A program made the position numbers and the translations under genes. From positions 156,178,001 through 156,242,000 of the forward strand of contig OZ038378.1 in the NCBI GenBank assembly GCA_964036045.1: a stretch of 64,000 nt of DNA, in the 5' to 3' direction. Positions 1 to 64,000 of the stretch are shown here, one piece after another. The DNA is from Eutreptiella sp. 'Long Island Sound 2002'. Taxonomy: Eukaryota; Protista; Euglenida. How positions within the stretch are numbered: the first letter of the stretch is position 1; every line of letters begins with the position of its first letter. The notes under the pieces are model-generated. The model was not told the DNA's origin. It ran no database searches and worked only from the letters and a program-made list of their open reading frames with translations.

Positions 1-3000
1 ACGGAGGGGTCGACGGGCGTGCCGGGGGCGTACGCAGCGTGCAGGTTGGGCAGCAGCGGGCGCACGTGCAGCGCGTCGGCGTGCTCGATGGGGACCTCAC
101 TGAGGACCGAGGGGTTGGCGGCAAGCAGTATGCGATGCCCGGGAGGGGTGGCGGCGAGGAGCGGGAGGATGTCCGCGGCCCGCGACGTGGGGGTGAACAC
201 GATGTGGGCCGGGTGCGGCCCCGGGAGCGGTGTTGGGGGGGGCGGGACCACAGGACGGCGGTCTGCTGTGAGGCGATGCTGTGGCGCAGTGTGTGGGGCC
301 GGGTGCTGGGCGGCGTGGGGACGTGTGGCGGGAGGGGGGGGGGGGCGGGGCGGTGGCGTGGGAGGGGGCACGGCGAAGGAGTGACGTCAGTGACGTGTGT
401 GTCGTGCTGAGGGTGGGGAGGAGCCCACGGTATCGGGTCCGGGTTCGGCGCCTTTGGGCGTGGTGGTGCTCGTTTTCGTGTGCGTTGGCTTCCTTCGGCG
501 TCCGGTTCGTTTGGTGACTTCTGGGCGGGGCCTGGCGTGGCGCCCCGTGGTGGTGGTGTGCTGGGTAACGGGGTTAGATGGCGGCGCCGCTGGCCGGGGG
601 GTCTGGCGCGTCGTGTTGTGTGGCGCGCAGGGCTCCTGGGGTGCTGTGAATGTCGCCGGTGTCGGTGCGCCGATGCTTGTGGGGTGGTGAGGGGGTGTGT
701 GCGTGCGGGGCTGCGCTTTGGGTGATGTCCCACAGGCGGATGCCGTCTCGCCGCGTTTCCTGGAGGGTCTCCCGTAGGCGCCTGAGGACGTACGGGTGGT
801 CCTGGGGCGCGGGGAGGTTGCGGGGGTGGACTCCCAGGGGGTGGAGCGCATCGGCCAGCATGGCTTCCCATGCGGCCTGCGGCATCCACCCCCCCGCCGG
901 CCGGAGGCGGCCGTTCTCCACCGACCCCTTGCGGGGCCGATGGACCAGGCCCTCGAGGGAGGGCTCTCCCCGGGCCCACTTCCACAGCTCCCAGAGCTGC
1001 GTGTGGGTCCAGCGCTGCCACCACTGTTCCTGGGCGGGCCTGCGGTCGTGGGCGGAGGAGTGGGCGTGGGTGGGTGTGACGGGGTCGTGGGGACCGGCGG
1101 CGGTGGCGGGCCTGGGGGATTCCTCGTAGTCCTGTTCCGTGGGGGTGCGTGGGGAGTGGGGGTGCACGCGGATGTGGACCCGCGGGTGGGCGCGTACGGT
1201 CTCCGCCTCGGGGTTGGGCGGGGATTCGCGGCGGCGGCGGTAGTGGGGCATGCGTTGCATGTGGGCTGTCATCGGGGGCCGGTAGGGGGGCGGGGGCGCT
1301 GCTGGTGGACCCTGGGGTTGTTCTGGCTTGGTCGGGGGCGGTCCGTGGGCCTGGGGTGCGGGCTTTGGGAGGTGGTGGGACGAGGCGCGTCGCGCTTCGG
1401 CCGCGGCGCGCTCCGCCATGAAGGTGGTGGCGGTGGCGTCGGTGACGGTGGGGGGGCGCCGCGCTGGGCGCTGCTGCCTTCGGGCCTGGGACGGCTGGGG
1501 CCGGATGTCGTAGAGGACATCCTCGGGGGGCCGGGCTCGCGTTGCCGTCGTGGCGCCGGGTTTGGGCTTGGGTTTGGGCTTGGCTGCGGGTCGCCGTTTG
1601 GCGGCGGTCTTGGGCTTCGGCTGGGTCGTGGGCGTGGGCTTCGCCGGGGTGTGGGCTTTGGCGGCGGCGGGGCTGCTCGCGGTGGGGGCGGGTTTGGAGG
1701 CCCGTTTGGGAGGTGTCCCCCGCGGCCTGGGGGGTGGAGTGCTGGACGAGGACGTGGTGCTGGTGGTGGATGAGGTGGTCGTGGTGGTGGAGGTTGTGGA
1801 GTCGGAGGCGGAGGAGAAGGCCGCGGGAGACGGCGGAGGGTCCCGGGCCTCGGGGGCGGGCGTATGATGCTGGGTCCTGTAAGTAGCGAGAACGAGGGTG
1901 CAGGTTCGGGCATCGGGCGTGTGCGCGCGTTTTCCCTGGTGATCCGTGCGTGCTGGTGCTGGCGTGGCGGCGTTGTCCCGGCGGCGCGGGCACGTGGGTT
2001 ACCCGGGGGGTGGCCATCTCTGCTCCAGGACGTGGGGGTGTGTTTGCTGGAGGTAGTCGAGGGTCCGGAAGAAGCATCGCTGGATGCCGGGCATGTCCTC
2101 CTCTGTGAGGTGGGGGTAGTTTTGGGTCGGGGTGTGGGGGCCCGGCCATAGCAGCGCCATGAGGCGGGCTGCCACCATGTACGGGCATAGTTGTGGGGTG
2201 GTGGGGCGTGGGGGGGTGGGTCCCTCGCGGTTTCGGGGGGCTTCCCTCTGCTGGGGGCGCAGCGTGACCACCCACACCCATCGGTCCGTGGGGATCCCCC
2301 AGGTCCGTTGGGTCCGCTTGGCGAGGCAATACATTGCCCTACCAAGGCCCTGGCAGCCGCTGCGGATGGAGAGCAGCGTGTCCAGGGATGCGGGTTCCCA
2401 CGTGCCCCAGATGTGGGGGTCGTCCGGGTCGTCCCCCCTGGCGTACGTGTCGGGGCCTGGGTTGTGTGGGGGGGGGGTGTAGTCGGCGGGGAGGAGGGAG
2501 TCGGTGCCGTGTACCACCCAGTGGTCTGTGGGTGCGTCGTAGGTGGTGGTGGAGAGGGTGTAGTGCAGATTGCACATGAGGGTCATGTACGTGGAGGGGG
2601 CTGGCTGCTGCTCGTCGGGGGTGGGGATGTCCCCCGGGACGTGGTGCCGGAAGTTGCTTAGGGAGGCCATCCGGGCTACCCATGTTTCCCGCTCCCACTC
2701 TTTGGTGCTGTCGGGGGTGGCGTCGGGTGGGGGGTGGGCCATGTTGGGCTCGCGGTAGCGGGTGTGGCCCCGGGTGCTGTCCCGCTCCGGCACGGGGTGT
2801 CCGACCAGGTGTCGCCCCCAGTCGATGGGGGGCACCCAGATCCGGCTCCCCGTGGGGGGCGGGCTCTCGCCGTCTGGGGTGGCGCGTGGCGGGCGCTCGT
2901 GTCGGGCGACGTGGAGGAAGGCGTCGAAGAGGAAGTCTCTGACGCCTTCCCCCAGGGTGGCCGCCTGGACCAGGGTGGCCGCCCGGATGGGGGTGCTGGT

Positions 3001-3346
3001 GCCGGAGGTGCGGAGGTACAGCACGACGTCCTGTTCCCCGAGTCCCCGGAGGTGCTGCCGTACCGCTGCGGGGTTGTGTAGGGCGTAGGGTTCGGCCGGT
3101 GCGGCGACTGGTGGTGCGGGGTGTGATGGGGGGGGTGGTGTGGGTTGGGGGGGGTGGTCGTCGTTGTCGCGCGTGAGTCCGGTGATGGGGTCTCTTGTGG
3201 CGGTCGCGGGAGGGGGGATTCGCGGTGGCGTCTGTCGGCGAGGGTACTGACGTCAATTGGCTGGTGCTGGCTGCCGCGTGTTGTGTCCGTGGCCTGGTCT
3301 CGGGGGGGGGGCGGGGGGGGATGGTGCGGGGGTGGCGCTGTTGGTG

Positions 3347-4082
3347 TTGTGGGGGGCGGGGGTGGGTGTTGCGCTGGCTGGGGGTCTGGGCGTCCCTGTG
3401 GGTCGTGTGGGTGTTGCGTGTGTGCGCCGTGTGGCCCTTGCGGTTCTTGACTGGTTTTGGTGCCGGGGTGTAGGTGGGAGGCGGCCGCATGAGCGTCCGG
3501 GTGGGGCTGTGGTCCGTATGTAATGGGTGGCTGCTGGTGGATGGTGCTCGCTGGTATGGGGTGTGGGTGGGGGGGCTGCTGGTGGTGGTGGGGTGGGGGG
3601 GGCGGGGGTGGGTGTTGTGCCGGCTGGGGGTCCGGGCGTCCCTGTGGGTCGTGTGGGTGTTGTGTGTGTGCGCCGTGTGGCCCTTGCGGTTCTTGACTGG
3701 TTGCAGTGCCGGGGTGCGGGTGGGAGGCGACCGCATGAGCCCCCGGGTGGGGCTGTGGTCCGTATGTGATGGGTGGCTGCTGGTGGATGGTGCTCGCTGG
3801 TATGGGGTGTGGGTGGGGGGGCTGCTGGTGGTGGTGGGGTGGGGGGGGCGGGGGTGGGTGTTGTGCCGGCTGGGGGTCCGGGCGTCCCTGTGGGTCGTGT
3901 GGGTGTTGTGTGTGTGCGCCGTGTGGCCCTTGCGGTTCTTGACTGGTTGCGGTGCCGGGGTGCGGGTGGGAGGCGACCGCATGAGCCCCCGGGTGGGGCT
4001 GTGGTCCGTATGTGATGGGTGGCTGCTGGTGGATGGTGCTCGCTGGTATGGGGTGTGGGTGGGGGGGCTGTTGGTGGTGGTG
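3347..4082 (-). repeat. 246-bp in-frame tandem repeat (~3 copies, 82-aa Pro/His/Gln unit)
   Basis: Equivalent positions at 3527, 3773 and 4019 (period 246). The repeated peptide is PQPAQHPPPPPPPHHHQQPPHPHPIPASTIHQQ... Confidence 0.9.
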
Positions 4083-5414
4083 GGGCGCTCCTACTAGGCC
4101 CTGGTGTTGCTGGTGTGCGTGCGCGGCTCCTCGCGGGTCCATGGGGGTGTACCGTGGCTCGTATGTCGTGGGCCCGTGTAGCGGGGGCGGCGGGTGGTGC
4201 TGGACCGCGTGGTGGTGGTGTGGAGGGTGTGCCGGTTGTGTGTGGTACCCCGGCGTTGGTGGGTGTGGTGGCAGGGGCTGGTGGTGGTGGAACACGTGAT
4301 GCTGTGGTGCGGTGATGTGCGCTATGTGGGGTGGGTGGTTCGCGGGGCCTGGTTGTGCTGGGGCGTGGTGGGGATGTAGCTGGTGGGGGTCGCTGTAGCT
4401 TGGGGGCATTAGGGGGTAGGGGCTGGGAGGGACGGGGGCGCGGTGGTGGTGTTGGTGGTGCCATGTCCCCTGGCTCTGCGCGTACGGTGGTCCTGGCATG
4501 GTGTGGACGTGTGTGGGCGGTGGTGGCTGACTGGGCTGCAGGGTTTGGGTGCTGCGGTACGGTGGTGGTGGTGGGCGTTGGTGGTGGTGGTGTTGTTGGT
4601 GTGCCCCGGGGGTCTGCGCGTGGGGCGGTGCGGTGTAGCTGGACCCGGGCCTTGGTCGGGGCGTCGCGCCCTGCTGGCGGGCGCGTTGGCGCGCCCCCTG
4701 GTGCCGGTGCCCCTTGGTCTTCTTGGCCTGGTGGGTGTCGGGGGCGGGTGAACCCCCCTGTCCCTGTGGGGGCGACGGGGAGCGGGCGCGCCAGCGGTGT
4801 GCCTCTTGGAGGCTCGTCTTGAGGCCTCTGACGTAGCCCTCCTGGTCCGTGAGGCCCATCCGCGTGGCGGTGGCCTCGTCGGGGGCGGCCAGGTGGGCGT
4901 CCCGAAAAGACGCCCAGCCCTCCGGGGGCGTCTGTTGTGCGGGGTGGGGGTGGTGTGCCGGGTAGAGGAGTGCGCTGAGGGGGTAGGGTGTTCCCTTCCG
5001 TCGGCCGAGGGCGTTTGCGAACCGGCGGCACGTGGTTCGGAGGTAGGCTGCTATCTCCTCTGGTGCCGTGTCGGCCCACGCTTCCGGCGTCAGGGCTGCT
5101 GCTTGGGGGGCCGGGGGTTGTGGGTGTGGGAGGTGTAGGTCTCGTTGGTGGAGGTATAGGGCGAGGAGGATGTGGCGGGCCGCCACGTTCAAGCCGCCTC
5201 CGCTGTGGCGTAGGGGTGGGCTGTGGGGGGGCAGGGGTGTGTTGCCCGCGGCCACGGTTATGGCCCATGCGTGGTCCGCCGCGTCCGCCACGTAGTACCC
5301 TCCCAGTTGGTCCCGGAGAGTGTCGGTGAGGTACCCGAAAAAGCTGGGGTGGCTGGCGGGGGGGGGTGCGGCTGGGGCTGCGGGCCGTTCGCGGTGGCGG
5401 GGGTTGAGGTCCCC

Positions 5415-5522
5415 GCAGTGGGGGCAGTGGGTGAGGCGGTGCGCGGCTCCCAGGCAGACCCAGTGGTCTGGGTTGCAGGGCAGGGCTGTCTGTGGTAGCC
5501 GCTGGCGAACGCAGAGGGGACA
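5415..5522 (-). other. RING-finger-like Zn motif (degenerate)
   Basis: Manual translation upstream of and in frame with ORF 2676-5291 gives CPLCVRQRLPQTALPCNPDHWVCLGAAHRLTHCPHC = C-x2-C-x11-C-x3-H-x2-C-x2-A-x6-C-x2-C. The sixth ligand is A rather than C. Confidence 0.5.
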
Positions 5523-5992
5523 TGCGGTGGCTGGTGGTTGGTGGTACCTGTGGACGGACGGCGGCGTGGGGGGATGGGGGCTGGTGGCGCGCGCATGCTG
5601 GTGGGAGCGTGTGCGGTGCCTGTGGCGCCCGTGTGTGCTGTGCCAGTGCTGTGCTCGGTGGACGGTGTGTAGACGTGGTGGGGGTTCGGTGTTGGTACGT
5701 CACGGGGTAGGTTCTCATGGTTGGTAGAACAGGAGTTTGAGGAGGGGGGATTGGTCTGTTGGGGGCAGGGTCGCCGCATGCTGCAGGTATTTGTGGGTGC
5801 GGTATGTGAGCTGCTCCGCCGTCTTGGCAACGGCCGTCCGCTGCATGTGCGCCGCCGTGGCCTGGGGGTCATCCGCGTGGGTGCGTAGTAAGGTGTAGAC
5901 GGCAGTGGGGACGAGTCCCCTCCGGACTGCCTCGAGCACCTCCGTCTGCTTGAGGACGGTGGTGAGTTGCTGGGTCGCCGGGGACTGCGCCA

Positions 5993-7630
5993 GCCATTTC
6001 CTATTGAGCGCAATTCTGCTTGGCCCAGAAACATGACATTTCCCATTGGGCGCATTTTGCGTCGCCGGGAAAAATGCCATGTCCTATTGCGCGCAAATCT
6101 GCTTGGCCCAGAAACATGCCATATCCTATTGTGCACTATTCTGCTTGGCCAAGAAACATGCCATTTCCTATTGTGCGAATTTTGCTTGGCCCCGAAACAT
6201 GCCATGTGCTATTGGGCGCAATTTTGCTTGGCCCAAAAACGTGCCATTTTCTCTTCTGGGCAATTGTGCGTGGCCCAAAAACATGCTATTTCCTATTTTG
6301 CACAATTCTGCTTGGCCCCAAAAAAATGCCATTTTCTTTTCTGCGCAAGTCTGCTTTGCCCAAAAGCATGCCTTTTTTTTTTCTGCGCAATGCTTCTTGG
6401 CCAACAAACATACCATTTTTTATTGTGCGCAATTGTGCTTGGCCCAGAAATATGCCATTTCTTATTGTGCGAATTCTGCTTGGCCCAGAAACATGCCATG
6501 TCCTATTGTGCGCCAATCTGCTTGGCCCAGAAACATGCCATGTCTTATGGTGCACCATTTTGCTTGGTCGACAAACATGCCATGTCCTATTGTGCACAAT
6601 TCTGCTTGGCCCAAAAACATGCCATTTGCCTATCGTGCGCAAGTCTGCTTGGCCCGGAAACATGCCATTTCCTCTTGTGCGAATTCTGCTGGGCCCAGAA
6701 ACATGCCATTTCCTATTGTGCGCAATTCCGCTTGGCCCGGAAACATGCTATTTCCTATTGTACACTATTCTGCTTGGCCCGGCAGCATGCCATTTCTTAT
6801 TGTGCACAATTGTGCTTGGCCCAGAAACATGCCATGTCCTATTGTGCGCAAATCCGCCTGGCCGAGAAAAATGCCATGTCTTATTGTGCGCAAATCTTCT
6901 TGGCCCAGAAACATGCCATGTCCTATTGTGCGCAAATCCGCTTGGCGCGGAAACATGCCACATCCTATTGTGAATTCACCTTGGCCCGAAACTTGCCATT
7001 TCCTATTGAGCGCAATTCTGCTTGGCCCAGAAACATGCCATTTCCTATTGGGCGCATTTTGCGTTGCCGGGAAAAATGCCATGTCCTATTGCGCGCAAAT
7101 CTGCTTGGCTCAGAAACATGCCATATCCTATTGTGCACTATTCTGCTTGGCCAAGAAACATGCCATTTCCTATTGTACTCTATTCTGCTTGGCCCAGAAC
7201 AATGCCATGTCCTATTGTGCGAATTTTGCTTGGCCCAGAAACATGCCATGTGCTATTGGGCGCAATTTTGCCTGGCCCAAGAACGTGCCATTTTCTCTTG
7301 TGGGCAATTGTGCGTGGCCCAGAAACATGCTATTTCCTATTTTGCACAATTCTGCTTGGCCCCAAAAAATGCCATTTTCTTTTCTGCGCAAGTCTGCTTT
7401 GCCCAAAAACATGCCTTTTTTTTTTCTGCGCAATGCTTCTTGGCCAACAAACATACCATTTTTTATTGTGCGCAATTGTGCTTGGCCCAGAAATATGCCA
7501 TTTCTTATTGTGCGGAATTCTGCTTCGCCCGGAAACATGGCATTTCCCATTCTGCGCAATTCTGCTTGGCCCATAAATATGCCATTTCCTACTGTACATT
7601 CTGCTTGGCCCAGAAACATGCCATTTTCTT
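5993..7630. repeat. 42-bp minisatellite (~39 units) with ~1002-bp higher-order duplication
   Basis: Consensus ATTGTGCGCAATTCTGCTTGGCCCAGAAACATGCCATTTCCT; cctattg recurs at 6712 and 6754. The variant block starting ~5996 recurs at ~6998. Confidence 0.95.
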
Positions 7631-10600
7631 TTCTGCGAGAAAAGGTTTCCGGTGTGCCCTTGATGTGCTTGTTCCTTCTTGCTTTTTGTTTTTGAGGATA
7701 AAAACCTTGATGATTTTCCCAAGTGCAAAATGAGGTCGACAAGAGAATAGAACAGGGCGACCCTAATACTAGATTGAAATGAAATCAGGATGAAGCCTTT
7801 CCAAATCAAAGCATGAGTAGGAAAAGACGTGCCGCACAGTGAACAATGCAGGCTTAAAACCATAGTTTCAATCTTTTATGAAGAAAGCAAACAATTTTAT
7901 AGTGAAAACTGGCATACGTTTTGCTCCAAAGATAGTTAGAAGCACTTCATGTGCACTGCTTGAGATGCAATCGAGTTGGTGAGAAACCTCAGGCAAATAG
8001 GTTGGGCCAGACACAGAATATGGCTTGGCCAGCTTGGCCAAGCAACAGCATAGGGAATCAGTTAAAAAGTAGTACCACAAAAAGTGGGTGAAACATTTGA
8101 GTACCTAGGGCGTGAGGTGGGAGACCACTAGGCTTAACCTCCAAGGAAAAAGGCATGTAGTTCCTAGCTTATTTCGGTACAACCTCTATGAGGGAAGATA
8201 CCTTCGCTCACTTGAGTCGTAGGGGTGAACTTCATATGGGGAGGGCTAGGGTTATAACCCTAGTTACTTTGAATAATGTACTTTATGCTTCAGAAGAGTG
8301 ATAAAAATGATTAAGTGTTAGTTTGCATTACTTCCCAAAGAATAGGGGGGGCTTGGCCTAGACCCATTCCCGCACAAAGGACGTTGAAGTGACTTTTTCT
8401 TGCTCTCCTCTAGAGTACTAGGTGATCAAGCCGGTAGGACCAAGGAAAAAGGCTCAAAATCATTTGAAATTACCTCAAAAAATACTGTAAACCAGCAAAT
8501 TGACACTCTCATTAGTTCATAGATTCATATTACACTATCGGTACCATGAAAAATAGCATAAAGTAGATTTTATGATGTTCCAATGGAGGGGCATTCCTCA
8601 AGAGTCGCCAGCGTCGAGCGGAAACCTTTGGTAAAGATTTTGGGGTAGAGGGGATGGAACCCAGGACCTCCTCCCTAGAGTACACATGATTATCCACTAG
8701 GGTATGGTCGATCCCTCTAACGCGAAGGGCCATCAATGAATAAACAGTGTTTTAGTAAACGTCTTGACCAAGGGCCACGGCGGAGCAATACTCCCAATGG
8801 AGGGCACAAACGTCCAGAAGCTGAAAAAAATAGGAAATGGAACCAACAGGGTGTGAATCCTGCAATTAGGTGGAGGGGTTAGCCATTTAGAAAGACAAAT
8901 CGCTAAAATTTTACATAAAAACATTAGAAATTGTCAGTTTTATCCGAAAACTAACAGTCGCAGACAAGCACCACAGAGCCCCGCCTCACGAAAGACGCCA
9001 TAGAAGCGAAACAGTCCAGACAAAAGAAAGGTGTGTACTGTGTTTTTGAAACCTTTTAACCAAAAATTTTGTCCAGTTGCATCAAAAATTTTACAAACTT
9101 TAAGAAAAACAAAATAAGCAGGCTAAACAAAACTGGGCAAGCGGACAACCCGCTTCTCAAGTATGTCTCTGTCATTACACACGTGTGCATTGTGTTCGTG
9201 TTGCTCCTTTCGTTAAAACGATAGGGTTGTTATCGTTGCGTTTCGTGGGGGCTTGGGTCCTCCTGCGTCTTGGACTGCACAGGCAAACAAACAAATGAAA
9301 ATTATCATCACGAATGGAGCATGTAGCGCGCACATAGGGTTAGAGGAAGCGACGTGCTCGCGATGCATGTGCTTAATTCACGCAGTCACGTGCTGTTGTG
9401 CCTTTCCATGTACCTGCATTCACCCTCCCCTTTTCGTCACAGGGTATCAAGAAAGGGCTTGTGCGTGCGTGTGTTCGCCGTTCTGTTAAAGTGTGGTTGC
9501 TTAAAACGTTAGGCTTCGTTGTGCGTCGTAATTTTGCCGCTCATCTTGCTCTCTCTCCTGCAGGTGAAAGTGTGAAAGAAGATTCATACAGACGATGCAT
9601 TAATACCTTAGGGTTGTTTTAAATCATTGTAGGGTTGTTTAAGTGGTTAGGGTTGTTCTTGCACGGCATACGCATGTTATGCGAGGTAGGTAAGGTGAGT
9701 ATGCCCAGGAGGAACTCACCTCCTGGTTGAGTTTGTTGGTTTTTGTTGACCCTTTTGCCTAGTGATCGCCTCCCTTCCATGTGGGCAGGCACACAATGCA
9801 TTAAAGGGCTTATGCCGGGCGCTGTGCACGCGGTATAACCCTTGTTTGAGCTACGCAGGGCTCCGGCCTACTTTGCATAAGAGAAGGGGCGGGGCTCTTA
9901 AGCTTGCTTGCTTGACAAGGGTTTAAAGGGAACTGAATTATTTTGTAAGCGAAGACCCGTATAATACGGCGAGGCTGGTTAGGTTCTTGTCCCTTTCTGC
10001 TCGTTCATGTCTGCATTTTCTCAAGTTAAAGGTAAGGGTGATTGGCGCAAACGTCCTACACCCAAAGACGGAAGCGCGTGACACAGTGCAAAATTAAAAT
10101 TGAAATCGATGAATATGGGGGAAGGGAGGCAGCCCTGAGGGCGGCTGGTGCACTGAGGCTGGTAAGGTTGCGGTACCCGTGAGAATTGAGCTATGGCACT
10201 TGTGGGGGGCACACCTGGAGGGGGGGGGGGGGGGGGGGCTGCACATAGTGAAGCCACCTGTGGACGTGGCGGACGTCGTGTGTGCACCATCTGCGAGAGG
10301 TACTGCTGTGTACGCGTGCTGTATGTGGTCTGCTTGTGTGCTGTTAACAGTGCTCCTGTCTCATGCATGTGTGTGCCCATTACACCCCCCTCGCAAGACC
10401 CGACATACCCAGGGAGGGATTGACACAAAATGGATGGGCACAAAACGTGCGGAGAGTTGCTCATCTCCATTCATTGAATTTTTGTGGGGGGGCCTCCTCT
10501 GGTGTACCCTATACCCCCGTGGCACGCGCTGAGTCGAGTCAACCAGTGGGGGGCACCCAAGGGTTCCCTATACCCATATGCATGTGTGTGCACGCCTGTG

Positions 10601-12730
10601 TGTGGTTCCTCCGTCTGGACTACCCTATACCCCCGGGCTCCCTGTTGTCCCATGGGGGGGGCACTCACACCTTCACCTGAGTTCAGGTCCCCTGGGGTGT
10701 TTCCCTCTGTGGGGGGGCACGTCGCCTCTACCCTCAACCCAAACACACGGCTTAACCTTGTCAACTGGAACATAGAAGACAAACGGATCTGTTTGAAAAA
10801 TGGATGGAACATGTGAAAGATACACAACATTGGAAAGGTTAGGGACAAGATCGGTCCCATGCCGGTTCCCAAGGGGCTGGAGGAAACATATCCCCACAAG
10901 CAGGGCAGAGAATAGGCGTAGGTCACGCAGAAGGATAGACATTTGTTCTATGGGCCATGGGGTGCTGGGTACCGCTTCAATCATATACAGGGGGGGCAAC
11001 AATATCAAACGCTTTAAATTTAGGCATCTTGCCATTTTCCCTCGTTTCAGCACCAAAATTTCATACGAGGTGGGCCTCAAACTGCTAGTTTTGTCACCAA
11101 AATTTCATACTAGGCTTCTTTTTTGAGAAGACATCAAAATGCTCTTAGCTCAGTTTTGAACAAAAAAAATTACCCAATACTTTGAAAATTACCAAAACTT
11201 TTCAAAGCGATTCTCCTTTTTTAGAAAATGTTCGCTTCTTCTCACAACTATTTGCAATGTTTCCTTCTTTTTTGCTAAAATGGTTTTAACTACACCACCT
11301 TTGGCATTACAATGCAACATCCTTTAGTTTTCTACGCAAAGTCCCCCGACGTCAATTTGCGGGCTGATTTTAACATCGCTTTTATTCTGGCCCCCTATAA
11401 TGTAGGCAGAGGGAGACTGGTTTTGCACGCAAAATTTAGGCCCGAAAATGGGTCCGAAATTTTGGTGTCTAGAATTAAAGTGGCCTGAAATTGTTGCCTC
11501 CCCTGTAATATGATACAGAAAAAACCAATAGGACCATTCATCATGGCCCATACTTATTATGATTACAATTATGGTCACCAATCTTCTTGGCCCATACGGT
11601 GAACTATTTTTTCTGAAATCGTCAAGATTTTTGAATTCCAACTTGACCACTTCATAATCTGCAGGATGTGGGCAGCGCCGTTGCTTTTGCTGGAGGTTCA
11701 GAGCTCTTAATGGTCTCGGTATAATCTGGAGAACCATCAAAAGGTCTATGGCAGTATGTCCATGGCAGCAAAATTGCAGTAATTATGAAAACTAACAAGC
11801 GCTTTGCACCATTGTGATAATCACGCTGCAACTTGTTCTCCTGCTTTGCGCACTCCCAGCGCGATCGTGAAGGCCTCCTTGGTCGTCATTGTCCTTGTAA
11901 TAGGGCTCAACGTAGTCAAATGGTCCTCACATGGTGTTGGCATCAAAGACCTTCTTGAACTTGTTTTTCGGGTTTACCGATTGTTCCTTACATCTCGACG
12001 ACGATGTATGCGTCGTCGCTGTTGCTGAGGGCGTTTTGGAATTCTTTTTATCTTTGGTCTTGATAACTTGGCACCTTGCATGTTTTGAAACTTTTCCGAG
12101 TTTTTCTTCATGTAGCCCAAAAATATACCCCAAAGGCGACCACACAAAGCAACGGAAACATACACGGGATTTGGCGAGATTACGGGAGTGAATGTGAAAC
12201 GGTACCTTTCATGTCCTCAAGTGAATATGAACAAAGGGGGGCATATAACATACTTATATACACAAAACAATGTAAAATGCAACAAGATCCCGTGTCTCCC
12301 CCCAACGCGCGGTGCCGGTGCACCGACGCGTTTTGGCACGCAATAAGTATAGAAACCCCATTGATAGGCTGTGATTGGGTGCCCTTACCTTCAGAATTCA
12401 GGTCGCCTACGATTTTCTCGAAAATCATGAACATTGCCCTCTTTGGCCAAAAAAACCAGCGCCGGCAAAGGTGCTTCAGGTGCATAACTTAAAACTGATA
12501 TGGAAATAATCTAAACTATAAAACTGATTGAAAGCTATTAAAAATCGCCAGAAATGCACACTTTCTGGATCGGCGCGCGCGATCGCAGGAGGGGCGGTCG
12601 CCGACCCAAACTCAGTTTTACAGTATAAAACAGGGTGAAAACACCATCCGTGTAAAACTACAGAAATTCCTGGTTGACCGATACCAACACTGTCCAAAAC
12701 AGTGCTAAAAACGTCAAATTCAGTGAACAC

Positions 12731-14880
12731 TCAACCATCAGGAAAATACACTGAAAACAGGTGGGGAAATAGGTGGCACGAAAACCTTACATGCCTGAAT
12801 AAAGTGTGTGTGCAGACTGAACAGGGGTGTTTCTCCATTCTAAAATGTGGATTGTGTCCCTTGGTGCAGAAAATACCTGCAGACCATTTGAATGGTAAAC
12901 TGCAGAACCAGGAAGTGGATTGGAACCAATCATACCTCTCAGGCATCTTGATGTCTATGTGCGTGTGCTTAGGGAGGAGATGGCTGTATGATTTTTGTGT
13001 CAGTTTACCAAGCATATGCATATCTTGCCATGCAATGCTTCCTTTTTGGAATGGTGGTAGGATCAGAGAGGTTGGTAAAATTGCAAAAATTGCCCATTTG
13101 GCTAAGGCGTCTGCAAGTTCATTTCATTTAAACCTTGTGTGAGCTTTGACCCATCTCACCTCTACTCGCACACCCTGAGCAGAAAGCTGGGCAATGGCTG
13201 ACCTGAATGACTTGATCCAGTGACCAGAAAGATGTGGGGAAAACATTTTGAAGTCTGGATGTTTAGCAACCCTGAAGCAAGCTACCACATTTGCGTTGTT
13301 GCAAAGAACAAATTGCAATGGGTTAGGATTGAATTGTGTTTGCATTGAGTGTAATTTCAGGTGTAATGCCCAGAATTCTGAGCCTCCTTAAGAGTGTAAA
13401 GGTGAAACTGATGCAGTGATGTTGCAGGAGTGTGCATTCAAGCCTTCAAAAACAGCAAATGCCGAACCAAAGCATGGGGAGGATGCAGAGCCATCTAGAT
13501 ATGTCCAAGCAGCTGATGAACTGAGGGGGTCCTGTAACAGTTCCGACGCCCCTGTACAGCTCCAGCTCAGGACATCTGATGGTTGGAGGACGTGATGTGT
13601 TGCAGGCAGGTGTACTGTGGCACCCAGGCTGAACATCTCGGAAATTGCCGTGTTCAATGGTGGTGTGGGTGGTGAGGTGGAGAGGCACTGGTTAGAGATT
13701 GGAGTAGGTGAGAGTTCTGAAGGGGAAAACTGTGATATTGGGTTTGGGCTGCTGTGGGGTAAGGGGAAAGAGAAATTGTGTTTGTTTGCAATTTCTGCTG
13801 AGAAGTCAACCTTTGCCTTTTTGCCCTGGATTTCTGAAACCGTGCCCAAACATGGGCCAAACACTTGGAAATCGACATATATACTGGCACCAGGTGCTAA
13901 TGCAGATACAGGGCAGGGACACCATGGACCGAAGCCATTGATGGGGAGGTTGAGTGCATAGCACGGATCAACAAGGGCTTCCTGGAGGAAATTAGTTATG
14001 GGACTGAGCAGTGTGCTGCAAATCGTCGGTGTAGAGCTCGCTGGCCCTTCACCCTCAAAAATCGTGTTGCTTGATTGACATTGTGGACATGATATGTGTA
14101 CAGAAAGTGCTTCAGGCCGAGACCACCCAGTGGCCTTCGCTGGTACATATCCTTTGGTGATGTCACTGAAGACAAGGTCCCAGTTGGCACAAGCGACGCC
14201 AAATTAAAGATGGAATGGGATGCAGCTGTGTGATATGCATGTTATGTGCCAATAGCCTGTATTGTAATGTGGGTATCAACACTGTGTTGATCAGCGATAT
14301 GTATTCGGAGTCTGTGAGTGGAAGCGATTGGAGGGTGTTGAAGTAGCTATTTGTTTCATTGATGGGGAGTGTGTGTAGCAGTCTTGGTGAGTCTTCGGTG
14401 AATAAATGTATACCGAGATATTTGGAATGTATGTGTGGATTTCCGTTTTTGTCTTCGTCAACAGTGTTGTTGTTTGGTCTATGCGCAGTTCTATGCGTGG
14501 TATGTTATTCAGGGTGTGTAGTTCTGTTTTGTCTGTGTACATGTCTAGTCCTAATTGTCTTGCTGTTGTGTGAAAAAATGTGTATGCTTTCTGTATTATG
14601 TGTGGACTGTTTGACCGTATGAGGATATCATCAATGTATGAGTGGATAGTATCACTCTCTGTGAAGGCACGAAATTTAGGGAGTGTGTGTAATATGATAT
14701 TCAAGTAGAGATTGAAGAGCAATGGGGAGAGAGGACAGCCCTGTTGCACACCTCTGATTTGTTTGTGTTCGCCAATATGTTGGCCATTGATAAGTGGCTT
14801 CTCACGGGGGTGTGTGTACAAGTGTTTCAATGTGTCTATTAGGTGTGTTGGTAAGTTATAGTATTGCGCAGTGCCGGTCT
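12731..14880 (-). mobile_element. Decayed 5'-truncated LINE: RT - RNase H - Zn finger
   Basis: RT motifs RGVQQGCPLSPLLFNLY and SYIDDILI (14291-14830); thumb GGLGLKH (13996-14202); RNase H WTYLDGSA (13388-13864) and VRWVKAH (13124-13345); Cys/His cluster HNPH...CSVCTH (12731-13021). Broken by frameshifts. Confidence 0.85.
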
Positions 14881-14947
14881 GACACGCTCAGACGGAAAAC
14901 CTCCGGCTGCGGGTCTGGGTCTGGTTAGATACTCAGCACGAAGTCAC

Positions 14948-15092
14948 CCCCCCGTACCTCCCTCCCAGTACCCCCTCCCGTACCCCCTCCCGTAGCCCCC
15001 CACGTACCCCCCGCACCCTCCCCCCCGTAACACCCCCCCCATACCCCCTCTCGTACCCCCCGGTACCCTCCCCCCCGTACCTCCGGGGTACC
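14948..15092. repeat. Degenerate ~12-bp C-rich tandem repeat (CCCGTACCCCCT-like)
   Basis: Repeated GTACCCCC motifs visible directly. Confidence 0.8.
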
Positions 15093-15350
15093 GGGGGGGG
15101 GGGGGGGGCTGTACATGCTGGTTATATCCGACGGGGCATGGCGTAGAGCAGGAGATCTGGTGCGGGGTAATTGTTCTCTGTGCCTCGTCCCCAGCGCCGG
15201 AGCGGATGGCCAGACCGCCGTGTTTGTGGACCTGCAGGGGAGCGTCAGGGAGAATCGGGGTAACTGCTACGGCCCTACTTTGCGGGCTTCGGCGGCGGGT
15301 CCGGGTCAATCATGGGGTCGACCGGGGGGCCAAAGCGGGCCTTGCTCGTC

Positions 15351-15544
15351 CGGTGCGGGAGAGGCCGCCGGAGCTGTGGCCGCCGGCGCAACACGGCACC
15401 TTCGCGACGGGTCGGCTGCCGGGCGGGCAGCAGCGGGCACACGGACACGCCACGTGGGGCAGGGACGGACCAGACCCGCCGGGTTTGCCGCCCACCGACG
15501 CGCTGTGCGTGCTCACAGACCCCCCCCCCCCCCCCACCGCCGTG
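15351..15544 (+). repeat. Dispersed ~195-bp repeat, copy 1 (copy 2 at 18700-18892)
   Basis: Near-identical sequence gagaggccgccggagctgtggccgcc...ctcacagaccccccccccaccgccgtgc at both sites. Confidence 0.9.
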
Positions 15545-17496
15545 CCCTGGCACCGGAGGGCTCTGGTTGTCTCGTACCGCGATCTTCTGTCTCTCCTCCG
15601 TGACCGCGCTGAGTGGGGGGTGGCAGACGTGACCCACCTCTGGGGCGCGGGAGGGGGGCACAATGCCCGGGAGTGGGCGGCTCTATGCATCGATTCCGAG
15701 GTGCCGCTGTCGGAGTCGCTATTGTTGTCGCTGATGCTCTCGGCGCTGGAGCAGCTGTCAGACCCGCGCTGGACTCCACTAAATCGGGGCCCTCAGACTT
15801 CGGGGTGGCGCTGGCTCTGTAGGGGAGCATTCATATCCACAGAAGCGTTCGCATCCGCAGAAGCGTTCGCATCCATGCGCTGCCGCTTGGGCGCGCCTTG
15901 CGGCTGGTTTCCCTGCGGCCGGCCTCGTTTCTCCGCCGTCTTGTGGGATCCACAGAAAGATGAAGCAATACAGAAGGGCCATGGTACGAGGCACAGGGTT
16001 TGGCGTGGCTCAGGGCGTGCAGTGAGGCACGGCATGAGTCGTGCCCAGGGCATTGCGAAACCTGGTCAATGGACCGGACCCACCTGCCCGCCCACTCACA
16101 TGAGGAGGGAAATGTGTTTCATGAAAGCGGCCGCAAAATTGAGGCCGATCTTAGGTACCCCCCCCCTCCCCGTGTCTAGCGAACAATAAAGTCCTCAGGG
16201 AATACAGTCCGAACAAGACACTTCGTTGGACACGGTGTTCGGTACATAATTAGTTCAGTACCCAAACCCGGTCCCTCATTAATTAGGTCCCAAAAAATGA
16301 CGGTCCGAATGGCAGTGCTCGTTGGACAAGGCCTTCGTTAGACACGGGGGGCGGGGGGTACACAAACGTTTTTGGGTGGGCTCGGACCCCCAACCCCCCC
16401 CCCGGGGGGTGGGGGGTTGGGGGGGGGGGGGGCACCGCATGAAGCAACGGCCTAAGCCATGCCACATGCCGTGCCCATGCGTGGCCATGTCATGCCTCAG
16501 GCACAGCACGTCAGGGGGTGGATGTAGAGGGGGGGGGTCGGGGCCCCTTCCCTCAGCCCCCCCACAACCGATGACGAATTAAGAAGTTCGGCGGACCAAA
16601 AACAGGCCCCCAGTTGGGGGGGGGGTCGGGGAAGGGGGTCCCTGATACCCCAACATAGACCCCTCCTGAGGCACCCCCGCCGCGCGCTGATCATTTGGAG
16701 GCGCTCATCGCGGGGGAAAGTCCTTTTCACAGACAGGCCCTCGGGGCGACTTCGCACCCACTTTCGGAGTCACCACCAGTTCTTAGACTGCCCTGTTCTG
16801 AGGACCCGGGTAGGACTTCCGTCATTCGTCACACGTCATCACGCCCCCCCCCCCCCGGGGCCCCACCAAAACATTCATGTCAATATCATATCCCCCCCTG
16901 GGGCACGCGGCATGGCCCAGGGCATGGCCCAGGGCACGGCGCAGCAGTACATTCTCGACATTCGATCCGGTTGCGACAGGCCACAGCAGCTGAGAGTCAA
17001 CGGTACAGTTTAGAGTGGTATCGCCCCCCCCCCCCCCCTGTCGATTCTGCTCTGCTCTGCTCTGCTCCTGCGCATCACCCCCGGAACCCCCTGCTGGAGG
17101 GCATCAAAACGCTGCCACAAAGGGTCTCACACGTCAGTTCAGTGTCGCGTAGGCTTGGTCCGTGGCCTGCAGGCCACGCCGACCACCCGCTGAGGGTCAA
17201 CGGGACAGTTTCGGGCGAGTAGCACATCCGGCGCATCGGTCCCCCCCATTACCCACCGCGTGGACATCGCCCAGACCGCCGGAGCACCGCATGCGGGGGG
17301 GGCAGCGGCCCAGAGACAACGGCTCCTCCGGCCGGGGCCCCGACTCGCGAGCGGGTCCCCAGACGCGGGGCTGGGGCGGGTGGGGCTGATCCTTCTGAAG
17401 TGCGTATTGCGGCGGCAACGAAGGAGTGGAGTCTGCGGCCTTTCTGACCCCACAACCGTCGGCGACTTCGGGGCCGGTGGCCAACTTCGATGGCCC

Positions 17497-19412
17497 CACC
17501 CCCTTTTGGGGGGGCCCGTGACCTCAGAAACGCCTCCAATACCCCCCACCATCCCCGCAGCAACGGACGGGCACCGCTCCCAATGCCCAGGCACACACGC
17601 ACGATGCGCCGCAGGGACCGCCACAAGTGGCGTGACCCGGATGAACCGGAGGCAGAGGCAAAGAGTGCGCAATACCGGACGGCCACCCCAGCCACGGCGG
17701 TTGGGTGATCCCGAACAGCACTTGGTACGTTGGCGACAGCGACAGCGACAGCGATCCCCCCCCCCCCTTGTCCAATCACCGGCAGAGCGCAGGAAAAGTG
17801 CGGCAACACCGGGTCCCGGTGATTCGACAAGGGGAGGGGGGGGGGGTAAAGAAATTAATAAGGTCCCTCTGTACCCTCCAATCCTCTTGAAATCCCCTCC
17901 TTTTGTCGGGCCGGTTCCCCCCCCCGGGAGAGGGCAGGGGGTTGGCTCTGTTAGCCTGTGGCGGCGCCTATTGGCCTCTCGCCTTTGAACGTTCTGCCAT
18001 CCGCACTGCCGGGCCGGGGGGTGGGGGCCGCACCACAAATCTGTACCATAGTATCACAGTGTAAATCAGCTTTGGTGCCCAGTATGTCCTATGCTTTCTG
18101 GGTCCACATGACGGTTCCCTCCCTCGGGGCTGGGGAGGGGGGGGTATGTTTCAACGACATGCAGTTCGCACTTAACTGACGAAGGTCTTCGGCCAAACGA
18201 TTGCCGTGCAGGACTGTGACGGCGGTGATCGCTGGTTGGCTGTTGCACCGCTTAAGTCCCGGAGGAACTGTTTTCTTCTTTTTTTTTCTTTAAAAAAAAG
18301 GCAGGGCTCCGCAGGGCTCCTGCACCCGAAGAACCCCCACCCACCCCTTGTCCACCGAGTCAGCCGGCCCATCCGCCATGGGTACTCCCAGTGGTCAAAG
18401 GGGCTGGCGGGGAGGGGCAGGCACACCACTGCAATACCAAGTGCACCCCCCCAACCCCAGCCACCCCCACACCCACACCCCCCGCGCCCTGCTCGGCCCC
18501 ACCCGCCACGTCTCCGCCGGTCGCTCCACAGGTCAAAGACAGGGTCGCAGGTCCCGCGGGAGCGCGGGGCAACTCCGGCGGCACCAGAGGTAGAGCAGGC
18601 CTTGCCCTCCTTCCGTCCCTTGCCTCTCAGCCCCCCACTGCCCCCCACCTCCCCCCGCCCCCCGCCTGCCCCTCACGGAGTGGCTGGCTCGGTGGTGTGC
18701 GGTGTGGGAGAGGCCGCCGGAGCTGTGGCCGCCGGCGCAACACGGCACCTTCGCGACGGGTCGGCTGCCGGGCGGGCAGCAGCGGGCACACGGACACGCT
18801 ACGTGGGCAGGGACGGACCAGACCCGCCGGGTTTGCCGCCCACCGACGCGCTGTGCGTGCTCACAGACCCCCCCCCCCCCCCACCGCCGTGCTCTGCCCC
18901 CCGCCCCCCCCTGAGCCAAAGGGGCTGTAGCAACACCGCCCGGGGGTATTCCCTGGCAGGCCCCCAAGGCAGGGAAGCGCCCCGCACGCATTGGGACCCC
19001 TTCTACTGCCCCGGCCGCGTCCCAAGGCCGCAGGATGCCGCGCGCCGTGGCTGCCCCCGTTCCATGCGGTCGTGCCCCCCCCCCCCCCGCACGCCTTGGG
19101 ACCGGCCCGCAGCTTTGACCACCGGGGGTACCAATGGCGGAGGGCGAGGGGCTGGCTGACTCGGGAGGCAAAGGGGGGGGGGGGTTCTTCGACGGAGCCC
19201 TGCCTTTTTTATTAAAAGAAAAACAGTGCCTCCGGGACTTCCCCCTTTGCCTCTGCCTCCGGTTCACGCGGTTCACGCCACTTGTGGCGGTCCCTGCGGC
19301 GCATCGTGCGTGTGTGCCTGGGCATTGGGAGCGGTGCCCGTCCGTTGCCGCGGGGATGACGGGGGGTATTGCAGGCGTTTCTGAGATCATGGCCCCCCCC
19401 AAAAGGGGGTGG
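17497..19412. repeat. Inverted repeat pair with interrupted left arm
   Basis: 17497-17676 is the reverse complement of ~19243-19412, and 18254-18340 of ~19172-19240. The right arm is contiguous; the left arm is split by ~575 bp. Confidence 0.8.
18700..18892 (+). repeat. Dispersed ~195-bp repeat, copy 2
   Basis: Direct match to 15351-15544. Confidence 0.9.
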
Positions 19413-21368
19413 CCACGGGATGCGGGACGCAGCCGGTGTGGCAGCCCCACCGCCGCCTCATGGCACTCAACGAGCGCAGGTCCCCCCCCCCCCAGTGGAG
19501 CCGCGCGCCGTGGGGCGGCTTGGCAGCAGGTCCCGGTGACCAGGAGGCCGCGACCCCTGCCCCAGTACTCCGCGGGTGGGCTCAGCATAAGGGGGGGGGG
19601 GGCAACTTCGCAGGGGATACGTTCGCTACCCTTGAACTCCCCAAAGCTCCGAGGAAGCCTGTGTCTCGCAACAGTCACTGAACTGTTGAGGAAACATTGT
19701 TTCGTCTCCCGGTCGGTATGTGCCCCTTGACGACGTACATGTCAGAGGCACTCATAACTCGAGATGCTCAACATGCACGTGGGCCTGGCTGTACGAGGGC
19801 TGGTACAGGCCAACCAGTGCCGTTCACCCGTCCAACACAATGCCTGCGGCAGCGGTGAAGGATGGCACTGTTACGCCAAAACGTCGCCGGGGGGGGGGGA
19901 TTCCACCGCCTTTCTCAGCGGCGGAATTACCCCTTTGGCGAAGTGTTCCCCTCCCCTGTGGAAGGCTCCCGCGCCACGCCACGGGGCCTGGGGCACCGGG
20001 CACATACAACCCCAACAACACGAAGGCCCCCCCGCCCGCCCGTTTGCGAACAACGCACACGGGCACAGCGGTGGCACCCTCCGGCGGGGGCTACCGCAGG
20101 GCTTGCAGACTGTCGGCCGTCCGGTACGCCTTGTGGTCAGATGGCCCTGTCACGTCGAGCACGTGCGGCTGCGTCGGCCGTGGGCCCGGACGTCCCGGGG
20201 AGCCGTGGACCCAACCCAACGCAACGCAACAGCCCCCGTGGGCTAAGCTCGCTGCCGGCACCAAATGAATGAGGTCCCTTGAGCTACCGGTGCTTAGACA
20301 AGGGCGAGCGTGCGCCTGTCGTGCAAACAACCGCGACTGATACCGAATCCAATTGGGTACCGAATTAATATGGTCCCTTGGGGTATGTGAGCGTAGCCAT
20401 AATCCAACGATGGTCGTCATCCCCGGCATCCCACCGGCAGGAAGTCACTCTTCTGTGCTTCAGGTCCGGTAAGGAGCCACCGTCAGCTGTGCGCGCAGCT
20501 CCTGTGCATCCGCGTCCCTGCCCTGCTGGGTGGGTCCATGCTGAGCCTAGACGAGGGGGGCAAGGCACGACGGCACAACACGACACAGGAACCTTCTTCT
20601 CCTTCTTCTTCGAGGACGACCCCCTCCCGGCGGCGTCCCACTTCCCTCTGAACTCCATCCACCGGTCCTCTTCCCACGTTGTCATCTGGGCACGCACCAT
20701 GTCACTGGTCACCTCCCGTTTCTTGCCCAGTCGGCAGCCCTTTGGGAACATCTCAACGCCTGCGCGGAGGCATTTGTTATTTTTTTTGGGGCGCTGACAC
20801 CAGAAGCAGATGTCCCCCGGGTACCATGTGCATCGCCCGTGCTGCACTTCCATCTCCACAGCCTCGGGTGCCACTGCCATTGTGTGATCTATCACTAGCA
20901 CAACCAACAAAAGATAGGGCGCCTGAAGGCAGCATCCATTGAGAAAGACAGAGAGAGAGAGATGATCATAAAAACGCTTGGGGGGGCGCACCGTGCGCTG
21001 TGCCCGTGTTGTGCGAAAGGTCGGCTGTGTACCACCGGTAGTCACGGGTCCCAGGATCCTGAATTCTGCACTCCACAGCCCCGGGATGTTTGGTTTTAGT
21101 CTGATGCTTGCCACGGGTCCCAGGTCTTGAATTCTGCACCCCCGATGCTGTTTTGAATGGATCATGCACGCCTCTGTAGGTGGGTGGTTTTCAGGGGTGT
21201 TCCCGGGATAAACACTGTAATCACCGGCGCTGTGCGAAAAGGCCCCCTTGGTCTATGAGGAGTGGGAACTCAGACGGGCTCTCAAAACACATGAGAGCCG
21301 TACCACGAGCACGCTGTCACGTGTCAACAGGGCTTCTACTATTTCCGTGATTGGCCTGAAAAACCCCT

Positions 21369-22055
21369 TCCGTGATTTTCCGTGATTTTCCGTGGTTTTC
21401 CGTGATTTTCCGTGATTTTCCGTGATTTTCCGTGGCATTTCCGTGATATTTCCGTGATTTTCTGTGGTGTTTCCGTGGTACAAAAATGTTCCTCATGCAT
21501 TGCCTTTGCCTCACCTGGACACCCACAATAGACGAAAAAAAGCACAACACATTCTCGGTATGCTCCACACCCTGGTTTGGTCCCTTGCAGCGCAGCTGGA
21601 GAGTGGCAACCACATAGACCTTTGGCCCTACCCCAATCAAGACGTTGGCACTTGCGTGACCCTGCTCATCGGTCCACTCATCGGTTCCTACCCAGCATTC
21701 CTGGTATTTAAGTTTGTGACAAATTGCACCTTTATGCAGGAGACCAACACGCCGGGAAGCCCTGTACACCTCGTCTTTATTACGAATACACCCATGGACT
21801 TTAGTGTATTTCCACATCAACATGTCACAACTGAAAACACACAAAGAAATACACACTCTAAAACTTAGCAACCAGGAACAACAATAGCAAACAATAGGAA
21901 CTTTCATTTCCATTTCCATGATTTTCCGTGATTTTCCGTGGCAACCACGAACAACAATAGCAAACAATAGGAATTCAATTTCCCTTTCCGTGATTTTCCG
22001 TGATTTCCGTGATTTTCAACGTTGGCCTATTTCCGTGATTTTCCGTGATTTTCCT
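21369..22055. repeat. (GATTTTCCGT)n 10-bp arrays flanking a unique insert; 72-bp tandem duplication at ~21870-22013
   Basis: Arrays at 21369-21478, ~21918-21942 and ~21985-22055. Confidence 0.9.
21550..21790 (-). pseudogene. hAT-like (DUF659-type) transposase fragment
   Basis: ECWVGTDEWTDEQGHASANVLIGVGPKVYVVATLQL...GVEHTE resembles the first catalytic-Asp region of hAT transposases (D-G/E-W-T-D followed by N-hydrophobic strands and HT). Confidence 0.5.
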
Positions 22056-22739
22056 GCCGCGGAAATACCAGAAGCCCTGTGTCAATATGATCGGGAGGTG
22101 CCGGGCGGTACTCTGCCGAAGAACAGGGTCGGCCGTTCTGTTCTCTCTTCCCCGATGTGGCTACGGGGCAGTCACTGTACAGGGCGATGCCAATTACCCA
22201 CCAAATGATAGGGCTTTTCGACGAGGCGGTTGCAACGACGCTTTGGATGTGAAGGGTCGGGTTTTACTGAGTGGCACACGGTGCAGATTTCAGATTGTGA
22301 GGAAGTCTCGATGGCCGCTGCATCCACTAACCATGCGGCTCACCGATCGTGCTTCGGTTTGCACGTCAGCAATGTGAGCTGCCCCTCCGACACAAGAGCA
22401 CCTGGCAGCGAATTGGTATAGATTGTGCCCTCACCAAGCAGCGGGCGAGTAACATCACAACAGTGGAGCAACAAAGCACGTGAGACGTGGCGACCTTGAC
22501 ACCGTCGACAGCAGAGGGACAGCAGTCTTACTTGATTCGCAGTAAAGAACATCAGATTTCGTAGAATCTTGATGGGTGGCTGTAAAGACAATGCCTGTGG
22601 CTGAAAGGCAAAAAGAACAAACAGCTCTGCTGTGCATTTTGTGCAATGTAATTGAAAAATTCTATTCCCTATCAGCAAGGCACCTCGAAGAGGGAGGGAG
22701 CACAGTCAATCAAACAGCTAGTCACGAAGTCAGGAAGCC

Positions 22740-22985
22740 CCCCCACCCTCCAACACCCAAATAGGGTGAAAAACACATAAGGAGGGTCTAAGACATGCTT
22801 TACCTAGGATATTTGATCATTGTGAATGGCCAGAACATAAAAAAATTGGTACCTGAAATTTGTGTCTCATCTACACAGGGTGGTAAGCTACATAACTAGG
22901 ATTGTGCCCTAGCGCCTGCAAAGCCGCCTCATCCCCCCTCTAACACCCAAATAGGGTGCAAAACACATGAAGCGGGTATTGCGCT
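22740..22985 (+). repeat. ~180-190-bp satellite family (ACACCCAAATAGGGTGAAAAACACAT motif), left block
   Basis: Motif at 22753 and 22943; the same family occurs at 28555, 28733 and 28913. Confidence 0.8.
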
Positions 22986-23364
22986 TTTATAGTCCGCGGG
23001 CCTAGTTACAGAGGTCGAGGGGCGAGGGGGGCGGGGCGATCCTGAGTTCTAACCCCCCCCCTGTGGGTGCCCCCCGCCTATGGAGAACGGGGGCACGGAG
23101 GGACGAGCCGCTTAAGACTATGTCCCTTCCGAACTCGCCATCCCATGTCGCCTCCGAGGCAGGACTGGGCCCCCGGCGGAAGAGTCGCTTGATGCCGCCG
23201 AGGGCGCTACTGAGAGGGGGTGGCTATGGGCCAGCCCCACTGAAAATAAAGTCTGCTGGCAGCCGCCTTGAAGGAAGGGCCGCTCATGCAGCGATGTTGC
23301 GCGTGCGGGCGCGCCTGCAGTGCTGTGGTACCCCGCAGGGCGCGCCCGCAGTCCCTGTAGGGTG

Positions 23365-24198
23365 TTGATAAATGGAGAGGAGAACGCGCCTGTTACCTTC
23401 GCACGAACTCGCATGTTGAATATTTTGATATCGTATCAGAGCGCCTCACCTCGTGCTTGACACGGTTACACTATCCTAGGTCAGTGTTTGAACCCCTGGC
23501 TCTTTCGTGGTCAATGAAAGCCCAATACATGGTGAGAAAACCAAAACAAGCCAGTCAGTCCATACATGTGGTGCGTGCGCCCTTTCATGCCTCTTTGGAC
23601 TTTTCCCTTGGCCATTTGCTTTATTGGATGCAAACCAAATTGAAGCCCCACATACCCCATTTGCGGTTGTTTGTGACTTACAAGCCATTGCCCAATATGA
23701 GGAAGGTGTTGTAGCGCCTTGCTTTGAACACGCTGAGGAGGTCCGGGGAGGGTGGGTGGGAGGATAATTTTTTCCATCGAGATCTCTCTGGAAATGATTC
23801 TTTTACCCAGGACCCAACTGCTTGTGATTTATTGTTGGTGGGCCAGCGCTAATTAAATTTGTTGGGAGCACATGCGTGTCGCCGTTGGTCTCGTGCACGT
23901 AGCACTTTGTCTCGACTGTTTGTCTACTTTTTGCTGCTGGCGCTTATTTGTCACCGTGATCCGTCATTTTGTATTGGTTGAACCGGCCATGCATGTTTTC
24001 CCATCTCTGCACTTTAGTTCCTTTGTGGGCTGATGAGGCTGCTGTGTGGCAGCAAAATGCATACCCTGTAGCCGCTCGGCTTTCATTCATCCCGTTCTTT
24101 GGTGGCTTGAGGCTTTGCTTTGCTGTTGGGACACGGAGGGCATAGAAGCACAAACTGCGTTTTTTGCGGTTTGAAGCAACATTTCCATTTATCAACGA
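23365..24198 (+). mobile_element. 5'-truncated Penelope-like retroelement (RT thumb end, no GIY-YIG seen), copy 1
   Basis: Frame 23364-23714: GERACYLRTNSHVEYFDIVSERLTSCLTRLHYP...APFHASL...LRLFVTYKPLPNMRKVL*, matching the PLE RT thumb pattern GE..RY.RTNS...L..RGYP...PFH...Y...PNL..LL. 24-bp direct repeats at 23341-23364 and 24199-24222. Hammerhead-like motif in the 3' UTR. Confidence 0.72.
24027..24066 (+). ncRNA. Degenerate minimal type-I hammerhead ribozyme (second copy 25795-25834)
   Basis: GGG-CTGATGA-G-GCTGC-tgtgtg-GCAGC-AAAA-TGCA-TA-CCC: 3-bp stem I, core CUGAUGA, 5-bp stem II, palindromic loop UGCA, UA cleavage site. The expected C-GAAA reads AAAA. Confidence 0.55.
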
Positions 24199-25132
24199 CG
24201 CGCCCGCAGTCCCTGTAGGGTGGAGGTACGTGCTGCGTGATGTGCCCTCCGCCCCTTGTGCGGTCGCCGCCTATTGAACCTGTCGCTGTGCATTGTGTGC
24301 TGTGATCGGTGCTGCACGCACACCTACACCCTGCCTGCCCTGCGTGCCTTGGCTTGCGTGCCCCGTGCGTTGTGCGCTGTGCCACTGGTGCAGCCCTAGC
24401 CTGTGCTGCCTAGTGTTGCTCACTGTGGGTAATCCTCTGTGTTGCTTGTGCCCGGAGTTCTGCCTGCCCTGCATCCCCTGTGCACCCTGCCTCCCCTACC
24501 ACTGCTTGTGGGGGGATTGGGGGGGGCGGGCTGAGTTAGCATGGGGGCGGGATAGAGGTTTCCCGTCCCCTTGCGCCAACAGTGCAGCTGAAATGCTGCC
24601 AAATATCTCCTGCAGCCCCGGGGGAGGGGGGGGGGGTCGTGTGTCGCCGCGGGCTAGCTTTACGTGCACGTCGTGGCGTGGGCACTGCGTCGCGGTCTGG
24701 TGAGGGCGTTGGCTGAGTCAGCCGCCACAGCTCTGATCTGCGGGGCCGCTGTGGCGGCCGATCTAGCGCCTGCGGCGCTGCGGACGCCGCTCAGGGGGGC
24801 GGGGCGATCCTGAGTTCTAACCCCCCCCCTGTGGGTGCCCCCCGCCTATGGAGAACGGGGGCACGGAGGGACGAGCCGCTTAAGACTATGTCCCTTCCGA
24901 ACTCGCCATCCCATGTCGCCTCCGAGGCAGGACTGGGCCCCCGGCGGAAGAGTCGCTTGATGCCGCCGAGGGCGCTACTGAGAGGGGGTGGCTATGGGCC
25001 AGCCCCACTGAAAATAAAGTCTGCTGGCAGCCGCCTTGAAGGAAGGGCCGCTCATGCAGCGATGTTGCGCGTGCGGGCGCGCCTGCAGTGCTGTGGTACC
25101 CCGCAGGGCGCGCCCGCAGTCCCTGTAGGGTG

Positions 25133-25966
25133 TTGATAAATGGAGAGGAGAACGCGCCTGTTACCTTCGCACGAACTCGCATGTTGAATATTTTGATATC
25201 GTATCAGAGCGCCTCACCTCGTGCTTGACACGGTTACACTATCCTAGGTCAGTGTTTGAACCCCTGGCTCTTTCGTGGTCAATGAAAGCCCAATACATGG
25301 TGAGAAAACCAAAACAAGCCAGTCAGTCCATACATGTGGTGCGTGCGCCCTTTCATGCCTCTTTGGACTTTTCCCTTGGCCATTTGCTTTATTGGATGCA
25401 AACCAAATTGAAGCCCCACATACCCCATTTGCGGTTGTTTGTGACTTACAAGCCATTGCCCAATATGAGGAAGGTGTTGTAGCGCCTTGCTTTGAACACG
25501 CTGAGGAGGTCCGGGGAGGGTGGGTGGGAGGATAATTTTTTCCATCGAGATCTCTCTGGAAATGATTCTTTTACCCAGGACCCAACTGCTTGTGATTTAT
25601 TGTTGGTGGGCCAGCGCTAATTAAATTTGTTGGGAGCACATGCGTGTCGCCGTTGGTCTCGTGCACGTAGCGCTTTGTCTCGACTGTTTGTCTACTTTTT
25701 GCTGCTGGCGCTTATTTGTCACCGTGATCCGTCATTTTGTATTGGTTGAACCGGCCATGCATGTTTTCCCATCTCTGCACTTTAGTTCCTTTGTGGGCTG
25801 ATGAGGCTGCTGTGTGGCAGCAAAATGCATACCCTGTAGCCGCTCGGCTTTCATTCATCCCGTTCTTTGGTGGCTTGAGGCTTTGCTTTGCTGTTGGGAC
25901 ACGGAGGGCATAGAAGCACAAACTGCGTTTTTTGCGGTTTGAAGCAACATTTCCATTTATCAACGA
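25133..25966 (+). mobile_element. Penelope-like fragment, copy 2 (part of the 1768-bp duplication)
   Basis: Same as 23365-24198 except one noticed substitution; TSD copies at 25109-25132 and 25967-25990. Confidence 0.72.
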
Positions 25967-26849
25967 CGCGCCCGCAGTCCCTGTAGGGTGGAGGTACGTG
26001 CTGCGTGATGTGCCCTCCGCCCCTTGTGCGGTCGCCGCCTATTGAACCTGTCGCTGTGCATTGTGTGCTGTGATCGGTGCTGCACGCACACCTACACCCT
26101 GCCTGCCCTGCGTGCCTTGGCTTGCGTGCCCCGTGCGTTGTGCGCTGTGCCACTGGTGCAGCCCTAGCCTGTGCTGCCTAGTGTTGCTCACTGTGGGTAA
26201 TCCTCTGTGTTGCTTGTGCCCGGAGTTCTGCCTGCCCTGCATCCCCTGTGCACCCTGCCTCCCCTACCACTGCTTGTGGGGGGATTGGGGGGGGCGGGCT
26301 GAGTTAGCATGGGGGCGGGATAGAGGTTTCCCGTCCCCTTGCGCCAACAGTGCAGCTGAAATGCTGCCAAATATCTCCTGCAGCCCCGGGGGAGGGGGGG
26401 GGGGTCGTGTGTCGCCGCGGGCTAGCTTTACGTGCACGTCGTGGCGTGGGCACTGCGTCGCGGTCTGGTGAGGGCGTTGGCTGAGTCAGCCGCCACAGCT
26501 CTGATCTGCGGGGCCGCTGTGGCGGCCGATCTAGCGCCTGCGGCGCTGCGGACGCCGCTCAGGCGTGCCCTAGCCACGCGGACAGCGCGCTCGCCCCTAC
26601 CTGCCTAGCCTCTGGTGCTAGCGCCTGTCGACCAGGTCCCTGTTGCTGCGGGGGGGGGGGGGGGGGTGTCCCGCGCGGCAGCCGCGGCTGATTCCCCAGC
26701 CCGGCTGCAGGCAGTGGCGGCACGATGGCGAGCCGTGCTGCTCACATCGCGCACCAACTGAACCCTTGGCCTCCCCTTGCTGCCGCGGCCGTTGCTCCTC
26801 CGCCCGAGCCATACCCTAGGCGCGCGCTCGCCGCGGCCGGCAGGTGTAG

Positions 26850-28505
26850 GGCAGCAAAGCAGGACCGCAATCCGGGGGGCGGAGAAAGTAGGCCACTAGT
26901 AAGCGCGTAGCTCCACCCGGTCGTATGCGTGCCGGCGTGCGCAGCTGGTCCACACCTCTTGCAGCACCATGTCCGCCCTGGTGGCGAAAAAGGGCCGCGA
27001 CAGCTCCCATATCCATCCCGACGGGACGCCCAGGCGCAATCGCATTGCCGGCACCGCGGGCAGTTCCGGCAGGGGTCCGCACAAGTCTTGCCATGGATAA
27101 CCCTCCTTGCCATGTGACGCCGGGCACCGCGGCAAGAGGGCCTCGCCCTGCCCCAGCAGCCCTAAGCGGGTATGGGCATGACTTGCGGCCAGCACCACAT
27201 TCTGTAGAGGAGCACGTCCACATGCCAGCGGTCCACCCCCGCTGGCAACACCAAGAGCAGCAGGCCCGCACGTCGCAAGCACGCTGGCAACCGCGTCAGG
27301 GGGCCCAGCTGTAATTGCTCCGCTGCTTACTGCCACAACCTAAGGGCGCCACCCTGCTCCAGCTGCCTCCCACGACGGGCAATCCCAGAGGACATGCGCC
27401 TCATCCTCGTGCTGAGAGCCGCAGCTGGAGCAGCAAGAGGTGGCCCACAAGTTGTGCCTGCGCATGAATGGCATGCGGAGTGCCGCGCGGCAGTCCTCCC
27501 CGTCGAGCCCGTCTCCTAGCCCGCCGTAGGTTGCCTGGTGTCGGGCCTCCAGTCCGCGCATGGCATCATAGCGCAAGCTGTCCCGCACCCTGTTCTAGAC
27601 CTGCCGCATGGGCTCCTGCACCAGGTGCAGCCGCTCTGTTTGAGCCTGGCACCACCCAAGACCACCAGCCCTCGAGCGGCTGCCACCCTAGCAGGCGTAC
27701 CATGTGTAGGGAACGCCTAAAAGGCCCAGTCGCTGGGGGCCCGTGGTTGCTCTCCTAGATGGCTTGCATGAGGACCTGTACTGGCCCTGGCGTGCATGCA
27801 TTCCGGGCCATCCATAGTACACGCTCGTAGCAGGTGTGCATGACTGGGGATCACAAAGACCACCTCCTTGGCGCGGGAGAGCCGCCGTCACCCACACCGC
27901 CTGCAGGAGCATGGTCTCCAAGCCCAGCAGTTCCCGGTCCGTCACCGGTGCGACGGCCACCCCGTGCAGTGCCATTGGTGTCACCACGGTGATGGCCGCG
28001 CGCACCCTTTGCTGAAATGCGGGAAGGTGCGGGAGCCGCCGTAGCACACTACACCCTGCGTCCAGGCGCCGCGCCAGCATTAGGCCTGTGCCGCAATCGC
28101 CTCCCACGGCCATATCCTCCCCCAATTGGCGGAAACGTTCCGCCACTGGTATGGGAAGGCCGCGCGGCAATACCGATTGTGCCCCCCCCTCTCTCCTTGC
28201 GACGAGGAGCAAGACTTGTCCACGCGGACATCTTGCGCCGTGAGGGTGAGCCACGCCTCCGTGGTGGGGGTGGTCCATTGGAGGGCCGCCGCGCCCGGCG
28301 CCAGCACCTGGGTGTCGTCGACATAGCCCACCGCCCTGGGGGCCACCAGCCCCCGGCCCTGCACGTGCACCTGCAGCCGTGACTCCAACTCCTCCGTGCA
28401 GTCGCCTCCCTGACTTGCCTCGTCCGACGCACTGTCAGCCTCTACCGTCACCAGGACTGGCGGCAGGGCTACCGTGGCCACCCAAACTTGCTCCCACAGC
28501 TGCAT
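26850..28505 (-). mobile_element. Decayed 5'-truncated LINE (RT C-half, thumb, Zn knuckle)
   Basis: GYVDDTQVL (28080-28505), RFRQLG...MALHGVAVA thumb region (27688-28278), CSSCGSQHEDEAHVLWDCP zinc motif (27340-27588). Multiple frameshifts. Confidence 0.8.
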
Positions 28506-28511
28506 AAACAG

Positions 28512-28945
28512 GTTTGTGCCCTAGCCCCTTCAAAGCTGCCTCACCCCCCCTCTAACACGCAAAAAGGGTGAAAAACACATGAAAAGGGTCTAAAGCATGC
28601 TTTACATGTGATATTCGATCGTTGTATATGAGTGGAATATCAAAGAAATCGGTTTCAAAAATGTTCATTTTTGAGCTGCCAAGGGTGGAAAACGAGATAA
28701 GCAGGTTGTACCCCAGCCCCTGCCCCCGTTCAACACCCAAATAGGGTGAAACACACGTAAAGAAGGTGTAAAACATGCCTGACATGGGATATTTGATTTG
28801 TGCGAATGGTCAAATCGATTTTGGAAAATTCCATTTTTGACACGTGGAAGGTGGAAAACTGCAGAAGCAGGTTGTGCCTCATGCCCCTTGGGACCCCCCT
28901 CCACCCCTCAAAACACCCAAATAGGGTGAAAAACACATTCCTGGA
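28512..28945 (+). repeat. ~180-bp satellite family, right block
   Basis: Three motif copies spaced 178 and 180 bp; homologous to 22740-22985. Confidence 0.8.
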
Positions 28946-30651
28946 GTTGAAACCAACAGACGAGGCGAGGGATAAGGCAAAGCAAGGGACTCGTTCTGAA
29001 AATTCATTTGCAAACAACTATTCTGAGTGCCAAGACCAAACCGGCTGTAAGATTGTTGAAATGAAGCAGGCCCTCTTCAGCATTTGGCTATTTGAAACAT
29101 CAATATTGCAGAATACAAATGGCCTAAAAGTCAGTAAAAGAACACAAACTAAAGCAGGATGCAAATGAAAAAACAAATTGCTATTCTACAGCATTGAGTA
29201 TGTGTTTGGCCAGTTGTTTGTTTTTGAATGCATTCTAGACTCACGCACTAGAACGTGCACAAATTAACATGTTGTCCTGCACTTTGGCTTACCAACCTCT
29301 TTGTATCCCATGATGTTCTATCTGCTATGAAGCGCGTGCATAGTGTATGTCTAGCATGACCCATGTGGTGCCTCCTACTTTGTGGGCGCATTGTGCCTAC
29401 GCCATGGAAGAGGTTAACGTATTCCCCTTTGTCAATAATTCCCCCTCTTCAAAGTGATTGCAAACAAAAATTGCTCACTAATTGTCCACAGTCCCCTCTA
29501 TTGCCCCACTTACCATTGTGCCCCATGGGGCACTTGCATGGCATGTATGGCCCTCTGCCGTTCTACTCTACTTGACTTGCCTTGACTTGACTTCTTGTCG
29601 GTATGTAGTGGGATAGCAGTAGCCTTCAGGTAATAGTTAACGACCAGCAAAAAAACACACACTACTACAAAGGGTGAATGTAGCCTGATGAGTGCAGGCA
29701 TGTTTGCACTAGGCAGAGTGTGGCCCAGCAAACTTCTGTCAATTGCTTAACACACTGCATTTGCCAAACTTGTGCAAAGCAGGTGCTAGCGCCTTAGATA
29801 TTGTTGCAAGGTTGCAAACCATGTGCACTGCTGCAGGGGTGTGCTCCTCTGGTCCAATGCACAAGCATCCTGGCTGGTCCGGTAAAGAACCTCCGGGTTT
29901 TCTAACATTGGATACCATAATTAACCCCCCACCCCCCGGCGCATTTGGGATCACCCTCAAAACTTCACTGCCTGGAAATGACTCGGTGCGAAATCTGTTG
30001 GTGCTGGCAAAGAAGCTGATGACACGGGTGAAAAATGTAAGTCGTGTACAAAAAAGCCGTATAGTCGTGTAATTTTTTTTTTTTGCTGTAAATGCGTGTA
30101 ATTTTTTTTTTTTGCTGTAAGTCGTGTGAATTATAAAAAAAAATTGAATTTTTTTTTTTTGCTGTAAGTCGTGTAATTTTTTTTTTTTTGCTGTAAGTCG
30201 TGTAAATTATAAAAAAAATTGAAAAATTGAAAGAAATCCAACCTTTGCAATACATGCGCAATATGTACAGCTGCCGGTTCCGTACGGCACCCCATAGCGA
30301 CCTTAACGATGGGACGCCGAGTCCACAAAGCACATAGTACTCCGCGTGGCCACCAATTAGTTGGGACTCGGCCAATATAACATAGTTTCACATGTTGTCA
30401 TTGGCACTAGACTCAAAATCAGGCCCAAGAGAAGATTCCTGACAGGGCCATGGCCAACATCCAGTGTGCCTGCACTGGGAACAAAATCAGGCTCAAGAAA
30501 AAGAGTCCCGACAGGGCCATGGCCAACGCTACTGCCACCATTATAGGCCACCAAGGCACTGGCATGGGGCCAATATTATAGCAATCTTATACGCTCCACC
30601 ATTGGTACACCAAACGGCGGAGGAAAATACAACCCACAAAACATGCACCCG

Positions 30652-31700
30652 CTACAAGTAGTTGCAGAATGCACGCTTGTAGATCAAGTCCGTTTTTGTG
30701 TCACCGGACTTGGGCTTTGCACCAGGATTGGCGTTAAGCTGACAAGCGGCGCGCAACTCTGGAACTATCTGCTTGCACAGGCCATCAATGAAAAGCTGGT
30801 CACGCTCCAGCTGGCCAGATGCATCTGCTGGGTAGCCATCCGGCACCTTGCGCCACTCTCCACGGATGAGGACCTTGGGACGGGTGTCCTCCTCCTCGGT
30901 GGGAGTGTCCACGGAAGGTTGCGGCCTGGCCTCCGGGCTTTCCACGCTCTGCTCGGCGGAGGCCTCCTTGCCTTCGAGTGGGGTGGGGGTGGCCTGAACA
31001 CTGTCCTCCTTAGCCGAAAGTGCACCTTCAACTTGGGTGCTGGGGGGGGACTCAGGAGGGCCAGCAAGCTCGATCACGCCCTCCACATCATCACCGGGCG
31101 CTTGAGCGACCCGCACAGCACGATCAGCGTTAACAATGTTGAGCACGTAGTCCACAAAACCGGCACCCATTGGGACAAGGGGCACATTGGAAAAAGTACC
31201 CCGGTGCTCCACCACCTGCTTTGCGATGTTCAAGCTTTGAAAACCACAAGACCAACCGTCCGTTTGGAATCCCAAGGCGCGGTGCTTGGTGGTTCGCGAA
31301 AGCTTCTTCAAGGCCGACAAGAAAGGACGGATCAAATGAGTGGAGCTTAGGGGTTCCCAAACCCAAATAGTGAAAAGCTCCAACCGGACACGACAATCGA
31401 AGGCACACACAAACCAGTGCAACCCTTCCTTGTCATTGGAATTAACCACAAAAATGTGGCGGCGGCACCACCTCATGTTGGTCATTCTTTCGCCGGATTC
31501 AACTCTCTGCATGTACTTGGAGAGTCTCTTGATATATATAACCGCAAGAGTCCACGCACGTGGTTCATCGATTTCATTGTGGCAGACCTCTTGGTTCAAC
31601 CAACACAGGATATCCTTGTCGGTCAACCAATCTCCCACCCCCAAAGGGGTTGTTTCGCTCGGAATGGTGCTCCGAGTACGCCTTTGGGGATTGGGAGGGT
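30652..31700 (-). CDS. Ulp1/SENP (C48)-like cysteine protease with C-terminal SAP-like motif; N-terminus replaced by the 85-bp array
   Basis: WLTDKDI; IFVVN...GLHWF (His); WVWEPL (acidic position); FQTDGWSCG (Gln, Cys). The C-terminal LCKQIVPELRAAC...GDTKTDLIYK resembles SAP/HeH. Confidence 0.75.
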
Positions 31701-31708
31701 CGATAGGG

Positions 31709-32780
31709 GGAGCGGGGGGCAGAATCAGAATTGGCCCACAAGTGGGCAAATTGGCTACCTCACCCCTGCCGTATCGGGGAGCCCCACCGCTGCAGAGCGG
31801 GGGGCAGAATCAGAAGTGGCCCACAAGTGGGCAAATTGGCTACCTCACCCCTGCCGTATCGGGGAGCCCCACCGCTGCAGAGCGGGGGGCAGAATCAGAA
31901 GTGGCCCACAAGTGGGCAAATTGGCTACCTCACCCCTGCCGTATCGGGGAGCCCCACCGCTGCAGAGCGGGGGGCAGAATCAGAAGTGGCCCACAAGTGG
32001 GCAAATTGGCTACCTCACCCCTGCCGTATCGGGGAGCCCCACCGCTGCAGAGCGGGGGGCAGAATCAGAAGTGGCCCACAAGTGGGCAAATTGGCTACCT
32101 CACCCCTGCCGTATCGGGGAGCCCCACCGCTGCAGAGCGGGGGGTAGAATCAGAAGTGGCCCACAAGTGGGCAAATTGGCTACCTCACCCCTGCCGTATC
32201 GGGGAGCCCCACCGCTGCAGAGCGGGGGGCAGAATCAGAAGTGGCCCACAAGTGGGCAAATTGGCTACCTCAGCCCTGCCGTATCGGGGAGCCCCACCGC
32301 TGCAGAGCGGGGGGCAGAATCAGAAGTGGCCCACAAGTGGGCAAATTGGCTACCTCACCCCTGCCGTATCGGGGAGCCCCACCGCTGCAGAGCGGGGGGC
32401 AGAATCAGAAGTGGCCCACAAGTGGGCAAATTGGCTACCTCACCCCTGCCGTATCGGGGAGCCCCACCGCTGCAGAGCGGGGGGCAGAATCAGAAGTGGC
32501 CCACAAGTGGGCAAATTGGCTACCTCACCCCTGCCGTATCGGGGAGCCCCACCGCTGCAGAGCGGGGGGCAGAATCAGAAGTGGCCCACAAGTGGGCAAA
32601 TTGGCTACCTCACCCCTGCCGTATCGGGGAGCCCCACCGCTGCAGAGCGGGGGGCAAAATCAGAATTGGCCCACAAGTGGGCAAATTGGCTACCTCACCC
32701 CTGCCGTATCGGGGAGCCCCACCGCTGCAGAGCGGGGGGCATAATCAGAAGTGGCCCACAAGTGGGCAAATTGGCTACAT
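31709..32780. repeat. 85-bp tandem array (~12.6 highly homogeneous copies)
   Basis: Unit GAGCGGGGGGCAGAATCAGAAGTGGCCCACAAGTGGGCAAATTGGCTACCTCACCCCTGCCGTATCGGGGAGCCCCACCGCTGCA with few substitutions. Confidence 0.97.
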
Positions 32781-33044
32781 AACCCCTGACGCTTTTTTTT
32801 GCTTTTTTTTTCTGCTGTAAATGCGTGTAACAAAAAACCGTCAGGTGGTGTAATTTTTTTTTTTTGCTGTAAGTCGTGTAATTTTTTTTTTTTTGCTGTA
32901 AGTCGTGTAATTTTTTTTTTTTCGCTGTAAATGCGTGTAACAAAAAAACCGTCAGGTCGTGTAATTTTTTTTTTTTCGCTGTAAGTCGTGTAATTTTTTT
33001 TTTTTCGCTGTAAATGCGTGTAACAAAAAAACCGTCAGGTGGTG

Positions 33045-33115
33045 TAATTTTTTTTTTTTGCTGTAAGTCGTGTAAGCCGGCTTACACGACTTACAGCGAA
33101 AAAAAAAAATTACAC
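33045..33115. repeat. Hairpin at the junction of forward and inverted terminal arrays
   Basis: Perfect palindrome gctgtaagtcgtgtaagcc|ggcttacacgacttacagc at 33060-33097, extended by T and A tracts. Confidence 0.9.
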
Positions 33116-34159
33116 GACTATACGGTTTTTTTGTTACGCGCATTTACAGCGAAAAAAAAAAATTACACGAATTACAACATACACATGACACGGAGGCAAT
33201 GATGCTGCAATTGTGAGTAGCCACTCTGACCCACAAAACGACAGCGCCCCCCTACCACACCAGTGCCCTCCTCAAAAGAGAAGGTCACGCAGAAGACACT
33301 AGAAACCAGATGTACTACACAGCCTATATCAGCCTTCATGGACCACTCCACACACAGGAGTTGAAACAAAAAGGGACGGCGGTGTACGGGGGCAGTTAAG
33401 GAGGTTTCATGTACCACTGGGGGATGGTGGGCTTCATTGGCCCCCCAGACATGCACCGTTTGTGATGTATTGGGGTATTGATGTCCGTTGCGGCCTAAGA
33501 ACAAAAACACCGACACGTTGTGCTTTTAGCAATAACTATGCGCATGGCGAGCCAAGCCGCTCGCAGCACTGCTTTCCTTTGCCGCTTAGAGCAAGCTCTG
33601 TGAAAAAAGGGGGTGTACGGCCAACCTTGCCGGCGCATACCAGAAAAGTTTGTTGGAGTAATTGGAAAAGGCAACAGCTAAAGCAGGCGGCGCGGACGTC
33701 GGGACCCTAGGGGTGCTTGTCAACACAATGGTTGCATAACGAGCTGGGCCGCCGCTAGCGTATGCTGAGCGTGAGTGCAAATGGCCTTGGTGACCGTCCT
33801 AGGCCCACGTCAGATGAGTTGGAGAATGAACGTGGCCTGAGTGAAACAATGTTTCAATGGTTGCGGCACTTTTTCAGTGCCTACGCTGGGAAAGAGAAAC
33901 ACACCGCCAACAACGCAAACAACGACAAACGACAAAGTACAGCGAAGCCCCTAATGGACCTCGCAAGCAACCTCATTTTGATGCAGATCCTTTACCGCAG
34001 GAAGTCTTCATAGTGCCAGCGCAGTTTCTCGGCGCGTGGCCTGTGAATTGCACTATACGAAACGCATAGCAAGCGCAAATAGCACACGGCGAAGACATCT
34101 GACAATTTGCTTTCCCGCATTGACATCGGGCTGCTAAAACAAAAGCGGACATGAACCCA

Positions 34160-34572
34160 TGCCGAAAATGGGTTTTTTTCATCTCGTGAGCCCGGCAGGG
34201 CACTTCAAGTACACACCCCCCCTAATTTGAGGGTGCTGAATTCAATTATCAGCCTAATTCTCATCAACCAAGCGCTGGGACATCCCAAAATGCGTTTTTC
34301 AGGGTGCAGACCGACAGAATTTCCGTTTATCCAACCCTCCCCCCCAAACGGTGCCGAAAATGGGTTTTTTCATCTCGTGAGCCCGGCAGGGCACTTCAAG
34401 TACCGACCCCCCCTAATTTGAGGGTGCTGAATTCAATTATCAGCCTATTTCTCATCAACCAAGCACTGGGACATCCCAAAATGCGTTTTTCAGGGTCCAA
34501 ACCGACAGAATTTCCGTATATCCAACCCTCCAACCCCAAACGGTGCCGAAAATGGGTTTTTCACCTCGTGAC
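34160..34572. repeat. 192-bp tandem repeat (~2.1 copies)
   Basis: TGCCGAAAATGGGTTTTT at 34160, 34352 and 34544. Confidence 0.92.
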
Positions 34573-35268
34573 CCCCGCAACTCAGGTTCCCATCCCCCGG
34601 CCTACCTTTGCGACTACCGACCCCAGGGCTGGTTACAGACCCCCCCCCCAGCCTGAAACCATGCACGTACATCCCATCCCCCCCCCTTTCTTTGTTCTTG
34701 TCCTCTCCGTCCCGTCCAAGAGTACATGGGCTAGCGAGCGGATTGGGCCAGATACCGTCCTGCCACGGTAGGCTACGAGGCCCTGTGGATGGTAGATGGT
34801 ATCCCCGACCACGCTGATCCTTGCACGTCACCCTGAGGCTAAGCATGGCAGACACGGTCCCACCTAGGAAGGCTGATGGCCCTAAGGATGGCAGACCGCG
34901 TCCGTGTCGCGCCTCACGGCTAGCCGTGTATTCTTGGCTTCCAAAACTAATCATCCTTACCCATAGGGACTGGTTGGCTCATTGCTTCTGCACCCGAGGG
35001 TACCTGTATGATAATCAGTCCTGCAGCTGGTAATTAGTTTGATGAAGTGAGGGGCTAGGTGGGTAAAGCTCCAAGTGGTGAACGGGAACCGTCGGCGTGC
35101 ATGACCTCCTATGTACATAGAGTGGCCGTCCTTCGATGAACTTCGGCTCGTCACGAACGCTATGCCCGTGATCAGGCCGCTCACTTTGTTGAATTTGCTG
35201 TGTCTCACAAAACAAAAAAAAGCAGACATGAACCCACCGAAGGAATATCCGGTGTTGATCACAATGGA

Positions 35269-35278
35269 CAGCAGCAGC

Positions 35279-35313
<35 letters not shown>
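35269..35313. repeat. (CAG)3(CAA)n microsatellite
   Basis: Direct reading. Confidence 0.95.
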
Positions 35314-35315
<2 letters not shown>

Positions 35316-37196
35316 TTCACAACCGGTTCAGTCTGAGACTCTGGTTGGATACCACACCGCCCTGAGGCTGCATATGATACACTTGTACGCAGTCACTCAC
35401 ATACAACCTGAAGTCCTGCGGGCACTTTTACCTGGGTGCTCTGTGGTCTGAATGCTGGATGAAGTGAACTGAAGTTCGCGATGTGTGGGCTTAGGTGAGG
35501 GCGAGTGGGAGGAGTATGGTGTTAGAGAGGAGCGTGGGAGAGAGAATGGCGGGGGAGAAGTAAGTTATATGGCTGGGTGTGGGCCTTGGATTGTTGATAT
35601 GGGGGGGCGGGGGGGGGCTGGCTCTGATGGAAAGTTTTGAATGCGGAAAAGGGGTCGGGTTTTGGCTTTTTCTTTTTGGGGAGAGGCCTATGGAATGCTT
35701 TTCGTTTTTGGTGCGAGCTGGTTGGTGGTGGTGTGCAACTGGTGTGGGAAAGGTTTGGAATGGACCGCTGTAGGCCCCACGTGGTGGACACGGAGGAGAT
35801 TTCTGATGCACAGGCAATCTGTCGTTGCTGGTTCTCCCGGCTGCAAGGAGAACCGTGAATGTTTGCGTCACATGTGCGTTTGCATTGTTTGATGTGACTT
35901 GTGATGATTAATTCTTAGATTTCTGCAAACTCTCCTGTTCTTAGCTTCATTGCCATAATATTAAATGAACATGAACTCCAAGGATCAATGCCGGATCCAG
36001 AGCCACCGCCGTAGCGTTTAAAACGATCCCGTTGGTGTATCGTGTAGCGTAGGGTTGCGATGGTTGGAGAGTGCACATTTCACTCATACGCCCATGTCAC
36101 ACCGCGAACCATGTTTTTTGACTTTGGAGCGCAAAAACAACATTCCAAGAGCAAAATTTGCCTGATTCTCCTTAGTGTGGGTGAGAGCCGATGGCCAAAG
36201 GGCCCCTGCACCGAGACGCCCGTGAAGGGGAATCGGCACGTGGGTGCCGAGCCTGGACTGGGCGGTCGCGAGTGGACGATGCCCAAGTGCACCTATGAGA
36301 ACCGAGTGGGTACTCTGCCCGTGAGGGTGGGGAGTGGGCCTCGCAAAGGTGGGATTGTCTTGCCGGTGCACCGACACAAGGCCCCGCCTGAAGGGGGCCT
36401 ATCAAACCGCACGGCCAGGTGATGGGGGGGCTGATTAGGCGTCTGTAGGAGCCCGGGGGAACCCAGGTGGTTGCTTGTGAAGGGGACCTTACACCTGGGG
36501 GAACCTATGGCGGAGAAGGAACCCCCCACCGTTGAGTGGCCGCCAAACAAAAAGGGTGACAGCAGGAGGCCACCACTCCGTGCCCGAAAAGAAGTCAAGT
36601 CAAGTCAAGTCTCCTTTGTGTTTCTTTTTAAAAACAAAGAATAATACATTAGGTTTTTTTGACTCTGGAGTGCAAAATCTGCCTTGGAAGTGAGACCCTT
36701 GACTTTCAAGTGCCATGACTTTCGGCACTCTTACAATCTTAGTATTGACTAATAATGATAAATTGGTTTCCTAGCTTTTAACAGAGAACTTCCCGATATT
36801 GACGTTTTTGCAAGTGAAAACTGCCCAGCAGCATAAGGACAGGCTTCAAAACCAGCTGCAAAAGCCAAACTGCGACAGCCAGTTGCCCGGAAGTTGAACG
36901 TGGACAATCGAGGAGGCCGAATCCAAACAATGGGGATGTTGACATTGCTCATTGAACTTGCACCTTGCACACTCTGCATGTGAAATGAAAAACCCTTTTC
37001 ATTCAAATGTTCATGCCAACGAGAACACCATGAACTACATTGTTGGGACAAGAGAACAACAATTGAACTGACAAATGAAGCAGTGAACTTGTGTTGCAGT
37101 GATGACACCCAGATGAACAGCAGGCAATCCGCAAAATTGGATATGGCTAGTATGCTGCACACAGGTTTGGGTTCACCGCATGTAGTGGGATACTTA

Positions 37197-37900
37197 ACTT
37201 GACGTGACTTGACTTCTTGTCGGTATGTAGAGGGATAGCAGTAGCCTTCAGGTAATAGCTAACGACCAGCAAAAAAACACACACTACTACAAAGGGTGAA
37301 TGTAGCCTGATGAGTGCAGGCATGTTTGCACTAGGCAGAGTGTGGCCCAGCAAACTTCTGTCAATTGCTTAACACACTGCATTTGCCAAACTTGTGCAAA
37401 GCAGGTGCTAGCGCGTTAGATATTGTTGCAAGGTTGCAAACCATGTGCACTGCTGCAGGGGTGTGCTCCTCTGGTCCAATGCACAAGCATCCTGGCTGGT
37501 CCGGTAAAGAACCTCCGGGTTTTCTAACATTGGATACCATAATTAACCCCCCACCCCCCGGCGCACTTGAAATCACCCTCAAAACTTCAGTGCCTGGAAA
37601 TGACTCGGTGCGAAATCTGTTGGTGCTGGCAAAGAAGCTGATGCCACGGGGGCAATGATGCTGCAATTGTGAGTAGCCGCTCTGACCGACAAAACCACAG
37701 CACCCCCCTACCACACCAGTGCCCTCCTCAAAAAAGAAGGCCACGCAGAAGACACTAGAAACCAGATGTACTACACAGCCTATATCAGCCTTCATGGACC
37801 ACCCCACACACACGAGTTGAAACAAAAAGGGACGGCGGTGTACGGGGGCGGCATAGAACGTGCCCCCAGACATGCACCGTTTGTGACGTATCGGGGAAGT
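37197..37900 (-). repeat. Dispersed repeat with (GACTT)n terminus, copy 2 (empty site)
   Basis: Contains a single ATGCCACGG at 37641-37649 where copy 1 has the duplicated ATGACACGG. Confidence 0.85.
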
Positions 37901-38343
37901 TGATATGATTTTTGGACTTTGGACCATGACTGACATATGCACAACTCCTTGTGTGACTCACTGTGGAAGGACAAATCTTGGGCCTTGGTTGCCACACCCT
38001 AACACTGCGCAGGGAGGGAGGCAGGGGCATGGGGGGCACCAAGGCGGAGTAGATTTTGCTGCTCAGTACTTTTGTGGTGAGTGGTGTGTGTGTCCCGCTG
38101 CTCACATTTGGAGCTGATAGGGGTAGTGTGCTCGTACCAATACCTTGTGAAGCATCACCCCTTGCCCCGGCTGAGGTTTTGTGCGAGCTTGAGCAACACC
38201 TTTGCTACCCATCAGCCCCCCCCCCCCCCCCCTCTCTCCCCTCCCCACTCCCTATCCCTCCCTCTCAGAGGCGGCCCTCAAATGTCGGAAAGCATGAGCA
38301 GCTTGGCGGAGCCCCCTCCCCTTGGACAATGGGCTGTCGGGGG

Positions 38344-40128
38344 CCTCATTAAGGGGAGCTAAGCGAAGGTGTAGGTGGACGGTGTGTTGAGTGGGGGTGG
38401 ATGGAGGTTCCAACAATGTTTCTGGGCCGCAACCACCGCCTCCCACCAGGGCGAAACCAAAAAAATCCTCACACCACCCCCTTGTCCTCTTCAGGGGACC
38501 GCCTCTTCAGGGGCACCAAGCAGCAGGGACAGTAGAAGATGCGGGCACAGCATAGGCACTGCACAACACCCTGTGTATATACGCAGGCCTGTCAGCGAAG
38601 AGCGTGCACACACAGCGCACTGCTGAGGCGCGCCACTTGGCTTTTTGTAGCCCCCCGGTCCTGGGGGCCACCTCCCACATCGGTGGTGGTGCACGTCAGT
38701 CGACGCGCCAGCAACAGCAAGGCCCCAGCTCCCATTGCAACCCCCTATCCCCCCCCCCCCCCCCGAGTCAGCAAACATGGCGGCCGAGTCGGCGGCGCGT
38801 TGTACCCGACTCGGAGGGCGGGATCACAATTTTGGAGGTTGGCACAAAATAAATCAAGCGTATTACGCGGTGTCCGCCGTGTGGTTGTCATTCCATTTTG
38901 CATGGCACTTTTTGGAGAGTGCTCTCCACAGCGTGTCCTCGTCAGCCGCCCAAATACCCAATTGAACGGGGCACTGGGGGGCTTGGGGACCGAGCGGTCA
39001 CCACCGCCCGCGTCCCAATGGTCGATAATTCGCAGTGAAGGTGAGGGCTGGGGGGTAGTGGCGCGTGCCAACAACAAAGACGCAGTCCAAGGAGGGTGCC
39101 GCCCGCGCACCGCGCACGCGGCGTCATTCAAGTATCCCGGGTTGTATCCCGTGCTGCACAGCATGGCTCCAGGACTTGGGACGTAGTGAGGGGGTGACGT
39201 GCCGCGCGCATGCGCATGAGCGCTCATGGATGCGGCCAAACGCACGTGCCCCGGGGCACCATGTGCACCGCGGGCACCGCGCGGGCGGCACCCTCAAGGG
39301 CCAAGTCTTTTTCGTCCAATGGGCTTTTTGTACACAAGGCAGCCCCTGTCAAATCCGTTCCGCCTGCACCGCCAGAACGGGTTGGTCAACACGCAAACGT
39401 TGCACGCCTCCCATGCTCCGGCAACTCACCACTCATTTGTCCCCAAGTGGTCCTTATCAGACCACACTTGGGCAGCCGCCGCTTGTATTCAATGGTCATG
39501 TGAGCAGCGGTGCTCAATTGTGTGACAAGGGGCGTCCTGCACGACCACTGTCCACCAGCGGTTGTCTGTCTCTTGCTCCGTCACAAGATGCAAGGCAGCA
39601 CCCCGAAATCGTCGGCTGAAGCGGGAAACAGCCGGTGCAAATTCGCTGTCTCCACACCGCGGCTGCGAGTGGGTTCGAGGTCCGCTACAAGCGGCCGTTG
39701 TTGCACATTTGAAGAGTTGGATCGCTCCCGCTCAGCCTCCGGCATTGCGGAAATTAGAAAACGTTGGAACTTGTGGGCGCCAAGTTCCGACCTGCGTATT
39801 CTGTGTGCGCCCCGCGCGTGCCTGGTCCGGCCTTCCCTTGGCTGTGCAATGTGTCCCGCAGTGTTGTTCCACTGCCCGATGCAGAAACACATGACGCAAA
39901 CATCGGTGACCGCGCTGTGCGGTGCCCAATGCGTCTCCCAACCTCATTAAGCGGAGCTAAGCGAAGGTGTAGGTGGACGGTCTGTTGGGTGGGGGTGGGT
40001 GGAGGTTCCAACAATGTTTCTGGGCCACAACCACCACCTCCCACCGGGGCAAAACCCAAAAAAACCCTCACCCCACCCCCTTTTCCTTTTCAGGGGACCG
40101 CCTCTTCAGGGGCGCCAGGCAGCAGGGC
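38344..40128 (+). repeat. ~185-bp direct repeat pair (38344-38530, 39942-40128)
   Basis: cctcattaa...gctaagcgaaggtgtaggtggacgg...caggggaccgcctcttcagggg at both sites with scattered substitutions. Confidence 0.88.
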
Positions 40129-41427
40129 AAGAACAAGGGACAGGCGGTGTGCACCAGACCTGCACCGCGTGGACATCAGTGTTAGCGCACGACACACACT
40201 GTTCTCGCTTGGAATACACACGGGATACACTTTGGATGTTTGGGATGCACACTTGATACGCCAAACGCGGGCCGAGGGGGGCATCGTGGGGTACTGAGGC
40301 AGTGAGATGTCGCTTTCGAAGTGAATACTTCGAGGTGTCACGGCGAGAGCGACGCAGGATCACAAAGATTGCACAAGGGGGACCTGAAACACATGTGGTA
40401 CGCGATTTTGGGAAATGGGAAACGCATTGAAAACACAGTTTCGAAGTTCGGGATGGCTCGCGTTGCAGAACAAAAAAGTGGGGAAATAGGGGGAGGGCTG
40501 CCAGAGCCGACATGCGGAACGGAACGACTACACATCTTGTGGGGGCTTACACATAGCCGCACAAGCCCCCCCCCCTCCCCTACAAAAGATTGCAAAAAAA
40601 ACTCCTTCGACACCCTCTTCTTGGGTGCCGGTCGGGTCGCCATTGAGTGACTGACTGTCACAAAGGCGGAGGGGGGAGGGGGGAGGTCGCGTCCACGGAC
40701 CCTGCAGCTTGCACCCTGCAGACTGAAAATAGCACAGATTCTGGCTGCCAGCTCACTCACTGAAATCTGTTTTGTGTCCGGGGGTTTTGCGTCCGGGGAT
40801 GTGCACCCCATGATGTGGGCATCTTGTATGCTCGCGCCGATCGCGCTGCGCCAAAGTGGACAGGGCCTCTGAGGATGCTAGACAGTCTAAAAGTACATCA
40901 GCTATGAGGGTGAGAGGGTGGGAGGGTGAGGATGGTGGCTCTGTACCTCGGGCAACTATCACTGCCACTGCCACTGCCATTCCCAAATTGATGCTTTCCA
41001 AAGAACATCCCTGCAAGTCGGAGTTGCTTGCCAATGCATGCTGGATCAGTACGTGGATCCCATTGCAGCTGCAATGCAGCTGCAACAGTTGCCATTGCGC
41101 TCACACATGCATTTTTGTGTGCAGACGGGACACACTGGGGAGCAACCTGGGCAGGCACCCATTTTCCATCTCGTGCATTGCCCGCAAGACCATTGGCAGC
41201 TGACCATTTGGATGATGCGCCAAGACGTGTGAGGGCCTTGGAGATGTCCAACGACAAAGCCCATTTTTGTGACACCAAATGTTGTATGCGCACATACAAT
41301 ATACCTTCATGAGGATGAAAATTGGACATATCTGTTTGGAGATGAGAGCAACATAAGCAGGAGTATGCATATGAAAAACAGTGGCTGTGCAAGAGACCTG
41401 AGCATTCATCACAGTTCCCATCCTCCC

Positions 41428-41530
41428 CCATTTCCCCCCCGTTTCCCCCCGTTTTCCCCCCAATTACCCCCCGTTTTCCCCTGTTTTCCCCCGTTTTCCC
41501 CGTTTTCCCCCCGTTTTCCCCGGTTTCCCT
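41428..41530. repeat. (GTTTTCCCCC)n-like simple repeat
   Basis: Direct reading. Confidence 0.85.
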
Positions 41531-41859
41531 CCATCTGTATCCCTTGTCCTATGTCACAGACTTTCCTCTCTTTGATCCTTTAGTAAAAAACCCTCTCCTG
41601 TATCCCGCACCCAAACGGCGTTTAGTGGCAAACTGCTCCCGGATCCTGGGAACCTTGGACTCCTGTTTTATGATGAACTGGGTTTACAAAATATATTTGT
41701 GATTTCCTTGATTTTCGGCGTGCTTCTAGCTTGAGGAGGGAAAAGAACAGACCTCCAAGGTCCAAAACCCGGTGAAGGGATCGCAAAATCAAACATATGG
41801 ACTCCTCTAACAAGACGGCAAATCCATCAAGGTCCATCAAGGAGAGATCTGTTTCTGGA

Positions 41860-42420
41860 GGCCTTCATCGCGTTGCTGGCAGCCCCATCGCGTCGCCGAA
41901 GCCCTCTTTCTGTTGCTGCAGCCTTCATCGTGTCGCCGGCAGCCTCTATTGCGTCGCCGTAGCCTCCATTGTGTCGCTGGCAGCCTCCATCATGTCGCCG
42001 CCGCCTTCTTTGCGTTGCTACAGGCTTCATCGTGTCGCCGGCAGCCTTCATCGCGTCCCCGCAGTCTTCAGCGCGTCGCCGCAGCCTTCAGCGCGTCGCC
42101 AGCAGCCTCCATCGCGTCGCGGCGGTCTTCTTCGCCTCGCTGCAGCCTTCATCGCGTCGCCGCAGCATTCATCCCGTCGCTGCAGCCTTCAGCACGTCGC
42201 CGCAGCTTTCAATGCGTCGGCGGCAGCCTCCATTGCGTAGGCGCGGCCCTCTTCGCGTCACCGCAGCCTTCATCGCGTCGCCAGCAGCCCTTAGCGCGTC
42301 GCCACAGCCTCCATAGCGTCGCCACAGCCTCCATCGCGTCGCCGCAGCCTTCAGCGCGTCACGGCAGCATCATTCCGTTGCCGCGGCCCTCGTTGTGTTG
42401 CTGCAGCCTTCATCGCGTTG
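41860..42420. repeat. ~21-bp minisatellite (GCAGCCTTCATCGCGTCGCCG)
   Basis: About 25 degenerate units visible. Confidence 0.9.
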
Positions 42421-42597
42421 CTGGTGCATTCGTGGACTTACTACAGTCTTCGTTGAGTTGCTGTAAGCTGTGCAGTGTGGGCATCTTCGCCTTGAGAGGT
42501 TCACTTGAGTTTGTGCCAAAGGTCATCCCTCTTTCCTTTCAATCACAACAGGTCACGCCCATCTGTGAGCTTTGGAGGTTATTCAGTCGCCCGAAAA

Positions 42598-42960
42598 TCT
42601 TGAGGTCCTGCAATCCTAAAGCCATTTACTTCTGAGGTCCTGTAACCTTGAGGTCCTGCAAACCTAAAGCCCTTTACTTTTGAGGTCCTAAAACCTTGAG
42701 GTCTTGCAAACCTATGGCTCTTTACCTCTGAGGTCCTGAAATCTTGAGGTCATGCAATCCAAGGCCCTTTACTTCTGAGGTCCTGAAACCTTGAGGTCCT
42801 ACAATCCCAAGCTTCTTTACTTCTGAAATCCTGAAGTTTTGAGGTCCTAAAATCCTAAGTTCCCTTAATTCTGAAGTCCTGAAGTCTTGAGGCCCTCAAA
42901 TCTTGAAGTCGTGCAATCCTGAGGTCTTGACATTTGGAGATCCTGAAATTCCGAGGACCC
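42598..42960. repeat. 48-bp minisatellite (TTGAGGTCCTGCAA...TTTACTTCTGAGGTCCTG)
   Basis: TTGAGG at 42600, 42648 and 42696; decays rightwards. Confidence 0.88.
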
Positions 42961-43120
42961 GGGGTTTCAGACTCATCTGCCAGACTCATCATCAACTTTT
43001 TTTTGGACCTCGGTCGAAGCTCTCAAGCTGTGCCTTAGTTTGAGGTTTGCGTTTACCAGTCCACTCTTGAATCGTCGAAGTCACGGTGGACCATGCCCTT
43101 TCCCTTGGTACTTTGGTAAG

Positions 43121-43597
43121 ATGGACAACGCGGCGGGCCTAAGGGTGCTTATGAACAACCAGTCACCCCCCATTGCTGCTAACTTGGGGCCGGTACCCCA
43201 TACCCACACCAGAGTACAACTCCCGAACCCACAACAATCACAAGGGCCAGTGAGAAATTTAGTGAGCTACTTCAATAATATGGCTCACACAAGCCCCCCA
43301 GCCTTGGTACCAATGGATGCCGACACAGGACCCCCCCCCCCCCCCCGGTTTGTAGCTACACAACGGGTTAGGTGGGTTACCAAGCTAGGGCTACCGGCCG
43401 AAGAAATTCACCGGTTTGAGTGGTCAGGCGTAGCGCCCCAGGACCCCCAGCTGGCAGAACACCTGAGTGAGATGGGGCAGGTAGTCCACCAATTGCAGGG
43501 GTTAGGCTCAAAACTGGTGCGGGCCACTGGTGAGATGCACGTCCAGTTCGAGCACACGTCGGACGGCATTGTAAGGAAAATAGGTAGCCCCAACTAG
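43121..43597 (+). CDS. Hypothetical ORF, possibly gag-like N-terminus
   Basis: ATG-initiated ORF (MDNAAGLRVL...) with a Pro-rich then helical segment; no diagnostic motif. Confidence 0.25.
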   Translation: MDNAAGLRVLMNNQSPPIAANLGPVPHTHTRVQLPNPQQSQGPVRNLVSYFNNMAHTSPPALVPMDADTGPPPPPRFVATQRVRWVTKLGLPAEEIHRFEWSGVAPQDPQLAEHLSEMGQVVHQLQGLGSKLVRATGEMHVQFEHTSDGIVRKIGSPN

Positions 43598-44031
43598 CCT
43601 GTAATTCCTTAGCCAATTCCTAAGGTTCAAAAGCCGAAGCCTGCCGGATTCCCTAGCCGCAGTACGATTTGACGCTGGCGCCGCAGATCACTACGCAATT
43701 TCAACGCCGCCGAAAGTTTCAGCTTGCAAAGAGATCCAAACACCGTATAATAGCTAAATGCGTCGGAACCTGATGGAAAAGGATTTACAAACTAATTGCG
43801 GTGAGGTCTGGGAAAAAAGCGGAACCTGCAGCGATGCATAATTCGAGAGCCGTAGATTAGGAGTCCCAGACGCTTCGGGTTGACTTGAAGGCTACACAAG
43901 GTTTATTCCTCAGGTTCCGTGTTGCTTCAAAGTCCTTACGCCGCGATATGTCCGCTCGATTGGGCTATTGGATGCCGAACTTTGCCTTGGTTTTCTATGT
44001 GAACCTGCACTGGTCGTAGGAGTATCCCTTT

Positions 44032-45151
44032 ATGTATCGCCCTCAATGTGGGGTGAAACTGCCGGAAGGAGCCAGGTTTTGCCCCAGTTGTGGATGCTCT
44101 GTGGCGGCGGTAGCCGAAGCACTGCTGCGCGCGCCACCGCCGTCGTGCACGCACGCGCTGTATACCATGCCGCCATCCTCAAGCGGTACGCCGGCAATCC
44201 AGAGCGCTAAAGCGGACGAGCGGCTGAATGAATGCGAGGTGAGCGACAAACCAATGGAGACCAATCAGGTACGTACGATGGCACCGAAGGACGCCACGTC
44301 GCATGGAGCAACGTCCGAGATCGCCATGAGACCAAAAAAACCAAAGAGCACTGTTGCTGAGTGTATTCGCCTGCTGCAGGTAAATGGAATGTCATGGAGA
44401 TGGGGCTGAATAGGAGCATCCAATCCGCAAGTGGCAATATGATTCCAGTGGCCCCAGGGTTTACTGAACCTCCGAAAAAGCGATATCGTTGTGAGCTGTG
44501 TCCTCAATGGCCAGGTACTGACCATCCGCCTGCATGGGTGCAACACCAAAGGAAACAGCCAGACATGGAAAAAAATGGTACACTGCAGTTAGCAGAATTG
44601 AAAGTTCCAGAGGGCATTGATGGGTCGATTGTAAAGCTGGCATACCACATGATTGCTTGGGTTGAGGCAGAGGTCAGCAAGCATCCTGCTGTTCATAAGA
44701 AGAAAACTGGTGGAGTAGACAAGAGGACGCAAAGAACCTACATCTTCAAGGAGACAGTGCTGGAGAGCCACCGCCAACACCTAGATCTGAAAGTTGAGGG
44801 GAAGCTGAGCAAGTGGACCCCAAGGAAGGTGAGGATGAGGTCTCAGGTTCAGGTTTAGAAAACGGAGAGGATGGGGGCAGCTCGGGTGCTTCAAGTGCCG
44901 AAGAGCAGGTAGCTGATTTTATGATTGATTCCAAAGGCTATTTCCTCTGTCCGTCAGCTTGGACATTGATTCCCATCTGCCCTGATTTCTGGACTGTGCA
45001 GCCCAAAGCCCAAACCATGAAAGAGGTGAAAAAACTGTGGTACCGCCTGGTTTATAAATATGACAGTAGCATGCGGTGCAGTGCAGCTCTGAAGAAGTAT
45101 CGGCCACGGCCTAGGTACTACACGGTGCAGTATGATGTGGATGGTGTGTAG
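44032..45151 (+). pseudogene. Frameshifted or spliced gene with N-terminal zinc ribbon and a C2H2-like motif
   Basis: MYRPQCGVKLPEGARFCPSCG matches the C-x2-C...FC-x2-C ribbon, with the first Cys read as Arg (CGC). YRCELCPQW...HQ follows in the next frame. Three overlapping frames: 44032-44409, 44361-44858, 44813-45151. Confidence 0.5.
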
Positions 45152-47420
45152 TGCTATCATCAGCTTGATTCTTCGAGCTATGGCATTGACAGAACTTGCG
45201 TTTTTGTCACGACAGAATGAGCGGGTTCTCAGTTTTCTGTGCTACTTTTTTTCTTTCTCAATGCAGGGTGTGTTGGCAGGTGTGCATTGATAGAACTTTA
45301 CACGATTTCAACTGCAAACAGTGATGCTCGTTTTTCAGAAAGAATTATATAAATGCTCTTTTTTATGGCAAGATCCGGAAAAAAGTAGGGCAAATGTATT
45401 TGACACCAGTTGCAAACAGTGATGTTGTTTCTGGAGGAGAAAATTTGTAATGGTGTTGTGATGGCAGGGTCTCGCAAAAGCAGGGCAAATGTTTTGGACA
45501 CCAAAGCTCCAAAGTTGGGCATTAGGAATCATGGTGGAAATCCAGCTTGCCATTTCCTTAGGCGGTTGGCATGGATCTCTACCATAGGTTCCTAAGAAAT
45601 AGATTCCTTCTACAGTAGTCCGACCTGTTGTGCCATGGGCAAACCCAGGCCGCAAGTGGTGTCGTCAACGAATGTGTCCAGGCCCTGGATGACCACACCA
45701 CCAACCTCCGACAGGCCGCTACGGCCCGCGGACACCTTCAGGCCGCTGGTTTAGCCTTGGAGCCGACGGTTGCCCAGGTCAAGGCCACCCTGCAGGCTCA
45801 CTAGGAGGGCCTTGCAAAGGCGGTGGGTAAATTTGAGGTCCGGCCCACCATGCTGGAAGCCAGGGTGGATAGCCCGGACACCGCCCTAGGAAGTCTGCGC
45901 AGCCGAGGGGAGCTGTTTTGCTGGCCCTGCTCTGCACTGCCCTGTACCCTGAACACTGGCACTGACACATGCAAAGCCAATATCCAACACTGCAACACTC
46001 CACTGACTGGTATTTGCGTCTGGGTTTTTGCGTCTGGGGCGTTCTGGCCCATGATGTGGGCGATACATATGCTTGCGCCTGTCGCTTGGCGCCACAGTAG
46101 ACGTGGGCCTCTGGTGAGGCTCAGGCAGGTTAGAAATGAATGTAGGTGTGTGAGAAGGCAGCAGGTGGGTAGCATGTACCTCAGGCACTGACACTGTCTA
46201 TGTCACTGTACCCGTCACTGTCATTGCTACTTCTCCTGCCCCCCCCCCCCCTCACCCGGCAAAACAAAAGTTGCTGTGCACAACTTGTGTTTTTCTGGCC
46301 CTGCTCTGCACTGCCCTGTACCCTGAACACTGGCACTGACACATCCAAAGCCAATATCCAACACTGCAACACTCCACTGACTGGTATTTGCGTCCGGGAA
46401 AAAAATGATTATATGTGCTTGTGGAAGCCGCCGGTATGTGGGAGTCGCCGGCAGTGGAGGCATCTATCTGATACACCCAATGCATCGTGTCTGTCGCAAC
46501 CCGGGTGCTTGGTAGCTGTGGCACAAGCATGGCACCCTGCAACACAGCGCCCTTAATCAGGTGTGTGCCGGCCGGAACTGGGACGAGGGTAACCAACACG
46601 CGAAGCACGCAGACAGAAGGTGCAAGGACAGTGGGCCCGGCCGCTGCGGCACACGTCCACGGCGCCGGGCACTCTGAAACATAGTGCCCTGAACCAGGCG
46701 CGTGCCGGTCCAAACCGAAACGAGGGTAGCAGGCACGCAAAGCATGCAATCCGAAAGCGTACGAACAGTGGGCCCGGCCGCTGCGGCTCACGTCGACGCC
46801 GCCGGGCACTCCGTGTCCGAATCGGTGGTGAGGCAGCCCTCAGGCCCCACGCAGGGTGCGAACACTGCAGCCACGCGCCACACCATAGCGGGCCGTCCCT
46901 GCACCCACAGATACGGAAGGGCCTGTCCGCCGTCTCGGTGGTGTGTGCTCCGGGAGAGGTAGACAGGCCCTTCCGCCACCAGTAGGCACCACCTGTGCCT
47001 ACTATGGTGCCGTCCTGCTCCCTTTATATCCCTACTGCCGGTGGTCGTAACGCCTTGGTCCGGGACAATGTGCAAGCGGTCACCGATGTCCCACACAGCG
47101 GCGCGCAACACTTCCGGCGCTCCACTGTCCTCAAACGGCACGGCAAACACCAACCTCGCTGCTCAGCCCAGAAATACGCGCCGCAAAGCGCGACCTAGCA
47201 CACGATGAGCACGCACAGCACGGAGGCGCGCCTCGGCGCGCACCGCGCGGCACGCCGCCACCTGCACAGATCGGCGGTGCCGGCGGCCATCGCCACTGCC
47301 TCACTTCTTGCGCCCTCATGATCGCGAACGCGTCATAAAAAACCAAAGCAATTGACTACGACAGATGAACGGGTCTCTGAAAATCCAGTTACTATACACC
47401 GCCCGCCTGCCCTCGCGCCT

Positions 47421-48900
47421 TTATTGCCGCCAATGCCTGGGTTGCCACCCGTACGAGCCACACATAAGTGCTTGCTTCCTGTCTCTGTCAGCTATGCTAT
47501 CCCACGGTGCAGCGGGTGCGCAGTTGAAAAACACTGCCTCCCTGGTCCTGGCCTGCACGACAATCTCTTTGGCCGACCGTCCACTGAACCAGCGGGAAAT
47601 CGGGTCTGCTAGGTTCAGTGGGGAGGGCACGTAGTGCAACTGCAGTGCCCCCCCTTCCACCGTAGGCTATGTGCCATTCGCCTCATGATGCGTTGCTGCT
47701 CCGGTAGCGCTATACCAGCCGTGCCCCAGAGTGAGGTGCTCAGTGCTCCTGTGTTATCCACAAACAGGTTTGCTGGTGCTTTAGCCCCTCGACTCCCGTG
47801 AGGACTCCCCACAGCTGATTTAACTGCTGCGAGATTACCCAGCACGGGCAACGTCTAGTCCAGGGTCCTGCTTGGTCCCACATGCCTACACAGTACCTTC
47901 CTGGCCCTTGCGCGGCGTCCACAAATAGGTGGGGTGTGTGTGAATGTGTGCTGGGTGCAGGCAGGCACCCATCCACGGAGCGCGCAGCACAGACCCTCCA
48001 AAATGCCCCTGACAAGGTTCGGTGGTGCCCTCGGTGTCCCGCGCGGCCCAAAATGCAGCCAGGCCCGTGCCCCACTCCAGAATGCGGCCGCTGTGTCTCC
48101 GGGGCGTCCGAGCCAGACCAAGCGGCCCAAGAGCCTCCTGAGGGATACTCGTGTCACCGGCGCTACCGCCAAGCGGATCCATGTAGTTACGCAATCTGCC
48201 ACCGCCACTGGTTTGGGCTAGATTCTGCCTGTGTGCGCATTCACTGTCTTACCCATCCACGTGACTTCCGCCACAGGGGTAAGGATACTCTTAGCCCCAA
48301 TCAGGCCACCCGCCTCACGCAGCGCGTCTGTCACATCATGTGTCACCCTGTGGACCTCCTGCTTCTGCTTCCCACCTACCAGGATGTCATCCAGGTACTG
48401 CACCACCAGTCCACCACCAGTGGGTCGACATGGGCAGTCACTGTCGCGATGAGGCGTTGCTTGCAGCCAGCCCATTCGAAGCACGGGTCCGCCCATTGCT
48501 CCCACAGGGTTGGTGGCACTTGCACGGAGCCCGCGCTCCCCGGACCCTTAGCAGCCAGCTGCACTGACACTTTGCGGCCCTCACCCAACACCGGTGTACT
48601 GGCGTCCTCTGGTGGTCCATTTACCGCCAATTCATGCAGGACCTCATGCAGCACTTGTAGGTCCGCTTTCTTGACTTCTGGCGCCAGCGGCATGTCCCAG
48701 ATCCAGAGTAGAGCCGTGTGCCACCGGAGGCGTAGCAGGTCCATAACTCCGCGTTCGTGCTCTCGGATCCGGGACGAGATTTTACCTTCTGCTGCCCGCA
48801 TGTGTGCTAGCAGTGCGTCTCGGAACTTGCCGCACGCTATGGGCTCCCCCGGCGGGCTCATCTGTGGCTGTGGATCCTCGACCGACTGCTGCCCCTGGTA
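47421..48900 (-). pseudogene. DIRS-class reverse transcriptase and RNase H
   Basis: VVQYLDDILVGG and VTWMG (48218-48505); LRRLLGRLVW; RNase H LFVDAA, SQQ..LWGV, LFVDNTGA, HYVPSPLNLADPISRW. Confidence 0.88.
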
Positions 48901-49160
48901 CTTGTGTCGGCCTGCTGGTGGTCTTCGGCGGTGGGCGCACCTGGTTCGCACCCGCACACGCACTATGTGGCGTTGTCCCTGTGTGGTGGCGCGTCCCACC
49001 GGCAAATCTCGAGTTGGTTCCGGGCTGTTGGCAGTGGCGTCATCTGGCGCGTACTCCATCAGCCTGTACAGCGGGCCCCAGTACCCCGTCATCGCTGTCG
49101 TCGCTGAAGTCGGATATGACGATTGGTATGGGCGCCGTGTCCTTCGCACTCGCGGAGGCC

Positions 49161-49955
49161 TCACCACCCATGACTGCCATTGGCCAATTTTCCATTTGCG
49201 CGCACTGTGGCTCCACCTGCGGGCGCTGGCCAGGGGAGCAGGGCAGGGAGTTCCGCCTCCGAGTTGATTGGGGGCGTGGTGTATTCTGCCGCTTGGCGTT
49301 CGGACTTCCACCTTCCCCATCGGGCCGTGGCTGCCATGGTTGCCCCCGTGGCAGCCAGTGCCGCTGCCCCAAACCTGCGGAAGGCGTGCCAGGCCACTAA
49401 GTGCCACACTGTGGCCATGAGTGCGACTCGTAGGGCGTGCTGGAGTTGAGTGGTCGAGGCGAACAGTGGGATCCAACCCGGCCTGTGCCCAACAATGGCG
49501 TGTAGGCGTTTTCTCCACGCCTCGCCCCAGTGGCTGAGTCGTGCCGTGCTCCACCTGTGTTGGGTCTTCTGGTCATAGAAGGCCACGCTCCAGGGTGTCG
49601 CCACGTCTGTTGGTTGTACTGAGGCGGCCTCACAGACGCGCCATCAAAGGGCGCTCCCCAAACATGCCAGCGCGACGACTGCTGTGCCATACGGCCCCGA
49701 GGTACGTGCGTCCAGGGTTTGCAGGCAGTGCGCATTGCCCCACATTCTCCGCGCTGGTGGACGTGCGTAGGCCCGGTCTGCTGCCTTGCATATGGCCCAG
49801 TGGAATGAGGTAACCACTGTGTCGACGATGCCCAGGGTTTCACACATTCTGACGCTGGATACAACACCTCTGAGTGTAGCACACTGTCGCCCTTGTGCTG
49901 CCAGCATGGTGAGGAGCTTGGCCAGTGCCGAGGGGGCGTCATGCTCCGCGTACAT
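49161..49955 (-). pseudogene. Tyrosine recombinase
   Basis: FYDQK (Lys), WHAFRRFGA (H-x-x-R) and ARWGRWKS....EY (W...Y) in 49161-49604; N-terminal helical part in 49644-49955. Confidence 0.88.
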
Positions 49956-50126
49956 GAGCGCACGTCCTGCCGACCCGCTGCAAGTCGCGGCGCCAGTTTT
50001 GTCTGGTGCCTTCTGCCCAGGCTATGTTTGCCAGTGCACCCGGTTCTGTCGCCACGTCCTCTGCTGTGAGTGCGTCCAGGGAGGTGGCCATACAGCGCGG
50101 CTAGATTGCTGTGCCGTCCTTTGCAC

Positions 50127-51340
50127 CTAGGTCGTCCCTTGTTGCTCCCGGCTCTCCCGCTGCGCTTGCGCTACTGCTGGGGTGGGATTGGGGCTGTGGT
50201 TGGGGTTTGGGTTGTGGTGGCATGCCTGCCTGTTGTGCGGGGCACGGCCGCCATCTCCAGTGGTTGCCTTGGCATCTGCTGCAGGGGTAAGGCGGGGGCC
50301 CGGACGCATCATACTGTCGCTCCGTTGTGTGCACCGTGTAAATGGTCTGGGCCCCCACCTGAGTGAACCCCCCCGTACGGGGGGGCGGAGGCTGAGGCCA
50401 CTGATGCCGGGGCTGTGCGGGCCTGTGGCACATTTGTGGCCTGCGGCCACTGCGCGGTCTGTGCTTGCGGTCGTGAGATGTTGTGGGATGGGGGCCGCTG
50501 TCGCACAGTCTCTAGACCAGTGCCCGCACATTCCGCACCTGAAGCATGCCCCCGGTGGGCCACGTGCGTGCGCGCCATTTGCTGGAGCGGTACCTGGGGG
50601 GCCGCCTGGAAAACGGGGAAGGCCTGCTGGTGGGCCATAAGTGCTGTTGGTGCTATTGGTACGGGCCGCGGGGCCGGCTGTGGCGCTCGTGTGGTCACCG
50701 TCAGGGACAGGGTTGTCCATACCGCCGCGCGTAGTACTTCTCCCGCTTTGGCCACATCTTCGGGTCCCGCCATTGGTGTCGTCCCATATGCCTGCAGTGC
50801 CGGCACCAAATCTCTTTCCATCCCGGCCTGCATCGCCTTGTCGCTGACGGCCTTGACCTGCTCCTCCGAACACAGGGGGATCTTAGGCATTCGGAGCTTT
50901 GCAACCTGGGCTTCCAGGTCTGCAATTTCGTTTTGTACGGGGTCCACCCCTGGCACTGTTTGTGGTTGTTCTTGCGGCAGCCCTTGCGGCGGTTTCGGCG
51001 CCTCGACCCATTTCCCCTGCAGTAGGTGCACCTTGTATGGCTTGGCCTTCTCATACGCTGCCAACGCCAGCAGCACTTCGTGATTCGGCTTGTGTGGTGC
51101 CGCCCAGTGCACCATCTCCCGCACTCCCGCTTCAATGAGCCCTTGGCGCGTTGCCCTGTCTCGGTACCCAAGCTGCCTTGGCCTCCGGCGCGAGGAAGGC
51201 CGTGGCGATCGGCGCGAGGAAGGCCGTGGCGATCGGCGGGCATGTCTCGAACCACACTTTCCACTGCGCATACAGGGGGTCGAGCCCCGCTGCCTCAAAG
51301 TCCATTGGGGCCCTCGAACGCCCAGCGGGGTTGCATGCTG
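50127..51340 (-). pseudogene. Gag-like region with CCHC zinc knuckle
   Basis: CFRCGMCGHWSRDC (C-x2-C-x4-H-x4-C) at 50505-50546; the upstream helical region is in another frame (50309-51298). Confidence 0.8.
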
Positions 51341-51372
51341 CTAGATGAACCATCTCCGCCCGCTTCTGGCAT

Positions 51373-51600
51373 GCCTCCTCCGGCGCGCCCAAAGAGATGC
51401 AGCGTGCACTTCTCTGGCACGCCGTAGTCCTCCAGGGTGACATCACCTCTAGTTAACTTTTTCCCCGCGTACATGAGCCGTTGATGTTCCGTGGCGATGC
51501 CCTCCCGTGCTGCTACTTGGTCCCGCACATGGTCCACCAGCGCGTGCTCCGTCCGCAGGTGGATCGCGATGGTTTTCAGTCCGATGTTGATGAAGATGCA
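51373..51600 (-). CDS. Ubiquitin-like domain (76 aa) within ORF1 of the YR element
   Basis: CIFINIGLKTIAIHLRTEHALVDHVRDQVAAREGIATEHQRLMYAGKKLTRGDVTLEDYGVPEKCTLHLFGRAGGG aligns by eye to ubiquitin (QIFV..KTI, EGI...QRL.FAGK.L, TL.DY, TLHL..R..GG). It is followed directly by Met. Confidence 0.88.
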
Positions 51601-54600
51601 GCAGTGCTCCTGTGCTTCCAGCCTTTCGCTGTCCCCTGCATCAGCTCGGTACTGTACTGCAGCTTTGTCGATGTCGCCTTCCGCCGCCTCGGTGCCCGCA
51701 TGTGCCCTTGTTCCCCGCATTGCCGGGGGACGAACTCGGGGTCATGTTGCCTGTTCTGATTTCCCACCCCGATAGGTATCTCGATCTCCCCCACCCCACC
51801 TTCCGGGAGGCCTTGTGCTCCGCGGCTATTCAAGCCGCTGCGCTGAGTATCCCCCCAAATAGCGGGGCTGGGGCAGTCGAGGGCGCCATCCGTCGGTGGG
51901 TGGTCTGTGCCCGTGACGGCAGTATGGGGCACTCGACGTTCACTCCCCGCATCCGTCTCCTCGGCTCCCATGTAGTGCCTTGATACAGAGGGTCCGCTGA
52001 AGCGGGCCGTCTCGGACTCGCGGGCGTTCTCGTCCGTGCTCACTGTAGGCTCTCGTGCCCGCTACATATGTTTTAGCTCTTCGCCCCCGCGTCGTATGCT
52101 CCGGCTCGTTCTCAGTGGACGTCTTCGGACGCGGTGCAGCCTGCAGCGCCTCGTACGTCTTGGCAGCCTCGAGCGTCGCGGAGTCGTCCTGCGAGTCACG
52201 ATTGGGATCGGTGGCTCAAGGTCCCCCTCTCGCGGTGTGGAAGCTATCCCTTCAGCGATGTGTTCCGCGCCCACGCACCCCTCGTCCTGGCGCGCGTCCC
52301 GGGCGGCCGCTACGATGACGACCATGCTGGCGAGGCCTTCAAGGGGCAGCGTCTGGTACTGCAAGGCGGTGCCGCATTGTGTATACCCAGCCATACCCGG
52401 CTGTTGGCGAGTCAGCGTGGGGTTCACGGTGCTTTGCCCCAGCTCGCACCTGGCCTGTAACACGCCAATGACCGTGGCCGCCGTCGCCAGCAAGGCCCAC
52501 GTTCGTGCCACTTGCCGTTGTTTGTACCCTGAACGCCATGCCCCTTCATCAGCCATGATTCCCTCTGGTGAGGCTCAGGCAGGTTAGAAATACATCAAGC
52601 TGGGTGTGTGGAGCATGTACCTCAGGCAGTGACACTGTCACTGTCACTTAAGCCGTCACTGTCATAGCTACTTCTCCTGGACCCCCCCCCCTTACCCGGC
52701 AAAACAAAAGTTGCTATGCACAACTTGTGTTGAAACAAACCACAGCCGCACACAGGCATCACGTTCAGCAGAGCCTCTAGGAACATATGCGGGAGATTGC
52801 AGTTCAACATTATTATTTGCGCACCATCCGGGGCGTGCCGGACCGCCTGACAGATTTACACGCGCGCATCTACACCCTGGAGGGACCTGGTGCACGGGCC
52901 GGGGTAGCACCGGATCCTACTGCGGATTGCAACATCCGTCTGCAGTCCGTGGAACAGAAGGTAGCACAATTCGAGTGTGTACCGCAAGACGGGCACTCTG
53001 CCACGCTTCCTACAAGGGGTGGTACACTTCGAGAGGCAGACTGTCGTAGCCAGGCCACGGTAGAGCAATGTGTGCGTCAGCACTGCACAGTGTTCAATGA
53101 CAGATTCAAATCCCTCGAACAAGAGGTAACACGATGCGTGGCGTCGGTAGAGTTTGCCCAGGCCTCCTGGCAGGCCACGTCGGAGGTTACCCCCCCTCCG
53201 GACCCGACAGTTGGCAGAGGGTCTGTGCCCCTAGATCACCGGGTGTGCTAGTTGGACTCTCCGGTGACCGAAGCTCATCACGACCTGTGGCACCTACAGG
53301 CCACGGTGGGAGGAATGGTCCAATTGTCAAGGTCGTCAGGGGAATCCCCGGCAACACCGGCCCTGTGGAAGACCGAGAGTACCCGTGGATGCGGAAGCTC
53401 CTCTAGGGTCAGAGGTACCATCGGCGACCACTACTGCCGCCGCACAGCCCAGTACGTCGTATGACGTGCACGCCGCATAGTTGGACGCCAGAGAGACTCC
53501 ACCATCCTACGCTGCTACTTATCCCTCACCGCCCCCACCACCTAGGGAGGAGGGCCCCGAGAGGCAACCCATGCCCAACCCGCAGCTCCTCCGCGCCCGG
53601 GCGTAGAGTCGTGGGCGGGGGGTGATGGCCACCTAGGGCAGATTCGATTTTTCTGTCTGCGAGATTGGCTCAATGCCCAGGGAAAATTCGACCCCGTCGA
53701 CTTCCTTGAGTACCTTGAAAATGTCGGGGATGGCGAAGTGGGTGCATCCCTTAAGGTTAGACCATCCTGGGGTCCCTGACAATGGAAGAGCGTTCGAGGA
53801 AGTGTTGATGAATGACATTGCGTCGAGGCCCAATGATACGAGCTCAGCGACGGCCCCCGGACGCCTGTTGGTGGGGCTTTTAGGCCCACAGCTCGCGGTG
53901 TTATTGGACCCCAACCAATTGAAGGCCACCCAGGCCAACACCCACCGTCCGTCCTCTGATGCTGAAGGGGCCACCGCCCGCGACTATTGGCAAGGCTGGC
54001 TGCTTTACGAAAAAAAACACAAACCATCTGCAGCAAGAGCACCTCCAAAAAGAGGCCCTGCTACAAAGCTTGCCCGCCTCAAGACAAAATGTCCTCGGGA
54101 AACGATGCGCCCGCCGCTTCACCGATTACCATAAGCCGAAAGCCGTGGTCAAAACGCAAGTAGACTGGGCATTGGCAAAATACGGCGCCTCCAAAAGCTG
54201 GCAGGACATTGCACCGCCGCACCTGCCACGGCCAACTCGCTCACTGAGTGAGTCAATGATTGGTGCCAGGCGGGCGCGCGCGTGCATGGTGGAGTGAGTC
54301 ACCACGGGGCCAGGAGGAAGTTCCTCAAGGCTCTGTATATGTCCAATGCCTACCAAGGGGATCTGGATGCAATGGTTTTGGTGGAGGCCAAGCAGAACGG
54401 CAAGTTCTCCTATCTGGAGGCCTTCTGCTTTATTTTGACGCAACTTGTCGGTAAAAAACGAGCCAAGGTGATTAAGCAAACCATTGTCGGAGAGGCGCGT
54501 GCGGTCATTGCTATGTAGCAACATGGCCGGGGCCGGCCCCGCGGACATGGCAAAAGGAAAAGGCGGTGTTGACAGCGGGTCACCAAACGTAGCAGCAGCG

Positions 54601-57008
54601 GCCATGCCGAGCAATGGAAATCATGACACGACAAACCCGCGCCAGTGCACGGTGTTTTGTCGCACAGGCCATACGGACGCTCAGTGCCGGGAACGACACC
54701 CGCATTTGAGGCCCCAGGTAAAAGCCAGAGGGGCAGGGGTTACACCGCCCAACGGCACCCCGCCGGCACCCTGTAACCCACCGCCGGGCGGACGGAGCAC
54801 CGGGATTCCATACTGTCTTGACCGAGGCAGAGGACGTCACCCGCCGGAGCTCTGTTGGCAGAAGCACCCAAAGCTGCGAGAGGCAGCCATGCGGGCTGGC
54901 AAGGCCGGCAAGGGCAGAGGCGCCGGTATAGGTAAGGGGCAATAGGGCTGCAGCCGGTGGTTGCGTCTGGACGCCAAGCCCCGCACCGTCCGTCCGCGTT
55001 GTTATGTCCCTTGCGAGTGTGCAGTTTGTCTGGAACCTTCACTAGAAAACTGTGCACCCTCCGGGTTGTGGTAGGACCTGAAGTTCTACGCCCACGGCGT
55101 AGTGGAAAAGCCTTCGAGCGCGATATTGAGCTGGAGGCTGCGGTCAGGATTGTATTGGCCGGCGACTCTAGTAGGAACACCAGGGTACTCGCAGACTCAG
55201 GTGGCCTTGTTTTGGCGGTTGCCGGGTTCGGCGTTTTCCCTCGTCCACTTCGCACACAGGCGCCTCACAAGTTCGGACTTATGGGGGCGGAGCCCACGCA
55301 GTTACAAGGGGGTATTGGGTAAGTATGAGGCTGCCAGCGGTACAAGGGGACAAAGTCACTACAGCATATTGTACCGACTTCTTTATACACGAGGCGGACA
55401 TAGGCCCTCGTTTAATTTTACGTTCTCCATTCCTCGCCAGGTAAGGGTTCGCACTCCTCCCCTCCAGAAAAGAACCTAGTATACGAGGAATGCTTGCATG
55501 CATGTGTGCCACATGTACCCCTCCCCCCTGTGCAAGCAGTTTGCTCCCGGGTACAAGCAGCCACGACAATACAAGGAGTAGGGTCAGTGTAGGATTTAGA
55601 GTTCACGGTCCATGCCAGACAGATCGCCACGTCGGCACAGGCTTTAGGTTCAAGTCAAGGCGCCACGACGGTACAAGGTGCAAGATCACCTCAGGGTCCC
55701 GCGTATGGAGTAGAGAACACTGTTGGAGGTCCAGTGTGGGGATATTTGTCTGATGAGTCCACTGATAATCTGGACGATGCTACTTTACAGTTCAACCACG
55801 AGTGTCCTGAGTGTCCTGGCGGTACTGGCTATACATATACAGCTAAGGAGTGTATGGCAGACGGCCGATGGTTGCGCAAAAAGGCCAAGCGGCCTAGGAG
55901 ACCAATAGTTCGTAAAAGCTCGAATGCTAATGCGTCACATACGGACGGACCTCGTGCCATGTCCAGAGTACATGGGCAGTACCATAAATACGGCGGACAA
56001 ATATTGCAAGATGAGCCTCTATGGGTACATGCTTTTGGCCCTCGGCTGCATACTTGGCAAGCACGAGGCGCAGCCGCAAATGCCGAAACCGGCCCATGTT
56101 TTACCCTCCCCGGGATACCGAAAAGCCAACCCCGGAGGACACACCCTTTTGAGCACTTAGGGCATTATCCCCAAAGCCCGCGTCAGATGAGGAGAGTGAA
56201 GGTGCACTGTTGGATGACAGAGTACCCGAGGACCCGGATGGCGCGCAACGAGCCAGTGTTATAGGACTTCAAGACTGGTCTTCCTACCGACTAGGCCAGG
56301 TGCTTTCAGTTCCCGCCTTTTCAGGAGGCGAGTCCCCGCCATCGGACCTCGAGGCTCATTCGCACAGTTCAAACAGGACGAGTGATTCTGTCGTTCAGCA
56401 TGCAAAAAAGCGCTAAAGGTGCGAAAAGAAAGGAGAAAAAGCGGCAGGCAAAAGCCTGACCTCTGATCATTCCGGTCATACACGACTGGCATACCGCAGT
56501 ACCTCGGAGGGGGTGACAAGCAGAATTCTCACAAACATCATCAGCGCCAAAGGCCCAAGCGAAGCGCCTGGTGGGAGGTACGACATGAGGCCGTTGCGGA
56601 TGGTCCTCCATATACACCATATTCTAAACATCGAGCCGACACCCTCGGGGATAAAGAGGAAGCATATAGTGTAGTTCTTGAGTTCCCGGAATGGATATTG
56701 CAGTGGGCTAACCGCCCTACCCGGACTACATACCCTTCCCGTACCCGATGAATGTCCTCCCATCCCCCCGACACACGGTGGCATGGCAAGCGCGGCCCTT
56801 CGAGACCGAAGGAGTGTCAGCGGAACGTCAGCTCAGCACCAACCTGGCTCGAGCCCCCAATCCCGCGACCAGTAATACAGTCATGGCAAGCATGGTCGCA
56901 AGTGTCAAACGTTGTGACACCTGTGCCCTCCCAAGCAACCGGATTGAAATTTTGGGCGGGGGGGGGGGGCGCACGCGATTTCGTAATCTTCAGGAGTGTG
57001 TGTGTGGG

Positions 57009-60000
57009 CTTCAATTGGTCGGTAGGCTGAGCTGGATGTCCCCGCCATAGACACTTCCAGCCATTGTTCTTCAGCAAGTTCACAGCAGTGCGTCCGGGTT
57101 TTTGCTAGGCGACTGTCCCGGTGCTTCCGCCAGTGTTCGCTTGTCCCTACCTTCCATATGTACACTGTCGTACCCAAGTTTGCGGGGCTTTGACTCTACA
57201 GGGTCAGTGGCGTGCATGGTGGTCAGGGTCAGTCCCTGGGATACCTGCTTGACGCTGGCCCCATTCGGCCGGTACTCCTGGGATCTTGGTTCGGGCTCAC
57301 TGTGCCCTGGTGGTGCTGGTTAGCGCACATTCAACACACAGCCATTCAGGGCCTCAAATGGTCAGGTTGCAGTGTCCGCATTTGGCTCTGCCATTCAGGG
57401 GGGGGGGGGGGGTTGCTTGGGTGGGTTTGTTGCGCTGATGGTGCCCATGTGGGGCACTGGGTTTATGGAGTGGTGCAGTGAGAACACATGGTGCTGCAGG
57501 ACAGTGTGGAGGCGTCGTCAGACATGCGTGACGCTGGCGATGTGTGCCTTGATGAGGTGTGGGAGGACGGCATGCTTTCGGTGTCTGCCTGGCTTGGTCC
57601 CTGCTCCCAGTCCATTTCAACCAGCTGCAGTTCTGCCAACAGATTTGCTGCTACACGTGGCGACATGGGTGATGGTGGTTGGGGGGTGTGAAATGTAGTT
57701 CTGCGTTCCAGCGCCTCCCACGGTGTGTGCATGCAGTGCACTGTGCTCGGTGTGGCCAATGAGGTGTGAGGGAGGCGGGCTCGGAGGTTGGAGAGTGGCG
57801 TGTAGGCGACGGTGTGTGGTGTGAATCTCTTCGGGTATTTGGGGTTCCTGGCCGGGGTGCAATCTTCAATGTCCTGTGACGGTGTCGGTCGGCGAGGGGT
57901 TCTGGGGGGGGGTGGGGGGGTGCTGTACTCTTCCGCTGTGTGCCGCAGTGGTGTGAGCTGCGACTCTGGGAGGGGGGGCTCGTCAAGCTCTGGGGCCTCT
58001 TCCTCCAGTAGGTCCGCTAAGGATTGTACATCATCATTGTCTGGTGGCTGTTGTTGCCCTGTTTGCGAGACGGAGACGTGTCCAAAAAGGAGGGGGGATT
58101 TTCGCCGACCGACATCCGCCAGATGATCCGCTCTGGTATTGCCTTTGATTCCTATGTGGGAGGGGATGTGCATCCAGTGGGTGGGGGAGTGTGCTGATTC
58201 AATTAGGTCCAGTACCTGGGTCCACAGGTCCACGTGGCTGACCGGGCCCGCGGATCCTGTCCACTTGTGCCTGCGCCACTTTTGGGCCTTGCCGTGGACA
58301 CCGTCTACAACGAGTAAGGAGTCAGGGCAGATCAGGACAGGTTTGTCTGGTGACCGTGCTTGCAGCGCGCGCAGGGCTGCCCTCAGTTCCCCTCTGTTGT
58401 TGGTTTGGGGTTCACTCACTGGAATTGGTTCGGCTGTATCCCTGGAATCCCCAAAGGAGACGCCATACCCTCCCACTCGTCCTACTACCTCATGGTCCTC
58501 CGATGATCCGTCGGGATATATGACTTCCCACCCTGCTTCGACATACCGCTGGATTATTTGTTCATAGTACTCACAGAGTTCTTGTTTGTGTGTTTCTTTT
58601 CTCCGTTTCTTGCGTGCCGGGGCTACCAGTGTGGGGGGGGGGAGGGAGGAGTTGTGTGCTGTGTGGACCCTCGGGTGCTGGATCGTGAGCGTGTTCGGAT
58701 CACTCAGAGAATCGAGTGCCTGCAAGAACAACTGTGTTTCTGATTTGGGGAAGGAGGGGAAGGGGTGGTCCACCCAATCGCTGAGGTTGGCTCTCCACTG
58801 TTTCAGAAACTGTTGCCACGGGGGTTGGAAGGTTGGGTGATGAAATTTGCATCTGCTGCGGACCATCCAGTTTGCCCTGACCGCAGACCAGTAGAGCAGC
58901 CCTAGGGGGGATGAGACAGAGAGTGCAGGTTGATCCCATAAGATTGCTTCTGGGTCTGCTGTGGAGCCGTCCGCTAGCGCTGCAGGTCCCACACATTGTT
59001 GGGCAATGAAAAATGCAGGTTGCAGAAATTTACAGTGCAGGGTGGCATGCTTGATTGTTTCTTGAACCCCTGGGTGTAGTGGGCATGCAGTGCCATTTGG
59101 CTGCCAACTGGCCAGCCTGGTGCCCACCGTGAGTTTGTGCCAGAGCGCTAGTTGGATGAACTGGGTGTCTCTGGGAGGGAGACGCAACTTCGCCCATGCT
59201 TGCCAGGTTTCCGCCGTCTGTCTGGGCGGTTCAGGGGTCAAGGACATTAGGTAATGCAACATGTGCCGTTTGTTCCATTCTGACCAAAACATGGGGCTTG
59301 CTTCCTTTAATTTCGTGTGGGGCGCTGCTGCTTGGATTTCTGTTATGCACGCTTTGTAAACCGGCGCCCAAGTGGGGGGCAGGAGGGCAGAATACTCTGG
59401 GATTTCAAGTAGTTGTCCCAGGGTGGTGACACCTTTGCGTAGCAGGGAAGGGGAGTAGTAGGAGTTGGCTTTGGTGTCGCGGAATAATGCTGAGTGCCAT
59501 GCAGGCAATTTGACATACTGATCCAGAGTCGGGACTGGTACTGGTGCATGTTTGCGCAGGAGGGAAAATGCCTTGCACGAGGTGCCCAGAAAGGGATAAG
59601 TCTTCCACGGTATCGGCCCCAGCTGGAGCCAGGGCAGGTGTTGGAGGTTAAGTGAGATCCCCATTTGGCTGGTCCACTGTAAAAAATGGTTTCTAGACAG
59701 CTCCGGGACACTCAGAATTTCAGAGATTGCTTGAAAGAAAGGGGTGGCATGCTGCCACAGCAGATATATATGCGGTTGGGGCAGAAGTGCTCCCCCTTTG
59801 TTTCGGGGCAGCTGTAGTATGGGCAATGTGAGTCCCCAGCTGCTGATGTTGAGTGCCTGTTTGTAGATGCTGCTCAGCTGGGCAATAACTGAGGTGGTGG
59901 GGAAGTATGCGCGCGCCGGGTAGATCAATAGAGGGAGCACCCACTCTTGGAGCAGGGCTACCCTCTCGTCCAGCGTGAGGGGTAGGGCCTTCATAAACTG

Positions 60001-60545
60001 TGCTCGTTTGAGTGCGCGTGCAAGCAGGGGGGCGTAGGCTTCCTCCGGTGTGACATGCCCAATCAAATTGCCCAGGTATTTGGTTTTTTGCTTCACAGGG
60101 ATCCCATGCGTCTGTAGCTGTGCAATGGAGTCATCAGACCAGGGACCTTTCAAGAGCAGAGCTGATTTTTCCAAGTTCAAGGTCAGCCCCACAAAAATTC
60201 CGTAGCTGTTCAGGACTGCTAAGATGCGTGGGAGGAGACGAAGCACCAGGGGGGGGGGGACTGGGAGGTACAGCAGGAGGTCATCAGCATAAAACAGGAC
60301 CTTGATGTGTGGTGAGACTGATTGAATGACTTTGATTAAAACTGAAGTTACCATTACAAACAGTGCTGGGGACAGCGGATCCCCTTGGCGGACTCCTGAC
60401 TGGGGAATTACTTCTACTCCCTGTACAATTCCCTTTCCGACAACAAACAAGAAGGGGGAGCGTAGGAGGGACATGATCAGGGATATGAGGGGAAGAGGGA
60501 TGCCTACAAACAGGAAGTAGGCAATGAAGTAGTTATGATGGACTG
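57009..60545 (-). mobile_element. Young 5'-truncated LINE with 17-bp TSD, no poly(A) tail
   Basis: AGGAGTGTGTGTGTGGG at 56992-57008 and 60546-60562; both flanks belong to the same G-rich aaatttt(g)ggcggg repeat. Truncated inside RT (.SVHHNY). Confidence 0.92.
57463..60545 (-). CDS. LINE ORF2 remainder: RT - Zn finger - RNase H (uninterrupted, ~1027 codons)
   Basis: SGVRQGDPLSP, FYADD (60280-60291), KYLG, CPLHPGVQETIKHATLHC (~59033-59096). RNase H with YPDGS, QTNNRGEL, CPDS, DLW, HIPSHIGIKGNTRADHLA (~58105-58530). Confidence 0.95.
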
Positions 60546-62629
60546 AGGAGTGTGTGTGTGGGGGGGCGGGGGGGGGGGCAGCACGCGAGATCGGAAATTT
60601 TTGGCGGGTCGCGAGCGGAGGGGGGGCGGGCAATTTGACAATTTTCGGGCGGGCGGGGGCGTGCGATCTCAGAAATTCTGGGCTGAGGGGGGCGGCGGGG
60701 GCAGGGATTTGGGAAATTATGAGAAGGCGCAGAAGGTGCGCGCCCATTGCCGGGCCCCTACCCCAGTGGGATGGGGGTTTGTACTACCATTGTCGGCCCC
60801 CTACCCCAATGGGATGCGGGTTTGTACCTATCGCCAGATATGGCCGTCACCACGGAGAGGGGACTTGCATACCACTTTGAAGCATTGCATTTGTCAGAAA
60901 AATGCTTTATTATTAAACAGCAATTTGATTGCTATTTCCACTACGAAGATGAAAGCCCCCAACCCCAAGCGTATTTGCGCACGCGTGCCAGTGTAGCTTT
61001 AGCACCCACATTCGATGAATAGTATGATCAAAAGGAGATAGATGAGATCTTTATAGAGGATTGATCCCAGGTGATTGTGTTTGTCAGTGTGTGTTTGCAG
61101 ATATGAATAGTACAAAGTGCAGGCATATTGACACGGGGGGCTGGGAGGCCAGCCCAAGCATGGTCCCCCTTGCCCCCCTCCCCCCCCCACAGAGGCGCGC
61201 CAAAAGGCTGACATATGGATATTGATACATATGGGAATATGGATAATGTGGCATGTGCGTTGCGTGTGGCCAACGGATGCCACATGGTGCGTGGCCGTGT
61301 TGCCTCCCATCTGCTCCTTGGGCATCGCTAGCCGGAACAAACGGATTGTGATTTGGATGATGCGTGCCTGGTTCATGTTTGCCCGGGTCGTGCATATTGC
61401 AATGCAAACCACACATAGTCTGTGCAAACGCGCAGTCATCTGGCATGGTTGCATGGTTACTCCTCTTTGTCTCAAGCTGCCGCAAGGAACGGCTCAAACA
61501 TAGACCACTTCGTTTGTGATTTGACCCCCCCCCACCCCAAGGCCGCTGCCGCCGCCCCGAGCAGGGGCCAAAAGGTTGACACCCCCCATCCGTGCTACTT
61601 TTGCACGTCAGCGCTCCAATGCATATTGATGAACATGAAGTGTAACCTAGCCCAGCAATATAGGCATGGAGAGCGATTAAGACGCGAAGTGTTCAACCTT
61701 GTATCTTGGGTCTTGGACCATGCTCCTGACTCATTTGTTGCTATTGCATCGAGAGATATGCAAGTGCTCTGGCCGTTTGAGAAGCTTTGTGTTTGCCTGC
61801 AAAACGTCGTGGATGTAGCTGTGATGGGGCTCGGGACCAAGAAAGGGGGCAGACTCCCCGTTCCCGATACCATTCACCATACCCAGCACCACCCACAAAC
61901 AACCAATAATGCCAAATATGTGCATGGCCACATAGGGGCATGCACCTACGGCTTCAAGGCCATTGGTAAAGGTGCGTGAAGTTAAGTGAGAGAGAACACA
62001 CACACACACACACAAGCATAGTGCAAAGGTGCATTGGGCTTTGTGACGAAGTATTTTTGTCATTTCAGCATTTTCCATCGTGTTTTCAAATTTGCAACAC
62101 GCAAAAATGCCTTTTGGAAGGCGAAAATGGCCTGAAGACGGACACTTGTGGGCTGCCCAGTGCATGCACATACACAACACCACACCAGCTAATGCTTCAA
62201 GTCCCGAAACACGCGTGTGCACAATTTGAGCACATGATCGTTCATGTTATGTTCTTTTGTTTCATTGCCTTGTGTTGGGTGCACGTGTTGTAACCATATT
62301 GCACGCATGCCGCCCAAAAGGCATGTTTTTTCTCCGTTTCCGGGGTATGGGGGGCTTAAAACTGTTTCCTTTCATACGTTTGATGAAGCACCACACACAA
62401 CAACATCAGAAAAATTGTATATGAAAGGCGCAAGAAGGTAATAATGGACCCCTAATGCTTCCCAAATGCATCCCTGTGTCCGTTGACTGTGACGGGTCAT
62501 GCAAAATTTCACATCAACTACTGCAGACCGGGGGTATCAAATATATTGTGGCACCAATATGGCGCGACATTCCCTGGGCATTCTTGCTCAACCCTACAAA
62601 ATGATGTACTTCACACAGCCTGTCCTACA

Positions 62630-64000
62630 ATGGCAGCAAGTGGAGATCCTCAGGTGATTGATGTCGATGCCGAAGATGCCATTATGGATAATAGCAGTGT
62701 AGAGCTTTTGATTGGCATTTTGGACGACGTGGCTGTCACCAGTGTTGACAAGGCGCTCGAGCCCCTGAATGGTTTGTGGTATCCGTTTCCAGGAATGAAG
62801 AAGCACTATAAATTCGAAATTGGTCTTATCCGAGACACAATGGCTGAGTGCAAGAGGTTCACCCATACAGTGCCGACATATGTAAAAAATGGCCTCAAGA
62901 CAGACGAGATTGCTTCCATACAAAATTTCGCATCAATTGGCAACATCAAACAATTCGGGGGTGCCATACTTCTGAATGGCAGAAATTCATGCAAATTTTT
63001 GTATCTATTAAATTTTGGGACGATTTGATGTGATGTTTTGGGTGATTTTACCAATTGCGTGCGAAATTTCGAAATTTCGAAATTGCGAAACGGCAATTGA
63101 AGCTTTGACATGGATTTAGGACATCTTGTTGCCTGTGGCTGCTTCTGCTCTGCTTGAGTCCTCCGTCTCATTTGATTTGTGTTTGTTCGAATGGAATATG
63201 TGTTACAGAGGTTTGTGTGAATGCTATGGGCCGTGGTATGAGTTATGTCATTTCTGTGGGACGCGAGGCAATCCAATCAAAGACGCAAAAGGAATGGCTT
63301 AATGGGTCGATGACTACACCGAGTCATCGCCACGCGACCCGCTGGACAGTTCATCGGTATGGAGGGTGCCAGAAGGTTCATCCCCTTTGGGAATCTCGGA
63401 CACACCAATGGTTTGGGCGAACCCCCCGGGGTTTTCCAAATTCCCGAAATCAGCGAAAAATGACAATGTTTCTAGTGAAGAAGATGACATCCAGCTGCCC
63501 TTATTGTTTTGCAATCCGGGATGCTTCTGCCTTCAACAAAGCGAAGCAATGTGCCATGCAAGTCTCCCGGTGCCTTGTGTGGCGCCACTTCCTTCACATT
63601 GGGTATGGCACAACATCTCATATGTGCTCACCCTAATAAAGATGTGGTGCTGCTAGATTGGAAGGTTGAGCGCACCACCCCTCAAAAGGCACATCAGAGC
63701 CCATGGTACAAGTTGAGCATGATGCTGTTGTGGGATTTTGCGGCCGTGCCATGCCTAGCCTGCTGAGGATCTGCCATTTGACTTCTTGATCAACTACCGG
63801 GGGTGTGGCCAATGCATGCAGCTTATTTGGGGGCGTGCGCTACATTGGTGATGACATTGAGGAATGGGCACCCCCTGGGGGATCGGTCCCCAAAAACGCA
63901 ATTGCCAATTACCGCCGGCCGGTCATCACTTGATTGATCATGAGATATCGGTGGTGGGCTGTTGATTGCCGCCGGGAGTGGGTTGCCCGCAAGCAACGAG
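62630..64000 (+). pseudogene. Fragmented, possibly spliced Cys/His-rich hypothetical gene
   Basis: ATG-initiated MAASGDPQVIDVDAED...KHYKFEIGLIRDTMAECKRF, then protein-like pieces in changing frames (PCKSPGALCG...QHLICAHP; RGCGQCMQ). No family recognised. Confidence 0.3.

Follow-up and report, generated by a model that had tools for sequence, protein, structure and literature searches.

The element found in the window, the whole 64,000-nt stretch of DNA analysed, is very probably a non-autonomous element of recent origin, derived by internal deletion from an 8.8-kb cut-and-paste transposon of the Mutator-like (MULE) type in a euglenid genome. Its open reading frame (Table 1) is a fragment of a larger protein, because codons 14-365 correspond to residues 1014-1365 (the last 352) of a 1365-aa transposase-protease and codons 1-13 are read from an internal 85-bp satellite. 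Full-length copies, and MULE matches in relatives, support the Mutator-like option of the original prediction, a non-autonomous element from a family that makes 9-bp target duplications. As neither domain of the protein gives a direct Pfam match, the MULE and C48 (Ulp1-like) assignments depend on transitive homology, sub-threshold matches and predicted structure.

Table 1. Features of the element and its target site (positions in the window)
Feature	Position	Strand	Remarks
Left 9-bp target-site duplication	30019-30027		ATGACACGG
Element	30028-33184		first base 30028 (GTGAAAAATG...), last base 33184 (...ACATACAC)
Left end	30028-30225	+	GTG terminus, imperfect modular inverted repeat, about five 29-bp subterminal repeats
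Unique segment beyond the ORF stop (3' UTR of the transposase gene)	30226-30651	-	no differences among at least 11 genomic copies (100% identity)
Open frame, 365 codons	30652-31749	-	TTG start; first ATG is codon 80
Conserved C-terminal tail, ~85 residues (RP.V.I...DLI.KR.F)	30655-30909	-	contains the predicted 'SAP-like' stretch
Clan-CE (Ulp1-like) cysteine protease domain (predicted)	31129-31635	-	
Catalytic codons (predicted)	His111 31417-31419; Glu132 31354-31356; Gln162 31264-31266; Cys168 31246-31248	-	
Internal deletion junction	31710/31711		coding sequence (full-length position ~1654) joined to the 85-bp satellite
85-bp satellite, 12.7 units	31710-32788	+	orientation to the ORF always the same
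Right end	32789-33184	+	29-bp subterminal repeats, then terminal inverted repeat ending ...CAC
Arms of the 84-nt palindrome	32995-33078 and 33079-33162		right end only
Right 9-bp target-site duplication	33185-33193		ATGACACGG
Paralogous uninterrupted ('empty') site	37641-37649		ATGCCACGG; second copy of the invaded host repeat

Insertion site and termini

The ends of the element are fixed exactly by the 9-bp duplication and the paralogous empty site. The second copy of the host repeat lies at an offset of 7622 from the left flank and 4456 from the right flank, and the two offsets differ by 3166, which is the length of the element (3157 bp) and the 9-bp duplication together. The boundaries originally predicted, with GTG...CAC termini and ATGACACGG on both sides, were confirmed. 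The proposed single-copy empty site is indeed uninterrupted, but it is a paralogue of ~95-98% identity, not an allele, and ATGCCACGG itself differs from ATGACACGG by one mismatch. Duplication lengths are consistent among 11 complete genomic copies, being a perfect 9 bp in eight and 8 bp in three, with sequences that all differ, and a copy from sister lineage B is flanked by a 9-10-bp duplication.

The imperfect inverted ends span ~105-125 bp and are built from 29-bp units, which at the left end read TCGTGTAA-T12-GCTGTAA. The motif GCTGTAAGTCGTGTAA occurs nine times in the window (chance expectation, 0), always within the element. A search of the element against Rfam returned only sub-threshold hairpin matches, at the right-end palindrome, and none for the satellite. 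In foldback elements, long inverted arrays of terminal subrepeats make up most of the element. The term 'foldback-type', which had been applied to the insertion, fits only loosely: the inverted ends consist of short modules, and a palindrome is present at the right end only. The foldback class was rejected, because inverted arrays do not dominate the element and the long internal array is the direct 85-bp satellite.

Full-length element and class of transposase

Longer elements with a transposase, which the original prediction proposed to seek, are present in the 2.28-Gb genome as 8,846-bp copies (for example, G000:C4:14813943-14822788) with a single 1365-aa ORF, the C-terminus of which matches the window ORF. 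The protein consists, in order, of an N-terminal region, a predicted MULE DDE core, a degenerate SWIM-like CxC...C region, an eight-ligand zinc finger, a predicted clan-CE protease and the 85-residue tail. The putative core residues D439, D507, C529xxH532 and E621 show little or no variation across lineages. In the window copy, a deletion has taken out ~4.4 kb including the DDE core, and codon 1014 now abuts the satellite; what is left comprises the two ends, the satellite and the remnant with the protease and tail, in agreement with the original observation that no transposase is visible there.

Searches with Pfam gave no match at E <= 1 for the window ORF or the 1365-aa protein and no relevant match for the three parts of the latter, and none was found for the 1365-aa protein in NCBIfam. 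A relative, P0081, which is 33% identical over residues 372-615 (BLASTP 5e-38), scores 29.8 bits against PF10551 (MULE), for which the cut-off is 27.6 bits. PF10551 is also the best match, at the homologous place, in eight of nine diverged sister lineages within the genome (E = 5e-6 to 0.05); metagenomic relatives weakly match PF10551, PF00872 and IS256, and the ESM Atlas neighbours fall in MULE/SWIM clusters at 0.96. In MULE transposases, the core is followed by a SWIM zinc finger, CxCxnCxH. The SWIM-like region here has no PF04434 match, and in it C755, C757 and C766 are invariant and Gly768 occupies the place expected for the His; the Atlas neighbours carry SWIM. Mutator elements are characterized by a PF10551-homologous DDE core, duplications of 8-11 bp (typically 9) and inverted repeats of ~100 bp or longer, and a PF10551-homologous core, duplications of this length and inverted ends of this extent are found here. 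Transitive homology and sub-threshold matches thus point to a MULE transposase.

Zisupton elements, as stated in the original prediction, combine 8-bp duplications with Ulp1 and SAP, and the element might on this basis belong to the KDZ/Zisupton group, carrying Ulp1 and SAP as cargo, and not to Mutator. The two share terminal inverted repeats, an Ulp1-type domain and 8-bp duplications, the last in three of the 11 copies here. However, the main duplication length is 9 bp, and no KDZ Pfam family was found in the protein (E <= 1), in the nine sister lineages (E <= 0.1) or in the metagenomic relatives, whereas the MULE profile recurs and lies above threshold in P0081. The SAP-like motif predicted in the tail was not borne out either: there was no PF02037 match at E <= 10, and neither phmmer with the tail nor a tail profile retrieved a SAP protein from the PDB sequences. 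A KDZ/Zisupton relationship is therefore extremely unlikely.

As a Mutator-like element, the window-type copy would move only with transposase given in trans by a full-length element. This transposase would bind the lineage-specific 29-bp subterminal repeats, cut at the GTG...CAC ends and insert the element through a 9-bp, sometimes 8-bp, staggered cut.

C-terminal protease domain

Judged from a predicted structure, the domain corresponds to an Ulp1-like (clan CE) protease in both its fold and its catalytic residues. The AF2 model built from a 14-sequence alignment (pLDDT 79.5, pTM 0.75) gave 61 Foldseek matches in the PDB at E <= 1e-3; modelling of the last 361 residues from the single sequence reached a pLDDT of 40.8, too low for use. 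Among the matches listed, which include OtDUB, CidB, SseL, XopD, adenain, SENP, Ulp1, YopJ-type enzymes and RavZ, all have folds of clan CE or of related cysteine proteases or acetyltransferases. The model aligns with clan CE (MEROPS C48 Ulp1/SENP/XopD; C5 adenain; OtDUB, SseL, CidB) at VIA-align Z = 9.5-13.9 over 150-180 residues and shares with it the His-Glu/Asp-Cys triad, a Gln six residues before the Cys, and the Cys at a helix N-terminus; His111 opens one strand and Glu132 closes the following one. Different from clan CE are the sequence, only ~10-14% identical, and the closest structures, which are bacterial deubiquitinase-type enzymes and not the SUMO-specific Ulp1/SENP type.

The original reading of His, Glu, Gln and Cys in Ulp1 order holds, at ORF residues 111, 132, 162 and 168 (H1111, E1132, Q1162 and C1168 of the full protein), and these positions are conserved wherever a lineage has kept the domain, with Asp as the acidic residue in lineages B and C. 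The proposed check against Peptidase_C48 had a divided outcome: PF02902 was not matched at E <= 1 by the window ORF, 14 relatives or nine lineages, but the AF2 model matches clan CE in structure. In searches of PDB sequences, no protease was matched by the single protein or by the 14-sequence protease profile. The only link at the level of sequence is a match of the family profile to XopD (E = 0.03), in which HW / D / Q..SC is aligned to HW / D / Q..SCG.

Plant MULEs carry ULP-like sequences, according to PMC2836005, which cites Hoen 2006 and van Leeuwen 2007, and the protease could by analogy be a host ULP/SENP gene recently captured in the manner of Pack-MULEs or KI-MULEs, not an integral domain. 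Such a capture is very unlikely, because a single intron-free ORF encodes the domain in frame with the transposase, at the same place in lineages of only 31-48% identity. The metagenomic relative P0060 is likewise in frame across the end of the zinc finger and the protease, and the domain is too diverged from C48 for detection by Pfam. The protease is thus better regarded as part of the transposase protein, and the element presumably needs it, since it is kept across lineages with intact catalytic residues. In the full protein, its most likely task would be either to strip ubiquitin-like modifiers off the transposase, or off chromatin and repair factors, or to cleave the fusion protein itself.

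Origin and age of the short copies

According to the original prediction, the non-autonomous element had retained its protease. The ORF is instead what an internal deletion has left of the 3' part of a transposase-protease fusion, and it probably does not yield a working protease, because its first ATG is codon 80, which lies inside the fold, and the upstream region is lost. In ten short copies, all breakpoints differ, falling at full-length positions 1665-2125 (BLAST coordinates), and the two alignments at each junction overlap or are separated by short filler (0-12 nt). Differing breakpoints with such junctions form the pattern of abortive gap repair.

It is nevertheless conceivable, if improbable, that the short elements form a non-autonomous family which carries the protease under selection and in which the truncated ORF is expressed as a stand-alone Ubl protease; that the protease was kept because it helps transposition or acts against host silencing is equally doubtful. 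Many short copies do contain the whole protease region without stops, and at first look candidates for the protease part (6711) far outnumbered those for the transposase core (1366). However, the copies were collected with the protease as the query, which biases the sample, and 18 of the 40 best left-end matches were absent from the scored protease matches, the scoring being incomplete. Situated 0.6 kb from the left end, the protease would be spared by internal deletions through position alone; moreover, a separate breakpoint in each short copy indicates independent deletions, not one amplified lineage, and the start codon of the window ORF is a TTG that lies within the satellite. The copies, which are 0-0.9% from the consensus, with at least 11 identical over 426 bp, are also too young for the absence of stops to indicate selection, and pN/pS among 28 copies (0.5-0.6 from 63 variants) is uninformative. 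The short copies are therefore best explained as independent internal deletions of the full-length element. Copies of 79-90% identity, outside the sampled set, are also present in the genome.

The shared 85-bp satellite

The satellite, which extends to 29.7 units in the full-length copy, is common to all lineages and is 95-100% identical among them, although the transposases share just 31-48% identity. A search with an exact 29-mer pattern found at least 64,000 perfect satellite cores in the genome, amounting to at least 5.5 Mb. It is possible, though tentative, that the satellite and ~1.3 kb of adjoining 5' sequence constitute a shared, functional cis-acting cassette of the transposon family, and the same reserve applies to the idea that this cassette has been kept or exchanged among lineages with different ends and divergent transposases. 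It could serve as a promoter or leader, as a transposition enhancer, or as a series of sites to which a conserved domain of the protein binds. If so, it would be a cis-acting module common to the whole family, of a kind for which no description in Mutator elements was found in the literature searched.

Significance and comparison with known systems

With this element, a large repeat family that had no classification in a euglenid genome can be placed as Mutator-like, with transposase and Ulp1-like domains too diverged for standard profiles. The family looks active at present, because there are many identical copies and the 1365-aa ORF is intact in one full copy, and it might be developed for tagging in an organism for which genetic tools are few.

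The combination of a MULE with Ulp1 is already known, and the window element is a new, very divergent case of it. PMC2836005 summarises Mutator-like elements reported in Repbase, in Hydra and lancelet, with a C-terminal Ulp1 (and PHD) domain on the transposase, and the ULP-carrying plant MULEs VANDAL20, KI-MULE and CUMULE. The present element resembles Ulp1-carrying MULEs in its putative MULE DDE core, 9-bp duplications, inverted repeats of ~100 bp or longer, Cys-rich finger followed by a C-terminal Ulp1-like clan-CE protease, and non-autonomous deletion derivatives. It differs in its euglenid host, in that neither domain is detectable by Pfam in the window lineage, in having Glu as the acidic residue (Asp in sister lineages), and in the extra 85-residue C-terminal tail and the internal 85-bp satellite of all lineages.

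Fusions with Ubl proteases (Ulp1, OTU, USP) occur in Ginger1 and other DNA transposases (PMC2836005), and a protease for ubiquitin-like modifiers at the C-terminus of a DDE transposase is common to Ginger1 and the element described here, whereas the superfamily is integrase-like in Ginger and MULE here. The euglenid family is thus one more, distant example of ubiquitin-like proteases joined to transposases, a recurring fusion with a putative role in transposition.

Insertion site and structure of the element

Reading of window positions 29800-33400 places the element between two copies of ATGACACGG (Table). The flanks recur approximately 7.6 kb downstream, where a single ATGCCACGG is uninterrupted. 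The offsets to this second copy are 7622 for the left flank and 4456 for the right flank, and their difference, 3166, equals the length of the element (3157 bp) plus 9 bp. The element, the flanking duplications and the single-copy site of the original prediction are thereby confirmed, with the specification that the "empty site" belongs to a paralogous copy (95-98% identity) whose 9-mer differs at one position. An older repeat thus received the element in one of its copies. The inverted relation of its two ends extends over approximately 105-125 bp of shuffled modules, and a 16-mer singled out in the original prediction occurs nine times in the window, always within the element, where none is expected. 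Elsewhere, window positions 1-6000 are very GC-rich (0.70-0.73), unlike the remaining window, and strongly strand-skewed (GC skew +0.34 to +0.37; AT skew -0.40 to -0.48).

Coordinates of the element, neighboring features and related loci
Feature	Location	Remarks
Host repeat, copy 1	window ~29363-30027 plus 33185-33520	~1 kb; element inside; copies 95-98% identical
Target duplications	window 30019-30027, 33185-33193
Element	window 30028-33184	GTGAAAAATGTAAG... to ...AATTACAACATACAC
Left end, 29-bp subterminal repeats	window 30028-30225
Unique segment	window 30226-30651
365-codon frame	window 30652-31749	minus strand
85-bp satellite	window 31710-32788	12.7 units
84-nt palindrome	window 32995-33162	within right subterminal repeats
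191-bp unit	window 34166-34547	two tandem copies, 90% identical
Host repeat, copy 2	window ~36985-37960
Uninterrupted site	window 37641-37649
85-bp satellite, other loci	L034 7402-9929; L040 235-2100; L041 1-1327; L045 6512-10000; L047 6499-6888
Shared noncoding 5' sequence	L034 6062-6718, 7122-7380	ORF start to satellite; vs L041, L043

Derivation from a full-length copy

In the 2.28-Gb eukaryotic assembly containing the window, the 6711 first-look candidates for the window ORF include at least 112 scored matches, many of them 95-99% identical. The copy G000:C4 contains a single ORF of 1365 amino acids whose C-terminus is matched by the window ORF. This copy ends at C4:14813943 and 14822788 (8,846 bp) and has the 9-bp duplication ACCAGCACA at both sides. 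BLAST comparison with it shows that both ends are kept in all ten short copies (2.3-3.2 kb), and that the breakpoints in the coding region of these ten all differ (full-length positions 1665 to 2125 in BLAST coordinates). The coding region is joined either to the satellite or to the right subterminal repeats, and the junctions show either an overlap of a few nucleotides between the two alignments or a short filler separating them. The window copy has its junction between 31710 and 31711 and lacks approximately 4.4 kb, including the first 1013 codons. Independent internal deletions are the usual result of interrupted gap repair after cut-and-paste excision, as in Ac/Ds, P and Mu. The window element is thus most likely a deletion derivative of the full-length element. 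Its frame opens with a TTG that belongs to satellite-derived sequence, the first ATG being codon 80, so that the notion of a retained protease gene is not supported. The transposon family is not described in the published E. gracilis assembly paper (PMC11252322).

Assignment of the transposase

The 1365-aa protein itself has no sequence match in Pfam, NCBIfam or PDB, and its assignment comes from relatives, of which an exhaustive search yielded 556, mainly fragments. The relative P0081, 33% identical across residues 372-615 (BLASTP 5e-38), exceeds the Pfam MULE threshold (29.8 vs 27.6 bits). Sister lineages in the genome have long intact ORFs, 31-48% identical to the 1365-aa protein, and eight of nine match PF10551 at the homologous place (E = 5e-6 to 0.05), with no other recurrent match. 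Three metagenomic relatives with 40% identity (P0001, P0262 and P0265) weakly match MULE, Transposase_mut and IS256. These three lines of evidence agree that the transposase is most likely Mutator-like; the ESM Atlas neighbors of residues 230-800 are likewise MULE/SWIM clusters (0.96). The part of the original prediction that reads the element as non-autonomous, related to MULEs and equipped with a Ulp1-like protease is right. Membership in KDZ/Zisupton, its stated alternative, is not supported, because no KDZ family occurs in any profile result and PF10551 is recurrent in the sister lineages.

Invariant or near-invariant positions in the family protein alignment include D439, D507, C529xxH532, E621 (within ...PSEP.....LK), a CxC...C motif at 755-766 and an eight-ligand finger (H880, C891, C894, C902, C905, C908, C911 and C917). 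SWIM has His at a position occupied by Gly in the CxC...C motif, and the finger weakly resembles the DC1 type (1v5n, E = 0.016). After the protease, a second Cys-rich motif, CFFCD..C.EC...C..H, is present in lineages B and C but not in A and A' (L041-L048, alignment columns ~1547-1590).

Protease domain and C-terminal tail

The Pfam C48 profile matches neither the window ORF nor 14 relatives nor the sister lineages, and searching PDB sequences with a close-relative profile yields no protease; the predicted relationship is borne out by a structure model. A confident AF2 model (pLDDT 79.5, pTM 0.75) was obtained for residues 1025-1245 from a 14-sequence alignment, and it gives 61 PDB matches in Foldseek at E <= 1e-3. 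Those listed belong to clan CE or to closely related enzyme groups: OtDUB (4.6e-6), CidB, SseL, XopD, NopD, adenain, SENP1/2/7, DEN1, Ulp1 (1euv, 5.5e-4) and the YopJ/AvrA type. In VIA-align, OtDUB scores Z = 13.9 (179 residues, rmsd 3.5) and Ulp1, at the lower end, 9.5. The model places His1111 at a strand start, Glu1132 at the end of the next strand and Cys1168 at the opening of the central helix, which is the canonical clan CE arrangement. When XopD is aligned with the profile of the wider family, HW, D and Q..SC fall on the same motifs in XopD (E = 0.03), which are its catalytic residues. The four residues (His, Glu/Asp, Gln and Cys) are conserved in lineages retaining the domain, the acidic one being Glu in lineages A and A', Asp in lineages B and C. 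His-Glu-Cys triads are known in adenain and YopJ. The domain is thus, as modeled, most probably a Ulp1-like protease of clan CE. The transposase-protease fusion also exists outside the host genome, in P0060, which covers the final part of the zinc-finger region together with the protease.

The last 85 residues, originally read as SAP-like, are conserved in all lineages reaching the C-terminus (24 invariant columns) and hence constitute a real domain. Pfam SAP matches neither the protein nor the sister lineages, and neither the tail sequence nor its profile finds a SAP protein among PDB sequences; the SAP designation is therefore not supported.

Target duplications and copies

Tabulated target duplications are perfect 9-bp repeats in 8 of 11 complete copies and 8-bp repeats in the other three, every sequence being different; the sister-lineage copy L047 is flanked on both sides by AACCCCTATG or ACCCCTATG (9-10 bp). 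Distance from the consensus is 0-0.9% in 28 copies, at least 11 copies are identical across 426 bp, and a fully intact 1365-aa frame was seen in one case only. Three loci on G000:C23 (L028, L029 and L030, at 8.06, 8.10 and 9.27 Mb) have identical element sequences and identical left flanks, and look like a segmental duplication including the element rather than separate insertions.

Satellite and shared 5' module

Every lineage examined has the 85-bp satellite placed between ORF start and right end, in constant orientation relative to the ORF. Its consensus is identical at 81-85 of 85 positions (95-100%) among four lineages whose proteins are 31-48% identical. Two satellite variants do not track the protein lineages, and both occur in lineage C. 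A satellite 29-mer has 64,327 genomic occurrences, in dispersed arrays (reversed control, 0). The ends are lineage-specific (GCTGTAAGTCGTGTAA-T12 in A; ACTGAGTAAAA-type repeats in B). Between A and B, and likewise between A and C, approximately 0.65 kb of DNA upstream of the ORF start shows 88-91% identity; another 0.26 kb of 5' sequence shows 86% identity in the comparison of A with B. No alignment whatever is obtained for coding DNA between A and B/C. This noncoding identity suggests that the 5' module is either strongly constrained or exchanged or homogenized among elements.

Comparison with known transposons

Mutator transposases that carry Ulp1 (and PHD) domains have already been reported in Hydra, lancelet and plants (PMC2836005). 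The euglenid element, with its puzzling shared satellite, is therefore a very divergent example of something known.

Follow-up and report, generated by a model that had tools for sequence, protein, structure and literature searches.

A ubiquitin domain directly ahead of Gag in a putative tyrosine recombinase retrotransposon of VIPER-type layout from a probable euglenid

Layout of the element and its ubiquitin domain

The window, by which we mean the whole 64,000-nucleotide stretch of DNA analysed, carries on its minus strand a retrotransposon copy comprising, in order, A1, a leader, a ubiquitin (Ub) domain, Gag with a CCHC motif, a putative tyrosine recombinase (YR), reverse transcriptase (RT), RNase H (RH) and B1-A2-B2. 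The 5' split direct repeat, A1 (52562-52709), ends 5 nucleotides ahead of the ATG of the open reading frame. Its two parts, 52562-52606 and 52606-52709, match 46108-46152 and 46165-46268 at 87% and 82% identity, respectively, and within it, just 5' of the ATG, are in-frame TAA and TGA codons which are conserved among copies. The 3' split repeats (45914-46398, minus strand) consist of B1 (46288-46398), A2 (46108-46268) and B2 (45914-46024); B1 and B2 are 97% identical, while A1 and A2 are 82-87% identical. Two tandem 137-nucleotide units, 77% identical to each other, occupy 46531-46804, immediately ahead of B1 in the untranslated 3' region of the element. An Rfam search of the window revealed no RNA family.

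The leader and linker together span 51601-52556 (minus strand), beginning with the ATG at 52556-52554 (MADEGAW...) and including an arginine-rich stretch at about 52077-52190 before the linker. The leader ORF starting at MADEGAW, which the first-pass annotation of this DNA had pointed out, does exist; it covers 52062-52556 and directly follows the A1 repeat. The Ub domain (51373-51600) is followed without a gap by a Met codon (51370-51372), which we propose to be both residue 1 of mature Gag and the P1' residue of a cleavage site, and then by the Gag-like region (50127-51369) with its CCHC zinc knuckle at 50502-50549. Ub thus lies between A1 and the CCHC motif inside the element, as had been claimed. 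The zf-CCHC match is weak in the window copy and reaches 23.7 bits, above the Pfam cut-off, in the sister copy P0003, in which the helical Gag domain was modelled by AlphaFold2 (AF2) with a pLDDT of 83-95.

The domains downstream were located by tblastn with the ORFs of two other copies (L035 and L033). The YR region (49161-49963, minus strand) has box II to the Tyr (HAFRRFGA...GRWKSERQAAEY) at 49281-49388, and the catalytic motifs RVSEA, HAFRRxGA (HxxR), GRW and Y recur in both the Ub family and a Ub-less family. A language-model feature search matched this region to PF00589 clusters with a score of 0.97, and there was a weak match (E = 0.072) to a PHROG integrase; no Pfam match was found up to an E-value of 10, and none appeared in PDB sequence searches with a single sequence or a profile. 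The AF2 model of YR was unusable (pLDDT 38). The RT and RH region occupies 47424-48807 (minus strand), with YLDD in the ORF at 48218-48505. The RVT_1 match is weak in the window copy and has an E-value of 1e-13 in the sister copy L035, and the RH region is conserved between families; with the RT ORF as query, scores in the atlas feature search did not exceed 0.80 and were uninformative. By tblastn the order gag, YR, RT/RH was found in the window copy and in 12 other copies belonging to four families.

The window copy is dead, interrupted by a stop codon at 52062-52064 and by frame-breaking indels near 51816, 51306, 51172, 50565, 50470 and 50183, the first of these being a 1-nucleotide deletion in the leader, and its leader, Ub and Gag do not lie in a single frame.

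In gene order and in the split direct repeats A1 and B1-A2-B2 the element matches the earlier description of it as a VIPER-like YR retrotransposon, at the level of layout. Kinetoplastid VIPER elements are arranged as A1, a Gag-like ORF (with CCHC in some), YR, RT/RH and B1-A2-B2, their coding part being made up of three separate, partly overlapping ORFs (PMC6681497), and VIPER has been described as known only from kinetoplastids (PMC3783388). Since the host is a probable euglenid, and therefore a member of the Euglenozoa like the kinetoplastids, a VIPER-like element is phylogenetically plausible here, and the VIPER-type architecture would be extended beyond kinetoplastids to a probable euglenid.

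A 141-amino acid ORF at 51295-51720 (minus strand) contains ...CIFINIGLKTIAIHLRTEHALVDHVRDQVAAREGIATEHQRLMYAGKKLTRGDVTLEDYGVPEKCTLHLFGRAGGG|MPEAGG when translated, where the bar marks the end of Ub. The domain has a tail reading LHLFGRAGGG, the last two Gly codons of which are at 51378-51373. The first-pass annotation had recognised a ubiquitin-like domain ending in GG and followed by Met at 51373-51600; both coordinates and description are correct, and the Pfam ubiquitin family PF00240 matches with an E-value of 2.8e-12 and a score of 46.7 bits, where the cut-off is 25.4. The same model scores 35-56 bits elsewhere among the copies and families, above the curated threshold. Among PDB sequences ubiquitin proper came out on top in phmmer (E about 6e-10 for one unit), with an alignment reaching G76, and the matches include ubiquitin fusions of the polyubiquitin and ribosomal protein type. 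The AF2 model made for P0003, a natural protein, was based on aligned natural relatives. Its residues 148-217 form two strands, a helix, a strand, a short helix and a strand, i.e. a beta-grasp fold (pLDDT 64-80), and the top 50 Foldseek hits to this part are almost all ubiquitin, with TM scores of about 0.75-0.78 by target. In the order of the model, a disordered N-terminus precedes the beta-grasp, which is followed by a low-confidence linker (residues 220-236) beginning at GG and by the confident helical Gag domain.

The element Ub is 40-42% identical to host ubiquitin versus 31-35% to the host NEDD8-like gene. Position 72 is Ala in NEDD8 and Arg in ubiquitin; the equivalent of R72 is kept in the element, whose tail is G-R-x-x-G-G in all three Ub families described below, and the tail of the host NEDD8-like gene is ALRGG. 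The equivalents of K11, K48, K63 and G75-G76 are retained as well. At the positions of I44, H68 and V70 the element has M, H and L/F, and at that of L8 it has G or P (family 1); L71 is replaced by Gly and L73 by Val or Ala.

Copies, families and selection

The 426-nucleotide Ub ORF has at least 41 DNA matches at 74-87% identity in the 2.28-Gb genome, and with a protein query made of Ub and the Gag N-terminus, 105 of 150 scored candidates matched, these candidates being drawn from 941 first-look finds. The question of frame was addressed with naturally intact ORFs of single copies. Single ORFs cover leader, Ub and Gag in L007 (655-2565, 637 amino acids), L025 (930-2639, 570 amino acids) and L005 (1134-3173, 680 amino acids), which bears out the suggestion that leader, Ub and gag form one ORF. 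In L034 an 859-amino acid ORF runs over Ub, Gag and YR, and in L035 one of 652 amino acids runs over YR and RT; in L035 and L031 Ub-Gag is in the same frame as RT-RH. Because natural ORFs span Ub-Gag-YR and YR-RT, and because these frames are shared, active ancestors probably encoded one long polyprotein, and from these ORFs the elements seem to encode a giant leader-Ub-Gag-YR-RT-RH product. The separate ORF1 polyprotein that had been assumed gives way to this single frame (L034, L035, L074 and L075). The expectation that the element lacks a protease has stood: Pfam recognised no protease domain in element ORFs of 859, 652, 1950 and 1281 amino acids. Nor was the 2A motif NPGP present in any forward frame of 11 copies. 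With VIPER/TATE the element shares gene order, split repeats and the lack of a recognisable protease or integrase, a likeness at the level of layout; unlike VIPER, with its three ORFs and no ubiquitin, it appears to have one long frame with an N-terminal leader-Ub. The word ubiquitin is absent from the VIPER/TATE survey (PMC6681497).

The protein query also reached much more remote elements, matching them over both Ub and Gag, and two further Ub families were thereby discovered. Family 2 (L071 and L074-L077) has copies 95-98% identical to each other and open frames of up to 1971 (L071) and 1781 (L077) amino acids, and in L074 and L075 all domains lie in one frame. Family 3 comprises L072 and L073, in which Ub is about 50% identical to host ubiquitin. 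In both families the junction reads ...GRL(R/C)GG|(M/L)P... and Gag follows. All of the element ubiquitins carry two one-residue insertions that are absent from host ubiquitin and from the NEDD8-like gene, which argues for a common origin or for exchange between elements and not for repeated capture from a host gene. An RT tree with a midpoint root only splits into two clades, each with 100/100 support, one made up of families 2 and 3 and the other of family 1 and the Ub-less lineages. On that tree, the simpler history is that the Ub-less lineages lost leader-Ub at the GG|M junction; two gains of Ub in place of that loss would still be admissible.

Several copies related to family 2 have host-like sequence resembling LHC, the chlorophyll a/b-binding family (PF00504), in frame ahead of Ub. 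It was located at L078:2442-3306, L079:110-3274 and L071:2908-3207, and in the proteins P0060, P0070, P0080 and P0083. The LHC-like piece lies at a fixed distance of about 46 amino acids before Ub in P0060, P0070 and P0080 and at other distances in L071 and P0083. Additional pieces, LHC-like and resembling GAPDH and MACPF, are situated further upstream; in L078, those resembling GAPDH-N and MACPF are found between an A-type repeat and Ub. Capture of cDNA from abundant host mRNAs could account for the LHC-like pieces, as could an insertion preference for LHC genes. That the LHC domain of L071 is purely chance flanking sequence is an explanation weakened by the recurrence of LHC-like sequence ahead of Ub in other copies.

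Selection was assessed from pN/pS (Nei-Gojobori) in 25-30 natural copies of six subfamilies, projected onto the frame of L007, with between-subfamily pairs pooled. The first-pass annotation had left its reading hanging on whether Ub evolves neutrally, and it does not: in family 1, Ub has a pN/pS of 0.32 (0.23-0.43) versus 0.92 (0.86-0.98) for pseudo-codons of the 5'-UTR as a non-coding control, Gag has 0.20 (0.16-0.24) and the leader plus linker 0.80 (0.71-0.91), where the intervals are codon bootstraps and the pairs are non-independent, coming from decayed copies projected onto one copy's frame. Shifted-frame controls gave 0.8-2.1. In 25-codon windows the drop in pN/pS starts within Ub and continues unbroken into Gag, and within Ub the constraint is greatest over the C-terminal two thirds. 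In family 2 the leader has a pN/pS of 1.31 and Ub one of 0.51, while Gag, YR and RT-RH are at 0.38, 0.49 and 0.44, respectively.

These data bear on whether the domain is a one-off: a neutral capture of a host ubiquitin pseudogene, or a chance ORF. The dead, frameshifted window copy would by itself look like that. Against it stand dozens of copies in three families, with Ub in frame in natural ORFs, the contrast in pN/pS with the control, and the two shared indels missing from host ubiquitin. We consider this origin ruled out for practical purposes by the DNA copies (at least 41), the 105 protein matches and pN/pS; Ub is present in other copies, where its absence would have told against the first-pass reading. 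Ub is almost certainly an ancestral, selected part of the polyprotein and an integral module of a clade of YR retrotransposons that is VIPER-type by layout.

The leader behaves differently. Stops in the leader frame number 4-9 per 1000 codons versus 14-54 in other frames, and its ATG, right behind A1, is kept in 25 of 27 copies; given these facts and a pN/pS of 0.80, the leader would be translated yet almost free to vary. Leaders cannot be aligned between the more distant subfamilies, where DNA similarity begins just before Ub, and their length and content are wholly different between families. The amino acids of this open frame are hardly constrained, and that includes the two hydrophobic stretches reported for the leader in the first-pass annotation. 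The stretches are 11-15 residues long with a pN/pS of 0.75-0.96, and a role for them as membrane anchors is unsupported. Only the arginine-rich stretch RRTTPRRSRLPRRTRRCRLHRVRRRPLRTSRSIRR at 52077-52190 (minus strand) stands out within the leader by a lower pN/pS, of 0.50; it belongs to a long-leader variant seen in some subfamilies only.

The GG junction and the processing it may imply

The GG is kept in all 30 copies of family 1 and the Met that follows in 29 of them, a conservation that is partly due to shared descent. The tail G-R-x-x-G-G|(M/L)-P is common to three families that are about 30% identical to each other, and the residue after GG is not Pro, being Met in 29/30 family 1 copies and Met or Leu in families 2 and 3. 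In the AF2 model of P0003 two folded domains are joined by a disordered linker of low confidence, to which the residues after GG belong. When 1.8 billion cluster representatives were searched with Gag alone, 45 proteins were retrieved; those that could be traced were all from a single ENA assembly, which evidently belongs to the same species. The more distant Gag relatives among them (P0031-P0037, 30-36% identical) have CCHC and lack Ub, and their Gag begins where the Met or residues after GG align. The Ub-less locus L038 keeps the order gag-YR-RT-RH, and in none of the Ub-less loci L038, L062 and L063 was Ub found in any frame.

We favour, with a probability of about 0.6, the reading that Gag-Pol is released from leader-Ub by a cut which host deubiquitinases make after GG. 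The polyprotein would lack a protease of its own and consist of a variable leader, Ub ending in ...GRxxGG, Met-Pro..., Gag with CCHC, YR, RT and RNase H. The cut would be made by the host deubiquitinases that process natural ubiquitin fusion genes, while the chain is being translated or shortly thereafter; it would part Gag-Pol from a leader-Ub piece that evolves fast and can be discarded, and would define the N-terminus of Gag. The long 5' region could then be translated from any available upstream AUG with Gag unharmed. It is the presence of a selected Ub unit directly ahead of Gag that makes trimming of the element protein by host ubiquitin-cutting enzymes probable. The invariant GG, the non-Pro residue next to it, the flexible linker and a junction placed at the start of Gag fit the pattern expected of a deubiquitinase-cleaved fusion, as do constraint from Ub onward, an open but unconstrained frame upstream and the lack of a protease or 2A. 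Cleavage, enzyme and purpose are what we infer from an observed domain with its fold, frame, spread, selection and junction equivalence. The host UCH-type deubiquitinase gene is split by introns.

Several points weigh against cleavage. Sequencing runs on record that contain the sequence are DNA runs or of unknown type, with no RNA run among them. One GG site cannot account for the separation of Gag, YR and RT, if they are separated. With L8 changed, Gly for L71 and Val or Ala for L73, recognition by a given deubiquitinase is not guaranteed. Purifying selection on Ub is equally expected if the domain works uncleaved, and the principal alternative is indeed that Ub stays attached to Gag as an integral ubiquitin-like (UBL) domain, which could dock the polyprotein or particle to the proteasome, shuttle factors, ESCRT-type ubiquitin receptors or further host proteins that bind ubiquitin, or could help Gag to fold or assemble. 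The constrained C-terminal two thirds hold the equivalents of the I44 patch (QRLMYAGKQL and TLHL), a surface suited to receptor binding, and as the polyprotein has no other visible processing site it may work uncleaved. Integral UBLs, however, are usually without an RxxGG of the free-tail type, and none of the three families departs from GG; the place of the domain is precisely that at which Gag starts in Ub-less relatives, with a disordered linker behind it; and an unconstrained leader would be an odd neighbour for a permanent part of Gag. We therefore regard a permanently attached Ub as unlikely, though it deserves to be kept in mind.

Released leader-Ub might also be a functional product in its own right, a possibility compatible with cleavage. 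It would be a Ub variant with a hypervariable N-terminal extension, conjugated to targets or acting as a decoy or chain terminator, and would manipulate ubiquitin-dependent control of the element by the host. The residues retained in Ub (K11, K48, K63, R72 and G75-G76 equivalents) agree with such a role, and so does the fast evolution of the leader (pN/pS 0.8-1.3), since counter-defence proteins often evolve fast. A leader pN/pS near 1 is more simply explained by absence of constraint, however, the leaders differ completely between families and include fragments of host LHC, and Ub-less sister lineages manage without leader-Ub. We consider a function of this kind improbable.

Deubiquitinase cleavage after GG could be put to a wider use, which we propose only tentatively: leader-Ub may serve as a general in-frame adaptor, giving the element in the deubiquitinase system its only processing protease and at the same time a route to host ORFs. 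With everything translated ahead of GG removed at that site, any start further upstream would do for the element, those of captured or neighbouring host coding sequence included; the LHC-like fragments lying in frame before Ub in several copies are of this kind. The leader would thereby become an open slot for cargo and innovation, the products of which are released as X-ubiquitin proteins.

Among known systems, natural ubiquitin fusions (polyubiquitin, eL40 and eS31) have GG abutting the first residue of the partner, where deubiquitinases cut. They and the element alike encode Ub in frame directly ahead of another protein; the element differs in having a Ub about 40-50% identical to that of the host, a leader upstream and a transposon polyprotein as partner. 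In pestiviruses (BVDV), host ubiquitin captured into the polyprotein serves as a processing site for host enzymes. Those insertions are sporadic, recent captures in an RNA virus with proteases of its own, whereas the module described here is old, diverged and family-defining, in a retrotransposon without a protease.

In trypanosomes, the retrotransposons L1Tc and ingi carry N-terminal 2A recoding elements; in these and other non-LTR elements 2A is a short module near the N-terminus of a single long ORF (PMC3894237, PMC3708506). Like 2A, Ub would part upstream sequence from the working protein without an element-encoded protease, and trypanosomes, in which such 2A modules were first discovered, are also Euglenozoa, but L1Tc and ingi rely on ribosome skipping at NPG|P and the Ub element on proposed enzymatic cleavage after GG. 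By analogy, the N-terminal 2A of L1Tc/ingi would be the closest transposon precedent and natural ubiquitin fusion genes the closest biochemical one; Ub would, if cleaved as proposed, be the functional counterpart of the 2A peptides of trypanosome LINEs. Ginger, Helitron and MULE transposons carry ubiquitin or SUMO proteases, Ulp1 or OTU (PMC2836005). Both they and the present element tie transposition to the ubiquitin system, those by carrying the protease and this one by carrying the substrate.

This would be the first retrotransposon lineage known to us that carries ubiquitin itself and not a ubiquitin protease. The first-pass annotation had known of no description of a leader-Ub-gag architecture, and likewise no report of a ubiquitin domain in an ORF of DIRS, Ngaro, VIPER or any other retrotransposon was found in open-access full text, a scope to which Repbase does not belong; ubiquitin is not among the acquired domains that a 2026 preprint describes in Euglena retroelements. 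YR retrotransposons (DIRS, Ngaro and VIPER) are not known to encode a protease, and a selected Ub at the Gag N-terminus would, if the proposal is true, explain in concrete terms how one cut at least is made in the maturation of their proteins. The GG|M junction with its unconstrained upstream slot would also be a natural design for obtaining two proteins from one ORF in euglenids.

Other features of the host genome and the window

The host ubiquitin (L040) has S19, D24 and A57, as in plants and many protists. Head-to-tail ubiquitin arrays were located at G000:C15:29319398-29378821 (minus strand) and G000:C14:38300652-38333780. They contain open frames of up to 1701 amino acids (about 22 units), repeated over some 60 kb, which is far beyond the usual polyubiquitin gene. 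In addition, divergent stand-alone ubiquitin-like sequences ending in RGG or PGG (L052-L056) occur in the host genome at G000:C13:35633922, C22:23913431, C5:62057580, C15:12139637 and C4:49354292, some of them in long open frames, e.g. one of 1224 amino acids on C22. The 24-mer TTTCTGAGTGTCTATTTTTTTTCG, which we take to be the Euglena spliced leader, has 7,483 dispersed occurrences on both strands of the whole genome (e.g. G000:C1:29492-29515) versus 0 for the reversed control. This spliced leader, the plant/protist-type host ubiquitin and the plant-type L1 of the window rule out a vertebrate host, which the size of the genome had at first suggested, and we take the host to be a euglenid.

Elsewhere in the window, the two longest ORFs of 30643-32782 match no Pfam family at E-values up to 0.001. 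Nucleotides 1-6000 have a G+C content of 70-73% and a G-over-C skew of 0.34-0.37, unlike the rest of the window, and contain several overlapping long ORFs on the minus strand. An intact 1094-amino acid ORF of an L1-type LINE, of the plant type and with RVT_1, zf-RVT and RNase H domains, is present at 57463-60747 (minus strand).
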